64,000 nucleotides of DNA from Limnothrix sp. BL-A-16 (GCA_041937175.2 CP166615.1:192001-256000); one strand, 5' to 3'. Counted from the stretch's first letter, positions 1 through 64,000 are shown. The notes: generated from the letters alone by a model not told the origin. Numbers and translations are program-made.

Positions 1-4
1 AACT

Positions 5-50
5 CAAAACCCGATCTGGCATTGCGCTAAGTCGGGTTTTGCTTTTGTTT
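5..50 (+). terminator. Probable intrinsic terminator of a gene upstream of the window
   Basis: CAAAACCCGA...TCGGGTTTTG stem followed by CTTTTGTTT. Confidence 0.5.
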
Positions 51-80
51 GCCCCAATCGTTTAGGTCGATGCTCTGAGC

Positions 81-226
81 CTAGGGGGTGTCGTCATTAT
101 TTTTCGAGGTAATGCTGAAACGGTTGATCTTCCGTACCCTAATCGTCTTAACAAGGGGCTTAAGCCCTTTGTCCCCCACGATCCCGGCAGATCTAGGGTT
201 GCGGGCTAAACGATGACAGACCCTAG
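81..226. mobile_element. MITE-like element, family B (CTAGGG..TGTCRTC termini)
   Basis: Left end CTAGGGGGTGTCGTCA, right end GATGACAGACCCTAG; internal ACAAGGGGCTTAAGCCCTTTGT palindrome; related copies at about 22790, 30071 and 51536. Confidence 0.6.
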
Positions 227-1275
227 TTGTCGTCGCCATCATGACCGCCATCGCTGGGGCTGTCACTATCAATGACCATATCGCCCCAATCGTCATCATC
301 GGCGGCTTGGTCTGGTGTGTCGGGATTGCTGGTCGCTTCGGTGGGTGTTGGTTCGGTGGAGTCTGGTTCGATCGCCTCAGGCTCAGTAGACTCGATCGCC
401 TCAGACTCATTAGAGGCGCTTGCGATCGATTCAGGCTCCGTAGACTCGATCGCCTCAGGAGACTCACTCTCCTCAACAGCCGCCGAATCCGTCACTAATT
501 CAGGGATACCCAGTGGCTCAGCCGTATTCACTGACGCGGTGGCATCCAGTGGCTCGGGATCCCTAGGAATCGGGAGATGATTTGGGTCGATCGCGGCGGC
601 CTCTTCCTGAGGTGCATTGGTGGTTTCTGGGGGGGCCGGGGGTGTTGCTGACTCTGGCTCAGGAACCTTGGCGGGCGCGGCCACTGGGGCATTTTCCAAA
701 TCCGGTAAGACTTTGGTGAGCCGGACACTGAGGCGCAGGAAACTGCTGGGAACGTTGCCAACGGGAAATGGCTCGATTTCGCTGAAGGCGGTCGGCGGGG
801 TGAGCAACACCCAAAGGGACACAAGGGCAACGGTGAGCAGCAGGCTGCCCAAAAGCGCTCCCAACCACACCACCAACAGCCCGATCGCCCGTTGATCCAG
901 AGGGGCAATTTCCGCCGCCAAGGGGGAGAGTTGATCGAGCCGTTGCAAAGCCCAAAGCACCAAAAGGGACGCAACCAGCGCGATCGCCTTGGTTTCCCAG
1001 CCGGCCCAGCGTTGCAAAATTCGTTGCTGCGTTTCGTTGAGGCGATCGGCCCGCAGACTCACCAGCAAAACCGAAAAGGGATAAAACGGGCGCAACCACT
1101 GCATGGCCACAATCGGAGCAGTTCCCAACAGCCCCACCAACAGCCAGTCCCAGCCACCCGGCAGCAACGGATCCCCCGCCGCCAACCCCAGCAAACACAA
1201 CTCCGCACAGAGGGGCAGCGCTGCCAACCCCGCCAAATGCACCCAAAGATACGGATCGCGTTTTGGCCCCTGCAC
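223..1275 (-). CDS. Cyanobacterial low-complexity-tail membrane protein
   Basis: N-terminal 'RDPYLWVHLAGLAALP' plus several TM helices, then a Pro/Glu/Asp-rich tail with EAIESTEPE repeats. Confidence 0.75.
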   Translation of the reverse strand: MQGPKRDPYLWVHLAGLAALPLCAELCLLGLAAGDPLLPGGWDWLLVGLLGTAPIVAMQWLRPFYPFSVLLVSLRADRLNETQQRILQRWAGWETKAIALVASLLVLWALQRLDQLSPLAAEIAPLDQRAIGLLVVWLGALLGSLLLTVALVSLWVLLTPPTAFSEIEPFPVGNVPSSFLRLSVRLTKVLPDLENAPVAAPAKVPEPESATPPAPPETTNAPQEEAAAIDPNHLPIPRDPEPLDATASVNTAEPLGIPELVTDSAAVEESESPEAIESTEPESIASASNESEAIESTEPEAIEPDSTEPTPTEATSNPDTPDQAADDDDWGDMVIDSDSPSDGGHDGDDN

Positions 1276-1411
1276 GATCGACCTCCTTCCCTCTCTGTCT
1301 GGTTCGTTCTGTGTGTTCGTTGCTCAGCCGGTTTAATCCAGGCCGGTTCAATCAAGGCTAGTCCAAACAAAATTGATTGGGCTATGGCCTGTTGAGTCGC
1401 GGCTTGTGCGA

Positions 1412-2239
1412 TCAAAGCTCATTTCTTGACAACCCGATCGGCCCTGCTTCTTGGGCCAAGTCGGCATCCGATGGCTGGGCAGGCTTCGTAACCAGCATAG
1501 ACGCTTTCTGCTCGGTCTCCCGGTCGGCAAAAAAGCGTGCTGACATGCGCTGGTAATGATCGCAGAGGTTGGTTTTTTGGCGGGCAAAGTCCACGATCGG
1601 GCTGGCATAGGGTGGCTCAATGAAATTCCCGATGTGACCGTAGGCGGTGGCATCCAGCGTAGTTGGGCGATCGCCCATGAAAAAGGGCTTATCCGCCAGA
1701 AAATCCGAAAGGGCCTGCAAATCCGCCGTAATGAGTTGATATAAATCCGCGTCACTCAGTCGGCCCAGTCCCTGTTGCGTCATCTGTTGCAGAATACTTT
1801 GGCGAAATTTTTCCGCAAAGGCCACACTCTGGGACTTGTTCCAGTGACTGGGAACCAAGCTCAAGACTAAGTTTTGATAGTCTTGCCAGTTTTCTTGATC
1901 GCGGTAGCGAATCGCAATCCCACCCCAGTAGAGATGTTCCTTAATCAGGCGACGAAAAGCCAGGGCGATCGCACGTTCGGCCTGGCTCAACTCGGCCTCT
2001 AAATCAATACCTTGGGTTTGGCGAAAGCGCTCAATAATTAACGTCGTATCGCCCCATTGTTGTCCTGCTTCTTCAATAAAAGGAATTTTGCCATAGGGGG
2101 CCCGAGCCAGATCTTGGACAGTGGCTAAGGCCTTTTGGTAGGGCAACTCGGCGATGCGCAACCAAGTTTCCAATTCCATGCAAGCTGGACTGACGCTAGC
2201 CAGCCCCCAACGGGACGGAGCAGTGTAGAGCGTAATCAT
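1412..2239 (-). CDS. Glutathione S-transferase-like protein (metaxin/FAX type)
   Basis: SVSPACMELETWLR, APYGKIPFIE, GDTTLI, and C-terminal LADKPFFMGDRPTTLDA motifs. Confidence 0.8.
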   Translation of the reverse strand: MITLYTAPSRWGLASVSPACMELETWLRIAELPYQKALATVQDLARAPYGKIPFIEEAGQQWGDTTLIIERFRQTQGIDLEAELSQAERAIALAFRRLIKEHLYWGGIAIRYRDQENWQDYQNLVLSLVPSHWNKSQSVAFAEKFRQSILQQMTQQGLGRLSDADLYQLITADLQALSDFLADKPFFMGDRPTTLDATAYGHIGNFIEPPYASPIVDFARQKTNLCDHYQRMSARFFADRETEQKASMLVTKPAQPSDADLAQEAGPIGLSRNEL

Positions 2240-2379
2240 TCAAAGCAATCAAAAACAGCAAAAATAATCAGCAGGCTCAGAATGGCTCAATGACGATCCA
2301 GAGCCATCTTGGGTTTCGGTTTCCCCGCCGCACTCCGTCAGTTTTAACAGACCAGAGGCAATCGGGCTGTGATGCTAGA

Positions 2380-2430
2380 CAAAAGAATCAGCCCCGATTA
2401 GCACATGGTTGGTGACTAGTCGGGGCTGAT
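2380..2430 (-). terminator. Probable terminator of the infB operon
   Basis: 15-bp stem ATCAGCCCCGATTAG/CTAGTCGGGGCTGAT followed by a T-rich run on the minus strand. Confidence 0.6.
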
Positions 2431-2544
2431 GAAAACCCAGATTAAGGGTGATGGGCGATCGAATCGGGATTGATCGGGCTGTGAACGCGATCGCCCTCCA
2501 CGAAGCAATCGGTTGATGAGCTGATTAGGCTTCCGCAAAAAAAC

Positions 2545-5500
2545 CTACAGGGACAAGGTGCGACGCTTGGCCACCAGGCGGTAAGCCTCGATGATGTCGC
2601 CCATTTGCCAGTCGTTGAAGCCCGAGGAGTTCACACCGCACTCGTAGCCGCTGTTCACTTCCTTGGTATCTTCCTTGAACCGCTTCAGCGAATCCATGCG
2701 ACCTTGGAACACCAGTTCCTTGCCTCGGCGCACCCGCAGCAGACAATCGCGAATCAGCTTGCCCGACTGCACATAGCAACCGGCCACCGTGCCGCGACCC
2801 ACCGGGAACACACCCCGAACTTCCGCTTGACCCAGGGGTTCTTCCACCTCCTCCGGATCGAGCATCCCTTCCATGGCGGCTTGGATGTCGTCCAGCAGTT
2901 TGTAGATCACGCTGTATTCGCGGACATCAATGCCCGCTTCGTCGGCGGAGCGACGAGCACCGGGCGCGAGGGTAGTGTTGAAGCCCACAACCACGGCGCT
3001 ACTGGCGGCAGCCAAGTCAATATCCGTTTCGGAGATTTCGCCCGGCGCAGCCAACAACACACGCACTTGCACTTCGTTTTGGGGCAGTTGTTGCAAAGAT
3101 CCCAGAATGGCTTCCAGGGAGCCTTGCACATCGGCCTTGAGCACGAGGTTTAGTTCCTTCAGCTCGCCCTCTTGGGCCTGGCCAGAGATGCTGGTGAGGC
3201 TGACGCGACGGGAAGCCATGGCCTGTTGCAGACGGCTTTGGCGCTGTTGGTCGCTGCGCTGAGAGGCGATCGCCCGGGCATCCTTTTCGTTGGAGAAGAC
3301 TTCAAATTCTTCCCCAGCGGCCGGGACTTCGCTCAGACCTAACACCTCAACGGCGAAGGAAGGGGTGGCGGCATCAACGCGATGACCGCGATCGTCAATC
3401 ATCGCCCGCACCTTACCCAGGGCTGGGCCGGCGAGGAGGATGTCACCAACTCGCAGGGTTCCGTTTTGTACCAGCAGGGTGGCCACCGGACCACGGGCCC
3501 GATCGAGGTGGGCTTCAATGACCGTCCCGCGCGCCAGGCGATCGGGATTAGCCATCAAGTCTTCCACTTCTGCCACCAACAGCAGGTTCTCCAGCAGGTC
3601 ATCCAAGTAGAGACCCTTGAGGGCGCTCACGGGAACCATAATCGTGTCCCCGCCCCACTCTTCTGCCACCAGACCGCGCTCGGCCAGTTCCTGCTTCACC
3701 CGATCGGGATTTGCACCTTCCTTGTCAATCTTGTTAATGGCCACCACGATCGGCACTTCCGCCGCGCGGGCATGGCTGAGCGCCTCGATCGTTTGGGGTT
3801 GCACCCCGTCATCGGCCGCCACCACCAAAATGGCAATGTCCGTGACCCGCGCCCCCCGAGCACGCATGGCCGTAAAGGCTTCGTGACCCGGCGTATCCAA
3901 GAAGACCACCTTCTTGCTGCCGCCCTCTTGGTCTACCTCCACGTGGTAAGCCCCAATGTGCTGGGTGATGCCACCGGCTTCCCCTTGGGCCACCTTGGTT
4001 TTGCGGATCGAGTCGAGCAGGGTGGTTTTCCCGTGGTCTACGTGACCCATGATGGTAACAACCGGCGGACGGCGCTGGAGGCTTTCCAGGTCGGCCACAT
4101 CGAGCATTTCGGTCACCTTGCGGGCTTCCGATTCCTTCTCGGCGGTTTCCACCATCACCCCCAACTCCTCGGCCACCATGGTGGCCGTCGGCACATCGAG
4201 GGTTTGGGTAATGCTGACGGCCATCCCTTTCAGGAATAGGCGCTTCACCACTTCCGTTTCTGGAACGGCCAGTTTTTCGGCCAACTCGGCCACCGTCAGC
4301 CCTTCCGTGAGGGTAATCAGCTCCGGTCGTTCCTTCTTGACCTGTTGTTCCCGACGCTCCCGTTGAGGCGGGCGTGAGGCCCCTTTCTTGGTAACCGGTT
4401 TGGGTTGCGGAGCTGGCTTCGGCGGGGTAACACCCTTGGGCTTCGGCGGCCGGGCGATCGAGAGGCTGACTTGGAAGGGAGCCGGCTGACCGTCCACCCC
4501 TTCCATCATCAGTTCATCATCTTCCTCGAAGTCGTCTTCGTCTTCAAATTCCACCTGATTACGGCGCTTGTTCTTGCCAGCCTTGTCCTTGGCAATTCTG
4601 GCCCGCTCTTCCTCTTCCGCTTCCCAATCTTTGCCCTTCTTGGTGGGGCGATTCAGGGTCGGTCGATTCAGCTTGTTTTCATAATCTTCGCCGCTGCTGG
4701 CCGGACGTGTGGGTTTTTCCAGCAGTTTCGCCGCAGGGGCTGCGGCCGTGCCGTCAGCGCTACCGTCGGCTGTGGCTTCGGTGGGGCGCACGGGTTTCGG
4801 CCGGCGCAATTCCACAATTGTCGGTGGGCCCCCTTTGCCAGGCCCACCTGCCACGGGGCCTTGCCTCGCCGGGGCGGGTGGGACGGGATGGGCGGCTGGG
4901 CGCACCCGCGCGGGGTTCAGCGGGTTTACTTTCGGCGGGCTTTGCCGGCCGCGATGGCGGCCCCACCAGCTCGGGCTTCTTGACCGGGCGTGGCGTGGCG
5001 GCACTGCCGGGCCGGGGCGGGGTTTTCAGATCGGCTTTCTTTTCGGCAATGGGTTCCGGTGTTGCCGAGGCGACGGGATGATCGCCCGAGGCGGCGGGAT
5101 GATCGCCCGAGGCGGCGGGGCGGCGGGGGGCACTGGGTTCAGCCGGGGCTAGGTCAACCGAGGCCTCAGGGGGCGCTGCGGGCGGAGCGGACGGCTGGGC
5201 GGGTGCATTCACAGGAGCAACGGTTTCGAGCTTGGCCGCCTCAGGTTTGGCTGCTTCGGGGCGAGCGGGTTCGGCCCGCTTGGGCGAAACGAGTTTCGGG
5301 GGTGCAGGACGGCTGACGGGGGGCGTGGCTTCGGGGGCTGCTCCTTCGGTGTTGGGGCGTAGCTTTGGTTTGCGAATCTCGAGAATTTGCTGCTTTTTTT
5401 GCATAGCCGGTGCTGAATCGCGCCCTTCTGTGGGCGTATCGGAGGGGGACAAATCAGGAGGGTTGGAGGAGGCTGGATTCACCGAGGGTGCAGAGGATTG

Positions 5501-5698
5501 GCCAGGACTGGAGGGCGCAGGACGATTCGCAAACTGTTGACGAGCGGCTGCGCGGATTTGAGCGGCTTCAGATTCGGTGATGGTGCTGCTGTGGCTTTTG
5601 AAGGGAATGTTTAGTTGCTCGCAGATCACCAAGATCTCGCGATTTTCCAGATGTAGTTCTCTCGCTAAATCGTAAATTCTCACGCGGCCTGTGCTCAT
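2545..5698 (-). CDS. infB: Translation initiation factor IF-2, split by a frameshift near 4845-4900
   Basis: ORF 4760-5698 has the IF2 N-terminal domain ([18 protein letters not shown]...KSHSSTI). ORF 2545-5004, in another frame, has the G domain ([18 protein letters not shown]) and the C domains. Confidence 0.93.
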
Positions 5699-5807
5699 CC
5701 AGTTTCCTCGAATCCTATTGCGTCACGACATCATAGCCCACCGTCATTTGAAACATTTCGATCGAGCCGTCTAGTCCCCTCCTATTATGACGTGCGATGG
5801 GGGCGGT

Positions 5808-6101
5808 TCACTCTGGTGGGGTTGGATTTCCCGGAGAGTCCGGATCGGGAACCAGGGGGGTTAACCGTTGCCAAAGCAGGTCATAAAGGTGGTTGGGGAC
5901 AGGAGCCTTGAGCGATCGCCCGATTCGATCCTTGCGCTGGGCTGCTCGTAGGCAGTCCGCACAGGGGCAAAGATAGGCCGATCGCCCCATGCCTTGGTCG
6001 AGTTGCACCGAGCCGGAGTCGGCCACCCGCACGATGCGCCAAAATTCCGATCGATGGGCCACCCGACGACAAATCAAACAACGGCGATAATTGGGCGGCA
6101 A
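5808..6101 (-). CDS. ylxR: YlxR/DUF448 RNA-binding protein
   Basis: YRRCLICR...GMGRSAYLC...C motif; lies between nusA and infB; TTG start at 6101 inferred behind CAGGAGG. Confidence 0.88.
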   Translation of the reverse strand: MPPNYRRCLICRRVAHRSEFWRIVRVADSGSVQLDQGMGRSAYLCPCADCLRAAQRKDRIGRSLKAPVPNHLYDLLWQRLTPLVPDPDSPGNPTPPE

Positions 6102-6105
6102 GGGA

Positions 6106-7635
6106 TCAATTGGCCTCCTGATCCAGCGCCTCGCGATCCGGATCGTCACCGTCGAAGTCTTCGTCTGCGGAGTCGTTCTCGGCTAGATCATCAGGGTCTG
6201 AATCATCGCTGTCTTGATCATCTTCCTCTTGATCATCCTCGTCAGCGTCCGCCGCCGAGTCTAGGGGAGCCTGCTCTTGATCGTCCTCAAGATCATCGCC
6301 ATCAAACTCATCGTCTGTTGCATCGTTTGCGGCTGCCGATGGGTCAATCTCTCCATGGCTGAACTCAGCGTCCTCGTCTGCAAAGTCGTCGCTTTCCGGT
6401 TCCTCGTCTGCAAAGTCGTCGGCTGCTTCGGCCGCTGCCAGGGCGAGGGCTGCCTCCCGTTCCGCCAGATAGCTGGCCATCTTGGCATCTTCTTCGTCGC
6501 GATCGTACTTAGCCACATCGCGAATATCGATTTTCCAGCCCGTGAGTCGAGCGGCCAGGCGCACGTTTTGCCCTTCTTTCCCGATCGCCAAACTGAGCTG
6601 ATCATCACCCACCAGCACATGGGCTTGGCGTTCCTCCGGATTCATCAGACGCACTTCCACCACCCGGGCCGGGCTGAGGGCATTGGCAATGTAGGTGGCC
6701 GGATCCGGTGACCACCGAATTACATCGATTTTTTCGCCCCGCAGTTCGTTCACAACCACCTGAATTCGCGACCCCCGGGCCCCAATGCAAGCCCCCACGG
6801 GATCCACATCTCGCTCCACCGTGTCCACAGCAATCTTGGTGCGCGGGCCCACATGGCGCGAGGGCGGGTTGGCTTCCCGAGCCACGGCCACAATTCGCAC
6901 AATGTCATCTTCAATTTCCGGCACTTCGTTGGCGAACAGATAAACCACCAACCCCGCATCGGCCCGGGAAACCAAGAGTTGCGGCCCCCGCTGGGATCCT
7001 TCGCAAACTTTCTTGAGGTAGACCTTGATGGTTCCGTTGGCGCGGTAGGTGTCGTTGGGCAACTGTTCTCGTTTGGGCAGCTCCGCTTCCACTTCCGGTT
7101 GGCCATAGCCGCTGGTGACGGCCACAATCACCGATTGGCGCTCGAACCGCAGGATTCGCCCTTGGAGCACCGTGCTTTCTAGCTCTTGGAATTCCTCTTG
7201 GATCAGCTTGCGCTGTTGGTCGCGTAGCTTTTGGGCCAACACTTGCTTGGTTTGGATGGCGGCCATGCGCCCAAAGTCATCCCGATCGGGAGTGACATCC
7301 AAAATCACCGTGTCGCCCAGTTGCGCTTCGGCGGCCACTTCTTGCACATCGCTGAGGGCGATTTCGTGGTCTGGGTCGGCCACTTCTTCCACAATGCTCT
7401 TGGTGGCCAAAACCCGGAAGCCCTCTTCTTCCGTGTCCAGTTCCACATCGAAGTTATCGAAGTAGGTTTCGTCAAAAATATTGCGCACATCCAAGCTTTG
7501 GGTGCGGCGATAACGCTCATAGCCCTTGAGCAGGGCTTCACGCAGGGCGGCTTCAACGGCGGTTTTCGGCAAGTTGCGTTCGCGGCTGATGCCGTCGATC
7601 ATTTCTTGCAGGCCGGTTAGGCGAACCATGGACAT
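6106..7635 (-). CDS. nusA: Transcription termination/antitermination factor NusA
   Basis: FGRMAAIQTKQV, DPVGACIGARGSRI, SLAIGKEGQNVRLAARLTGWKIDI; acidic tail; start MSMVRL inferred. Confidence 0.96.
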   Translation of the reverse strand: MSMVRLTGLQEMIDGISRERNLPKTAVEAALREALLKGYERYRRTQSLDVRNIFDETYFDNFDVELDTEEEGFRVLATKSIVEEVADPDHEIALSDVQEVAAEAQLGDTVILDVTPDRDDFGRMAAIQTKQVLAQKLRDQQRKLIQEEFQELESTVLQGRILRFERQSVIVAVTSGYGQPEVEAELPKREQLPNDTYRANGTIKVYLKKVCEGSQRGPQLLVSRADAGLVVYLFANEVPEIEDDIVRIVAVAREANPPSRHVGPRTKIAVDTVERDVDPVGACIGARGSRIQVVVNELRGEKIDVIRWSPDPATYIANALSPARVVEVRLMNPEERQAHVLVGDDQLSLAIGKEGQNVRLAARLTGWKIDIRDVAKYDRDEEDAKMASYLAEREAALALAAAEAADDFADEEPESDDFADEDAEFSHGEIDPSAAANDATDDEFDGDDLEDDQEQAPLDSAADADEDDQEEDDQDSDDSDPDDLAENDSADEDFDGDDPDREALDQEAN

Positions 7636-7751
7636 GGGTGTGGGGTTCCTAAAAATTCGTAAAGGTGAATGGGGAGTGGTGAAGCATTCGGCGCGATCGC
7701 GGGTGTGGGGATGGGCAAGGGGGCGATCGCGCAGGGTGGCCGGCCGCTGAG

Positions 7752-8216
7752 CTACTCGGCCCCGTCGGCCAGGCGCACCCGTTCCACCAAATCGCGCGGA
7801 ATGCTGATCACTCGGCCTTTTTGATTGATGCGCAGGGTTTCCGCGTCGCGATCGAGCAAGCTGCCCTGCCAAAGGGATTTGCCCTTGTGTGGCTCGCGGG
7901 TGGTGACGGTGACTTCAAACCCCTTGAAGGAGGTGAACTCCCGATCGGTCTCCAAAAATTCCGACAGGCCAGGGCTAGACACTTCCAGCACGTAGGCTCC
8001 GGGGATGGCATCCGCCTCATCGAGCACCGGCTCCAAGGCCCGGCTCAACCGTTCGCAGTCGTCCAGACTGGTATCGGCGATCGGGTTGCGAAGTTCGAGG
8101 CGCAAAACAGGGGGGCTTTCGTTGGTGTGGAAGGTTGCCCCCACGATCTCCAGTCCCAAATCGGTGGCGATCGGGGTGGCCAGTTCCAAAATGCGGGGAA
8201 TTGCGGGATGAGCCAT
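7752..8216 (-). CDS. rimP: Ribosome maturation factor RimP
   Basis: SLDDCERLSR...YVLEVSSPG; directly upstream of nusA. Confidence 0.93.
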   Translation of the reverse strand: MAHPAIPRILELATPIATDLGLEIVGATFHTNESPPVLRLELRNPIADTSLDDCERLSRALEPVLDEADAIPGAYVLEVSSPGLSEFLETDREFTSFKGFEVTVTTREPHKGKSLWQGSLLDRDAETLRINQKGRVISIPRDLVERVRLADGAE

Positions 8217-8494
8217 GAAACCAAACGATAGAGCGGGCAATCGGCCCCAACCGCATGATCAGTGATCTGGCCCGAAGGGAAATGGGGCCGATCGCGCTTG
8301 CGGATCTGTCCCCAGAATCGTGCCTAAGTATCGTGCCTAAGTAACGACGCTCTGAGATGAATCCGGCAAGATCACCGTTGGGGAAATTGCCCTTGAGTGA
8401 GGGCATGGGGCGTGGTCAGACAGAGCACCAAGCATCAAAGTGCAGAGCCATGCTGATCACAACCCATGGAGGGAGCTGATCCCCATTGGGCCAT

Positions 8495-8522
8495 AAAAAA
8501 AGCCGGTTCACTGTACCGACTT
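8495..8522 (-). terminator. Leader terminator/attenuator upstream of rimP-nusA-infB
   Basis: Minus strand AAGTCGGT-ACAGTGA-ACCGGCTT followed by a T run, about 280 nt upstream of the rimP start. Confidence 0.6.
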
Positions 8523-8922
8523 GCAACGCGCCAATTGACCTTTCCTTGCCGCTGGCCGGGAAAGGCTGGTGGGCAAAGGCTGGAGGCGATGGGTCTAGAC
8601 ACCCGCACAGCAGCCGCAACCGAACGCAAGGGAGGTTGAGATGCTGCTGTGGTGGGGCCTGGGGCCCAAGCGTTTGCGGTTGCCGCACTGTTGCCCCAAG
8701 CCCGAAGCGGGAAGCCAAGGCTCAAAGCCGGGGGCTTGGGGAATAGCTAGGCAGCGCTTGCCTCAGTCTATCACGGAAGAATTACGGAAGAATTTGGGCC
8801 TCAAGCCCCGCCTTTTTAGGCGTGCTCAATTCGCTGAACTGGATTCGTTGAGCTGGATTGACCGAACTAAACCCAATTAGCCTGCATGAATTGGGTTGAT
8901 TCGGATCAGGGAGCGGGAACAG

Positions 8923-10452
8923 CTAGGCTTGGCTGGCTCCATCTACCCCCAACACCCGTCGCAGGGCCGCCAATTGGGCATGGGCTTTCGAGAGCGATTC
9001 CCACCACTCCCGATCGGGGTCGGAGTCGGCCACAATCCCCGCGCCCACCTGGCCCCAAACCAGTCGATCGCCCAATGGCGAATCCCCCGATCGTTCCGTG
9101 CGGGGAATCAACAGCGTCCGAATCAGAATATTCAAATCCAAATTCCCGCTCGCGTCTAGGTAACCACAGGAGCCATAGAACAGACTGCGGCGCACCGGCT
9201 CCAGGGCTTCAATGATTTCCATGCAGCGCACCTTCGGACAACCGGTGATTGTGCCGCCGGGGAAGGTGGCCCGAATCAGGTCGATCGCCGTGCGATCGGG
9301 TGCAAGTTGCCCCACCACGTTGCTCACCAAGTGCATCACGTGGCTGTAGCGCTCCACGGTCAAGAACTCATCTACCTGCACAGTGCCCCAATCGCAAACC
9401 CGCCCCAGGTCATTGCGCTCCAAATCCACCAACATGGCATGTTCAGCCCGTTCCTTGGGGTGATTCAGCAATTCCACCTCGTTGGCCAAATCAGCGGGGC
9501 GATCGATCCCCCGGGGGCGGGTTCCCGCGATCGGGCGAGTGCTGGCCTGGCGATCACGCAATTGCACCAACCGCTCCGGTGAACAGCTCACCACCTCACC
9601 CCAAGGGGTTTGCCAATAGCTGGCGAAGGGAGAGGGATTAATTTGGCGCAGGGCCTGATAAAGCGTCCAACCGCTGGCGGGGCAAGGAACCGAAAACCGC
9701 AGGGACAAATTAGCCTGGAAAATATCCCCCGCGCGGATGTGCTCTTGGGCCTGGCGAACGGCGGCAGTATAGGCGGTCTGGTCGCTGGTGAACTGAGGAT
9801 TGAGGCTGTTGGTTGGCGCGATCGCCCCGGTTGGTTCCGCCAGCGGGGGTGTTGTGGCAGCTTTGTCTAGCTGGGCCGCGAGCCGATCGAGATCCGCCGC
9901 CACCGTCGCCGCCAGCCACAGCCGATCGCCCCCGTGATCCAACACCGCAAAGCAATCTGGCTCATACCAAAAGGCCACGGGAAACGGCAACTCGTCCGAT
10001 CTCAATTGGGGCAACTGCTCCACCTCCCAAGCCAGGTCATAGCCCAGCCACCCCAGCCAGCCTCCCCGAAACGGCAACGCTGGCCCCGGTTCATCCGGAG
10101 AAGCATTCAGCCGCTCCGCTGCCCCGCCTTCCGCCAGTCGATCGCCCAACATGGGCAAAATGTCCCCCACTGTCGGAGTCCAAACCCGTCCCGATCGGGG
10201 ACGACCCGCACAAATCGAATAGCGTGCCAACTCCTGGGCCGCCGCACACCACCGCTCCGGCGCAGGGGGACTTTCCAACAAAACTGCAATTTCCCCCCGG
10301 GCTAGCTCCTCCGCAAACAGGGCCGCAAATACCGCCGCCCCCGAGCGATCGGCCAGCGGGAGCGATCGCCAGTGCCAGGGAGCTAACGGCCGGGCCGCTA
10401 ATTCCGCCAAGCCAGAATTCACCGTTGCGATCACTGAAGCCGCCGAATTCAT
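8923..10452 (-). CDS. Anthranilate synthase / aminodeoxychorismate synthase component I family (TrpE/PabB)
   Basis: GGWLGWLGYD, GDIFQANLS, NPSPF, SPERL, RPIAGTRPRG, EHAMLVDLERNDLGRV, FPGGTITGCPK; start uncertain. Confidence 0.88.
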   Translation of the reverse strand: MNSAASVIATVNSGLAELAARPLAPWHWRSLPLADRSGAAVFAALFAEELARGEIAVLLESPPAPERWCAAAQELARYSICAGRPRSGRVWTPTVGDILPMLGDRLAEGGAAERLNASPDEPGPALPFRGGWLGWLGYDLAWEVEQLPQLRSDELPFPVAFWYEPDCFAVLDHGGDRLWLAATVAADLDRLAAQLDKAATTPPLAEPTGAIAPTNSLNPQFTSDQTAYTAAVRQAQEHIRAGDIFQANLSLRFSVPCPASGWTLYQALRQINPSPFASYWQTPWGEVVSCSPERLVQLRDRQASTRPIAGTRPRGIDRPADLANEVELLNHPKERAEHAMLVDLERNDLGRVCDWGTVQVDEFLTVERYSHVMHLVSNVVGQLAPDRTAIDLIRATFPGGTITGCPKVRCMEIIEALEPVRRSLFYGSCGYLDASGNLDLNILIRTLLIPRTERSGDSPLGDRLVWGQVGAGIVADSDPDREWWESLSKAHAQLAALRRVLGVDGASQA

Positions 10453-10756
10453 CCAGTTGATACCTGTCGATTTTTGTGGAATCGCTCTATTTTGAAAGAC
10501 TTTACCGATACTTTTCGGCAATTTTTCGGCTCGCCATTCCCCAGGTTCTGCGACGCTCTGCCCCGATTGCCCCAGAACCTGTCCCGATCGAGACCATGCT
10601 GGCCCAAGCAAAAACGGAGGATTCCTTCAGGGAAACCCTCCGTTTTGAGTTGGTTAAGCTCACCGAATCAACTCAGCTAAAACTTCCAAACAGGACTCGG
10701 CCCAGTCAACGGGCAGAATTTAGCGATGGATCCGCGATCAACCGTTGAACCGTTCT

Positions 10757-11665
10757 TTAGCCGACTTTCACCGTAGTCCGTTGCCGACGGCTGGCCACCG
10801 CAGCGCCCACAGCCGCCAAACCCAACAGGGAAATCGGTTCCGGCGTGGATGCTTCCTTCTTCGGAGCCAAATTGCCCCGCACAGCCATCCCATCGTTCAG
10901 GCATTCTGCGAAAACGTGGGCCACAAAGTCACCCACCATCCCTTCGCCCCGGGTGAACTTAAAGCCAAATGTCTGGCGAGTTGCGCCACCCGCATCGCTT
11001 TGGACCGGCGTTGCACCACCCAGCGCACCATTCAGGTTAAAGCCCAAAGCCGACAAGGCCGCGCCATCAAGTGCTTCAAACACTGACCCTACCACCTGTT
11101 GTCCTTGGGTAATCACACCCAAAGAAGCGTCTTTGAAGTAGGTCTTGGCTTCCGCATCGGTCAGCTCACCCGCACTGGGCAAACCACCGCGATCGCTCAC
11201 ATGCTTCGACTGCTCGGCGTAGGAACCGAACCCTTGGTTACTCGTACCAACGTTTTTGCCCGAAACGGCACTGTACAGACCCAAAGGTGTCACCGCTGCG
11301 TCATTATTGCTAGCGAAGCGCACCCCAAACAGGCTGCCTTGAGCGTTCAGCAGCGGGTTACCGGTGAAGTTAAAGAACAAGTCGCCCCAGGCGATCGAAC
11401 CGTTGGTGACTCCGCCGGTTGCCATCCCCGTCAGCGGCAGGCGGGCATCAATTCCCACATAGATGGTCTCGCCATCTTGCTTGATCCCCAGACCATACAT
11501 TTCAAACAGGCCGCCGACGTTGCCGTTGCTCACGCCATCTTTGAAGGAGTCGATCCCATAATTCCAGCCGTTATAGACCGTGCCTGCGCTGGCTGCTTGT
11601 AGTCCCATTCCGAAAGTGCAGAGGGTGGCAGTGGCAACACCGGCAAAGATTTGCTGAATTTTCAT
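10757..11665 (-). CDS. PEP-CTERM exosortase-sorted surface protein (paralogue 1)
   Basis: Signal peptide ending ASA, GWNYGIDSFKDG domain, C-terminal TPEP + hydrophobic helix + RRQR. Confidence 0.85.
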   Translation of the reverse strand: MKIQQIFAGVATATLCTFGMGLQAASAGTVYNGWNYGIDSFKDGVSNGNVGGLFEMYGLGIKQDGETIYVGIDARLPLTGMATGGVTNGSIAWGDLFFNFTGNPLLNAQGSLFGVRFASNNDAAVTPLGLYSAVSGKNVGTSNQGFGSYAEQSKHVSDRGGLPSAGELTDAEAKTYFKDASLGVITQGQQVVGSVFEALDGAALSALGFNLNGALGGATPVQSDAGGATRQTFGFKFTRGEGMVGDFVAHVFAECLNDGMAVRGNLAPKKEASTPEPISLLGLAAVGAAVASRRQRTTVKVG

Positions 11666-11789
11666 GGTCTTTAACGCTCCCAAAAGACGTTGTAGTGGAG
11701 TGAAATGCGGTTAATCATCCTGCTCAACTGAATTTTGAGCCTGCTTTTTGCTGGTTGGATGGTCAACATCGGATGTGCTTGTTATGTTC

Positions 11790-11867
11790 ATTAAAGTCAT
11801 AACTTCCGGAAAAAATTTTAAAGATTCTGTGAATTCAACTTTTACTTAATGAAGCTGCGATGAAAAG
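11790..11867 (-). promoter_or_regulatory. Conserved upstream element of PEP-CTERM paralogue 1
   Basis: ATTAAAG, AAGATT and ATGAAGCT blocks with spacing identical to 13095-13170. Confidence 0.5.
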
Positions 11868-11956
11868 TTCCGTTTAGCTATCGGACCGTTCCTCAATTCC
11901 CTGCGGGATCAAAATTTTAATGATTTTTCAAGAACGCCAAACTCTCAGCTCAAAAC

Positions 11957-12010
11957 AACTGGGGCGATGAGCTGGCTTTTGGGAAACTGCCGCTCGATCG
12001 CCCCGAGTTG
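11957..12010 (-). terminator. Hairpin downstream of PEP-CTERM paralogue 2
   Basis: CAACTGGGGCGATGAGC ... GCTCGATCGCCCCGAGTTG imperfect stem. Confidence 0.4.
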
Positions 12011-12096
12011 ATGGATTGCTGAATTTCGTCGGGTATGGCTCAGGCGAAAACTCAGCCAAGGTTGCCAAGATCAGCCAGTTAAATCAGCCGGTTCAA

Positions 12097-12996
12097 TTAA
12101 CCAACCTTCGCCGCACGGTAGCGACGAGTGGCCACCGCAGCGCCCACAGCCGCCAGACCCAACAGGGAAACGGGTTCCGGCGTGGGTTCCGGCTTCGGTG
12201 CAAAGTTGCCCCGCACAGCCATCCCATCGTTCAAACATTCTGCGAAGACGTGGGCCACAAAGTCACCCACCATCCCTTCGCCCCGGGTGAACTTAAAGCC
12301 AAAGGTTTGCCGTTTTGCACCGTTGGCATTGCTTTCCGGGGGCTTGGCACCATTCAACGCGCCATTCAGGTTAAAGCCCAAGGCCGACAGGGTGGCGCTG
12401 TCGAGGGATTCAAACACCGATTCCACCACCTGTTGTCCTTTGCTGATCACGTTCAGCGATGCGTCTTTGAAATAAACCTTGGCTTCCGCGTCGGTCAGTT
12501 CGCCCATGCCAGCGATGCCCTTAGCACCGGTCACGTATTTTGACTGATCCGCATAGGATGCAAACCCACGGTTTTGGCTGGCAACGTTCTTGCCGCTGAC
12601 TTGGCTGTAAAGACCCAAAGGCTTCACCGTTGAATCGTTGGTGCTGGCGAAGCGAACGCCGAACAGATTTCCTTGGGCATTCAGCAGCGGGTTGCCACTG
12701 AAGTTAAAGAACATGTCGCCCCAGGTGATGGACTTGTTGAGTGCGCCGTTATCGAGCTGACCGGTAATGGGTAACCGTGCATCGATACCGACGTAGATGG
12801 TTTCGCCGTCTTGCTTAATTCCGAAGCCATACATTTCAAACATTCCACCCAAAGAGCCGCTCACGCCGTCTTTGAAGGAATCAATGCCGTAATTCCAGCC
12901 GTTGTAAACCGTGCCTGCATGGGCTGCTTGCAAACCAACGCCTAGGGTGCAGAGGGTGGCGGTTGCGATGCTGGCTAAAAGTTGTTGAGGTTTCAT
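12097..12996 (-). CDS. PEP-CTERM exosortase-sorted surface protein (paralogue 2)
   Basis: Colinear with 10757-11665; signal peptide ending AHA; C-terminal TPEPVSLLGLAAVGAAVATRRYR. Confidence 0.85.
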   Translation of the reverse strand: MKPQQLLASIATATLCTLGVGLQAAHAGTVYNGWNYGIDSFKDGVSGSLGGMFEMYGFGIKQDGETIYVGIDARLPITGQLDNGALNKSITWGDMFFNFSGNPLLNAQGNLFGVRFASTNDSTVKPLGLYSQVSGKNVASQNRGFASYADQSKYVTGAKGIAGMGELTDAEAKVYFKDASLNVISKGQQVVESVFESLDSATLSALGFNLNGALNGAKPPESNANGAKRQTFGFKFTRGEGMVGDFVAHVFAECLNDGMAVRGNFAPKPEPTPEPVSLLGLAAVGAAVATRRYRAAKVG

Positions 12997-13094
12997 GGGG
13001 TCTCACTCCTAAGAAGCGGTTGATGAAGCGGCGTTGATTTATTGAGGTTGCACCCTGGTTACTGGCTGGGTAACTTTTTCATCAATCTAGTTTT

Positions 13095-13170
13095 ATTAAA
13101 GAGGTAATCTCTTGGTTTGACGTTGAAGATTAAATGAATTGCGGCTGTTCTTGATGAAGCTACGATAAAA
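13095..13170 (-). promoter_or_regulatory. Conserved upstream element of PEP-CTERM paralogue 2
   Basis: Same blocks and spacing as 11790-11867. Confidence 0.5.
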
Positions 13171-13651
13171 ACTCGCAAACCCTTGAAAAACAAGGAATTT
13201 GGCAGGAGCACGCTAAATAATTAAAGATTTGAAGAAGCGGTGTAAAAAATGCAACTTCTTCTGGAAAAGCTAAGGTTAGGATAATTCTGGAATGATTCAT
13301 TTTGTGATAATGAATAAGCTTCAAAGAGGTTTATTGAGACAAATTACTAATATAGAACCATTCGAGCTATTGTGATGAATTATAAAAGCCAGTCAATGGC
13401 CAGGATTATTGCTCTAAATTGCAAAGAAATTCCTAGGATAATTTTAAACTTGTAAAGATAATTATTCTTGGAATGATTCGGAATTTTTATTACATCACTC
13501 TTGCAAATTGACGAATGGAAAAAATTGACTAGATTTTATTAAATTTAAATAGCTTTTGCCGGATGTGGAGACTGGAGATAGAAAAACGGTGGTTTTGTCT
13601 TGACGTTGGGGGCTGGAATCTCGGTATTTTAAGCTCGACGCGATCGAAGGG

Positions 13652-14770
13652 ATGGGGTCTGTGCAGCGAGTTGTTTTGTGTGGCTACTACGGCCAAGGGA
13701 ATGGGGGCGATGAGGCGTTGTTGGCGACGCTGTTGCAATTGCTGCCGATCGGGGTGGAGCCGCTGGTGCTGTCGGGGAACCCTGTGGAAACCCGCGATCG
13801 CTATGGGGTGATGGCGGTGGATCGGATGGATCGATCGGCCCTCTGGGGTGCGTTGCGATCGAGTCAGGCGCTGGTTTGGGGCGGTGGCAGCCTGATGCAA
13901 GATGCCACCAGTTGGGCTAGCCCGCTCTATTACGCGGGGTTGATGGGGGCGGCGCGCCATTGGGGACTGCGGCGGGTGGCTTGGGCCCAGGGAATTGGCC
14001 CGTTGCGGCGTGGATGGGTGAAGGGCATTGCGCGATCGACCTTTCGGGCTTGCGATGGGGTGACGGTGCGCGATCGAGAGTCGGCCCAGTTGCTCAAAAC
14101 CTGGCAAGTCAAGGGATTTGAATTAGCCCCGGATCCGGTTTGGGCCTTGGCTGGCGTGCCGGTGCCGGAGGCTGCGCCGGGCCCCAAGGTGGCGGTGGCC
14201 CTGCGATCGCACCCCAGCCTCACGCCCGATCGCCTGGAAAAATTAGCCCTGGCGCTTGATCGCTTCCAGAGCCAAACCGGTGCTCTGATTGTGTTTGTGC
14301 CCTTCCAGCCGGTCTCCGATGGCGCAATTGCCCAGCGCCTGGCCCAACATCTCGGGCCCGAGCGATCGTGCATTGTTAGCTATAGCGATCCCCGAGAACT
14401 GAAAGGTTTGTTTCAGCAAATGACCCTCACGATCGGGATGCGGCTCCATGCCTTAATCATGGCGGCGGCCGAGGGGTCTCGCTGTTGGGGTCTCAGCTAT
14501 GACCCTAAGGTGCGGGTGTTGCTGGAGTCGGTGGGTGCACCGGGGTGGACTCTCTGCGACGAATCGATCGAGGGCATTGAAGTGAACACGAAAGTTGGCG
14601 CAACACCACAATCATCGCTTGCATCCTTGCCGACGAATCCCGAAGCGATCGCCGCTGCTTGGCTGGCGGCCTATGAACAACCCAACCCGATCGCCCCGGC
14701 TCAGGTGGCTCAGTTGCGCGATCGGGCCCAACTCCACGGGCTAATGTTGGCCCGCGTTCTGCGCGATTAG
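13652..14770 (+). CDS. csaB: Polysaccharide pyruvyl transferase CsaB
   Basis: CGYYGQGNGGDEALL, WGGGSLMQD, WAQGIGPL, VTVRD, IGMRLHALI, SYDPKV. Confidence 0.9.
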   Translation: MGSVQRVVLCGYYGQGNGGDEALLATLLQLLPIGVEPLVLSGNPVETRDRYGVMAVDRMDRSALWGALRSSQALVWGGGSLMQDATSWASPLYYAGLMGAARHWGLRRVAWAQGIGPLRRGWVKGIARSTFRACDGVTVRDRESAQLLKTWQVKGFELAPDPVWALAGVPVPEAAPGPKVAVALRSHPSLTPDRLEKLALALDRFQSQTGALIVFVPFQPVSDGAIAQRLAQHLGPERSCIVSYSDPRELKGLFQQMTLTIGMRLHALIMAAAEGSRCWGLSYDPKVRVLLESVGAPGWTLCDESIEGIEVNTKVGATPQSSLASLPTNPEAIAAAWLAAYEQPNPIAPAQVAQLRDRAQLHGLMLARVLRD

Positions 14771-14856
14771 TTAATTTCTGAATAGTTAATTTGCAAGTGT
14801 CTTTGCAAGTTTTTGCTGGATTGCTGGTTGGCAAGAAACTCGCCAGGGATGGGCCA

Positions 14857-16527
14857 TTAACTGGCGCTGATTTTGAGTTCGCAAACGCCTGGACAAACTT
14901 CTTTGCATCTGTCTGGATCGGTCGCTTGACCGGTGTCTTGATCGATTTCGTTGCCCACTTCCTCGCAACTTTCGCAGACAGCCCGGGACAGGGCCGCAAC
15001 CCGAAACTGATTGCGGCCGGCATATTTTGCTTGATAAAGAGCCTGATCAGCCCAGCGCAATAGCTCATCAGGGGAACTGTCGGGCAAATGGGGCGAGGCG
15101 ATCGCAAAACCCATGCTCAGGGTGATGTGCTCGCTGACGGAGGATTGGGGATGATCCAGGGCTAACCGGGCGATCGCCTGTTGGATCGTTTGGGCGATCG
15201 CCTTGACCTGCTCTAAGTTAGTGTCCGAAAAAACGATCGCAAACTCCTCGCCCCCATAACGGGCCACCAAGTTGGCTGATTCTGAGACCGCGTGGCTCAA
15301 GGCTCGGGCCACCTGCACCAAACATTCATCTCCCGCTTGGTGGCCATAGGCATCGTTGTATTGCTTGAAGTGATCCACATCGCACAGCCCCACCCCAATC
15401 AGGCAGCGATTTTGGGCTAGGCGTTGCCACTCGCGCAACAGGTAGTGATCAAAGCAGCGGCGGTTGGGGATTTGCGTCAGCCCATCCAGCTTGGCCAACA
15501 CTTCCAGTTGCAGGTTGGCCCGTCGTAATTCCAGTTCCGCTTTTTTGCGCTGAAGCAAAACCCCCATTTGAGCCGCGACGGCTCCCATGAGCTTAATCAG
15601 GCGACCATCACAGGGCATGGCCACGCGGTGAAACAAACAGAGCACCGCCAAAATTTGCCCATTGGCAATGATCGGCACGCTCAAGTTGGTGCGTAGCCCC
15701 GCCCGCAGCACCAGTTCTTGTCGCACAAAAAAGGCATCTTGAATTTTGGTGGCATCCTCAATCCAGAGGGGGCGGCCCGTTTGCCATACACGACCCACCA
15801 CGCCGCGATCGCGCTCAAAGACGAAGGATTGGCTCGCGTCATCAAATTCGCTGAGGGCCAGGTCTGAGATGGCATAGTGCGATCGCGTCATCGCCAGGTG
15901 GTTGCGGTTGGGGTCGGGCATCCAAATTTCGCCATAGTCCCACCCGATCGTGTGATAAACACAGTCCAGCACCGCATGGAATGCCCCTTCAATCTCCGTG
16001 GCTTCCGTAATTGCCTGGGTCAAGGCCAACAAAAGCTGCATCTCCATCTCAACGCGATGGTAGTCCCGCATATCCCGCTGGAGCTGTTGGATTTGTGTTT
16101 GCAGTTCTGTGCGTTGTCGCTGAAGGATGAGTTGTCGCTCTAGCCGAATGATCGCCTCGTGCAAGTGGAGTGGACATTCCAAATAGTCCGCACCACCTAG
16201 CCGAAAGAGCGCAATTCGCTGCTCGGGTTGGCTCATTTGCCCGATCGCCACCCAAGGACAGCCCAGGCTACCCAAGCGCTGGAGCGAGGGGCCCCAAATT
16301 CCCGTGGTTAGGTCGGGCCAAAGGCCGGGCCCAATCACTAACAGATCCAAGGGTTGGAACTGGGGATGTTGCGAACCGTTGTGTAAAACGCTGGACAGGG
16401 CTAATTGTCCGGTCTGGAACCTCACCTGATAGCCTCGGTGGGTCAGGGTTTGGCACAGCTCCCGGAGGGGTTCCGGATGCTCATCAACAATCCAAATTTC
16501 CGCCGACAGCCCAGAACAAAACGACAT
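14857..16527 (-). CDS. Diguanylate cyclase (pseudo-receiver + GAF + GGDEF)
   Basis: DGLTQIPNRR, DVDHFKQYNDAYGHQAGD, ARYGGEEF; GAF segment with GVVGRVWQTGRP. Confidence 0.88.
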   Translation of the reverse strand: MSFCSGLSAEIWIVDEHPEPLRELCQTLTHRGYQVRFQTGQLALSSVLHNGSQHPQFQPLDLLVIGPGLWPDLTTGIWGPSLQRLGSLGCPWVAIGQMSQPEQRIALFRLGGADYLECPLHLHEAIIRLERQLILQRQRTELQTQIQQLQRDMRDYHRVEMEMQLLLALTQAITEATEIEGAFHAVLDCVYHTIGWDYGEIWMPDPNRNHLAMTRSHYAISDLALSEFDDASQSFVFERDRGVVGRVWQTGRPLWIEDATKIQDAFFVRQELVLRAGLRTNLSVPIIANGQILAVLCLFHRVAMPCDGRLIKLMGAVAAQMGVLLQRKKAELELRRANLQLEVLAKLDGLTQIPNRRCFDHYLLREWQRLAQNRCLIGVGLCDVDHFKQYNDAYGHQAGDECLVQVARALSHAVSESANLVARYGGEEFAIVFSDTNLEQVKAIAQTIQQAIARLALDHPQSSVSEHITLSMGFAIASPHLPDSSPDELLRWADQALYQAKYAGRNQFRVAALSRAVCESCEEVGNEIDQDTGQATDPDRCKEVCPGVCELKISAS

Positions 16528-16977
16528 TGGCTCATTACAACGGTGGGTTGAGGAAGGCAGAATCGGGAAATTGCAACAAAATATGGAGAAAACTCAGCAG
16601 GCCAAGTGATCCTCTGAGTTCAAACAAAATCTCGAAAACTGAGTGAAACGCCGAAAAAACCGAAAAAACCCTGAGCCAGCTCCAAGAAAATTCCGAGCAA
16701 ACGCCGAAAATCTCCCAAAAAAGTGCCTAAAATCCTGGGTTGAAGCGATGCGCCTGTTAACTAAGAAAGGGCGATCGCCCGGCGGATCTTCAAAATAGCA
16801 ATTCATCCCGATGAGTCACCCAACGGCTTGATCCATCGGGATTAATGTTGGGATTGATCAGGAATCGACGAAAATCGATCCGCTGAAGTTCTAAGATAAC
16901 CGTCTCTTTGGCTGTTGGGCCTTCAGGGTATGTCTGGAAAGCGCAATCTGAAAGACCCAACCTAATTGAGTCCCGCT

Positions 16978-17343
16978 TCAGGATTCAGGTTCCAGTCCCA
17001 AAATGCCAAAGAGGCTGTGCAAGCCACTGGAGGCGATCGCGAGGACGATCGAACCAATCAGGGCGGGAATGAAGCCCTCGATCGCAAAACCAGTGGGGCT
17101 GAAATAGGCCACCAGCATTAGGCAAAAGGCATTAATCACCAAGGAAAAGAGGCCCAAGGACAGAATGTTCAGCGGCAAGGTGAACAAGAACAGAATGGGG
17201 CGCACGGTGGCGTTAATTAGCCCAAAAATCAGAGCGGCGATCGCGGCGGTGGTCCAGCCTGCCAAATGAATGCCGGGGACGAGTTGTGCCGTCAGGGCCA
17301 GGGCCAGGGCCGAAATGATCCAAGTGATGATGAAGCGTTGCAT
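16978..17343 (-). CDS. 4-TM phage-holin-family (YvlD-like) membrane protein
   Basis: GLINATVRPIL...TLPLNILSLGLFSLVINA motif. Confidence 0.85.
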   Translation of the reverse strand: MQRFIITWIISALALALTAQLVPGIHLAGWTTAAIAALIFGLINATVRPILFLFTLPLNILSLGLFSLVINAFCLMLVAYFSPTGFAIEGFIPALIGSIVLAIASSGLHSLFGILGLEPES

Positions 17344-17537
17344 GATGTGAGTTTTAACTCCTCTGCGGTCTCCGGGGCGACCCTGAGCGAGGCCATGGCA
17401 GCACTGGCGGGGCGATCGGGGCCGGCCGTTTGTGCTTCCATCCTAGTGGCTTGGTTGGCGTTGGTGAGCGTTGGGATTGGTCGCAAAGACCGCTAATCTA
17501 ATAGGGAGAATCCCGCCATGGGCAGGGCCTGGAAGCC

Positions 17538-18182
17538 ATGATTGTTCTGAACAAATTGCCGATCGTCCCGTCGATCGCTCGGTTGGTTCCCGCTGGGCTG
17601 CGGGCCAAGATCGGTGTCGCTGTCGGCTCACCAGCGGCGACCAAACCGGATGGTCGGAGGCAATTGGGCGGGCGGGGTCTGGGCCTGTGGGCGGTGGTGT
17701 TGTTGATTGGGACTTGGGTGATAGGCTTAGCGATCGCCCCGTCCGCGGCCTGGGCCCAATTTAAGGAATATGCGCCGCCCGTGTCCTACAGCAATGCGGA
17801 ATTGTCTGGGCAAGATTTTTCCAATCAACGGTTGCAATCGGCGGAATTTTCCAACGCCAACCTAACGGATGTGACCTTTGAAAATGCGGAAATGCCCGGT
17901 GCATCCTTTAGTGGATCCTTCCTCAAAGACACGAACTTGCACGGAGTCGATTTAACCAATGCCTTCATGGATTCCGTGAAGTTCATTGGTACCGATTTGA
18001 GCGATGCCATTTTGGTTGAAGCCATTTTGTTGGGATCCAGTTTTCAGGATGTGAATATTGAGGGGGCCGATTTTGAGCTGGCCCTGTTGGATGGGGCACA
18101 GGTAAAACAGCTCTGCGCGATCGCCCGGGGGACGAATCCTCGCACGGGCATCGACACCAAAGAATCGCTCGGTTGTCCTTGA
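17538..18182 (+). CDS. Pentapeptide-repeat protein, probably exported or lumenal
   Basis: Hydrophobic helix ending AWA, A(D/N)LXX repeats, C-terminal LC...GTNPRTGIDTKESLGC; start uncertain. Confidence 0.85.
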   Translation: MIVLNKLPIVPSIARLVPAGLRAKIGVAVGSPAATKPDGRRQLGGRGLGLWAVVLLIGTWVIGLAIAPSAAWAQFKEYAPPVSYSNAELSGQDFSNQRLQSAEFSNANLTDVTFENAEMPGASFSGSFLKDTNLHGVDLTNAFMDSVKFIGTDLSDAILVEAILLGSSFQDVNIEGADFELALLDGAQVKQLCAIARGTNPRTGIDTKESLGCP

Positions 18183-18229
18183 AGGATTGCTGAAGTGCCT
18201 GATCGATATGTTCCCTTGGGAGTAGAAAA

Positions 18230-19435
18230 ATGACCCTCGTAGAGGTTGCAGCAGCGGCGGAACCAATCCAGCGGCCGGTGCGGACAATTGGTGTGATTGG
18301 CGGTGGCCAATTGGCTTGGATGATGGCGGAAGCGGCCCCAAAGTTGGGCTTGTCGCTGGTGGTGCAAACTCCGAAATTGGATGATCCGGCAGTGGCACGG
18401 GTGGGATCGGCGGCGGTTGTGCAAGGGGCGGTGGGAGATGCGGCCGTGACGCGCCAATTGCTCGATCGGGTGGATTTGGTCACCTTTGAAAACGAGTTTG
18501 TGGACTTGGCGGCGTTGGGGGAATTGGCCCGATCGGGAGCCTGTTTTCGCCCCAGCCTCAACAGTTTGGAACCCTTGCTGGATAAGTATGATCAGCGCTG
18601 TTTTTTACAGCAAATTGGCTTGCCGGTTCCGGCCTTTGCGGCCATTACCGATCGGGCGCAGGCGATGCAGATCGATCGCTGGGAAAACGGCCAGCCCTTA
18701 ACCTTTCCGGCCGTGCTGAAAACCCGTCGCCATGGCTATGACGGCCAAGGCACGCGGGTGGTGGCCGATCGGGCAGAACTGCTGGCGGTTGGGGATCAGT
18801 GGCGATGGCAGCCGTTAATTTTGGAAGCCTTTGTGCCCTTTGAGCGAGAATTGGCGGCCGTTGCAGCCCGATCGGTCACGGGTGAGGTGGCCATTTACCC
18901 GATCGTGGAAACCCAGCAGGTGAACCAGGTTTGTCGGCGGGTAGTTGCGCCGGCCCCCATTCCGCCAACCGTGGCCACCCACTGCCAGGAAATTGCCCAT
19001 CGCCTGTTATCGCAAATTGGGGCGATCGGGATTTTTGGAATTGAGCTGTTTGTGACCGCCGAGGGTCAGGTATCGGTGAATGAAGTGGCTCCCCGCACCC
19101 ACAATTCCGGCCACTTCTCGATCGATGCCTGTCACACCTCCCAATTCGAGCAGCATTTGCGGGCCGTGGCGGGGTTGCCCCTTGGGCCCGTGGAGTTGCA
19201 CTGTGCCTGTGCGGCGATGGTGAATTTGTTGGGTTTTGAGGTGGCCACCAGTGACTATCGGGAGCGGCGCGATCGTTTGGCAACGGTTCCCCGCAGCCGC
19301 GTGCATTGGTATGGCAAAACCAGCGCCACCCCGGGCCGCAAGCTTGGCCATGTGACTGTGTTGGCGGATAACCTCGCGGAATTGCAACGGGCGATCGATC
19401 GCCTGGAATCAATTTGGTATGGATCAGACCATTAA
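18230..19435 (+). CDS. purK: N5-carboxyaminoimidazole ribonucleotide synthase
   Basis: IGGGQLAWM, TFENEF, GYDGQG, NEVAPRTHNSGH, YGK...RKLGHVT. Confidence 0.95.
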   Translation: MTLVEVAAAAEPIQRPVRTIGVIGGGQLAWMMAEAAPKLGLSLVVQTPKLDDPAVARVGSAAVVQGAVGDAAVTRQLLDRVDLVTFENEFVDLAALGELARSGACFRPSLNSLEPLLDKYDQRCFLQQIGLPVPAFAAITDRAQAMQIDRWENGQPLTFPAVLKTRRHGYDGQGTRVVADRAELLAVGDQWRWQPLILEAFVPFERELAAVAARSVTGEVAIYPIVETQQVNQVCRRVVAPAPIPPTVATHCQEIAHRLLSQIGAIGIFGIELFVTAEGQVSVNEVAPRTHNSGHFSIDACHTSQFEQHLRAVAGLPLGPVELHCACAAMVNLLGFEVATSDYRERRDRLATVPRSRVHWYGKTSATPGRKLGHVTVLADNLAELQRAIDRLESIWYGSDH

Positions 19436-19444
19436 GCAACCCGC

Positions 19445-21448
19445 TTAATGCCGTTGTCCCAACAGTCGATCGCGCAAATGCTTGATTCGATCGCGATATT
19501 TGGCGGCCTCTTCAAACTCCAAATTCTTGGCCGCCTCCTTCATTTGGGCCTCCAACTTTTCAATCAACATCGGCACATCATCCAAGGACAAATCCGCCGA
19601 ATGTTCGTAGGCTTGCTCCAAATCCTTGGCACTGAGTCGCCGGGACAAATCCAGGAATTCCAGAATTGAATTACCGGATTTCTTGACGATCGGTTGGGGC
19701 GTAATGCCGTGTTTTTGGTTGTAGGCGATTTGAATGTTGCGTCGCCGCTCCGTTTCGGAAATCGCCTTGTCCATGCTGTCCGTCAGCCGATCGGCATAAA
19801 GAATCGCTTGGCCTCGCACATGACGCGCCGCCCGGCCAATGGTTTGAATCAGCGATCGCTCGGCCCGCAAAAACCCTTCCTTGTCCGCATCCAAAATAGC
19901 GACCAGGGAAACTTCCGGTAGATCCAACCCTTCCCGCAACAAATTCACCCCAATTAACACATCAAACTTACCCGCTCGCAAAGCTTGCAAAATTTCGATG
20001 CGTTCGATCGACTGAATTTCCGAATGGAGATATTGCACCCGCACCCTGCGCTCTTGGAAATATTCCGCCAAATCCTCCGCCATCCGCTTGGTTAGGGTGG
20101 TGATCAGGGTGCGTTCTTGGCGATCGACCCGCTGGACAATTTCCGCCAACAAATCATCCACCTGCCCTTCCGTCGGCCGCACAAAAATCTCCGGATCAAT
20201 CACGCCCGTGGGGCGAATGACTTGCTCCACAATTTGTCCTTGGGAAATTTCCAATTCCCAATCTCCCGGCGTGGCAGAAACAAAGATGCATTGATTCACC
20301 TTGTTCCAAAATTCTTCGGCCTTGAGGGGGCGATTGTCGGCCGCACTGGGCAAGCGAAACCCATGATCAATCAGCACTTTCTTACGAGCCTGATCACCGT
20401 TATACATTCCCCTTAGTTGGGGAACGGTCACATGGGACTCATCAATAATCAACAACCAATCTTCGGGAAAATAATCAATTAAGCATTCAGGCGGTTCGCC
20501 CGCTTGCCGCCCGGCTAAGTGACGTGAATAGTTTTCTACGCCGTTGCAGTAGCCCACCTGTGCCAGCATTTCCAAATCGTATCGCGTGCGTTGGTCAATC
20601 CGTTGGGCTTCTAGGAGTTTTCCTTCCGCCTCTAAGGCAACTTTTTGCGCAGCCAATTCCTGGGTAATGGCTTGAATCGCTTCTTCCAGACGATCCTCGG
20701 GGGTCACAAAGTGGCGAGCGGGATAAAGATTCACCGCTTCTAGGCTTTGCAAAATTTCCCCGGTCAAGGGATCAACATAGCGAATCGCTTCCACTTCATC
20801 GCCAAAGAACTCAATCCGAATAATTCGATCTTCATAGGCGGGGCCAATTTCTAGCACATCGCCCTTGACACGGAATTTTCCTCGGCCAATTTCCACATCA
20901 TTTCGTTCATATTGCACCGAGGCCAAATCTCGCAACGTTTGCCGCAAATTTAATTCATGGCCCACCCGAAAGGGAATGGCCGCATTTAAATATTCCGTGG
21001 GAATTCCCAACCCGTAAATGCAGCTAATGGAGGCAACCACAATCACATCCCGTCGTTCAAAGAGCGATCGGGTGGCTGAGTGCCGCAACATGTCAATTTC
21101 TTCGTTAATGGAAGCGGTTTTTTGAATGTAAGTATCGGTGACGGGAATATAGGCTTCCGGTTGGTAATAGTCGTAGTAGGAAATGAAATATTCAACGGCA
21201 TTATTTGGGAAAAATTCCCGCAATTCGTTGCACAACTGGGCCGCGAGGGTTTTGTTGTGGGCCAAAACCAGGGCCGGGCGATCGAGCTGGGCAATGGTGC
21301 TGGCGATGGTGAAGGTTTTGCCGGTACCGGTGGCCCCCAGCAGGGTTTGGTATCGCTGACCCGATCGCACGGTTTCCACCAAACGGGCGATCGCCTTCGG
21401 TTGGTCACCCGTGGGTTCAAACGGTGCTTGCAGTTCAAAGGTGGTCAT
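19445..21448 (-). CDS. uvrB: Excinuclease ABC subunit B
   Basis: [40 protein letters not shown]-terminal UVR coil. Confidence 0.97.
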
Positions 21449-22077
21449 GGTTTGTTCTTCGCTAACAGCAGATCGGGATCTGGTTTCGGGAGCCAATGGG
21501 GAGATTCGGGAGCATTCGGGCCAATCGCGCCGCGTGAACGGTGTTCAATCGTTCCCAAGTCTTGATGCCAGCATCTTTCATGATTGCGATCAAATCGTTT
21601 CGGTGCAAGGCAGAGGCCGCCCAACCTCGAAGCCGCCAGCACCAATCCAGGGGCGATCGCCCTGCACCTTCGGACGCTGAATCGCACAGTGGCTCCCAAA
21701 TCCCATGAATGGCCATGGTTTTGGAGGACAAGGGCGGTGCTTTGCTTTAAAACTGCTTATAAGAGCAATGATTTTTTTAATAATCTTTTTATAGCTCCGC
21801 TAAAATATAACTGTAGAGACAACGCAATCTACCCGCCCGAACGCGCTCGAATTGGCAGCGCGGCATTTTTGCATTGGGCCAGTTCGCGCCGTCCGTTCGC
21901 CAGCCCTGTCTCCCTTGCTCGATCGCCCCTGTCGATCGAAACCACCGCGATCCACGCGCATTTGATAGGATGACCTGGGTTTGACAGTTCAATTTATAAA
22001 ACTGGTTATCAAACTGGGCTTCGGCTCCTATCAGCCCCTTCCAACGGCACTAGTATCGGCATCTGAGGTACGTTTTC

Positions 22078-22560
22078 ATGAGCAACCGCAACGTCACCGA
22101 CACCAACAACCGCGCCCGCGACGATCGCGATGAAGTGCGCCTCGACGATCGCGACGATCGCGAGCAACGGGCCCTGCCTGCGGTTGTCCGCAAGCGCCCC
22201 CTCGCCCCCACCTATGGCCACCGTCCCGTCGGCGAAGATACTGTTAAGTTCATCGAAAGCGACCTGCCCAACAATCGCCCCGTTGAAGTCAGTCACCTGT
22301 CCTTGGTTCAAAGCAATCTACCGAAGCATCGCCCCGTGGAAACGAGCGAGCTGAAGGTGGTGGGCACGGTGGCCGCCTACGGTGCGCGCCCGGTGTCGGC
22401 CAGCAACTTGGAAGTGGTGGAAACCATCACCCTGTCGGGCCATCGCCCTGTGACGGCGAATACGCTGGACATTACGACCAGTGATTGGCTGCCCAGCAAC
22501 CGGCCGATGGCTTCTAACGATTTGGGCGAAGATTCCAATCTGATGGGCTATCTCGACTAG
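22078..22560 (+). CDS. Hypothetical protein with about 6 RP(V/M) repeats
   Basis: Clean ORF with host-like codon usage, 17-19-aa internal repeats, ends LMGYLD. Confidence 0.75.
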   Translation: MSNRNVTDTNNRARDDRDEVRLDDRDDREQRALPAVVRKRPLAPTYGHRPVGEDTVKFIESDLPNNRPVEVSHLSLVQSNLPKHRPVETSELKVVGTVAAYGARPVSASNLEVVETITLSGHRPVTANTLDITTSDWLPSNRPMASNDLGEDSNLMGYLD

Positions 22561-22580
22561 GTATTGTTTTTGCCTGATCC

Positions 22581-23084
22581 CAGGAAAGAGCGACGGGCCC
22601 TAAGCCATGTCGTCAAATTGCCTGAAACCCTGATGACCTCGTTCTTCAAACCAATCAATCGTAGGGGCGAGGTCTCCTCGCCCATCCCCGTGATCCTTGG
22701 GTGTTCCCAGGGATGGACAGGGTTTTAGTGATCGCCCAGGTTAGGGTTGGGAGACCCAACCTCTACGGCGATGGAAATGGCGACGGGCCCTAGGGCCTGT
22801 CGTCAAATCGCCTGAAACCCTGATTCCACCGTTGCTGGATCGTGGGGGACAAGGGGCTTAGGGCCGGTCGCCAAATCGCCTGAAACCCTGATTCCACCGT
22901 TGCTGGATCTTGGGGGACAAGGGGCTTAAGCCCCTTGTTACAACGACTGGGACATGGAAAATCAATCGTTTTCACCTAATCCTAGGAAATGACGACGGGC
23001 CCTAAGCCCCTTGTTGCAACGACTGGGACATGGAAAATCAATCGTTTTCACCTGATCCTAGGAAATGACGACGGGCCCTAAGCC
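22581..23084. repeat. Cluster of family B MITE ends with 68-bp and 76-bp tandem duplications
   Basis: CAAATCGCCTGAAACCCTGATTCCACCG at 22804 and 22872; TAAGCC... unit at 22927, 23003 and 23079; repeated GACGGGCCCTA(A/G) ends. Confidence 0.75.
22661..22766. repeat. Inverted pair of GTAG-type REP palindromes (REPIN-like)
   Basis: GTAGGGGCGAGGTCTCCTCGCCC and, inverted about 60 bp away, GGGTTGGGAGACCCAACCTCTAC. Confidence 0.65.
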
Positions 23085-23108
23085 GTTGAGCAACTGTTCG
23101 TCAAAGCG

Positions 23109-23143
23109 AAATGGGGGTGTGGTTTTCGGCCATACCCCCATTT
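23109..23143. terminator. Hairpin terminator downstream of gyrA (possibly bidirectional)
   Basis: AAATGGGGGTGTGG/CCATACCCCCATTT stem. Confidence 0.6.
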
Positions 23144-23181
23144 TGTTGATGGGATTTGTTGATGGGATTTGTTGATGGGAT
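23143..23181. repeat. 13-bp tandem repeat x3
   Basis: TTGTTGATGGGAT three times. Confidence 0.85.
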
Positions 23182-23249
23182 CTATGGGATCGATTGGGGA
23201 TCAAGTTTGGCCTAGGTTGCCCTAGGCGCATTTGCCCAGCAGCAATTGC

Positions 23250-25871
23250 CTAGGAATCTTCGTCCGGTTGAGCCGCTTGATCCTCAGAATCGGTGTTGCT
23301 ATCGAGGCTGTCGCCGCTGGTGTCTTCCGGCGGCACGAGGGCCACGGCGGCGATCGAGTCATCCACAATCCGCTGCACCATCACGCCCGTTGCCCCCCGC
23401 GATTGAATCGGGATCGCATTCACCGACTGCCGCACGATCGTGGCCCGCTTCGTGGCGATCGTGATTTCGTCGGAGTCATTCACCACCAACAGGCCAGCGA
23501 GAGAATCATCAATGCCCTTGGCGGATTTGAACTTGGTGGCGATTTTGCCTTTGGTGGCGCGGTTATAGAGCTTGAATTGCTCCACGGGGACGCGCTTGCC
23601 GTAGCCACGAGCGGTGATCACCAACACCCAGGGGCCGGGGCTGCTGGTTTCGGTGCTGTCGTCGCTGGTTTCTTCGATCGGCTCATTATCGTCGGCCGCA
23701 TCATCCCCGGCCTGACCCACCCGCGAGGCGATCGCGGCGGGCAAAATATCCAGCGCCACCAACTCATCACCGCTGCGAAGGCTCATGGCCCGCACGCCCC
23801 GCGCCGTCCGCCCTAGGGGTCGCAGTTGATCGCGATCGGCTCGGAAGTGAATCGCCATGCCCGATCGGGAGCCGATCAAAATGCTGTCTTCGTCGCGGGT
23901 CAGGCGCACCCAGCGCAGTTGGTCGCCCTCTTCCAGGGAAATGGCGATCAGGCCGTTGGCGCGGATGTTGCCAAAGGCCGAGAGCACGGTTTTTTTGATG
24001 TAGCCCTGCTGGGTCAACATCACCAGGTACAGGTCTTCCGAGAATTCCGAGACGGCGATCACCGAGGTGATTTTTTCGTCGTGGGGAATCGGTAGTAGTT
24101 GAACGATCGCCGTGCCCCGGGCAGCGCGGGAGCTGGCGGGAATTTGGTAAGCACTGAGGGCATAGACCACGCCCCGATCGCTGAAGAACAAGACCCGATC
24201 GCGATCGCAGCAGGTGAGGAAATGCTGTACCTCGTCGTCATCCTTCATCTTCGCGCCGGTTTTGCCCCGGGTGGCGCGGTTTTGGGTCTCGAAGGTGCTC
24301 ACAGGCATCCGTTTGATGTAGCCCTGCTCCGTAATCACGATCGTGGCGCGATCATTGGCAATCAGGTCAATTTCTTCCAGTTGGGCACTGTCGCGGGAAA
24401 TTGTGGTGCGGCGCGGCGTAGCGAACCGGGCTTTCAGGTTGCTCACTTCCTCTTCAATGATTGTCAGCACCCGATCGCGCCGGGCCAGGATGTCTTGCAA
24501 ATCGGTAATTTTGGCTTGCAATTCCTGGTGTTCTTGCTCAATCTTGTCCGCTTCCAAGGCCGTTAGGCGGCGCAGTTGCATCTGCAAAATTGCGTCGGCT
24601 TGGGCTTCCGAGAGGCTGTAATCGCTCATTAGCCCCTGTTTGGCGGTGGGGGTGTCCGCCGCATGACGAATTAGGGCGATGATCGTATCCATGTTGCTGA
24701 GGGCGATCAGGTAGCCTTGCAGGATGTGATCGCGCTCCTCAGCTTTCCGCAGTTCGTAGCGGGTGCGCCGTTCGATCGCCTCCACCCGGAAGTCCAAAAA
24801 GACCTGCAAAAACTCCTTCAGGGTCAGGGTGCGCGGCTCGCCGTTCACCAGCGCCAGCATGTTGGCCCCAAAGTTCGCTTGAATCGGCGTGTGCTTGTAG
24901 AGGTTGTTCAGCACCACTTGGGCGCGTGCGTCCCGCTTCAGCTCAATCACGATTCGCATCCCGTCGCGATCGCTCTCGTCGCGAATGTCCGAGATGCCTT
25001 CTAGTTTCTTGTCGTTCACCAGCTCGGCGATCCGCTCAATCAGGGCCGCCTTGTTGGTTTGGTAAGGCAGTTCCGTGACGATAATCGCCTCGCGATCGGG
25101 TGCGCCTCGCCGTTCGATCGTCTCAACGCTGGCCACACCGCGCATGGTGATCGAGCCACGCCCGGTTAAATAGGCTTCCCGAATCCCCGACGTACCAAAA
25201 ATCTGCGCCCCCGTGGGGAAATCCGGCCCCGGAATCCAGCGCATCAACTCTTGGTTGGTGATTTCAGGGTTATGAATCAGGGCGCACAGCCCATCGACCA
25301 ATTCCCCCAAATTGTGGGGGGGAATGTTGGTGGCCATGCCCACCGCAATCCCCGAGGAGCCGTTCAGCAACAGTTGCGGCAGCCGCGCGGGCATCACCGT
25401 CGGTTCTTGCTGGGAGCCGTCGAAGTTGTCGATAAAATCAACGGTTTCCGACTCAATATCTTGCAGCAGCGATTCACTGGTCAGGGCTTGCAGCCGACAT
25501 TCCGTGTACCGCATGGCAGCGGGTGGATCGTTGTCGATCGAGCCGAAGTTCCCGTGACCATTGATCAACGGGTGACGCATCGAAAAATCCTGGGCCATCC
25601 GCACCAGCGCGTCATAGACCGCCGTGTCGCCGTGGGGGTGATATTTCCCCAGCACTTCCCCCACCACCCGGGCGCATTTTCGGAAGGGGCGATCGGCTGC
25701 CAACCCCAACTCATGCATGGCGTAGAGAATCCGGCGGTGTACCGGCTTCAGACCGTCGCGGGCATCCGGCAGCGCCCGCCCCACGATCACGCTCATGGCG
25801 TATTCCAGGTACGATCGCGACATTTCCTGGCGTAGGTCGGTCGCGACAATCCGGTCTTCGGCAGTACTCAT
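23250..25871 (-). CDS. gyrA: DNA gyrase subunit A
   Basis: [41 protein letters not shown], GyrA-box-like QNRATRG. Confidence 0.95.
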
Positions 25872-26203
25872 AGGTCTCTGGTGCAGAAAGTGCCTGAAAA
25901 TTTATGGCCTAAAAACAAGTGCCTAAAAACGGCACGACCCCAAACGAAAAACTTCAGGGGCCAATGACCCGGCTTTCGTTCGGGATCAGATACACATCAG
26001 GGCTAGTACACATCAAGGGCTAGCAAATCGTTCGCATCGTGGTGGCGCAAAAGCCCCAAAGGACAGACCGACGGCAAGCCTCATTTAGAACGGCTTCGGT
26101 TGGGCGAAATTGCCGTGAAATCGAGATTTCAGCCTCCTATTTTACCACGGGCAGCCAGAGGAACTGTGGCATGGGCCCCGGGCCGGGATCGGAAGCCGCC
26201 TCA

Positions 26204-26358
26204 GTGGATGTCTGAGCAAGCTAAAACCAAAGCCCAACCCAAAGCCAAAACCGTTACCTGGGGGTCTCCTCAACCGACACAGACAAGGTGCTTCAGCCCC
26301 TTGCTCCGACGACGACCGGCGCTTTGTCATTGCCCCAAGTAACTGCTCAGATATCCTC
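26204..26358. mobile_element. MITE-like element, family A (degenerate)
   Basis: Inverted ends GTGGATGTCTGAGCA / TGCTCAGATATCCTC (13 of 15 match); flanks TCA/CCA; internal ACAAGGTGCTTCAGCCCCTTG. Confidence 0.55.
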
Positions 26359-26367
26359 CCAAGGCGC

Positions 26368-27960
26368 TCAGGCTAGGTGAAAGTCAGCGATCGAGAGTGG
26401 GCCGGTGACGATCGCCAAAGTCTCATTGCTGCCGGCCACTTGCACCAACATGTTCGTTCCCTGGGGCCGCAGGGCGATCGCGCCGGGGGTCAACCCATTG
26501 ACTAGATAAATGCCATCAATGCCTAACTGAAAATCCTGAATCGTGTCTTGGCCCATGCCCGTACCCAACACGAATCGATCGGCTCCGTCGCCCCCAAGCA
26601 ACAGGTCATCCCCAAATTCACCAAACAGCACATCATCGCCCGCATCCCCCTGGAGCCAGTCGGCATCGCGGCCGCCGTTGAGCTGGTCGTTGCCCAAACC
26701 GCCAATCAGGGTATCGAGGCCCGCATTGCCTTGCAGTTGGTCGTTGCCCGCCTCGCCACTCAACCAATCATCATCCAGCCCGCCCCAGAGGGTGTCTTGG
26801 CCCAGACCGCCGCTGAGGCTGTCGTTGCCCCCGCGCCCCAAAATCACGTTGTCGGCATCGTTGCCAAGCACCTCGTCGGCTCCATCAGTGCCATTGAGGT
26901 TTTCCAGAGTGACCCCAAAGGCGATCGACTTGCCCCGATCGAACATGGGATAGAGGGGTTGGTAACTGGGATAAATATCAAAAAAGCGACCCTTACGCCC
27001 CGTTTGGGTGGTTAACAAACCGCCGGGTTTCAAATCGAAATAGTAGCGATCGGAGGCTGGCAACGATCCCATTTCCAAGGTGTCGGTTCCGCCCCCATCC
27101 CAAATGGCTTCCACCCCTAAAAACGAAGTGGCATTCCAGTTGTACAAATCATTGCCCGATCGCCAACTGGTATTTGCACCGTAGAGATATTGCAGCGATT
27201 GGATATCGTAATTCATCAGGGTGCGGGCGTTTTGAAAACTGCCAAAGTCCCGCCCGTTGTAGGACATCACCGTGTTGTGGCGATGATCTAATTCCGGAGC
27301 CAAAACCGCCACATTGGAAGGCACTTTACCGGGCACATCCCCCGCTTCGCTGCCATACTCCCGAGGATGTTTCAGTCCCATGGCATGGCCCAATTCATGA
27401 ATTAAAGTGCCATAGCCAGCGCTGCCGGGCCCCTTCGTAAAAAAGTTGGGGTCAAACATGCCATTGGCCGACAAAAACACCTGTCCCCCATAGGCGCTTC
27501 CTGGAACATAAGCACAGGCCAAAGCATCGGGCAATTGCGGACTCTTGCCCAAGGTAATGCGCAGTGTTCCGCCCACTTCGTCCGGCACTTCTTGAAACTG
27601 AACCGGAATCACTTGGGAGTAGTTTTGCAACACTTGCCGCACGGCCTGTTTCACCGGCTCGGGAATTTCTGCCGGGTTGGTGATGGCTCCTTGGGCAACC
27701 GATGTCAAATTATTGACCGTGTTGGCATTGGGAAAACTGTAGGTAATCACCCCACCATGGGGCACATTCCACGATTGGGTGATTGTCGGATTATTAATAC
27801 GCACCGTCAGCAAAGCATCAATGTTGTTGTTGCCGCTGAGGGGAATGGCTTTGGTGCTGGCAGCGGTTCGCCAACGGAGGGTGGAAACTTCCGGAGCGAT
27901 CGCGCTGTTTTGGTCGATCCCGGCCAGGGACATCTGAAGAGCCATAGGAATTCTGTCCAA
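26368..27960 (-). CDS. Serralysin-like M10 zinc metalloprotease with RTX Ca-binding repeats
   Basis: HELGHAMGLKHP, Met-turn TVMSY, multiple GGxGxD nonapeptides; start uncertain. Confidence 0.9.
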   Translation of the reverse strand: MDRIPMALQMSLAGIDQNSAIAPEVSTLRWRTAASTKAIPLSGNNNIDALLTVRINNPTITQSWNVPHGGVITYSFPNANTVNNLTSVAQGAITNPAEIPEPVKQAVRQVLQNYSQVIPVQFQEVPDEVGGTLRITLGKSPQLPDALACAYVPGSAYGGQVFLSANGMFDPNFFTKGPGSAGYGTLIHELGHAMGLKHPREYGSEAGDVPGKVPSNVAVLAPELDHRHNTVMSYNGRDFGSFQNARTLMNYDIQSLQYLYGANTSWRSGNDLYNWNATSFLGVEAIWDGGGTDTLEMGSLPASDRYYFDLKPGGLLTTQTGRKGRFFDIYPSYQPLYPMFDRGKSIAFGVTLENLNGTDGADEVLGNDADNVILGRGGNDSLSGGLGQDTLWGGLDDDWLSGEAGNDQLQGNAGLDTLIGGLGNDQLNGGRDADWLQGDAGDDVLFGEFGDDLLLGGDGADRFVLGTGMGQDTIQDFQLGIDGIYLVNGLTPGAIALRPQGTNMLVQVAGSNETLAIVTGPLSIADFHLA

Positions 27961-28861
27961 CGCTGATAGGTCAAAGAAAGGCAGCCACCCTGCATCACGG
28001 CTACGGCGGTTTTCAGCACCAGACTTTGGAGGTCAACCATTGGTTGATGACCTCAATCGGGGTTGCGAAATGCAACTGGAATTCAAGAATTTGAATGCGC
28101 CACTGGCACGCAAGACTTAGCGGCGCGATCGGGCACAAAATGCAAAGTGATGCGAAGGCTATGCTTCGTTCCCAACGAAGACAACCTGGCGATTAATGGA
28201 GGCTCAATGGTTAGGGGCAATCAAGTCTCAATTGATCGGAGCGATCCCGGCAGACGTAAAACTAGTTGGGGCGTTGAAAGGAGTCACGCCTTGTGGTGGT
28301 TCTTCCCTCAGCATTCCCTCGGTGCATTATCCTGCAACGCTGTGAAGCGGAGGACAGGGTTGATCCTGTTGAGTCTGTTAAATGGATGGATTTGGAGCGA
28401 TGGATCTGGATTGATAGATCCGAATCGATCGATCCGAGTGATTGGATCATGCAGATCTTGTAAATCTGCCTTGGTTCTGATGAATTAGCTCTGACGAATC
28501 TGATGAATTTTGAATTTGGGTCGATCGTTGAGGGCTGTTCTTCGGTGCTTGGAAGAAACTTATGCGCTCAATTAAGGCTAATCAAATTGCTTGAATGAGC
28601 CAATGGAAGCGATCTAACTAGAGCAGCCCCAAAAGACGTTAAGACTTTTTGTAGAGGACTTTTTGAAATCCTTACAATTAGTTTAAAGGATTCTGCATAA
28701 AATTGGCAAGCTTGAATTTAAGTTACAACAACTTTTTTAATAATGAGCGAAGCAATGGATAAAGATGTGCAGAATGCGACATGAATGAACGCAATTTGAA
28801 GGCTTTCAGGCAATGAAGTGCGAAATCAAACATTCATTTCAAAATAATGTATGAAATAAAA

Positions 28862-28894
28862 CACAGGGCAGAAGGAGAAACTTTCCGCCCTGTG
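28862..28894 (-). terminator. Hairpin downstream of the HEAT-repeat gene
   Basis: CACAGGGCAGAA/TTCCGCCCTGTG stem with a T run on the minus strand. Confidence 0.5.
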
Positions 28895-29035
28895 AGTTCA
28901 GTTAGTTCTGGAATGAATCCGGATTTTTGGGAAATTCTTTACAGTTAATTTCCCTATTTTTCAGTCCTCAGTTATTGAGGGGTTTGACCCACGAGGAGCG
29001 ATCGCACTGATGAGCTGGCTTCCGGATCGACAGAC

Positions 29036-30055
29036 CTAGGGCTGTTTGGGGCCGCCGTTGGGAGGCAGTGGTGATTCTTCAACCGGTTGGGCGATCGGGG
29101 CTTGGCTTTTGAAGCGCTCCAACCCTTTGGCAGCCGCCCGCACCACGCTCGGGGCCGCATCATGGAGGGCTTTTTCGAGGCAGCTCACCACTTCAGGGCT
29201 GTGGACGGCGCTGAGGGCCTCGATCGCGGCGGCGCGCACGGTGGGATCGGGGCTGCTGGCGAAGGTCAACAGGTCGTTGATCAGTTTTTGGCCCTCAGTT
29301 CGCTGTCCGATCGCCCGAACTTTGGTGGCGAGTTGGGCCACTTGCTCGATCGGGCTGGGTTGGTTGCTGGGAGCAATTGGGGCGATCGGCTCAGGAGTCG
29401 TGACCGGTTCAGTGACCGGTTCAACAGCTTGTTCGACGGTCGGTTCGGCCACGGGTTCCGGCGTGGGTTCTGGCTCCGCGATCGGTTCGGCCACGGGTTC
29501 CGGCGTGGGTTCCGAGGCGGGTTCCACTGAGGCCGCCGTTGGCTCCGGTTCGGCGATCGGCTCCGGTGTGGGTTCCGGGGTAGGTTCCGGCGTGGGTTCT
29601 GCAACTGGCTCCGCGACGGGTTCCGGGGCAGGCGTTGGCGCGGGCGCACCGGTTCCACCCCAAGGATCCGGGAGTTGGGCCGCCGGTTGACCGGTTGCCG
29701 CCGGACGCGGAGCAGAGCGTGCAGGATCGGGAGCGGGCGGGGCGGCGGTGGAAGCGGCTTGTGCTTTCAGTTGGGCAATTTCCGTTTGCAGGGCTTGCAA
29801 TTCGCGATCGAAATTTTTGCGAGCCGTCTGCTTTTGCACCTCAAAATCTTGCTCCAGGGTTTGCCGTTGCCGATCGAGATATTGCTTTTGCTGGCGCTCC
29901 AGGTCGGCTACCCGCTGCTGCATCAAATACCAGGCGATCGCACCGCCGATCACGACACCCAAAATCAACCCAACAAAGATCATGACTTGGTTCTCGCTGC
30001 CAAACAGTTCGAGACCATTTAACCAAGGATTCTCGTCCGTAGGCTGATTAGCCAA
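29036..30055 (-). CDS. Membrane-anchored coiled-coil / Pro-Glu linker / HEAT-repeat protein
   Basis: N-terminal TM helix, Q-rich coil, (EPTP/EPVA)n linker, [12 protein letters not shown] and [16 protein letters not shown] motifs; start may be the ATG at 29983. Confidence 0.75.
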
Positions 30056-30070
30056 TCCCGATCGGGGGAA

Positions 30071-30218
30071 TTAGGGCCGGTCGCTCTTTCCTGAAATTCA
30101 GCGAAGATGGTTGATCTGCCCTGCCCAAATGATCGTAACAAAGGGCTTGAGCATCTTGTCCCCTACGATCCGCTTACGGTGGAATCGGGGTTTCAGACGA
30201 TTTGACGACAAGCCCTAG
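30071..30218. mobile_element. MITE-like element, family B
   Basis: Ends TTAGGGCCGGTCGC / GACGACAAGCCCTAG; right half is the reverse complement of the unit at 22790-22860. Confidence 0.6.
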
Positions 30219-30316
30219 ACCTGCAAAACAACTCCCCACTGCCCGATCGAGCCAGACTCAATCGGGCCGGGTATGATGGCCTGCTAGTTCGATCGCCCGT
30301 CCATTGCCTGCCACCC

Positions 30317-32833
30317 GTGAATCAGCCGAATCTTCCGCCCCATCTTCAAGGTCTGACCCGCAGCGAAGTGCTGGAGCGCCGGGCCGCCGGCCAGGGTAAT
30401 GATGCCCCCCTGAAAACCAGTCGTTCCTATGCGCAAATTCTCCGGGAAAACATTTTTACCTTTATTAATTTTGTTTTCGTTGCCATTAGTGTTGTTTTCT
30501 TATTTTTAGGCAGCTTTAGTGATGCCATCCTGGTGGCGGCGGTCATTTTAAGCAGCGTGGTGATTAATGCCATTCAAGAAGTGGCGGCCAAGCGCAAACT
30601 CGATGAAATTGCCCTTTTAACCCGGCCCAAGGCCACCGTGGTGCGTGAAGGACGGGAACAGGATATTGACCCGAGCGAAATTGTGGCGGGCGATGTTTTA
30701 GTGTTGCGATCGGGCGATCAAATTCTGGTGGATGGGGAGCTGATGGCTGGGGAAATCGCCGCTGATGAATCGCTCTTAACCGGCGAATCAGATCCCATTG
30801 AAAAGGAAACCGGCAGCCCTGTTTTTTCAGGAACCATCTGTTTAAGCGGCAGTGGCTATTATTTAGCCCAAAAAGTGGGCCGCAACAGCTTGGCCCACCA
30901 ACTGACCGAAAGTGCCCGCACCTTTCGCCAAATGCTCACGCCCTTGCAATCGGAAGTGAATTTGGTGATTCGGATTTTTATGATCATCGCCTGCTTTTTT
31001 TGGGCCCTGGTGGCGATCGGGTTTATTGCCAAAGCCATTTCCTTTAATGAAACGGTGCAGCGATCGGCGGTGATTGCCGGCCTGGTTCCCAGTGGTTTGT
31101 ACTTAACCATCACCCTGTCCTATGCCCTAGCAGCGGTGCGGATGGTGGGCAAGCGGGTGCTAATTCAACAGGCCAACGCCGTGGAATCCCTGAGCAATGT
31201 GGATGTGCTCTGTGTGGACAAGACCGGAACCTTGACAGCGAACCGCATCCAGCTCACGGAACTGTGGCCGATCGCCCCCGGCCAGACCTTGTCCACCCTG
31301 ACCGACCTGGTGGGAACCTATGCCGCTAGCACCCGTTCCGGCAACGCCACCAGCGAGGCGATCGCCCTCGGTTGCCCCGCCCCGGCCCAAGAACCGCTCT
31401 ATGAAATTCCCTTTTCGTCGGCCCGCAAGTGGAGCGCGATCGCCTTTGGATCCGACCCGATCGCCCCACCAGCCGCAGGGATTGTGTCAGGGTATTACGT
31501 CCTCGGTGCGCCGGAAATGGTGAGCGCGGGCCTGGCGGAACCGTTGCCCCCGGAATGGTGCGATCGGGCCCAGACCCTGGCCCGCCAGGGATTCCGGGTG
31601 TTGCTGTTTGCCTTCAGCCCCGCCATTCCGCCCAAGCCCGCCAAACGGGACAGCGCCCCCCTGCCCCAGGATTTGCAACCTATGGGCCTGTTGGTGTTTA
31701 GCGACGAGCTGCGCCCCAGCGTGACGGAAACGCTCCAGGGATTTGCCGAAGCAGGCATTCGGCTGAAGATTATTTCCGGCGACAACCCCGACACCGTGCG
31801 GGCGATCGCGGCCCGGGTGGGCTTGGGCGAAAATCTGTCGGCCGTGTCCGGAGCCGACCTGGCCGCCATGACCGAGGCGGAATTTGCCCAAGCCGCGATC
31901 GAGCATCAAATTTTTGGGCGGATTGTCCCGGAACAAAAAGCCCGCTTAGTCACGGCCCTGCGGCGTGCGGGCAACTATGTGGCCATGATTGGCGATGGCG
32001 TAAACGATGTGTTGTCCCTGAAGCAAGCCAACCTGGGCATTGCCATGGAAAGTGGCAGCAAAGCCACCCGCAGTGCCGCCGACATTGTGTTGCTGGGCGA
32101 CTCCTTCGAGACCCTGCCCTATACCTTTTTGGAGGGGCAACGGATTGGCAACGGCATCCGCGATGTGCTGAAGCTGTTTATGGTGCGGGTGTTTTGCGTC
32201 ACCCTGTTGATTCTTTGCACGGGGCAAGTGCTGGGAACCTTTCCGCTGCTGAATAAACACAGCGCCGTGGTGACGATCGTGGCGGTGGGGCTGCCCACCT
32301 TTGGATTTCCCCTGTGGGCCCGGCCGGGGAAACCGCGCCAAAAGAGCGTCCTCAAGTCCATGCTGAATTTCACCTTGCCCGCGACCTTGACCCTCACCCC
32401 GATCGCGGTGGCGGTTTACTTGGGCTATTTGGTCACCACCATTTGGAGCGCCACCCAAACGGGCGAGGAGTTGGTGGCCTTGAACGATGCGCTCTTGGCC
32501 GTGCCCCGCAGCGCCCTGGTGACCCTGTTGGTGAGCTGCGGCCTGTTGCTCGTGCCGTTTTTGAAGCCGCCAGCGGGGCCTTGGGTGGCGGCGGAACCCC
32601 TCTGTGGCGATCGTCGCTATTCCCTGTTGGCCTTGGGACTGTTGGGGGTCTATGCCGGTTTGGTGGCCCTGCCGGGAACGCGCGAGTTTTTTGAGTTGGC
32701 GCTGTTGCAACCGGTGGACTATTTGCTGATTGGGGCGATCGCCCTGAGTTGGTGTTTGCTGTTGCGATATATCTGGCGATCGGGATTGTTCGATCGATTC
32801 TTAGGGTTCAAACTCAGCGATTGGAATCATTAA
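30317..32833 (+). CDS. Cation-transporting P-type ATPase (CtpE-like)
   Basis: LTGES, DKTGTLT, ISGDN, GDGVND motifs and about 10 TM helices. Confidence 0.92.
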   Translation: MNQPNLPPHLQGLTRSEVLERRAAGQGNDAPLKTSRSYAQILRENIFTFINFVFVAISVVFLFLGSFSDAILVAAVILSSVVINAIQEVAAKRKLDEIALLTRPKATVVREGREQDIDPSEIVAGDVLVLRSGDQILVDGELMAGEIAADESLLTGESDPIEKETGSPVFSGTICLSGSGYYLAQKVGRNSLAHQLTESARTFRQMLTPLQSEVNLVIRIFMIIACFFWALVAIGFIAKAISFNETVQRSAVIAGLVPSGLYLTITLSYALAAVRMVGKRVLIQQANAVESLSNVDVLCVDKTGTLTANRIQLTELWPIAPGQTLSTLTDLVGTYAASTRSGNATSEAIALGCPAPAQEPLYEIPFSSARKWSAIAFGSDPIAPPAAGIVSGYYVLGAPEMVSAGLAEPLPPEWCDRAQTLARQGFRVLLFAFSPAIPPKPAKRDSAPLPQDLQPMGLLVFSDELRPSVTETLQGFAEAGIRLKIISGDNPDTVRAIAARVGLGENLSAVSGADLAAMTEAEFAQAAIEHQIFGRIVPEQKARLVTALRRAGNYVAMIGDGVNDVLSLKQANLGIAMESGSKATRSAADIVLLGDSFETLPYTFLEGQRIGNGIRDVLKLFMVRVFCVTLLILCTGQVLGTFPLLNKHSAVVTIVAVGLPTFGFPLWARPGKPRQKSVLKSMLNFTLPATLTLTPIAVAVYLGYLVTTIWSATQTGEELVALNDALLAVPRSALVTLLVSCGLLLVPFLKPPAGPWVAAEPLCGDRRYSLLALGLLGVYAGLVALPGTREFFELALLQPVDYLLIGAIALSWCLLLRYIWRSGLFDRFLGFKLSDWNH

Positions 32834-34115
32834 GGGATCGTGCGGGCGATCGCTGGGCTGTTTTGCGCCAACGGATTGCCGGAATTTCAATCGCCCAGTA
32901 GGTGAAGCTGGCCAGGGCGATCGATCCCAAAAACACCAACCCCAACCGTTCGCCATAGGCCACCAAGGGCGATCGGTTCGTGATCAACGGGCCGATCACC
33001 TTCAGTAAGGGATAGTGCCAAACATAAAGCCCAAAAGATAACAACCCGAGCAATTCCCAAGCCCTGAACGGATTAGCCGCCATGGCCGATCGGGAAAGGG
33101 GCCGGTTGCGTCCAGAGCTGAAATAAACCCGTCGTTCAAAGGCAAAAATAAACAGCCCCGTCGCCAACACCGTCAGCCCCGGAGCCACCAACAACACCCG
33201 ATCGCTCCCTTGATATTTCCACCAGGCGGCCAACCCATAAAGCAGCCCCATCGCCCCGATCGCCCAGCCTTTCCAGGGCAACCCCAGAATCGATCGGCTC
33301 CAAGCCAGGGTCACCCAGGGCCGAACCGGCAACCGTTGCCCTGGCTCGATCGGGTCTGTTTTGCCCTCCGCTAGGTCGATCGTTGGGAGTCGGTTTTGGT
33401 GTAGCTTTTGCATCAGCGGATTCAGCCAAAAACCCACCAGAAAGGCATCTAAATTGGCCGGCAAAAAAGTATAGATATAGCGAATAAAATAGGGATTGCC
33501 TTCCGTGCTACCCAATAATTGTTCAATTAACTCAAAAACTCCGAACCGATAGAGCATTAATCCACTGATCACCGCTGCCATGGCCACCAACAAGGACGGC
33601 CCGGTTTTCAGCCACCGCCGACTTGCCCAAAAAACGCAAGGGGCGATCGCATAAAATTGCACTTCCGTGGAAAGTGACCATAGGGGCGCATTAAACTCAA
33701 AGGGCAGAGAATGCTCATAGGTAAAAGTCAGCAACCGCAGCAAATGGCCCCAATGATTGGGTTGCCAACTGTGGGGATAAAACACCGCTGCCGATATCAA
33801 AATACAGGCATAGTAAAGCGGCAAAATTCGAGTGGCACGATTCTGAAAATATCGAATGATGCCAGGGCGATCGAGCCGATAGCGTTCGGTATAAAATCCC
33901 TTACCGATCAAATAGCCTGACAAGCAAAAAAACACCCGCACCGCCACGCCCCCCGGCGCAAACAGCACCCAACTCCAATCCTGTCCAGCCCAGACCAAGC
34001 TTTGGGCCGGCGGGCCGCAGTGGGCCACAATCACCAAACAGCAAGCCACCCCCCGCAAGGTCAGCAATGCGTCCCAACGGTTGGGCGGGCGCAAACCAGA
34101 ACCATCAGCAACCAT
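32814..34115 (-). CDS. Acyltransferase-3 (OafA-like) membrane O-acyltransferase
   Basis: LRGVA, FFCLSGYLI, RATRILPLY, WSLSTEVQFY, SFGLYVWH, IEIP. Confidence 0.88.
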   Translation of the reverse strand: MVADGSGLRPPNRWDALLTLRGVACCLVIVAHCGPPAQSLVWAGQDWSWVLFAPGGVAVRVFFCLSGYLIGKGFYTERYRLDRPGIIRYFQNRATRILPLYYACILISAAVFYPHSWQPNHWGHLLRLLTFTYEHSLPFEFNAPLWSLSTEVQFYAIAPCVFWASRRWLKTGPSLLVAMAAVISGLMLYRFGVFELIEQLLGSTEGNPYFIRYIYTFLPANLDAFLVGFWLNPLMQKLHQNRLPTIDLAEGKTDPIEPGQRLPVRPWVTLAWSRSILGLPWKGWAIGAMGLLYGLAAWWKYQGSDRVLLVAPGLTVLATGLFIFAFERRVYFSSGRNRPLSRSAMAANPFRAWELLGLLSFGLYVWHYPLLKVIGPLITNRSPLVAYGERLGLVFLGSIALASFTYWAIEIPAIRWRKTAQRSPARSLNDSNR

Positions 34116-34231
34116 GGCCAAGTGCCGCCAGCAAAACACTACGGTAAAGTAACACTACGGTTCACCGCTGCTCGCCCGTCGCGCTCTGTTCAGTCTCCTT
34201 TTCATTCAGTTTTTCCGGGGACAATTCACCC

Positions 34232-35650
34232 ATGCCTGCCCGTTGCGTTCCTTCCCGTGCTGAATTTTCCCTGAATGGACTGCTGCGATCGCTGCGGTGG
34301 GCAATGTCAGCGGGGGCGATCGCCCTGGTTTTGACCAGCGCTGGGGAAGTGGCTCGCGCCCAGTTACCGTTTCTGGATAACCTGCCGATTTTTGATATCT
34401 TTTCCCGGCCGGTCAAGGATGAATTTCCGCCCAGTCCGCTGGAACTGTTAGAGGCGGATCCGCTGCTGCCGGAGTTTCCGATGCAGCGGGAACTGTCGCC
34501 CACGGAGCGCGATCGGCTGCGTTTGGCCCTCGATGAATTGAACCTGCAAGCGGCGGCCACCCTGCGGGCCGGCAAAACCCTAGAGGCCTTCGCCCTTTGG
34601 AATCGAGAATTGCGATTGCGGCGGTTTTTGGGAGTGTTTGAAGAATTGCCGGCCCTGGGGCGGGTGGGCGAGCTGGCTTGGCGGGAAGGGGCCGTGGAAG
34701 AAACAAGGGTGGTGACCGATCGCATCAAGGCGATCCAAGCGGGGCAAACGGGCCCCAAACCGGTTTTGCCCGACGAACAACCGTTGCCCATCCCTGAAGA
34801 TCCGGCGCTGCTGGAGGCCCTGGGCTTGGCCTATTACCAAGTGCGTGCGCCCAAGTTGGCCTTGGCGGTGTTGGAACCGCGCCTGTTGATGGCCAGAACG
34901 GCCGATGATTCTACGGAAATTGAAAAATATCTGGTGGCGATCGGTCAATTGCGGGCCAGCCTGTTTGAGGATGCGGCCGCTGTGGATGCCTACCGGGAAC
35001 TGCTGGCGATCGAGCGGGCCAAAATTGCCGCCGGTCGTTGGGTGGTGGTGCCCGTGCCGCCGGGCACAGAACCCACGATTCCGCTCCATCGCCAGGCCGA
35101 GGTGCGCTATGCGCGGGAATTGGTGATGTTGCTGAATCGATCGCGCCAGTGGGATGAGGCGATCGCCGCCCAGCGCGATTTGTTGGGGGTCTATCAAGAA
35201 TTGGGGATTGTGCGGCTAATTCCGCCCTTGATGAGCGAGTTGGCCGCCAATTTTGACCGGGCCGATCGGGTGGAAGAAGCGGTGTTGCAATATCGCGAAA
35301 CGGCCGCCGCTGCCCGCTCCATCAAGCAGTTGGGCATTGCCCGAGAAGCGCTCGATCGCCTGGCCACTCTCTATCGCAGCCGCCCCGCCTTTGCCGACAA
35401 GCCCGATCTGCTGGCCAGTCTTTACATCAGCCTGTTGGAGCTGGCCCGCGAGGCGGCGGACGGCTACGGGATGATGGACACCTATGAAAAATTGGGTGAT
35501 TTGTTTGTGAGTTTGAACCAGCGCGATCGGGCCCGCATTGCCTACGAACAGGCGGCGATTTTGGCGAAGCAGTTGCAACACCGCGAAAGTTATTTCGCCC
35601 GCAAGCTCCAAGACCTGGGCCCCGCCCCCGCCCCCTTCAACCAACCGTAA
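34232..35650 (+). CDS. Exported TPR-like helical-repeat protein
   Basis: Signal-like segment ending ARA; TPR-like helices (ALGLAYYQ, EKLGDLF); start uncertain. Confidence 0.7.
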   Translation: MPARCVPSRAEFSLNGLLRSLRWAMSAGAIALVLTSAGEVARAQLPFLDNLPIFDIFSRPVKDEFPPSPLELLEADPLLPEFPMQRELSPTERDRLRLALDELNLQAAATLRAGKTLEAFALWNRELRLRRFLGVFEELPALGRVGELAWREGAVEETRVVTDRIKAIQAGQTGPKPVLPDEQPLPIPEDPALLEALGLAYYQVRAPKLALAVLEPRLLMARTADDSTEIEKYLVAIGQLRASLFEDAAAVDAYRELLAIERAKIAAGRWVVVPVPPGTEPTIPLHRQAEVRYARELVMLLNRSRQWDEAIAAQRDLLGVYQELGIVRLIPPLMSELAANFDRADRVEEAVLQYRETAAAARSIKQLGIAREALDRLATLYRSRPAFADKPDLLASLYISLLELAREAADGYGMMDTYEKLGDLFVSLNQRDRARIAYEQAAILAKQLQHRESYFARKLQDLGPAPAPFNQP

Positions 35651-35739
35651 TGGCTGGGTTTCCTAGGTTGCACTTGAAAGTTTCCAATCCCATAAATTTG
35701 CGAATTTTTGAAGGCATTGAGCACAGAAAACTCTCCTCA

Positions 35740-35870
35740 GAGGATGTCTGAGAAATATCTTTTAGTATGGGCTAAGGATCAATGACCGTGGGGACAAGGG
35801 GCTTAAGCCCCTTGTCTACGTCGATCCCTGGGGCGTACAGAGTAGCAATTTTGGCTTTTTAGACATCCTC
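35740..35870. mobile_element. MITE, family A, 131 bp, with a 3-bp TCA target duplication
   Basis: GAGGATGTCTGAGAAA ... TTTTTAGACATCCTC inverted ends, TCA on both sides, internal perfect palindrome GACAAGGGGCTTAAGCCCCTTGTC. Confidence 0.7.
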
Positions 35871-35889
35871 TCAGAAGTGCTAGACCTCC

Positions 35890-36972
35890 ATGCCAACCAG
35901 TTCCCAGCCAACTGATGATGCCGAGCAAACCCAAGCTGTCAGTTTTCCGCCGCTCACGGAAATTACGTTTGAGGAAGGCTATCTCGAAGCCGAGGAAATC
36001 CCATTTGCAGAATTGGCCCAACAGCAAGCTCAGAGCGAGGAACTATCAAGCCCAAAACCTCCCCAGATTCAGACCCTGCCTCTGGAGCCATTTACCTTTG
36101 AAACCGCTGCCCGATCGCCTGATCTGGAAATCCAGCGTTCTACAGGGAAAGCCCAGCAGTTCATTGAGCAATTGCCCAATGGGTTGACCCTAGCGATGGT
36201 GTTGATTCCCAGCGGCACGTTTCTGATGGGAGCACCTGAAGCAGAACCCCAATCTCGCGATAGCGAGCGCCCCCAGCATCTGGTGACAGTCCCTGAGTTT
36301 TTGATGGGGAGATATCCAATGACCCAAGCTCAATGGTGGGCGATCGCCGAGTTGCCCAAGGTCAACATTGACCTCAACCCCAATCCCGCAAAGTTCACAG
36401 AACATGACCGGGGCGATCGGGCTGAAAACCGCCCGGTGGAATGTGTCACTTGGCACGAAGCGATCGAAGCTTGCGATCGGCTCTCCCATGCCACTGGCCG
36501 CCCCTATGGTTTGCCCAGCGAAGCCCAGTGGGAATACGCTTGCCGTGCTGGAGCCACCAAGCCCACACCTTTTTGCTTTGGTGAACCAATCACGCCCGAG
36601 CTGGCGAACTACGACGGCAACTACACCTACGCCAACGGCCCCAAGGGAGCCTCTCGCCAGCGCACCACCGCCGTTGGCAGCTTTCCAGCCAATGCCTGGG
36701 GCCTGCATGATATGCACGGCAATGTTTGGGAATGGTGCGCTGATCTTTGGCACTCCAATTATCAGGGTGCGCCCACCGATGGCAGCGCCTGGACATCAGA
36801 TTCGACAAAAGATTCGCGGCCTTTGCGAGGCGGTTCCTGGAGCAGCAATCCCAGCAATTGTCGCTCTGCGGTTCGTGTCAAAAATTCACCGGACAGCCGC
36901 TTTAACTATGTCGGTTTTCGAGTTTGTTGTGCCGTTGCGCAGGCTCCCGAAGTGGGCTTGGTTGAAGAGTGA
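35890..36972 (+). CDS. FGE-sulfatase/SUMF1 (C-type-lectin-fold) domain protein 1
   Basis: GTFLMG, LPSEAQWEYACRAG, NAWGLHDMHGNVWEWC, RGGSW, VGFRV. Confidence 0.92.
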   Translation: MPTSSQPTDDAEQTQAVSFPPLTEITFEEGYLEAEEIPFAELAQQQAQSEELSSPKPPQIQTLPLEPFTFETAARSPDLEIQRSTGKAQQFIEQLPNGLTLAMVLIPSGTFLMGAPEAEPQSRDSERPQHLVTVPEFLMGRYPMTQAQWWAIAELPKVNIDLNPNPAKFTEHDRGDRAENRPVECVTWHEAIEACDRLSHATGRPYGLPSEAQWEYACRAGATKPTPFCFGEPITPELANYDGNYTYANGPKGASRQRTTAVGSFPANAWGLHDMHGNVWEWCADLWHSNYQGAPTDGSAWTSDSTKDSRPLRGGSWSSNPSNCRSAVRVKNSPDSRFNYVGFRVCCAVAQAPEVGLVEE

Positions 36973-37123
36973 TATAGGTATCTGGGAGCACGATCGGGAG
37001 GTAAGACCAATCTCCATATTCAACGACGATGATCGACTGGGTAGCCGCAATCCACGAATCATTGCGACTCGTTTTCCAAGCTTCCATCATCCCAAAAAGT
37101 GCAAGAGATCTTAATTTGTTGCC

Positions 37124-38032
37124 ATGTCCAGTGTTGCTAACCCTGCCGTGCGATTTGTGTTGCGCTACCGTTCGCGCAATGCCTTGCAATATGTCGAAGA
37201 CTTAGGTAACGGCATCACCCTGGAAATGCTAAAAATTCCCGGTGGCACATTTCTGATGGGATCGCCTGCTCATGAGCTAGGGCGTTATGAGGATGTGGGA
37301 GAAGAGCTGCACGCCGTCACCGTACCGGATTTTTTCCTAGGTAAATATCCAATCACCCAAGCCCAATGGCGAGCGATTTGTGCGCTGCCACCCGCTAATG
37401 CTGACTTAGTGCTGAATCCCAATCCCGCACAGTGTCTCAACGACTTTCAGGATGGAGAAACGGTGATTAGTACCGATCAGCGCCCCGTAGAGTACGTTAG
37501 TTGGCACGAAGCTACCGAAGCTTGCGCTCGCCTGGCCCAAGCCACTGGCCGCCCCTATTGTTTGCCCAGCGAAGCCCAGTGGGAATATGCCTGTCGTGCT
37601 GGGACAACCACGCCCTTTCACTTTGGCGAAACCCTCACTAGTGAAGTGGCGAATTACGATGCGGTGAGTTACGTTGAGTACGATGCCTACAGCCTTGGCT
37701 CCCAAGGAGAATATCGGCAAGAGACTACTCCGGTTGGCTACTTTCCGCCCAATGCTTGGGGCCTGCATGATATGCACGGCAATGTCTGGGAATGGTGCGC
37801 TGATCTTTGGCACTCTCACTATCAAGGTGCGCCCACCGATGGCAGCGCTTGGATCGTAGACGCGGAAAGCGATGCACGGCTTTTGCGGGGCGGTTCATGG
37901 TACTACAGCCCTGAGAATTGTCGCTCTGCGGTTCGTAGCTACTTTTCGCCGGAGAGCCTCAGTGCTGTTGTCGGTTTTCGAGTTTGTTGTGCCGTTGTGC
38001 GGACTCGCGAAGTGGGCTTGGTTGAAGAGTGA
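37124..38032 (+). CDS. FGE-sulfatase/SUMF1 (C-type-lectin-fold) domain protein 2
   Basis: Same motifs; the 3' part is colinear with gene 1 at an offset of 1060 bp. Confidence 0.92.
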   Translation: MSSVANPAVRFVLRYRSRNALQYVEDLGNGITLEMLKIPGGTFLMGSPAHELGRYEDVGEELHAVTVPDFFLGKYPITQAQWRAICALPPANADLVLNPNPAQCLNDFQDGETVISTDQRPVEYVSWHEATEACARLAQATGRPYCLPSEAQWEYACRAGTTTPFHFGETLTSEVANYDAVSYVEYDAYSLGSQGEYRQETTPVGYFPPNAWGLHDMHGNVWEWCADLWHSHYQGAPTDGSAWIVDAESDARLLRGGSWYYSPENCRSAVRSYFSPESLSAVVGFRVCCAVVRTREVGLVEE

Positions 38033-38162
38033 TGTAGGCTTGCATGGGAGCATGATCGGGAGGAAATCACCATCTCCATTCATCTCCCATGCACCGCTAC
38101 TAACGTTGGTTTAAGTTGCTCAAACCTAGTACTGAGAAGAGAAGCGGCTCTAAGGCTCAAGA

Positions 38163-38558
38163 CTATTTTGGCGGCGGGGTTGGTTTATCGGGAAATTTGC
38201 ATTTCACTTCGATGCCAAAGTCGTAGTCCATGGAGCCGCGCACCAAAAAGGGAATCCCACTTTGTCCACCGATTTTGACGTTGAATTTCACGGTCATTTC
38301 TTCAACGTTGGCAGTAGAAAATTGCCGAAAAGCGCCGATGCAAAATAGGGCATAGCCGCGCAGTTGCTTATGGGCTTCCTTGAGCTTGGCTTCCACGAAG
38401 GAGGGATTATCATCATCGCCACCCCGCCTTCCCCTGCCATCTTCTGAGCGATTTGAGCGATCGGGAACTGTGGATTCCCCATCGGCTGACGCGAACAAGA
38501 TAGTGTATTCTTCTCCAGTTTCAGGATCTTTGAAAAACAATGACTCAGGCACGGACAT
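38163..38558 (-). CDS. CU044_2847 / Trypco1-like peptidase-co-occurring protein
   Basis: About 131 aa with 'NVEEMTVKFNVKIGGQSGIPFL...FGIEVKCKF', matching my recollection of the family signature. Confidence 0.7.
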   Translation of the reverse strand: MSVPESLFFKDPETGEEYTILFASADGESTVPDRSNRSEDGRGRRGGDDDNPSFVEAKLKEAHKQLRGYALFCIGAFRQFSTANVEEMTVKFNVKIGGQSGIPFLVRGSMDYDFGIEVKCKFPDKPTPPPK

Positions 38559-38626
38559 AGCCAACCTCGCAGACTTAAGAAATATCGGATATCTTAGGTA
38601 AAGTTTACCGTAACCCAAATTAGTCC

Positions 38627-41600
38627 ATGCCTAAGAAAGCCCTAGTCATTGGAATTTCACAGTTTGATGATGTGGGCTTCCGATCATTAACCTGCGATCG
38701 CGATCTAGATCGAATTAGCGCATGGTTTAAGACACAGAATTATGATGTCAAAATCGCTCCCGAACTTTATAGCCAAGAAACACAAGAAATCTATCCCGAC
38801 CCAAAAGGGAAGCTTAATTACAATAACCTTAGAAATGAGCTAAAAAGATTCTTAACAGAAACAGTTAGGGGCTGTGAGTTGGCAGTGGTTTACATTGCCA
38901 GTCATGGTTGCTTGAAAACAGATGATAATGATGAGCCAGTGGCTTGTCTGGTGGCATCTGACACACCCAAGAAAAAGGAAGATAAAAATAAGACTTATCT
39001 GTTGGCAAGCTTGGCCAAGCTATTCGAGACTGCTGATGTTAATAATTTAGTGGGGATTTTTGATTTTTGCCATGCAGGGGCGATCACTGATCTAATTGAA
39101 GAAGTTGAAGCATCTTTTAAAAGACAAAAAAATTATGTTTTATTGGCGGCCTGTCACGCCAGCGAATCGGCATTTGACACCCAAGAAGGCGGTGTTTTCA
39201 CAACAGTATTATTAGAAGGACTGTCTCCTCAAAATGTAGACGAAAAGGGACGAATAACTGCGGCAAAATTATGTGATTTTGTACGAACGCGCCTAGGGAA
39301 TAGCGGTCAAACGGCCCGATGTCTTCCGGGGAAAGAGCTTTTAGCGATCGGGCAGTACGATCGCGCTGAAATCGAGACGGCGCAGGCGGCCACGGTTGAT
39401 CCGAAGCCGGAGCGGGGGCTGGAGCTGCCTGTGGGGTTTCGGCGGGTGGCGGAGTTGGTGGCGAAGGCAGAGTCGATTCAGCCGAGCCAAACCCAGTTTT
39501 ATCAGGCGACGGCTCCCCACTGGAGCGACATCAAGGCGAACTGTGATGCGCCGCGTGATTTGTATGCCGAGGTGAAGCAGTTTGTAATTGATCGACTCGA
39601 TCCAAAGTATTGGGCGATCGACCCGTTGGATGACACGTTTCGGCTGCCCCCTGTGCCCTTGGGGGTGATTGTGGGGCGGGGTGGCGAGGGCAAGAGCACC
39701 CTGTTGATGCGGGTGGCGGCGGATTTGGCGGCGGCGGGCTATGAAGTTTGGTGGCGGGAGGAGCGGCTGTCGGGGCTGAATGTGACGGCGTTGGCGACAA
39801 TGCCGCAGCCTGATCGGCCGGTGTTGGTTTGTGTGGATGAGTTGTTGTCTGGGGATGAGGAGGAGTTGCTGGGGGGTTTGATGCAGCTCTACCGGCAGAG
39901 CACGCCGTTGGTGTTGCTGGGAACGGTGCGGCAAGAGTTGTGGCGAGGGCAAATTGAGGAGCGGGCGGGGGGCGAAACCGAGATCGCTGCCTTTAAGTTT
40001 GGGGCGCTTGGCCCGTCGGAGCTAGAGGCGATCGTGGCCAAGCTGGAGGCGGCGAACAAGCTGGGGGAGTTGGCCAAGCTGGAGCCGGCCGAACGGGTGC
40101 AGCATCTGTTGACCAAGGCGGATGGTCAGTTGCTGATCTTGTTGTGTGAAGTTTGCGATCGAGAAGGTGTGAAAGCGCTGGTGCAGCGGAATTTGGATGC
40201 GCTGAAAAGCCAAAACCCCAATGGTGAGCTGGTGGTCGAAGCCTGCCAATATGTGGCGCTATTGCATAGTTTTGGCTTGGAAATGCCGCACACCCATTTG
40301 GGAAAGTTGTTGAATTTCAAAACAGATTTTGAACATATCAAGAAAGTTTTGAAGAGAACTCAGGGATTTTTAGAAGTTAGACGCACGTCAGAGGTTGATT
40401 GGTTTCAGACTCGTCATGCTTATGTAGCTGACATTATGGTTGAAGCTATGGTTAAGTCTCTAGAAGAAGATATTTATGATCGAATTTCGTCGTTTTTAAC
40501 GAATGCCATTAATGAATTTCAAGGTGAGCTGGTTCAGCCCTTTCTGAAAGTTCTAACCAGTCAGTGGCAGCTACTTCAGTTAGATATTGAATTGCTGAGG
40601 CGAGTCTTCGGGAGTTTAAATAAATCTTCGACAGTTCAGAAGGTGATTCTCAGTATTTGGGCAAATTTAGAAGCTTCTCTCAGCAATATCGAAGGAGCAA
40701 GAGATCTTTTCCGACAAGCTGTAGAGGCCGATCTAGACGATCCTAGATCGCTACAGATGTGGGCGGATTTTGAAGCAAGGCAGAATGAGCTAGAACAAGC
40801 CAGAAAACTGCTAGAGCAAGCTGTTGCACTCAATCATCAATATCGATTTGCTTGGACTAGTTTGTTAAAGCTTGAAAGACGCTGTAACAATCTGGAGCGA
40901 GCGCGGGAGATATTCCAATTGCTGTGGGAGCAGCAACCGGAAAACATCAGCCATCTAATTGACTGGATTGATTTTGAAACGCAACAGCGTAATTGGGATG
41001 ATGTTCGAGAACTATTAGAGCGAGCAACTAGCTTGCCAGGGATTCATGTTGGTCTATTTCATCGATGGATCAGGCTAGAAAAGCAGCAAGGAAATTATGC
41101 AAAAGCCTTAGCTATCTGTGAACGAGCTTTAGAGCAACATGCTGGCAATATCAGTTTGTTGCTTGCAGAAGCTATTTTGCATAGGCAAAGCGGCAACCCC
41201 GATCGCGCGAGAGAACTGTTCGAGCGAGCGAGCCAAGCCAATCCAAGCGATGCACCCGTTTGGCAAGCCTGGGCGTTGTTTGAGAAAGAGCAGCGCAACC
41301 CCGATCGTGCGAGAGAACTGTTCGAGCGAGCGAGCCAAGCCGACCCCAGTAATGCACCCGTTTGGCAAGCCTGGGCGTTGTTTGAGAAAGAGCAGCGCAA
41401 CCCCGATCGCGCGAGAGAACTGTTCGAGCGAGCCAGCCAAGCCGACCCCAGTCATGCACCCGTTTGGCAAGCCTGGGCGTTGTTTGAGAAAGAGCAGCGC
41501 AACCCCGATCGCGCGAGAGAACTGTTCGAGCGAGCCAGCCAAGCCGACCCCAGTCATGCACCCGTTTGGCAAGCCTGGGCGTTGTTTGAGAAAGAGCAGC

Positions 41601-43582
41601 GCAACCCCGATCGCGCGAGAGAACTGTTCGAGCGAGCCAGCCAAGCCGACCCCAGTAATGCACCCACCTTGCAAGCCTGGGCGTTGTTTGAGAAAGAGCA
41701 GCGCAACCCCGATCGCGCGAGAGAACTGTTCGAGCGAGCGAGCCAAGCCGACCCCAGTCATGCACCCGTTTGGCAAGCCTGGGCGTTGTTTGAGAAAGAG
41801 CAGCGCAACCCCGATCGCGCGAGAGAACTGTTCGAGCGAGCCAGCCAAGCCAATCCAAGCGATGCACTCACCTTGCAAGCCTGGGCGTTGTTTGAGAAAG
41901 AGCAGCGCAACCCCGATCGCGCGAGAGAACTGTTCGAGCGAGCCAGCCAAGCCAATCCAAGCGATGCACTCACCTTGCAAGCCTGGGCGTTGTTTGAGAA
42001 AGAGCAGCGCAACCCCGATCGCGCGAGAGAACTGTTCGAGCGAGCCAGCCAAGCCGACCCCAGTCATGCACCCACCTTGCAAGCCTGGGCGTTGTTTGAG
42101 AAAGAGCAGCGCAACCCCGATCGTGCGAGAGAACTGTTCGAGCGAGCCAGCCAAGCCGACCCCAGTAATGCACCCGTTTGGCAAGCCTGGGCGTTGTTTG
42201 AGAAAGAGCAGCGCAACCCCGATCGCGCGAGAGAACTGTTCGAGCGAGCCAGCCAAGCCGACCCCAGTCATGCACCCGTTTGGCAAGCCTGGGCGTTGTT
42301 TGAGAAAGAGCAGCGCAACCCCGATCGCGCGAGAGAACTGTTCGAGCGAGCCAGCCAAGCCGACCCCAGTAATGCACCCACCTTGCAAGCCTGGGCGTTG
42401 TTTGAGAAAGAGCAGCGCAACCCCGATCGCGCGAGAGAACTGTTCGAGCGAGCCAGCCAAGCCAATCCAAGCGATGCACCCACCTTGCAAGCCTGGGCGT
42501 TGTTTGAGAAAGAGCAGCGCAACCCCGATCGCGCGAGAGAACTGTTCGAGCGAGCCAGCCAAGCCGACCCCAGTCATGCACCCACCTTGCAAGCCTGGGC
42601 GTTGTTTGAGAAAGAGCAGCGCAACCCCGATCGCGCGAGAGAACTGTTCGAGCGAGCCAGCCAAGCCGACCCCAGTCATGCACCCACCTTGCAAGCCTGG
42701 GCGTTGTTTGAGAAAGAGCAGCGCAACCCCGATCGCGCGAGAGAACTGTTCGAGCGAGCCAGCCAAGCCGACCCCAGTCATGCACCCACCTTGCAAGCCT
42801 GGGCGTTGTTTGAGAAAGAGCAGCGCAACCCCGATCGCGCGAGAGAACTGTTCGAGCGAGCCAGCCAAGCCGACCCCAGTAATGCACCCACCTTGCAAGC
42901 CTGGGCGTTGTTTGAGAAAGAGCAGCGCAACCCCGATCGCGCGAGAGAACTGTTCGAGCGAGCCAGCCAAGCCGACCCCAGTAATGCACCCGTTTGGCAA
43001 GCCTGGGGGTGGATGGAAAAAGAACAGGGCAACCTCAAACAAGCCCGGTCTCTGTTGCAACAAGCCTTGGCACTCGACCCCAGCAATGCCGTTGTTTGCC
43101 GCTCCCTCACGGAATTGGAAGTCGAGCAACAAAACTGGGAAGCAGCCCTCGACTATGCCAACCGCTCCATTGCTGGCAAACACAAAGAGGAACGATACCG
43201 GCGAGAGGTGGTGGCCTTGCGCGCCAAAATCCACCTCGCCTTAGGCAACCCAGAACTAGCCAGCGCCGACTTTCGCTATTTGGATCAAGCCCTGCAAGCC
43301 CAACTCGCCCAACAGCCCCACAGCGTGCCCTTGATGGTGCAACGGGCCCAACATCTGATCCAATGGGGCCAATGCAACCCTGCCAAATGGGCCGAAGCCG
43401 CCACCCTGCTGACCCAAGCCGCAAAACTCGCCAGCCCTAGGCAAAAACTCTATGTGCTGAACGCCCAAGGGGAACTGGCCCTAGCCCAGGGCGATCGTCG
43501 CAGTGCGATCAAATATTGGGACTCCGCCCTGCGCCACGATCCCACCTTCGCCCCCGCCCGCCAAAACCGTGATCGCGCCTAA
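38627..43582 (+). CDS. Caspase-like (C14) protease + P-loop (STAND-like) NTPase + HAT/TPR repeat protein
   Basis: KKALVIGI, YIASHG (His), FDFCHAG (Cys), LAAC; Walker A GRGGEGKST; Walker B VLVCVDE; sensor-like LLGTVR; more than 20 C-terminal 34-aa repeats. Confidence 0.88.
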   Translation: MPKKALVIGISQFDDVGFRSLTCDRDLDRISAWFKTQNYDVKIAPELYSQETQEIYPDPKGKLNYNNLRNELKRFLTETVRGCELAVVYIASHGCLKTDDNDEPVACLVASDTPKKKEDKNKTYLLASLAKLFETADVNNLVGIFDFCHAGAITDLIEEVEASFKRQKNYVLLAACHASESAFDTQEGGVFTTVLLEGLSPQNVDEKGRITAAKLCDFVRTRLGNSGQTARCLPGKELLAIGQYDRAEIETAQAATVDPKPERGLELPVGFRRVAELVAKAESIQPSQTQFYQATAPHWSDIKANCDAPRDLYAEVKQFVIDRLDPKYWAIDPLDDTFRLPPVPLGVIVGRGGEGKSTLLMRVAADLAAAGYEVWWREERLSGLNVTALATMPQPDRPVLVCVDELLSGDEEELLGGLMQLYRQSTPLVLLGTVRQELWRGQIEERAGGETEIAAFKFGALGPSELEAIVAKLEAANKLGELAKLEPAERVQHLLTKADGQLLILLCEVCDREGVKALVQRNLDALKSQNPNGELVVEACQYVALLHSFGLEMPHTHLGKLLNFKTDFEHIKKVLKRTQGFLEVRRTSEVDWFQTRHAYVADIMVEAMVKSLEEDIYDRISSFLTNAINEFQGELVQPFLKVLTSQWQLLQLDIELLRRVFGSLNKSSTVQKVILSIWANLEASLSNIEGARDLFRQAVEADLDDPRSLQMWADFEARQNELEQARKLLEQAVALNHQYRFAWTSLLKLERRCNNLERAREIFQLLWEQQPENISHLIDWIDFETQQRNWDDVRELLERATSLPGIHVGLFHRWIRLEKQQGNYAKALAICERALEQHAGNISLLLAEAILHRQSGNPDRARELFERASQANPSDAPVWQAWALFEKEQRNPDRARELFERASQADPSNAPVWQAWALFEKEQRNPDRARELFERASQADPSHAPVWQAWALFEKEQRNPDRARELFERASQADPSHAPVWQAWALFEKEQRNPDRARELFERASQADPSNAPTLQAWALFEKEQRNPDRARELFERASQADPSHAPVWQAWALFEKEQRNPDRARELFERASQANPSDALTLQAWALFEKEQRNPDRARELFERASQANPSDALTLQAWALFEKEQRNPDRARELFERASQADPSHAPTLQAWALFEKEQRNPDRARELFERASQADPSNAPVWQAWALFEKEQRNPDRARELFERASQADPSHAPVWQAWALFEKEQRNPDRARELFERASQADPSNAPTLQAWALFEKEQRNPDRARELFERASQANPSDAPTLQAWALFEKEQRNPDRARELFERASQADPSHAPTLQAWALFEKEQRNPDRARELFERASQADPSHAPTLQAWALFEKEQRNPDRARELFERASQADPSHAPTLQAWALFEKEQRNPDRARELFERASQADPSNAPTLQAWALFEKEQRNPDRARELFERASQADPSNAPVWQAWGWMEKEQGNLKQARSLLQQALALDPSNAVVCRSLTELEVEQQNWEAALDYANRSIAGKHKEERYRREVVALRAKIHLALGNPELASADFRYLDQALQAQLAQQPHSVPLMVQRAQHLIQWGQCNPAKWAEAATLLTQAAKLASPRQKLYVLNAQGELALAQGDRRSAIKYWDSALRHDPTFAPARQNRDRA
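41195..43030 (+). repeat. 18 x 102-bp intragenic tandem repeat
   Basis: AACCCCGATCG recurs every 102 bp from 41195 to 42929. Confidence 0.97.
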
Positions 43583-43645
43583 CTGATCGCCCCTAGCCGG
43601 TTGAATGGGGGATAGGGTCTCTACCTTGCACCGCAACCCGTGAGC

Positions 43646-45610
43646 CTAGATCGGAATTTCGATCGTGAACGTGGTTCCCTCCTGGGCCGTTGAATGGCAA
43701 CGGAGCGATCCTTGGTGCTGTTCCTGCACAATTTGGTAGCTGATGGCCAAACCCAGCCCCGTGCCCTGGCCGATCGGCTTGGTGGTGTAAAACGGCTCAA
43801 AAATCTTCGATTGCAGCGCTTCGGGAATGCCCAAGCCGTTGTCCTGGATGGCAATTTGCACCCGATCGGGCTGGCTGAGGCGCGTGATGATTCGCAATTG
43901 GGGCGCAAATCCGGCTCCCTCCTGGGCCCAGCGATCGCCCAAGGCATCGATCGCATTGCTCAACAGATTCATCAACACCTGATTGAGCTGATTGGCGTGG
44001 CAAGTGACTGGGGGCAAATCACCATAGTCCTTAGTCACTTGAATGGCCGGGCGATCGCCCTGATCAATCAATCGGTGATTCAAAATCATCAATGTGTTGT
44101 CTAGCCCCTCATGCAAATCCACCGCCTTCATGCTGGACTCATCCAAGCGGGAAAAATTCCGCAGCCCCAACACAATATTGGTAATTCGTTGGCAACCGGA
44201 TTGCAACGAGCCGAGCACTTGCGGTAAATCGGCGATCAGGAAGTCGAAATCCAGATCCTCCAGGCGATCGCGCATGGCCGGCGAAAGATTGGGGTATTCC
44301 GCTTGATAGGCCTGAACAATGCTCACCAAATCCTGGAAATAGGTTTCCATGTGGTACAAATTCCCCGCAATGAACGCCGTGGGGTTATTGATTTCATGGG
44401 CAATTCCGGCCACCATTTGCCCCAAGCTCGACATCTTTTCCGCTTGGATGAGTTGGGCTTGGGTTTGGCGCAACCGCTGGAGTGTTTCTTGGAGTTTGGC
44501 GGTGCGTTCTTCCACCTTTTGTTCCAAGGAAAAATTGGCCGCTTGCAAGGCTTCGGCCCGGCGATGGGCTTCCATGGCAATGCTGGCCAAGCTGGCGGCG
44601 GTGTTGATTACCTCTCGGTGATAGGCCGTGGGCTGGCAGGGAAACCGGTGCGACAGGGCAAAGGTTCCCAGCACTTCGCCATTGGCCGCCAAAAAGGGTG
44701 ACGACCAACAGGCGCGGATCCCATGGCTGAGGGCAAAGTCTCGAAAGGGCGACCAAAGGGGGTTGGTAGCAATGTCCGTGGCAAAGACCGGCTCGCCGCG
44801 ATAGGCCGCCGTGCCGCAGGATCCGGCACATTCGCCAATCATCAACCCATCAACCCCTTGGGCAAATTCCGTGGGCAGGCTGGGGGCGGCTCCGGCTCGC
44901 AGGCATTTTTGCTCGGGATCCAAGACCAAGATTGAGCAATAGGCTCCGGGCAGTTCCTGTTCCAGCAGTTCACAGAGTTGATTGAAAACGAATTGCAGCT
45001 TGCTCCCCTTAGCGATCGAACCGAGGACGCGGCTTTGGGTGTCGATCAATGCTTCCGATCTCCGCCGTTCGATCGCCCCCGCCAGCACATTGGTCACGGC
45101 TTGCAGGAAGTAAACGTCATCTTCCGAGAACGATCGGGGCTGTTCGTGATGAACTTCCAGCAGCCCCAGCAGTTGATCGCGGCCCACCACGCCCAGCAGC
45201 AAACCGCTTTGGCTGTTGGCGGGCAAGGGCAGGGGAAAGTTTTGTAAATCGTGACCTAAGGGCACATTCGCCGCCAGCAATTGCGATTCCACGCTGAAGA
45301 GCGATTGCACCAAGGGCACATTCGCCACGCTGACTTCCATGGGTTCGTTGGCGGCGGCGGGAATGGTGGCCACACGCCGCAGGGACTGGCGATCGGACAA
45401 CACGCGCCAAATGCTGCTGTAGGAAATTTTCAGCACCTCTGTCACCGCTTGCACAGCCCGCTCAAACAGGCGATCGAGCTGATTTTCCAGCAAGGCCCAC
45501 TGGCTTAAGGCTGTGATCACCATTTGTGAATTGCGATCGCTCAAGCAAGAGTAGGTCGCGCGATCGGGAGCCGTCAACGGAGAGTGGATAGCAGGATTAG
45601 CAAAGCTCAT
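43646..45610 (-). CDS. GAF-GAF sensor histidine kinase
   Basis: Two GAF domains, H-box AGIAHEINNP, N-box NLLSNAIDA, DNGLG, FEPFYTTK, GTGLGL. Confidence 0.92.
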   Translation of the reverse strand: MSFANPAIHSPLTAPDRATYSCLSDRNSQMVITALSQWALLENQLDRLFERAVQAVTEVLKISYSSIWRVLSDRQSLRRVATIPAAANEPMEVSVANVPLVQSLFSVESQLLAANVPLGHDLQNFPLPLPANSQSGLLLGVVGRDQLLGLLEVHHEQPRSFSEDDVYFLQAVTNVLAGAIERRRSEALIDTQSRVLGSIAKGSKLQFVFNQLCELLEQELPGAYCSILVLDPEQKCLRAGAAPSLPTEFAQGVDGLMIGECAGSCGTAAYRGEPVFATDIATNPLWSPFRDFALSHGIRACWSSPFLAANGEVLGTFALSHRFPCQPTAYHREVINTAASLASIAMEAHRRAEALQAANFSLEQKVEERTAKLQETLQRLRQTQAQLIQAEKMSSLGQMVAGIAHEINNPTAFIAGNLYHMETYFQDLVSIVQAYQAEYPNLSPAMRDRLEDLDFDFLIADLPQVLGSLQSGCQRITNIVLGLRNFSRLDESSMKAVDLHEGLDNTLMILNHRLIDQGDRPAIQVTKDYGDLPPVTCHANQLNQVLMNLLSNAIDALGDRWAQEGAGFAPQLRIITRLSQPDRVQIAIQDNGLGIPEALQSKIFEPFYTTKPIGQGTGLGLAISYQIVQEQHQGSLRCHSTAQEGTTFTIEIPI

Positions 45611-45859
45611 AGGGATTAAATGCGGTGGAGTTTCGATCAGAGTGCTAATGAAAATCTGTATTCACGAAAACGCCATTCACGAAAACGCCACTGACAAAAA
45701 TGCCTAGGAAACTCGTTAGCAACCTCAAGCATCCTGAAATTGTCCCAAGACTTTAATTGTCCCAAGACTTTTAGGCGTTGGTAGGCGGCATCGAATGCTG
45801 TGCAGGCATCCTCCCATGCGGCAGCGGTTTCGGTTGCAGTAGAACTCTTGCGCGAATCC

Positions 45860-45985
45860 ACCCTCATCCCCCAACCCCTTCTGCTCAAGGGGGGACGAAG
45901 AGGATTGAGACATGGTGAGTCAGAGCGATCCCGTTTTTGGTGATCTAGTCCCTTTGCTGATTGGGGAGAGAGGTTTGGGTGCGGG
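45860..45985. repeat. Degenerate REP-like inverted repeat
   Basis: CCCTCATCCCCCAACCCCTTCT ... GGGGAGAGAGGTTTGGGTGCGGG. Confidence 0.45.
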
Positions 45986-46222
45986 TCTTGATTGGTGCAA
46001 GAGGTCTAATGGCGATCGTTCGCAAATCATGTGGTTTGCAAACAAAGGGTACGGACTGCCCTGATGAGGGCTTACGGTAGCGGCTAAAGGCGAAAAACTC
46101 GGGAATAAGCTCTCAAAGGCAAAAAATTCTTAAAAATAGGGAATATTCGTGAAAAATTGGTTACGAAGGCTACCCAATGCGGCCTAGCTGGCGCACGATC
46201 GCCGACCTGATCAGTGCGAACC

Positions 46223-49200
46223 CTAGCGGTTGAGCAGCCATTTTTGGATTAATTCCATCAGGTGCTTCAGGCGCATGGGCTTGCTGAGGTAATCGTTGGC
46301 CCCCGCTTGCAGACAACGCTCCTGATCGCCCGGCATGGTCAGGGCCGTGAGGGCAATAATTGGCACATTTGCCAGTCCCTCATCCTTGCGAATTTGCCGC
46401 ATCGCTTCAATGCCATCAACCCCAGGCATTTGGATATCCATCACAATCAGGTCAGGGTGCTCCAGGGTGGCCAGGGTCACGGCGGCCGCCCCGTCCCGAG
46501 CCACCAACAGTCGATAGCCCTTCGTATCCAAGTAAGACGACACGGTGACAATGTTCGCTTCATTGTCTTCCACCAGCAAAATCAGGGGCGCGGACTCGGG
46601 CCCCTCCAGCAGCGAAGTGGTTTCTGTTACCTCAGCCCCTTGGCCGCTCACCGCTGACGCTGACACGGCCTGTGTGAGGGGCAAGGTAAAGGAAAAACAA
46701 CTGCCCTGGCCCAGGGTGCTGGTGACGTTCACCATGCCCCCATGGAGATTCACAATTCGTTTGACCAGGGCCAGGCCCAAGCCGGTTCCCTCATATTGCC
46801 GGTTCAAGGCACTATCCACCTGAATGAAGGGCTGAAAGAGCCGTTTCAGGTTTTCTTCGCTGATGCCGATGCCGGTGTCGGTGACGCTGAATCGCAGGGC
46901 TTCGTAGAGGGTTTGGCTGTCGGGGTCGGGCTGGGCGATCGCGCCTTCTAGGTTGGAATAGCCCACCTCCAGCAAGATTGAGCCGCCTTCGGAGGTGAAC
47001 TTCACCGCATTATTTAACAGATTGATCAACACCTGTCGCACCCGTCGCTCGTCAATGCGGATGGGCGGAAAGTCTCGGGGTAATTTGGTGCTCAGGCGAA
47101 TTCGTTTTTCCAAGGCCTGTTGTTTCACAAAGGCCAAACTGGACTCGCAAAGGGGGTGAATTTCCACATCGTTGTAGGCCAATTCCACTCGCCCGGCTTC
47201 AATTTTAGCCAGATCCAGAATGTCGTTAATCAGGGACAGCAAATGATTGCCGCTGCGTTCAATGATTTGCAGCACTTTGATTTGTTGATCGGAAACGGAG
47301 CCAAACACATTCTCTTGCAGCCCTTCCACAATGCCCAAAATGGCGTTGAGCGGGGTTCGTAATTCATGGCTCATGTTGGCCAAGAATTCATCCTTGAGGC
47401 GGGTGGCGCGGGCCAATTCCTCGTTGTTGAGGGCAAGCTGTTGGTTGCGCTCGGTGAGTTGCGCTTGGGCGGCTTGCCGCTGGGTCAGTTCCTGTTGCAG
47501 TCGATCGACCAAGGTGGCTTGCTGAATTGCGATCGCCAATTGGTTAGCAATTTGTTGCAGTAACTGAGCCTCAGATTCTTGCCAAACCCGCTTTTGATGG
47601 CAGGCATGAACCACCAAAACGCCCCAGAGTTTATTGGGCACAGTGGGAGCAACCCAACGGTGATCTTCGTGGGCAAAGGCTTCCTGCAAAATCGGAGCCA
47701 CAATTTTGGATTGGATCTGACCTTCTTGAGAATATTCTCGTAGGCAATCGGTCCAGCGATCGTCCATCACATCGGCTACAATTCGGGACTTGCCTTGCCA
47801 GTACCACTCCAAGATTTCCGAAGACCAAACTTCATCTTCCCAATGGCGATCCTTGAGGTGAACTAATCCTTCAAGGACGGTTTCTTCAACGATCGCGCTG
47901 CGGCCATCATCAAATAGTTGAAACACAATCACCCGATCGCACTGCATCACCGCCTGCACCTGTTGGGTGACGGTGTGCAAAATATGATTGAGGTTTAAAG
48001 ATTGCCGAATGCGTTCGGTAATTTGTGCCAGAACAGTTTGTTCCTGTAACTGGCGGCTGATGCGTAATTCGGCCTGTTGGCGCACCTCTAGTTCTTGCTG
48101 CACTTGGTGATAGAGACTGGACTGCTGAATGGCGATCGCCAATTGATTAGAAAGCCGGTGGGCTAATTCCACCTCATCTGGCAACCAATGACGCGGGCGA
48201 TCGCACTGATGAATGCACAGCAATCCCCACAGCTCCGAACCACAAAGCAGCGGCATCACCAAATTAGCCCGCACTTCAAACTGGGCCAAAATATCGCTGT
48301 GGCATTTGGTGAGACCATTGCTGTAAATGTCATCCACCACAAAGTAGCGACCATTGGCATAAAGCTGGGAATAATTATCCCCAAAACAGTGATCATGAAT
48401 GCGAAGACTGAGGGCAGAAGAATAGGGCGCAATCACCGACTCCGCCACAAAACAGCCGTCGTCGTAGTCTGTTTGGGGATAAAATTGAAAAATTCCAACT
48501 CGATCGGCTTGCAGCACGGCTCGAATTTCATTACAAGCCACATCAAAAATGGTTTGTAAATCCAAAGATTGCCGAATTCGTTCAGCAATCATGAGCGCCA
48601 AATGCTCACTTTCGGCTTGTTTTTTTAAGGTAGCCTCGGCCTGCTTCCGCCTTGTAATTTCCTGGGCGGTTCCCAAGATACCTAAAATTTGGCCGTGAGC
48701 ATCTTTGAGTGGGATTTTGTTGGTTTCTAACCAAATCGTTGAGCCATCCACCAAGCCATATTCCCGTTCGCAGCGGAGGGTCGCTTCCCCCGATCTCAAA
48801 ACTTGTCGATCTTCTTCTTGAATCTGTGCCAAGGTTTCCGAATCCCAAGGCAGTTGATCATCTCCAACCCCAACTAATTCCTCGGCAGAACTTAAGCCAA
48901 TGGTTGTGGCGCTGTAGTTATTAATGCCTTGATATTTCAGGTGCTGATCTTTCCAAAAAACAGCGATCGGAACCGTATCCAAAATGCCTTGCAGGAGTTG
49001 TTGGGATGCATGGCACTCGCGCTCAGCCTGTTTTTGGGCGCTGATATCACGACAAACGCAAATTAACAATCCATCGTCTGTGACGGTGAGGGATAAGCCC
49101 TCATCAAAACTACTCCCATCTGGCCGTTGGGCAATGGCTTCCCCTTGCCAAGCCCGATCGCGGATCAAAATTGGAAAAACTTCCCGCTTAAAGCGGTCTA

Positions 49201-49954
49201 ATTCTGCCTCGCCGTAGAGACTGCGCCAAGACTTTCCCAGGAGCTGTTCTGGGCTGTCATACCCAAACATGTCCAAATGGGATTGATTGAGGTAAACGTA
49301 AGTATCTTCCTTGAGAATGGCGATCCCATCTTTGGCGCATTCAATAGCGGCCAATTGCTGCTTCAAAATTGTGTTCAGGTGTTGTCGATCACTAACATCC
49401 AGGGATGGATGGGAATGCTGATTAGCAGATAATGTAGAGAACGGAGATAGTTGAGAGAGTTCAGTCTCTGGTTTGGGTTCTAGCTCGATTTTTTGCTCGA
49501 TTACCTGTTTGGCCAAGTTGTGATGCAAGAGCACAGCGGCCACTGTTTTGCGAAGGGCTAAGCCGGTTAGATGCTCTTTAACTAAATAATCCATGGCCCC
49601 CAGTTTCAGGGCCTGTTCCGCCAAGGATTCTTGGTGGGCTTGAATCAACACAATTACCGGCAGTGGCAATTGACGTTTGATGCCCTCATGGAGACTTTCA
49701 AGCACGTGAATGCCCGTGCGATCGATCAAATCTAACAGCACCACATCGGGCCGGTGCGATCGCCACCACTCAACACCCTGCTCGCGACTTGGCGGAACCA
49801 GAATTTCATATTGCCGATGAAAATCACTCTGCAAGATCGCTTGCAAATAACTGGTATAAACTTTTACTTCGCTCTTGGAGGCCCCAATTAATAAAACTTT
49901 TGTCGGTGATTGCATCGGCGGAATGACAGCGGTATTGAGGCGTAGTTGGCTCAT
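46223..49954 (-). CDS. Hybrid sensor kinase REC-PAS-PAS-GAF-GAF-HisKA-HATPase-REC with two cyanobacteriochrome GAFs
   Basis: GAF1 HDHCF...KCH; GAF2 WEDEVW...WTDCL; SHELRTPL; NLLNNAVKFT; C-terminal VEDN...MDIQMP...SKP. Confidence 0.92.
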   Translation of the reverse strand: MSQLRLNTAVIPPMQSPTKVLLIGASKSEVKVYTSYLQAILQSDFHRQYEILVPPSREQGVEWWRSHRPDVVLLDLIDRTGIHVLESLHEGIKRQLPLPVIVLIQAHQESLAEQALKLGAMDYLVKEHLTGLALRKTVAAVLLHHNLAKQVIEQKIELEPKPETELSQLSPFSTLSANQHSHPSLDVSDRQHLNTILKQQLAAIECAKDGIAILKEDTYVYLNQSHLDMFGYDSPEQLLGKSWRSLYGEAELDRFKREVFPILIRDRAWQGEAIAQRPDGSSFDEGLSLTVTDDGLLICVCRDISAQKQAERECHASQQLLQGILDTVPIAVFWKDQHLKYQGINNYSATTIGLSSAEELVGVGDDQLPWDSETLAQIQEEDRQVLRSGEATLRCEREYGLVDGSTIWLETNKIPLKDAHGQILGILGTAQEITRRKQAEATLKKQAESEHLALMIAERIRQSLDLQTIFDVACNEIRAVLQADRVGIFQFYPQTDYDDGCFVAESVIAPYSSALSLRIHDHCFGDNYSQLYANGRYFVVDDIYSNGLTKCHSDILAQFEVRANLVMPLLCGSELWGLLCIHQCDRPRHWLPDEVELAHRLSNQLAIAIQQSSLYHQVQQELEVRQQAELRISRQLQEQTVLAQITERIRQSLNLNHILHTVTQQVQAVMQCDRVIVFQLFDDGRSAIVEETVLEGLVHLKDRHWEDEVWSSEILEWYWQGKSRIVADVMDDRWTDCLREYSQEGQIQSKIVAPILQEAFAHEDHRWVAPTVPNKLWGVLVVHACHQKRVWQESEAQLLQQIANQLAIAIQQATLVDRLQQELTQRQAAQAQLTERNQQLALNNEELARATRLKDEFLANMSHELRTPLNAILGIVEGLQENVFGSVSDQQIKVLQIIERSGNHLLSLINDILDLAKIEAGRVELAYNDVEIHPLCESSLAFVKQQALEKRIRLSTKLPRDFPPIRIDERRVRQVLINLLNNAVKFTSEGGSILLEVGYSNLEGAIAQPDPDSQTLYEALRFSVTDTGIGISEENLKRLFQPFIQVDSALNRQYEGTGLGLALVKRIVNLHGGMVNVTSTLGQGSCFSFTLPLTQAVSASAVSGQGAEVTETTSLLEGPESAPLILLVEDNEANIVTVSSYLDTKGYRLLVARDGAAAVTLATLEHPDLIVMDIQMPGVDGIEAMRQIRKDEGLANVPIIALTALTMPGDQERCLQAGANDYLSKPMRLKHLMELIQKWLLNR

Positions 49955-50717
49955 GGATCAAGATAGCGCGGTAATTTAAAGAGAGCGAGTTGATTGCGCT
50001 GAGGTCTGCGAAAGCTACACAGAGCAAAACTTTCTCACCCCAACCGAATCAGGCGAGCATGGTGAAATTCCAAAAGACGTGGAAAAATTGAAAAAAGAGT
50101 GAAAATTGTTCAAAATTAGTCTTAACTCGCCATTTACTATCCCCAAAGTCCGTTCTCCTTATTTCTAGGATAGATGAATTTTGATGAGTGATGATCCGAG
50201 AACCAGAGAGAACTAGGGTTTAATTAGGTATTAATTTACACAAGCGCAGTTTTCTTGAATTTTTGTTAAAAACTTAATTTTGAAGAGTATGATCGCGACT
50301 GAGAGGCCGATGCTTCCAAATTTTTCTTGATCAATTCCCATAATCAGGGTTTTGAAAGTCCTAATCACAAAAAACTTAATGAGTGAAACGAATCACTCAG
50401 TTCCCATATTTTTAATAATCCCTGATTTCTAGGCTAACAGGGCTAAAAGGCATTGTCTACCGTGATGAAGATGTTATAAATTTTCAAAAACGCCTGTTTA
50501 AAACAATTAGAACTTAAAAAAAGTTGAAATACTTGAAAAAAGCTGAAATTATAGGCCATCTGATTTCTATTCCTGGCTCTGGCTGCCGCTGACGGTGAGT
50601 ATTGATACCTCTCGGGAATCGCTGATGCAACCAAAATGGCCCAGCCCTGGAAGGCTCGTTTTGGAAGCATGATTGAAAAGCATTTCCCAGCCCCTGCTAC
50701 GACGGTTTTCATGTCAG

Positions 50718-51455
50718 TTAGCCGATCGCCCGGAGCAGGGCATACATAGCCGGAGCGATCGCCAGGGCTGGCAAAAACGAGCCGACCCGAATTTGAGTTA
50801 CTGCCAATAGGTTCAACCCGATCGCCACAATGGCCAAGCCGCCCACACCAGTGAGGGCCAACACCTGGGGATCGGTGGCTGGGTTAGGCACAAATTGGCT
50901 CAGCAAGCCGGCCGCCAGGGACAAGGCCCCTTGATAGATCCCCAGGGGCAACACCGAAAAGGCCACCCCCAACCCGGAGCTACCGGCCAGGGCGATCGCT
51001 GCCAGGCCGTCCATGGTGGCCTTGAGAATTAAGATTTGATCGTCGCCCGTGAGACCGTTGTTCAGGCAGCCCACCAGGGCCATGGGCCCCACGCAGAACA
51101 ACAAACTAGCCGCCACAAAGCCTTCGGTGAATTGACCATCGCCCTTGACTTTGCTCTTGAGCCAGTCGCCCCACTGTTGCAAGCGGCGCTCGATCGCCAG
51201 GGCTTCTCCCACCAGGCCGCCCACCACCAGCGCCACCAGCCCCAACACAATCCCATCGATCGCAATGCCCTGAAGCCGACTCAGGCTTTGGGCCATTTGC
51301 AACCCCACCAAAATCACAATCAGCGCCACGCCTTGGGTGACGATTTGCAGCATGTTGGCAGACCAGTAGTTGCGCAACAGCAAACCCAGACCGCTGCCAA
51401 CCAAGATGGTGGCAATGTTAATGATCGTTCCGCTAAGGGGATTAAAGGGGGCCAT
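50718..51455 (-). CDS. DUF554 family membrane protein
   Basis: GTIINIATILVGS, EGFVAASLLFCVGPM, LKATMDG, YQG. Confidence 0.88.
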   Translation of the reverse strand: MAPFNPLSGTIINIATILVGSGLGLLLRNYWSANMLQIVTQGVALIVILVGLQMAQSLSRLQGIAIDGIVLGLVALVVGGLVGEALAIERRLQQWGDWLKSKVKGDGQFTEGFVAASLLFCVGPMALVGCLNNGLTGDDQILILKATMDGLAAIALAGSSGLGVAFSVLPLGIYQGALSLAAGLLSQFVPNPATDPQVLALTGVGGLAIVAIGLNLLAVTQIRVGSFLPALAIAPAMYALLRAIG

Positions 51456-51535
51456 GGGGCAACTCGGGAAAGGTTAATCGGGCAGGTTGAGAAAACGGAG
51501 GCACGAACGCAGCGATCGAAAAAACCGATTGGGGG

Positions 51536-51620
51536 TTAGGGCCGGTCGTCGTTTAACCCGAAACCCTAGATCCGCTAACGGTGGAATCCGGGTTTCAGGC
51601 AATTTGACCACAGGCCCTAG
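51536..51620. mobile_element. Short family B MITE-like element
   Basis: TTAGGGCCGGTCGTC ... TTTGACCACAGGCCCTAG imperfect inverted ends. Confidence 0.55.
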
Positions 51621-51735
51621 TCCCTGGATTAGTTTGCGAGCAATTTGGCCGCGCCAGTGGAAACACCGGCTTTTAAAATGGGCCAGGGAGCCAACTATCA
51701 GCGCTGCCAATTCTTGTCATAAATTCTGATCATCC

Positions 51736-52464
51736 ATGACCCCACTCAGCTCCTTTAATGCCCCACCCCGCCGCTCACAGCACCCCTTGGGCCGCCGTTT
51801 GTGGGCCCTGACCCTGGCGTTGGTGGCCGCCGTTGGCCTTTGGTTGAGTGCCAGCGCGCCCGCCGCCGCGACGGGGGTGTATGACATGCCGCCTTTTGAC
51901 CCGCAAACTTGGGTGCTCGATCGCGCTGATTTGTTCAGCCGCCTCACCAAGGGCAGTCTTGAAAAGTCCCTGCGCGACGTGGCTCAGTCCACGGGGTCAG
52001 AGGTTCGGTTTGTGACGTTCCGCCGCTTGGACTATGGCGAAACGATCGATAGCTTTGCCCAAGAATTATTTGAAACCTGGTTTCCGGAAGCTGAAGATCA
52101 AGCCAACCAGGTGTTGATGGCGTTTGATGCGGTCACCAACGATGCGGCAATCAAGGTGGGCAGCAACGCCCAAGCAACCCTCACCGCCGACATTGCCACC
52201 AGCGTGGCCCAAGAAACCCTGCTGGTGCCAATCCGCGATGGCAACTACAACGAAGCGTTCATCGAGGCCAAGGATCGGCTGGCGACGGTTTTGGCTGGCG
52301 AACCGGATCCCGGCCCGCCGGTTGTCGTCAGCAAAATTTCCGTAGAAAGCACCTTCAAAAAGGCTGAAGAGACCGATCGCAATGGTTCCACCATCCTGGT
52401 GGTGGTGCTGTTGATTTTGGCCACCGTGATCCCCATGGTCACCTACTTCGCCTACGTGCGCTGA
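51736..52464 (+). CDS. psb32: Photosystem II repair protein Psb32 (TPM domain)
   Basis: ATGVYDMP, RRLDYGETI, GEPDPGPP, C-terminal TM ATVIPMVTYF. Confidence 0.88.
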   Translation: MTPLSSFNAPPRRSQHPLGRRLWALTLALVAAVGLWLSASAPAAATGVYDMPPFDPQTWVLDRADLFSRLTKGSLEKSLRDVAQSTGSEVRFVTFRRLDYGETIDSFAQELFETWFPEAEDQANQVLMAFDAVTNDAAIKVGSNAQATLTADIATSVAQETLLVPIRDGNYNEAFIEAKDRLATVLAGEPDPGPPVVVSKISVESTFKKAEETDRNGSTILVVVLLILATVIPMVTYFAYVR

Positions 52465-53119
52465 GGTCGATTGCGCTGAGGCCAATATTTTGGGGCCTGG
52501 GCTGGCGGAGATGTCTTCAGACCTAGACCTGAGGTTGGCTGAGTGCTTCCCAGTTGCCAGAGTCTTTGGGGCGAGGGCGAAAGCCATAACCTTGGCTATG
52601 GTCGTCTTTCAAGTCCTCTCGCGTTGCGGGGGCTGGCCTGGGGCGGTCTAATGGGAGGGGCAAAGATTTCTGGCCCTTCCCTGAATCAAGACCAATTTCG
52701 CTGAAATTCAGGCACAATTACGGGCACAATTAATAAAATCATTAACACTCTTGATAGTAGTAATTCCTTCCGGTTAGTTCTGCTCATCTTTAGGCTCAGT
52801 TCTAGGACGCTTCCTGACCAATTCAAGGGGCACGGATCCATAGCCCGCCATCAGCCCGAATCAACACAGACCGGCTCGATCGGCTCCTACCCTGGGCCAG
52901 ATGCTTGCCAAATTCAATCGCTGATTACCCCCCATCCTGACTGCTCTCCCCCCCTGGGAACCTATGGCTAGGGTGATAGAATTTCAAATATTTGTTCGGG
53001 ACAGCGCCGGAAAGCAGCCGCGCGTAGGTGTTGCAGCTCTCAGTGCAGCCCTCCAGTGATGAGCAACCCGATCTCAGTCAACGTTTTCCGACCGTTACCC
53101 ACGAGGAGAAAAACTACCT

Positions 53120-53821
53120 ATGCCGCAACTCGAGGCACCCGCTGCGATCGACTACCAAAGTGAAACCTACAAAGATGCCTACAGCCGCATCAATGCGATC
53201 GTGATTGAAGGCGAAGACGAAGCTGCCAGCAACTACGTGCGTCTAGCCGAGCTGATGCCCACCCATGCCGAAGAATTGGCTGACCTGGCCAAGATGGAGG
53301 CCCGCCACAAAAAAGGCTTCACCGCCTGCGGCAAAAACCTGAACGTGACTCCCGACATGGACTTCGCCAAGAAGTTCTTTTCGGATTTGCACGGCAACTT
53401 CCAACAGGCTGCGGCCGGCGGCAACATTGTCACCTGCCTGCTGATCCAAGCGCTGATCATTGAAGCCTTTGCGATCTCGGCTTACAACGTCTACATCCCC
53501 CACGCCGATGATTTTGCTCGCAAAATCACGGAAAACGTGGTCAAGGATGAATATCTGCACCTGAACTTTGGCGAGCAATGGCTTAAGGCGAACTTTGAAA
53601 GCGCTAAGGCTGAGCTAGAGCGTGCCAATCGCGAAAACCTGGCGATCGTCTGGCGCATGTTGGACGAAGTGGCCGCTGACGCACTGGTGCTGGGTATGGA
53701 GAAGGAAGCCTTGATGGAAGACTTCACGATCGCCTATCAAGAAGCGCTGCAAAACATCGGTTTCACCACCCGTGAAACCCTGCGGATGCTGACGGCCGGT
53801 TTGGCAGCCGCTGCCGCCTAA
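53120..53821 (+). CDS. ado: Aldehyde deformylating oxygenase
   Basis: [34 protein letters not shown] di-iron motifs. Confidence 0.97.
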
Positions 53822-54207
53822 GGCGGAGGGCAGGCTTGTGGGGTTCCAGTTCACACTGGGGCCCCCAGCCCAATTCCCACCGCCTGACCGCCGTGGATTT
53901 GCGCCCATCGTGGGGCCATGATTTTCCAAGACTGTTGCTGTGCAGTCTCCGACCTCGATCGTGATGATTTGGCGATCGGGGTCATGTTCTTGAACGCAGT
54001 CACCCCAGCCCACCGGCCGATCCTTAGCAGGGCTTGTCAGAGGGCAGGACGCGTGGACGGTCAAAATCAGTAGCCAAAGCGGCTGATTCTGGCCCAAACC
54101 GCTGCTTTGATGGCTCTGTGATGGGTTGGTGCAGTGGGTTGGATTCCTGCGCTTCCCTGTTCGTTCCCTTCGTTTCCTTATCCCCCTTCAACCCGTTTAG
54201 CAAAGAG

Positions 54208-55239
54208 ATGTTTGGTCTTATCGGTCACTCCCCCAGCTTAGAAAGAACGCACGAAATCGCGCGCGAGTTGGGTCTTCCCGAATGTGCCGATCGGGATTTG
54301 GAGTTTTGGTGCAGTGCGCCGCCCCAAGCGGTCGATACCGTGCGGGTGAAGAGCGCCACTGGACAAGAAATCGAAGGTCAGTATATTGACTCGGGATTTT
54401 TGCCGGAAATGCTCACCAGCAATCGCGGGAAAACCGCTGTGCGCAAGGTGCTGAATGCAATGGCCCATGCTCAAAAACTGGGGCTGTCGGTGACGGCGCT
54501 GGGGGGCTTTTCCTCGATCGTGTTTGAAAATTTCAATTTGTCTCAAACCCGTTTGGTGCGAAATGTGGAGCTAGATTTTGCTCGCTTCACCACCGGCAAC
54601 ACCCACACGGCTTACATCATCTGCCGCCAAGTGGAAGAGATGGCCAAGCGGTTGAACCTGGAACTGTCCCGAGCGACCGTGGCCGTTTGCGGAGCCACAG
54701 GCGATATCGGCAGCGCCGTTTGTCAGTGGCTCAATGCCCGCACAAATATCCAAGACTTGCTGTTAATTGCACGCCAGGAAGATCGCCTGCAAGCCCTGCG
54801 GGATGATCTGGGACGCGGCAAAATCCTGTCCTTGGAAGAATCTTTGCCCCTGGCGGACATTATCGTTTGGGTGGCCAGTATGCCCAAGGGCGTGGAAATT
54901 GATCCGGCGATGCTGAAAAAACCTTGCCTGATCATCGATGGTGGCTATCCAAAAAACATGGGCACCAAAATCCAAGCGCCGGGTGTGCATGTGTTGAGCG
55001 GTGGTATTGTGGAGCACACCCTGGACATTGACTCGCGGATCATGCGGGCGATCGGGATGGTGAATCCAAAGCGCCATATCTTTGCCTGCTTTGGAGAATC
55101 GATGCTGTTGGAATTTGAGAAGTGGTACACGAACTTTTCGTGGAACCGCAACCAAATCACCATTGAGAAGATGCTGCAAATCGGAGAAGCTTCGATTAAG
55201 CACGGTTTCAAACCCTTGTTGCTCGATCCTGTCGGCTAA
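54208..55239 (+). CDS. aar: Long-chain acyl-ACP reductase
   Basis: [34 protein letters not shown]; follows ado. Confidence 0.96.
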
Positions 55240-55336
55240 AGACCCCATGCGCCAGCTTTGGGGCCCCGTTGCCCACCGAGGCCCCTACTGAAGTTGGCAA
55301 CCACGACCGTTGCGCGATCGCGCCTGTGTTTGACCT

Positions 55337-56341
55337 ATGGCTACTGCAAATCGAAAACCCCTGTATCTGGACTTTGAAAAACCGCTCGTGGATCTGCAAG
55401 AGCGCATTGAGCGGATCCGTCGCCTCGCGGAGGAGAACGGGGTGGATGTGAGCGATCAAATCCAGCAGTTGGAGGAGCGATCGCACCAGTTGCGCCAGGA
55501 GGTCTACGGCGGTTTGTCGGCGGTGCAGCGGTTGCAAGTGGCTCGCCATCCTCGCCGCCCCAGCACCTTGGACTACATCAACGCCATGACCGATGATTGG
55601 CTGGAGCTGCATGGCGATCGGCGTGGGGGAGATGACCCGGCGATCGTGGGCGGTGTGGCCAGTTTGGACGGAATGCCCGTGGTGATTTTGGGCCACCAAA
55701 AAGGCCGCGACACCAAAGACAATGTGGCTCGGAATTTTGGCATGGCAACCCCCGGCGGCTATCGCAAGGCCATGCGCCTGATGGAACATGCCGATCGATT
55801 CGGAATGCCGATTATTACCTTTATTGACACGCCCGGTGCTTGGGCGGGGGTCGATGCCGAGCGGTTGGGCCAAGGCGAGGCGATCGCCTATAACCTGCGG
55901 GAAATGTTCCGGCTCAATGTGCCCATCCTTTGCACCATCATTGGCGAAGGCGGCTCCGGCGGGGCCCTGGGAATTGGCGTTGGCGACTGGCTGATGATGT
56001 TTGAGCACTCGGTCTACACCGTGGCTTCGCCGGAAGCTTGCGCCTCAATTTTGTGGCGAGATGCGGGCAAAGCAGCCCAAGCCGCCGAAGCCTTGAAGAT
56101 TACGGCGCGTGATCTAAAGGATTTGGGAATTTTGGATGAAATTTTGGCAGAACCCCTGGGCGGGGCCCACTCCAACCCGCTGGAAACGGCCGAAACCCTG
56201 AAGCAGGGGATCGTGCGGGCCTTGGAACAACTCCTGAGCCTCTCGCCCCAGGCCCGGCGCGATCGCCGCTATCAGAAATTCCGCAAGATTGGTCAGTTCA
56301 CCGAAGGGCCGATCGAATCGCTGGCGACCTCCGCTTCGTAG
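55337..56341 (+). CDS. accA: Acetyl-CoA carboxylase carboxyltransferase alpha subunit
   Basis: [39 protein letters not shown]. Confidence 0.97.
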
Positions 56342-56472
56342 CCGTTGCCTTGGGCAGATCCAGCATTGAAATGACGACGGGCCCTAAATGCCTTGTCTGT
56401 ATCGGATCATAGAAATCAGCACCCTGTATTTTTCCCGTGGGGATCAGTCTCGCAGGGGCCTTGGAGGTATCT

Positions 56473-56868
56473 ATGAGCGATGCGACCAGCGGCGCGATCG
56501 ACAGTGCGATCGCCCCATCCATGGAGTTTTTTGATGGGGTGGTTGAAGATCCCAGCAACGTGAGCCTGCGACGGGATCCGGCCACGGGTGCAAAGATCGT
56601 GATGATGGTTTTTGAGCAACTGAACTGCATTGAACGCTTCCGGGCCGTGACCAATCGGTTTTCCGGGAGTCTGCGCCTGCGAGATGAGGAAGGCGACATT
56701 TTGGTAGAACCTTCCAGCGTGCGGTTCATCTTCGGCGGGCCCGAAGGGGATGATTTCGAGCGGTTTGAATGTCAATTTCGGATTGAAATCCCAGAGCAGT
56801 GGGATCGGTTCATGCGGTTCATGAATCGCTATGCCGATGCCAATGGAATGGGTTATGCCCCGCGCTAG
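56473..56868 (+). CDS. psb28: Photosystem II assembly factor Psb28 (Psb28-2-like)
   Basis: LRDEEG...GGPEGD...WDRFMRFMNRYADANGM. Confidence 0.9.
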   Translation: MSDATSGAIDSAIAPSMEFFDGVVEDPSNVSLRRDPATGAKIVMMVFEQLNCIERFRAVTNRFSGSLRLRDEEGDILVEPSSVRFIFGGPEGDDFERFECQFRIEIPEQWDRFMRFMNRYADANGMGYAPR

Positions 56869-57099
56869 GAGATCGCCATGGCCGGCGATCGGGAGGGTGA
56901 ATCAACGGCTAATTTATGGGGGCTGATCGACAAATCGACAATGGATCGACAATAGGATGAGTCGATCTTTAGGCATGGATGATGCGTTCTCGGGATCTGA
57001 GTCATTCAAAGCTACTCAGCCAAAATCAACCAGATCCGTTGCGCCAATCCATTCAATACAGATCCCTCGTTTCTACCGTTTTTCTGGCGAAGAGTCCCC

Positions 57100-58017
57100 A
57101 TGAAAGTTGCAATCACTGGAGCAACCGGTTTCATTGGCCGTGCCTTGGTGCAGCGGTTGAATCAGCAAGGGGATTCCCTGGTGCTTTTCAGTCGCGATCG
57201 GGCAAGGGCGGAGCGCTGTTTTCCCCGATCGGCCTTTCCCAACCTGTCGATTGTGGGCTATGAACCCACGGCCGCTGGCGATTGGCAACAGGTGATCGCG
57301 GGGTGTGATGGGGTGGTGAACCTGGCCGGTGCGCCGATCGCGGAAGGTCGCTGGACTACGGCCCGCAAGCAAGAAATTTTGGACAGTCGCCAACTGGGAA
57401 CTCGGCGGATTGTGGAGGCGATCGCGGCGGCCAATCCCAAACCCACCGTTTTGGTGAACTCCTCCGCGATCGGGTTTTATGGCCCCAGCGAAACCGCCAC
57501 CTTCACCGAGGCCAGCAAGGCCGGCCAGGGCTTTTTGGCCCAGGTTTGCCAAGCTTGGGAAGCGGAAGCCCAGGCCATCACGGCCCAGCAAACCCGGTTG
57601 GTGATTTTGCGCACGGGCATTGTGCTGGGAGATGGGGGTGCGCTGGGAAAAATGCTGCCGGTGTTTCGGGCCTTTGCGGGCGGCCCCTTAGGCACGGGTG
57701 AACAGTGGTTTTCCTGGATTCATTTGATGGACATGGTGAACCTGATTGAGCGATCGCTCAAGGATCCCAGCTTTAGCGGGGTTTATAACGCCACGGCTCC
57801 CAAGCCGGTGCGAATGGGCGAACTGTGCCAGGTGCTCGGCAGTTTGCTGAATCGCCCCTCTTGGCTGCCGGTTCCTGCCTTTGCGCTGGATCTATTGCTG
57901 GGGGAAGCGGCTCAAGTGGTGCTGGAAGGTCAATGTGTACTGCCCGATCGGGCCCAACAGGCGGGTTTCCAGTTTGACTATGGGGACTTGTCGGCGGCCT
58001 TACGCGCGATCATCTAG
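57100..58017 (+). CDS. TIGR01777 family NAD-binding epimerase (ThyD-like)
   Basis: ITGATGFIG, VNLAGAPI, SAIGFYG, LRTGIVL, SWIH. Confidence 0.9.
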   Translation: MKVAITGATGFIGRALVQRLNQQGDSLVLFSRDRARAERCFPRSAFPNLSIVGYEPTAAGDWQQVIAGCDGVVNLAGAPIAEGRWTTARKQEILDSRQLGTRRIVEAIAAANPKPTVLVNSSAIGFYGPSETATFTEASKAGQGFLAQVCQAWEAEAQAITAQQTRLVILRTGIVLGDGGALGKMLPVFRAFAGGPLGTGEQWFSWIHLMDMVNLIERSLKDPSFSGVYNATAPKPVRMGELCQVLGSLLNRPSWLPVPAFALDLLLGEAAQVVLEGQCVLPDRAQQAGFQFDYGDLSAALRAII

Positions 58018-58103
58018 GACATGCCAGGGCCGGGGGAACCAGAATCGCAACTGCCCCCGCTGCCCGGTGGCGTTTGCTGTTGATTAACCCTATCCCCTCC
58101 GCC

Positions 58104-58787
58104 ATGTCTCCTCGCACGCTGGATCTGAGTGATCGCCTCTATGACTACTTGTTGGCCGTGTCCCTGCGGGAAGCGCCAATTTTGCAGGAACTGCGCCAGG
58201 TGACCGCTCGCCACCCCGCCGCCCAAATGCAAATTGCGCCGGAACAGGGCCAGTTCATGGCCCTGTTGGTGCAGCTAATTGGGGCTGAGCGGGCGATCGA
58301 GGTGGGCACCTTCACGGGCTACAGCACCCTTTCGGTCGCCTTGTCCATGCCTGATCGGGGGCGGATTGTGGCCTGCGATGTGAGCGCCAACGACACCGCG
58401 ATCGCCCAGGAATTTTGGCAGCGGGCCGGCGTTGCCCACAAAATCGATCTGCGAATTGCGCCGGCCCTCGAAACGCTCGATCGATTGTTGGCGGACGGTC
58501 AGGCCGATCGCTTCGACTTCGCCTTCATTGACGCGGACAAAAAAAATTACCCCAACTATCTCGATCGCTGTTTGGCCCTGGTGCGACCCGGCGGCCTGAT
58601 CGCCATTGACAATGTGCTGTGGGCCGGGCGCGTGGCCGATCCCACCAACCAGGAAAACAACACGGAAGCGATTCGCGAATTCAACGCTCGGCTGCACCAA
58701 GACCCTCGGGTGGATTTAAGCCTCGTCCCGATCGGGGATGGGATGACCCTCGCTCGCCGCCGTCCCTGCCCAAATCTGGCAAGCTAG
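58104..58787 (+). CDS. Cation-dependent O-methyltransferase (CCoAOMT-like)
   Basis: MQIAPEQG, EVGTFTGYS, FIDADK, DNVLW, IGDG. Confidence 0.9.
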   Translation: MSPRTLDLSDRLYDYLLAVSLREAPILQELRQVTARHPAAQMQIAPEQGQFMALLVQLIGAERAIEVGTFTGYSTLSVALSMPDRGRIVACDVSANDTAIAQEFWQRAGVAHKIDLRIAPALETLDRLLADGQADRFDFAFIDADKKNYPNYLDRCLALVRPGGLIAIDNVLWAGRVADPTNQENNTEAIREFNARLHQDPRVDLSLVPIGDGMTLARRRPCPNLAS

Positions 58788-58871
58788 ACATGGGCCGCCC
58801 CTTTTGGGGAAATCAACAGCCCAACTCGATGATCCTGTCCATTGCTTCATGACCGCTTGGTTGCCTTTGCC

Positions 58872-59864
58872 ATGACCCTACCCCTATCCCTCCCGATCGC
58901 CCTTGGCCTGTTCGTTGGTTTGCCCCTTTTGGGTCTGGCGTTGTATTTGTGGTCTCCTCGGAAGTACCAGTCCGCCAACTCCGTCGCCAACGCCTATGAC
59001 GAATGGACCACAGACGGCATTTTGGAATTTTATTGGGGTGAGCATATCCATTTGGGTCACTATGGCTCCCCTCCGCGCCGCAAGGACTTTCTGGTGGCGA
59101 AAGCGGATTTTGTCCATGAAATGGTGCGTTGGGGCCAGCTTGATCGCCTGCCAGCCGGCACAACCCTGCTGGATGTGGGCTGCGGCATTGGCGGCAGCAG
59201 TCGCATTTTGGCCAAGGACTACGGCTTTCAAGTCACAGGCATTACGATCAGTCCCCAGCAGGTGGCCCGGGCCCAATCCTTGACCCCGCCCGATGTGACG
59301 GCGCAATTCGCGGTGGATGATGCCATGGCCCTGTCGTTTCCCGATGCCAGCTTTGACGTGGTTTGGTCGATCGAAGCGGGGCCCCACATGCCCGACAAGG
59401 CCGTTTTTGCCAAGGAACTGCTGCGAGTGCTCAAGCCCGGCGGAATTCTGGTGGTGGCTGACTGGAACCAGCGGGACGATCGACAAGTGCCCCTCAATGG
59501 CTGGGAGCGCCCCGTGATGAAACAACTGCTGGAGCAATGGGCCCACCCGGCCTTCGCCAGCATTGAAGGCTTTGCCGAAGCCCTGGCCGCCACGGGCCTC
59601 ACGGACGGCGATGTGGTAACGGCTGATTGGACTCCTGAAACCTTGCCCTCTTGGCTCGACTCCATCTGGCAAGGGGTAGCCAGACCCGCCGGCCTGATCA
59701 AGTTTGGCATTCCCGGCCTGGTGAAATCCTTGCGGGAAGTGCCCACCTTGCTGCTGATGCGCTTGGCTTTTGGGGCCGGGCTTTGTCGGTTTGGCATGTT
59801 CCGAGCGGTGCGGGCGGCGGCTCCGGTTTCGGTTGAACTGGCCAAGGCTGCCACCACTCGTTAG
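58872..59864 (+). CDS. Cyanobacterial-type MPBQ/MSBQ (tocopherol/plastoquinone pathway) methyltransferase
   Basis: N-terminal TM, YWGEHIHLGHY, LDVGCGIGG, WSIEAGPHMPDK. Confidence 0.82.
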   Translation: MTLPLSLPIALGLFVGLPLLGLALYLWSPRKYQSANSVANAYDEWTTDGILEFYWGEHIHLGHYGSPPRRKDFLVAKADFVHEMVRWGQLDRLPAGTTLLDVGCGIGGSSRILAKDYGFQVTGITISPQQVARAQSLTPPDVTAQFAVDDAMALSFPDASFDVVWSIEAGPHMPDKAVFAKELLRVLKPGGILVVADWNQRDDRQVPLNGWERPVMKQLLEQWAHPAFASIEGFAEALAATGLTDGDVVTADWTPETLPSWLDSIWQGVARPAGLIKFGIPGLVKSLREVPTLLLMRLAFGAGLCRFGMFRAVRAAAPVSVELAKAATTR

Positions 59865-59953
59865 GGCAAAAGGCTCGCTCAAGTCGATCGCCCCAATCGA
59901 TCGCCCAAATCGATTGCCCAATCTCATGCCCAATCTGACGCTCCTTGCAAGTC

Positions 59954-61387
59954 ATGCTTTTTCCCAATCCTGTGCCGAGTCCCGCCGGGTGGCAACTGTT
60001 CCGCTGGCTGTTTGATCCGCTGACTTTTTTGGATCAATGCACCGATCGGTGGGGATCCACGTTTTCCCTGGGGCTGGTCACCGGGTTGCGCATGACCCTC
60101 GTGGCGGATCCAGAGGCGATCGCGGATGTGTTTGCCCTGGATCCCAACCGGATTGAAAGTGGTTCCATGAATTATCTGCTGGAGCCGTTGGTGGGTCTCA
60201 ATTCCCTGTTGTTATTGGATGGCAATCCCCACCGTCGTCACCGCAAGTTGCTGTTGCCACCGTTCCATGGCGAACGGATGACAGCCTATGGGCGGCTGAT
60301 TTGTGACTTGACCCGCCAACAGGCGGCGGATTGGGGATCGCAAAAGGTGATTGCCGGGCGCAAGGTAACCCAAGTCATTACGCTGAAAACCATCCTGAAA
60401 GCGGTGTTTGGGCTAGTGGATGGCGATCGCTATGGCCAAATTCAAGTTTTGGCTACCAAAATTCTGGACTTGTTGGGATCGCCCCTCACCTCTAGCCTGT
60501 TGTTTTTGCCGTCCCTGCAACGGGATTGGGGCCCCTGGAGTCCTTGGGGCTATTTTCTGAAGCTGCGGCATCAGCTTGATGTGCTGCTCTATGGGGAAAT
60601 TGCCGATCGCCGCGCTGAACAGAGCCATGCTCAACAGGATGCTGCTCAACCGGGCCAAGCCAATCATCAAGGGCCAAGCGATCGCACCGATATTTTGAGT
60701 TTGTTGTTGGCGGCTCGGGATGAGGCGGGCCAGCCCATGAACGATGAGGAAATTCGCGACGAATTAATGACCCTGTTGCTGGCGGGCCATGAAACCACCG
60801 CCACCTCCTTGGCTTGGGCCCTGTGGTGGGTGACGCAGTTTCCGGCCATGGGCGATCGAATTCGGGCGGAAATTGCCGAACTGGGGCCAGATCCGGAACC
60901 GATGGCGATCGCCAAACTGCCCTACCTGAACGCCTTTTGCCAGGAAACCTTACGCATTTATCCCGTGGCCCTGATTGGCAGTCCGCGCCGCCTGCTAAAG
61001 CCCACGACGATCGGGCGCTATGACTATCCCGCTGGGGCCATTGTCTCGCCCAACATTTACAGCGCTCACCGCCGGCCGGATTTGTATCCCAACCCAACCC
61101 AGTTCCAACCCGAGCGATTTTTGGAGCGATCGTTCAGCAATTCGGAATTTTTGACCTTTGGCGGCGGCAACCGAAGCTGCATTGGCATGGCCTTTGCCCA
61201 GTTTGAAATGAAGCTGGTGTTGGCAACGCTGCTGATGGATTGGTCGGTGGCCTATGCCGGTGTGGTTCCTCCCCGCCCGGCCCGCCGAGGGGTGACCGTG
61301 GGGCCCAATGGGCCGCTGCGATTGCGGATGACCCGGCGTGATCGGGTGACTCCTGCCCCAGTGCTCCTGCCCCAAACGGTGGACTAG
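59954..61387 (+). CDS. Cytochrome P450 (CYP110-like)
   Basis: AGHETT, ETLR, PERF, heme motif FGGGNRSCIG. Confidence 0.93.
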   Translation: MLFPNPVPSPAGWQLFRWLFDPLTFLDQCTDRWGSTFSLGLVTGLRMTLVADPEAIADVFALDPNRIESGSMNYLLEPLVGLNSLLLLDGNPHRRHRKLLLPPFHGERMTAYGRLICDLTRQQAADWGSQKVIAGRKVTQVITLKTILKAVFGLVDGDRYGQIQVLATKILDLLGSPLTSSLLFLPSLQRDWGPWSPWGYFLKLRHQLDVLLYGEIADRRAEQSHAQQDAAQPGQANHQGPSDRTDILSLLLAARDEAGQPMNDEEIRDELMTLLLAGHETTATSLAWALWWVTQFPAMGDRIRAEIAELGPDPEPMAIAKLPYLNAFCQETLRIYPVALIGSPRRLLKPTTIGRYDYPAGAIVSPNIYSAHRRPDLYPNPTQFQPERFLERSFSNSEFLTFGGGNRSCIGMAFAQFEMKLVLATLLMDWSVAYAGVVPPRPARRGVTVGPNGPLRLRMTRRDRVTPAPVLLPQTVD

Positions 61388-61423
61388 GACTGATCAATCA
61401 GGGGGTGAATTGTGGGGCCGCGA

Positions 61424-62797
61424 TCAAGTCGGCCCAAGCAAGCCGGCCCAAGCAAGCCTAGCTGTGCCATAGGCCGCTTCCGTCTGCCTGGCCGATCGCA
61501 CGGGGCAACCCAAATGGCGCGATCGAATGGCCGTCCAAACATCGTTTTTTGCCCCACCGCCGGCCGTCTGCACTGATTGCAGCGGGCTGGCTCCCAACTG
61601 CTGCAATAGCCGATAGCCTTCGGCCTCAATTCGGGCTAAACCCTCCAAAATGCCTTGCAAAAAGGCGGTGGGATCCGTCGGTCGGGGCGTGAGACGCGGG
61701 GGCAGGTGGGGATCGCAAATGGGGAAGCGATCGCCCGGCTCCAGTAGGGGGTAATAGTCGAGGGGGCTGGGCTGCTGGGGATCAATTTGGGCACTGAGCC
61801 GTTGTAAATCTTGGTCAGAAAAGAAGTGCCGCAACACTCGGCCGCCCGCATTGGAAGCCCCGCCCACCAACCAGCGATCGGCTGAAGGTGGGCGAGAGGT
61901 CTTGCTGCCACCCACAGGGGCCAAGCTGGCCATCAACGATCGCCCCAGAAAGTGGCTATAGACCCCATGGGCGCGATCGGCCACGGGCTGCTCGCTCAGT
62001 AATTTAATTGCCAGGGTCGATCCCAAGGAAGTGACCGCCTGGCCCGGTTCCTGGACTCCGCTGGCCAAAAATGCCGCAATGCTATCGGTCGTGCCGGTGC
62101 AAATTTGGCAATCGATCGGGAAATCCCAGCGATCGGCCCACTGGGGCAAAATGGTTCCGATCGCCTGGCCCGGTTGGGCAATTTGGGGCAGTGATGGCGC
62201 AATATCCAAATCGCACAACCATTGGGGATAGGTTTGGCGGATGGGGTCGCCCCCCAATTTCAGCGCGTTGTGATAGTCCGTAATCCCGAATTGGCCGTGC
62301 AGTTGGGCCCCGAGCCAATCCGCTTGATGTAGCAATTGGGGCGGATCTGCCGTGGGCCATTGACCGTCGAATCGCGTTGCTCGCCACCAGAGCAGCTTGG
62401 CCAGGCTGGAGGTGGCACTGTGGGTGACGTGATCTGCTGGGGCGATCGCGGCAATCTGGGGCAAAACGGATTGGCCCCGATCGTCATCGTAGGCGAGGGG
62501 ATCGGTCAGAGGGTGACCCTGACGATCGCACAGCAGCACCGTTCCCGATGTGCCATTAATGGCGATCGCCCCCGTTTGTTGCCGCACCGATCGGGGCAAA
62601 TCCGCCAGCAGGGCCGTCAATTGCGCCAACCAATCGGCTGCATTCCCCAATCCCGTCCCCGATGCGCTCACCTGTGCCTGAGCCACCACCGATCCCCATC
62701 GATCGACCACCATGGCCCGGGCCCCGGAGGTTCCAAAATCAATGCCCATCGCCAACCGGTTGGCCCATCGTTCATCGAGGTCCCAATCCATACCCAT
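61424..62797 (-). CDS. FGGY-family carbohydrate kinase (ribulose/xylulose kinase-like)
   Basis: GIDFGTSGAR, GTSGT, GTTDSIAAF, SLGSTL, GGASNAGG, AGGGA. Confidence 0.9.
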   Translation of the reverse strand: MGMDWDLDERWANRLAMGIDFGTSGARAMVVDRWGSVVAQAQVSASGTGLGNAADWLAQLTALLADLPRSVRQQTGAIAINGTSGTVLLCDRQGHPLTDPLAYDDDRGQSVLPQIAAIAPADHVTHSATSSLAKLLWWRATRFDGQWPTADPPQLLHQADWLGAQLHGQFGITDYHNALKLGGDPIRQTYPQWLCDLDIAPSLPQIAQPGQAIGTILPQWADRWDFPIDCQICTGTTDSIAAFLASGVQEPGQAVTSLGSTLAIKLLSEQPVADRAHGVYSHFLGRSLMASLAPVGGSKTSRPPSADRWLVGGASNAGGRVLRHFFSDQDLQRLSAQIDPQQPSPLDYYPLLEPGDRFPICDPHLPPRLTPRPTDPTAFLQGILEGLARIEAEGYRLLQQLGASPLQSVQTAGGGAKNDVWTAIRSRHLGCPVRSARQTEAAYGTARLAWAGLLGPT

Positions 62798-62868
62798 GGT
62801 TCCTAGTGGGTTAACTGCCAGTGCGTTAAGTTGAAGCTTGATTGCTGCCTTTGCCCAATTTTGCTCCT

Positions 62869-64000
62869 ATGCCTCAGCCGATCGCGCCTTCTGCCACCTC
62901 GCCTCAGGAATTGGTGAAAACCCAGCACGACTTTTTCAAGTTGGGCTACACCCGCGATGTGGATTATCGGCTGCGACGGCTTCAGGATCTGCGTCGAGCC
63001 ATTGAAGAACAGCAGGATCAGCTCCTACGGGCCTTGCAGATGGATTTGGGCAAACCCCCCTTTGAAGCGGTGCTGGCGGAGTTGGAATTTTGCCTATTGG
63101 AAATTGACCAGGCCCTCAAGCATCTGCGGAGCTGGGTTAAGCCCCGATCGGTCGGGTTGCCTGTCACCCTCTGGCCCGGTCGGGCCAAGGTGCAGCGGGA
63201 GCCGTTGGGGGTGGTGTTGATTATGGGGGCTTGGAACTATCCCGTGCAGTTGACCTTGGGGCCGCTGGTGGGGGCGATCGCGGCGGGCAACTGCGCGGTG
63301 ATTAAGCCCTCGGAGGTTGCTCCCCAGAGTTCTCGGGCGATCGCGGATTTAATTCGCCGGGCCTTTGACCCAATGTATGTGGCGGTGGCGGAAGGGGGAA
63401 TTCAAATCAGCCAAGCTTTGCTGGAGGAACCCTTCGATCATATTTTTTATACGGGTGGCCCCACGGTGGCGAAGGTGGTGATGGCCTACGCGGCCCAGCG
63501 ACTCACACCGGTCACCCTGGAGCTGGGGGGCAAAAATCCCTGCATTCTGGATCGCTCGGCCGATTTCCCGATCGCGGCCCGGCGAATTGTTTGGGGCAAG
63601 TTTTTCAATGCAGGACAAAGCTGCTTGGCCCCTGACTATGTGTTGGTGCCGCGCGATCGGGAAGCGGAGTTTCTGGCGTTGGCCCAAGGGGCCATCACCG
63701 ACTTTTTTGGCCCTACCCCCAGCCTCAGCCCCGATTTTGCCCGCATCGCCAATGACTATCACCTAGAACGGCTATTACGGCTGATTCCCGGCTCGGGCCA
63801 GAGGGTGGTGGGCGGGGATGCGGATCCGGCGCAGCGCTACTTGGCCCCAACCCTGTTGGCGGCGGTGCAGTGGAACGATCCCGTGATGCAAGAGGAGATT
63901 TTTGGGCCCATTTTGCCGGTGTTGGCCTACGACCACTTGGACGGGGCGATCGCCCAAATCAATGCCCGACCCCATCCTTTGGCCTGCTATGTGTTTGCCA
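62869..64000 (+). CDS. Aldehyde dehydrogenase (ALDH3-type); runs off the window end and is absent from the ORF track
   Basis: Manual translation from ATG 62869: MPQPIAPS...DLGKP...AWNYP...KPSE...FYTGG...LELGGKNP...NAGQSC...EEIFGP. Confidence 0.92.
   Translation, partial: MPQPIAPSATSPQELVKTQHDFFKLGYTRDVDYRLRRLQDLRRAIEEQQDQLLRALQMDLGKPPFEAVLAELEFCLLEIDQALKHLRSWVKPRSVGLPVTLWPGRAKVQREPLGVVLIMGAWNYPVQLTLGPLVGAIAAGNCAVIKPSEVAPQSSRAIADLIRRAFDPMYVAVAEGGIQISQALLEEPFDHIFYTGGPTVAKVVMAYAAQRLTPVTLELGGKNPCILDRSADFPIAARRIVWGKFFNAGQSCLAPDYVLVPRDREAEFLALAQGAITDFFGPTPSLSPDFARIANDYHLERLLRLIPGSGQRVVGGDADPAQRYLAPTLLAAVQWNDPVMQEEIFGPILPVLAYDHLDGAIAQINARPHPLACYVFA

Follow-up and report, generated by a model that had tools for sequence, protein, structure and literature searches.

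Closest Described Systems

The best-studied counterpart of the locus described here is the SsPepco-SsAvs4 pair from Streptomyces subrutilus. According to the parts of the preprint available to us, SsPepco forms a 9-10-mer beta-barrel, which includes an amphipathic helix, and becomes toxic once SsAvs4 removes its charged, proline-rich C-terminal tail (Evans et al., 2025; bioRxiv 10.1101/2025.11.14.688446). In cyanobacteria and actinobacteria, the preprint states, Pepco is accompanied by proteases of the serine or the cysteine class. The tested case is a serine protease; in the portions of the literature at hand, no demonstration of Pepco cleavage by a cysteine protease was met. A second point of reference is given by the VMAP ternary systems, which are described, in the accessible part of the source, as Trypco1/trypsin-VMAP/MoxR/vWA-FGS (Kaur et al., 2020), and a third by DGR loci of the TvpA type, each of which is reported to hold a pair of CLec targets, a long one and a short one (Dore et al., 2024; PMC10907252; accessible part). 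Finally, fungal NLRs with highly internally conserved WD, ANK, or TPR repeats are known, for which concerted evolution together with diversifying selection has been described (Dyrka et al., 2014; PMC4986451).

Evidence for Two Cassettes in One Variable Intergenic Spot

The window that was analyzed, i.e., the whole stretch of 64,000 nt from Limnothrix sp. BL-A-16 (CP166615.1:192001-256000), contains a MITE, the genes FGE1 and FGE2, a Trypco1-like gene, and a gene for a caspase-NTPase-HAT protein. An earlier note had read these five elements as a candidate multi-component conflict system, possibly an undescribed variant without MoxR and vWA, with a chance juxtaposition of remnants as the fallback reading. 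All five elements were found at the coordinates given there, and their domain assignments agreed with Pfam. The flanking genes are indeed ordinary; they are genus-conserved and show 96 and 98% amino acid identity in the same-genus genome G002. The absence of MoxR and vWA was borne out as well, and VMAP is missing too. The idea of one system did not stand: the FGE block and the Trypco1/caspase block represent separate insertions or deletions, and because each of them occurs without the other in close relatives, they are treated here as two unrelated cassettes and not as a new system variant.

Cassette A (Trypco1 and the caspase-STAND-TPR gene) covers 38053..43629 (5.6 kb), in place of which there are 149 other letters in the contigs of two sequencing runs, X2 and X10. 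Cassette B (MITE, FGE1, and FGE2) covers 35742..38141 (2.4 kb). G002 has cassette A without cassette B: the same flanks surround the Trypco1 and caspase genes, and just 29 bp are present at the place of the MITE-FGE1-FGE2 block. Comparison of the window with G002 by blastn gave matches at 33001-35741 (94%) and 38142-40734 (80.6%), with no match between them. The reverse situation was found in the X2 and X10 contigs, where FGE1-FGE2 is retained and cassette A is missing, with a joint 38052->43630 in both X2 (depth 30.9, side 71) and X10 (depth 13, side 255). Record 14 of X10 spans 35842-38052 and 43630-44411, and X10 shows 29 differences in 2211 nt to the FGE1-FGE2 stretch (~98.7% identity). 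In run X1, the contig depth is near zero across cassette A and no joint is listed; this run was left out of the count. Run X3 yielded low-depth coverage of parts of both cassettes. In G001, another genome of the genus, the two flanks (~73% nucleotide identity) are located on separate contigs, and therefore no empty-site picture can be obtained from it; a homologue of the Trypco1 and caspase-STAND genes was not found in G001.

On these grounds, we consider it quite probable that the region consists of two unrelated cassettes, which were gained or lost independently in one variable intergenic spot, whereby cassette A is a two-gene Pepco(Trypco1)-protease module with a proposed sensor-caspase-pore mechanism, and cassette B is a VMAP/MoxR-operon stump that is no working part of cassette A. 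For the FGE half, the fallback reading of the earlier note was correct. The case illustrates how a “multi-component island” that looks plausible can turn out to be a pair of cassettes with nothing in common but a variable spot, and that presence or absence among close strains is a quick way to settle such questions.

Cassette A Pairs a Caspase-STAND Gene With a Trypco1/Pepco Gene

The larger gene of cassette A (38627..43582, plus strand) encodes a 1651-aa protein, which according to Pfam combines a caspase (C14) domain, an nSTAND5 NTPase, and a TPR/HAT sensor part. The caspase-like Peptidase_C14 domain comprises residues 3-224 (38633..39298, plus strand; PF00656, 47.4 bits versus a cut-off of 21.4) and contains a catalytic dyad of His93 (..ASHG..) and Cys148 (..DFCHAG..), which is invariant in 59 aligned partners. 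The P-loop NTPase core (nSTAND_NTPase5) comprises residues 290-444 (39494..39958, plus strand; PF25199, 61.9 bits versus a cut-off of 34), and the translated protein shows the Walker A and Walker B motifs GRGGEGKST and LVCVDEL. Further downstream, 18 near-identical tandem TPR/HAT units of 34 aa are encoded (41195..43030, plus strand), for which TRF reports a 102-nt unit in 18.1 copies with 95% matches (41193-43034). The units have a mean pairwise nucleotide identity of 94%, and among the 17 internal units variation is found at only 5 of the 34 positions, giving 8 distinct amino acid units. This agrees with the suggestion of a recombination-diversified sensor, since the pattern fits repeat shuffling, and near-identical units would let the sensor change in that way. 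The STAND protein resembles the fungal NLRs mentioned above in its near-identical C-terminal TPR-type repeats with few variable positions per unit; unlike those, it is bacterial, and repeat-number polymorphism is seen only in the form of the G002 array, which is much shorter and diverged compared to the array of this genome. An exhaustive search among representative proteins gave 709 matches at E<=1e-3; full-length matches to caspase plus NTPase were few (e.g., P0013 at 30%). No catalogued defence model of PADLOC (2023 library) matched cassette A; the tool returned only two weak matches of the TPR region to unrelated models (PrimPol and PDC-M71B), with 0 stretches passing for either.

On the minus strand, cassette A encodes a 131-aa protein of the Trypco1/Pepco family (38163..38558), which belongs to a caspase-linked subfamily and matches PF19493 with 46.3 bits (cut-off 24.6) and the NCBIfam CU044_2847 family NF041216 with 50.6 bits (cut-off 23). 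The gene and its strand had been recognized in the earlier note, but its start has to be moved from the TTG at 38618 to the ATG at 38558, because all homologues begin with MS..E.L.F. Eight nt ahead of this ATG there is a GAGG. With this start, the divergent intergenic region common to both genes is 68 nt long (38559..38626). The C-terminus of the protein consists of the conserved ..EIEVKCKFP and a 7-residue Pro/Lys tail, KPTPPPK. A low-confidence monomer model (mean pLDDT 55.4), by which the fold is not confirmed, shows an N-terminal hairpin, a disordered segment (24-51), a helix (52-78), a long hairpin (87-121), and the tail as free and unstructured. A sequence search of the PDB with the Trypco1 profile gave 0 matches at E<=1. 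By analogy to SsPepco, the protein is probably a protease-activated pore-forming effector.

In a scan for relatives of the Trypco1 subfamily, 151 stretches led to 114 confirmed ones and 80 loci that were kept. A divergent upstream gene on the minus strand is located within 600 nt of Trypco1 in 74 of the 80 loci. Pfam detected nSTAND1 in 63 of these 74 neighbours and Peptidase_C14 in 70, although the latter count overstates the independent support because many of the 80 loci come from closely related Nostoc genomes. Most of the upstream caspase partners are of the caspase-nSTAND1-WD40 type, with WD40 propellers in the C-terminal parts of 29 of the 48 complete partners, and in single loci nSTAND1 is replaced by nSTAND5 (L015), NB-ARC (L077), or GUN4 (L078). 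Of the 76 related loci with a minus-strand gene upstream, 41 show an intergenic distance of 66-70 nt. Trypco1 and the caspase gene form a conserved pair, in which the NTPase/sensor part is swapped freely; the domain content, the catalytic residues, the pairing, and the swapping are all direct observations on cassette A and its relatives. Candidates for a third component downstream of Trypco1 (a 157-aa ORF, GH116, Uma2, HD, and kinase genes) were rejected. They are unrelated housekeeping genes, and thus the unit comprises two genes. These counts document a cyanobacterial Pepco/Trypco1 clade that is constantly partnered by a caspase-like protease instead of trypsin.

Like SsPepco-SsAvs4, cassette A has a small Trypco1-family gene that adjoins a fusion of protease, STAND NTPase, and repeat sensor, and like SsPepco, its Trypco1 carries a short Pro/charged C-terminal tail. 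The two differ in that the protease of cassette A is a caspase-like C14 cysteine peptidase instead of a trypsin-like one, the NTPase is nSTAND5 with a HAT/TPR array, and the genes are divergent and not co-directional. Moreover, Trypco1 has a ~50-residue N-terminal extension, which distinguishes it from SsPepco, and its tail is 7 residues long compared to ~2 kDa. The conserved cut-site isoleucine of the serine-protease-linked Pepcos is not evident here and is without an obvious counterpart. Among the tails of 81 sequences no single conserved P1 residue was found; the Asp of KFPD was rejected as a conserved caspase cut site, as KxKFPD occurs in just 11 of the 81. A further likeness exists to the EACC1-caspase two-gene systems (“System 4” in Kaur et al., 2020; EACC1-KrAvs12 in Evans et al., 2025), for which the accessible parts of the sources describe a constant N-terminal caspase, variable STAND/repeat parts, and a paired small protease-activated membrane effector. 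In contrast to these, cassette A has Trypco1 in the place of an EACC1 gene, and its caspase domain, whose best NCBIfam match is the EACC1-associated caspase type NF047832, reaches 51.4 bits, far under the cut-off of 140. Most likely, cassette A itself belongs to a known kind, the Pepco(Trypco1)-protease modules.

That cassette A senses a trigger, cleaves Trypco1, forms a pore, and acts in defence is proposed by analogy to SsPepco-SsAvs4, as the most likely mechanism. A trigger, probably a phage protein, would be bound by the TPR/HAT array of the 1651-aa protein, the nSTAND5 NTPase would oligomerise, and the N-terminal caspase-like domains would become activated. These would then shorten the divergently encoded Trypco1/Pepco protein of 131 aa by removing its short C-terminal tail, and the trimmed protein would act as a membrane pore and kill the infected cell. 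Predicted complexes of the caspase domain and Trypco1 scored 0.31, 0.20, and 0.15 (mark 0.32), were run without controls, and count neither way. If the SsPepco analogy holds, such modules would be caspase-gated pore toxins and a close bacterial parallel to the caspase/gasdermin logic.

Cassette B Resembles the 3′ End of a VMAP-Type Operon

The left edge of cassette B is formed by a MITE copy of 145 nt (35733..35877), which abuts the truncated 5′ end of FGE1 and has imperfect 22-nt inverted arms (35733-35754 and 35856-35877, 82% complementary). Including this one, blastn detects 90 copies of at least 120 nt in the 4.56-Mb genome, with a median identity of 82%, and synteny with G002 stops at 35741. 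FGE1 (35890..36972, plus strand, 360 aa; PF03781, E 8.8e-54) and FGE2 (37124..38032, plus strand, 302 aa; PF03781, E 4.7e-52) are tandem paralogues with 74-84% nucleotide identity. Residues 4-360 of FGE1 align with residues 573-917 of a 921-aa protein from G003 (59% identity, E 3e-149), the linker FPPLTEITFEEGYL included, and this protein is located in an operon with the order Trypco1/trypsin-VMAP/MoxR/long-FGE/short-FGE. Compared with its full-length relatives, FGE1 lacks ~570 residues at the N-terminus; by this alignment it is the 5′-truncated C-terminal third (linker and FGE/C-type-lectin-fold domain) of a ~900-aa long component from a VMAP-type ternary operon. Over its full length, FGE2 is 67% identical to the short FGE (304 aa) from G003, and its nearest relative among 41 related genomes lies in G003 as well (C6:218809-219672, 70%). 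VMAP/DGR-type operons end with a short stand-alone FGE gene, and judged from these matches FGE2 is its full-length orthologue. Thus, cassette B is like a VMAP ternary system in that its two genes share 59-67% identity with the final two of the G003 operon, and unlike one in that only a 3′ stump is present: VMAP-C (PF20028) gave 0 matches in the whole genome (100% complete), and there is no AAA_5 (MoxR) or trypsin gene between the flanks. Since Pfam detected no vWA domain in the full-length FGE1 relatives, the label “vWA component” rests on the description by Kaur et al. (2020).

Both genes contain a DGR-type variable-region-like patch of 31 codons (GGSW...GFR; FGE1: 36829..36921, FGE2: 37889..37981, plus strand), which is collinear with the TR/VR sets of three DGRs from G018. 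The FGE homologues of G018 adjoin reverse transcriptases of ~360 aa, and in four of the five TR/VR pairs 94-100% of the mismatches are located at template adenines (10/10, 14/14, 15/16, and 17/18), with 14/18 in the fifth. Between FGE1 and FGE2, 10 of the 12 amino acid differences in the patch fall on AAY/AGG codons of the G018 template, and the mismatches are enriched at codon positions 1 and 2. The shared scaffold as well as the long-plus-short target pair are features of TvpA-type DGR proteins; in contrast to TvpA-type loci, a reverse transcriptase, a template repeat, and an accessory gene are all missing from the genome. The search for RVT_1 gave 0 matches in the complete genome and was positive in 3 of 14 genomes that served as a control, and no template repeat was found, as the matches of the FGE1 and FGE2 3′ ends were confined to one another and to a third FGE gene. 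With neither of the two present, there is no current retro-diversification in this genome. Of the suggestion of retroelement-diversified lectin folds, the assignment of FGE1 and FGE2 to the DGR-diversified lectin-fold class can be kept, with their differences on codons that template repeats mutate in homologues; that anything is retro-diversified here now cannot. By its sequence, the variable patch is either a fossil DGR patch or one served from elsewhere, and the FGE stump offers a clean example of a DGR target that has outlived its retroelement.

Alternative Readings of the Two Cassettes

In this strain, FGE1, FGE2, Trypco1, and the caspase gene lie next to one another, so that free-standing diversified FGE folds might be extra sensors or adaptors for caspase-STAND/Trypco1 and replace MoxR-vWA in a single hybrid conflict system. 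FGE is named among the sensors fused to Pepco-linked proteases in the accessible part of Evans et al. (2025). Furthermore, Trypco1 genes share operons with short FGE genes in other cyanobacteria: among the 41 related genomes, at least 7 have them at coinciding coordinates (G003, G005, G007, G009, G015, G018, and G024), with such operons confirmed by Pfam in 4 loci and the gene order FGE-FGE-Trypco1 in G005. However, these operons use another Trypco1 subfamily, which is trypsin-VMAP-linked and of which the example from the own genome is 17% identical, and they always occur with trypsin-VMAP and MoxR. The co-occurrence expected for the caspase homologues was found with Trypco1 but not with FGE, as 0 of the 80 caspase-linked Trypco1 loci have an FGE gene within 8 kb, even at E<=10; nine control loci yielded 17 FGE ORFs with the same profile (E<=1e-84). 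In addition, FGE1 is a truncated stump with a MITE border, and FGE2 and Trypco1 are convergent genes, which are not co-transcribed. The hybrid reading is largely refuted by the presence/absence data, with each cassette occurring alone in close relatives, and we regard it as very unlikely. Hardly any credence is given also to a co-option in this lineage, by which the stranded FGE1 and FGE2 would serve the caspase-STAND/Pepco module as soluble decoys or co-sensors, together with patches that are still rewritten by a DGR elsewhere in the population; if true, this would be a freshly assembled hybrid of a formerly DGR-diversified binder and a repeat-shuffling NLR-like protease. Unlikely, though deserving some weight, is that cassette B is not dead and that FGE1 and FGE2 still function on their own as ligand binders, formerly diversified by a DGR and possibly still modified by one that acts in trans within the population, or serve another system of the genome, which has two further FGE genes elsewhere. 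Their reading frames are intact, the FGE domains are complete, and the cassette is retained at ~98.7% identity in X10, while its contig depth resembles that of the flanks in X1, X2, and X10; intact frames and conservation thus weaken the notion of an inert remnant. All three strain differences listed within FGE2 (37914, 37963, and 37965, i.e., codons 264, 280, and 281) affect mutable codons of the variable patch, whereby this is a small and selected sample from the differences listed (40 of 165). On the other side stand the complete genome without RVT_1, template repeat, and VMAP-C, and the loss of ~570 N-terminal residues from FGE1.

For cassette A, it is rather improbable that its role is other than anti-phage abortive infection, for example that of a cell-death or stress switch of a filamentous cyanobacterium, or that Trypco1 regulates the caspase or serves it as an adaptor instead of being a pore-forming substrate. 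In the accessible parts of Kaur et al. (2020) and Dore et al. (2024), Trypco domains figure as “adapter” or co-occurring domains, possible stress-response roles of related modules are noted in that of Evans et al. (2025), and the flanks of cassette A consist of signalling and housekeeping genes and not of a defence island. Against this, SsPepco was shown to be a toxic effector that is activated through tail removal (Evans et al., 2025, accessible part), which favours the reading of cassette A as a protease-activated pore module. Within the genus, cassette A is variably present, namely in this genome (G000) and in G002, and not found in G001. It is also far more diverged than its flanks (80.6% versus 93-94% nucleotide identity to G002), and its TPR/HAT repeat sensor appears to be shuffling. 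With its variable presence, high divergence, and shuffling sensor, cassette A therefore shows traits that are typical of defence genes.

Cassettes A and B Occupy a Common Intergenic Site

The Limnothrix sp. BL-A-16 genome, from which the window (C1:192001–256000) is taken, is a complete (100%) cyanobacterial genome of 4.56 Mb, in which five elements sit between two conserved core genes. The left core gene (34232–35650, 472 aa) and the right one, a GAF histidine kinase (43646–45610), are 98% and 96% identical, respectively, in the same-genus genome G002. Between them lie a MITE with 22-nt inverted arms (35733–35877), the tandem paralogues FGE1 (35890–36972) and FGE2 (37124–38032), both of which match PF03781 (E ≤ 5e-52), the minus-strand Trypco1 gene (38163–38558, 131 aa; PF19493 46.3 bits, NF041216 50.6 bits), and the gene of a 1651-aa caspase-STAND protein (38627–43582) that contains Peptidase_C14 (residues 3–224), nSTAND_NTPase5 (residues 290–444) and a long TPR/HAT array. 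All five elements had been listed in an earlier note and were recovered on Pfam, NCBIfam, inverted-arm and copy-number evidence, with one correction: since all aligned Trypco1 homologues begin with MS..E.L.F, the start is placed at the ATG at 38558 (131 aa), and the divergent intergenic region is therefore 68 nt long. The MITE family counts 90 genomic copies of at least 120 nt and another 55 of 60–119 nt; at 35733–35877 the short-read contigs of all four compared sequencing runs break, with the depth in this bin raised about 40- to 80-fold. Directly after the FGE2 stop there is a 17-nt inverted repeat (38034–38100), whereby 38041–38100 recurs at three other genomic places with 80–84% identity, one of which adjoins a third FGE gene (C1:41464–41519). 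It could represent a terminator or small repeat common to these sites.

The earlier note had suggested that FGE1, FGE2, Trypco1 and the caspase-STAND protein could form one multi-component conflict system, with a chance juxtaposition of remnants as the alternative. An integrated system was not borne out, as cassette A (Trypco1 and caspase-STAND gene, 38053–43629) and cassette B (MITE, FGE1 and FGE2, 35742–38141) segregate INDEPENDENTLY. In G002, synteny extends over 33001–35741 and resumes from 38142, with 29 bp standing for the 2.4-kb MITE-FGE1-FGE2 block; G002 thus lacks cassette B but does have both Trypco1 and the caspase gene. The opposite state was found in contigs from X2, a lake-water run, and X10, a run of organism A, where 38052 is joined to 43630 with 149 other letters in between; here FGE1-FGE2 is retained (X10 with 29 differences in 2211 nt) and cassette A is missing. 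In the same-genus genome G001 neither a Trypco1 nor a caspase-STAND homologue was found. Furthermore, a profile built from the four FGE genes of the BL-A-16 genome, which found both window genes at about 1e-124 and, in nine control loci of other genera, 17 FGE ORFs at E ≤ 1e-84, gave no match in 80 cassette A-type loci even at E ≤ 10. The best explanation for the two cassettes lying side by side is a variable intergenic hotspot used by both.

Trypco1 and a Caspase as the Constant Part of Cassette A

Trypco1 relatives were collected by a pattern scan with one genome per species and an alignment of six close relatives, whereby 114 of 151 stretches were confirmed and 80 loci were kept. In this set, L015 (Limnothrix redekei) duplicates contig G002:C100 and hence does not count as independent, and many other loci are from closely related Nostoc genomes. 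According to ORF calls, a divergent large minus-strand gene lies upstream within 600 nt of Trypco1 in 74 of the 80 loci; it is lacking in L049, L056, L062, L072, L089 and L092, some of which are cut by contig ends. The start codons are 66–70 nt apart in 41 of 76 loci, and downstream of Trypco1 the neighbours (GH116, Uma2, HD, kinase) are unrelated. Pfam analysis of the first ≤590 residues of the partners (n = 74) identified Peptidase_C14 in 70, the exceptions being L016 (ISL3 transposase), L059 and L082 (nSTAND1 only) and L074 (5′-nucleotidase). nSTAND1 occurs in 63 of the 74, with nSTAND5 (L015), an NB-ARC match (L077) and GUN4 (L078) as alternatives at single loci, and WD40 propellers are found in the C-terminal parts of 29 of 48 complete partners. 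His93 and Cys148 of the window caspase domain are invariant in 59 partners, and the Walker A and Walker B motifs of the caspase-STAND protein are intact. Judged from these pairing counts and domain swaps, Trypco1 and the caspase are the constant core of a conserved two-gene module, to which NTPase and sensor are fitted interchangeably.

Several single loci deviate in their layout. In L016 the ISL3 transposase (6813–7514) occupies the expected place of the caspase gene, L078 (5901–7793) encodes a caspase-GUN4 protein without a STAND domain, and in L077 (5351–7930) the caspase has, in place of nSTAND1, an NB-ARC match that stays below threshold (27.4 bits, cut-off 23.5, with no stretch passing). 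The Nostoc locus L037 carries a second caspase-TPR gene (8714–10645, 643 aa), which follows directly downstream of Trypco1 and shares its strand.

The nSTAND5-HAT/TPR version of the window lineage is the rarer one. Among 41 related genomes only G002 holds a full-length relative (77% identity), and full-length caspase and NTPase matches are few among 1.84 billion representatives, the best being 30% identical. Cassette A belongs to the Pepco-protease-STAND kind as its caspase-linked nSTAND5-HAT/TPR version; this caspase-linked Pepco clade may already be shown by Evans et al. (2025, bioRxiv 10.1101/2025.11.14.688446), in Fig. 5A or the supplementary material. A second Trypco1 gene (106 aa, 17% identical to that of the window) lies 2.6 Mb away, as the first gene of a co-directional operon at C1:2871071–2874022 (L001 7071–10022, minus strand) whose other genes encode Trypsin_2 (366 aa) and CBS-domain (506 aa) proteins. 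Such a layout, lacking VMAP and MoxR, is the classical trypsin-linked one.

Proposed Action and Sensor Diversity of Cassette A

In the text of Kaur et al. (2020, PMC7159879), Trypco1/2 are defined as neighbours of trypsin-like peptidases, and caspases are paired with alpha/beta-hydrolases or EACC1. Trypco1/2 were renamed Pepco by Evans et al. (2025), in whose account they accompany serine or cysteine proteases; SsPepco forms 9–10-mer beta-barrels and becomes lethal once the trypsin-like domain of SsAvs4 cuts off a charged, proline-rich tail of ~2 kDa after Ile97. By analogy, we infer for every step of cassette A a chain that would probably lead from trigger to pore to death: the TPR/HAT array would bind a trigger, nSTAND5 would oligomerise, the caspase would be activated and the Trypco1 tail removed, and a membrane pore would then cause cell death. 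At the C-terminus of Trypco1, the conserved ..NFEIEVKCKFP and the short Pro/Lys tail behind it fit this chain, and a low-confidence model predicts a helix (52–78), a long beta-hairpin (87–121) and a free tail. However, the tail of only 7 residues and the N-terminal extension of ~50 residues do not fit well, and no conserved P1 residue was found, with KxKFPD present in 11 of 81 sequences. The best match of the caspase domain, far under the cut-off, is the "EACC1-associated" caspase type, which suggests that the Pepco effector stands where EACC1 stands elsewhere.

The array comprises 18 TPR/HAT units of 34 aa (41195–43030) with a mean pairwise nucleotide identity of 94%. The 17 internal units vary at just 5 positions (D/N, H/N/D, P/L, V/T, W/L) in 7 combinations, which makes 8 distinct units when the diverged terminal one is counted. 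Fungal NLR TPR repeats are described as having "high internal repeat conservation" with few hypervariable positions (Dyrka et al., 2014, PMC4986451), a pattern matched by the window array. Given this likeness, the "recombination-diversified sensor" of the earlier note seems a fair reading of the near-identical units. Compared to G002, the nucleotide identity is 80.6% in cassette A vs. 93–94% in the flanks, and the G002 array is short and only 70–77% similar. In L014 (8815–11995; G002:C100, minus strand) the caspase-STAND orthologue is broken up into two overlapping frames, one of 890 aa and one of 286 aa, and TPR/HAT matches are present in each. Either the repeat array is frameshifted there or its repeats were collapsed during short-read assembly.

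Origin of Cassette B from a VMAP/DGR-Type Operon

Among the 41 related genomes, the closest FGE2 relatives are in G003 (70%). By coordinates, at least 7 of them have an FGE homologue ≤10 kb from a Trypco1 gene, and Pfam analysis of four such loci revealed the canonical VMAP ternary operon, which contains Trypco1, Trypsin_2 with VMAP-C (~600 aa), an AAA_5 MoxR-like protein (~340 aa), a ~900-aa FGE-ending protein and one or two short FGE genes. Residues 4–360 of FGE1 match residues 573–917 of the 921-aa long component of G003, linker included (59% identity, E 3e-149), whereas FGE2 matches the 304-aa short FGE of G003 over its full length (67%). Thus, FGE1 is a 5′-truncated remnant that breaks off where the MITE lies. 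The window keeps this FGE1 stump and the short FGE2, and VMAP-C was found nowhere in the BL-A-16 genome. Cassette B is the fossil of such a VMAP/DGR-type operon.

Upstream of codon ~290, third codon positions account for most of the differences between FGE1 and FGE2; over the final 70 codons the differences cluster at codon positions 1 and 2, between the identical blocks GGSW, CRSAVR and VGFRVCC. The related genome G018 has three ~360-aa reverse transcriptases between FGE homologues, in complete DGRs (L103, L104 and L105 on C46, C3 and C73). At two of these loci a single template repeat serves two FGE targets flanking the ~360-aa reverse transcriptase, and just one target was detected at the third. 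Each template repeat encodes GGSW-NNN-P-RN-CRSAxR-NNN-...-NNN-GFR, and TR/VR mismatches fall on template adenines at 94–100% in four of five pairs (10/10, 14/14, 15/16, 17/18; fifth pair 14/18). The FGE1 and FGE2 patches share this frame over its 31 codons; they differ by 12 amino acids, 10 of which lie on template-mutable codons. Therefore, the assignment of the FGE genes to a retroelement-diversified class holds in that they are genuine DGR-type targets by descent. Neither an RVT_1 match nor a template-like copy of the FGE variable patch was found in the complete BL-A-16 genome, and RVT_1 was not found in G003, G005 and G015 either. Among the 40 of 165 strain differences listed (runs X1, X2 and X10), three lie inside FGE2, at 37914, 37963 and 37965, and all three hit codons 264, 280 and 281, which are DGR-mutable codons of the variable patch. 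There is a hint that the FGE2 patch has recently changed among strains.
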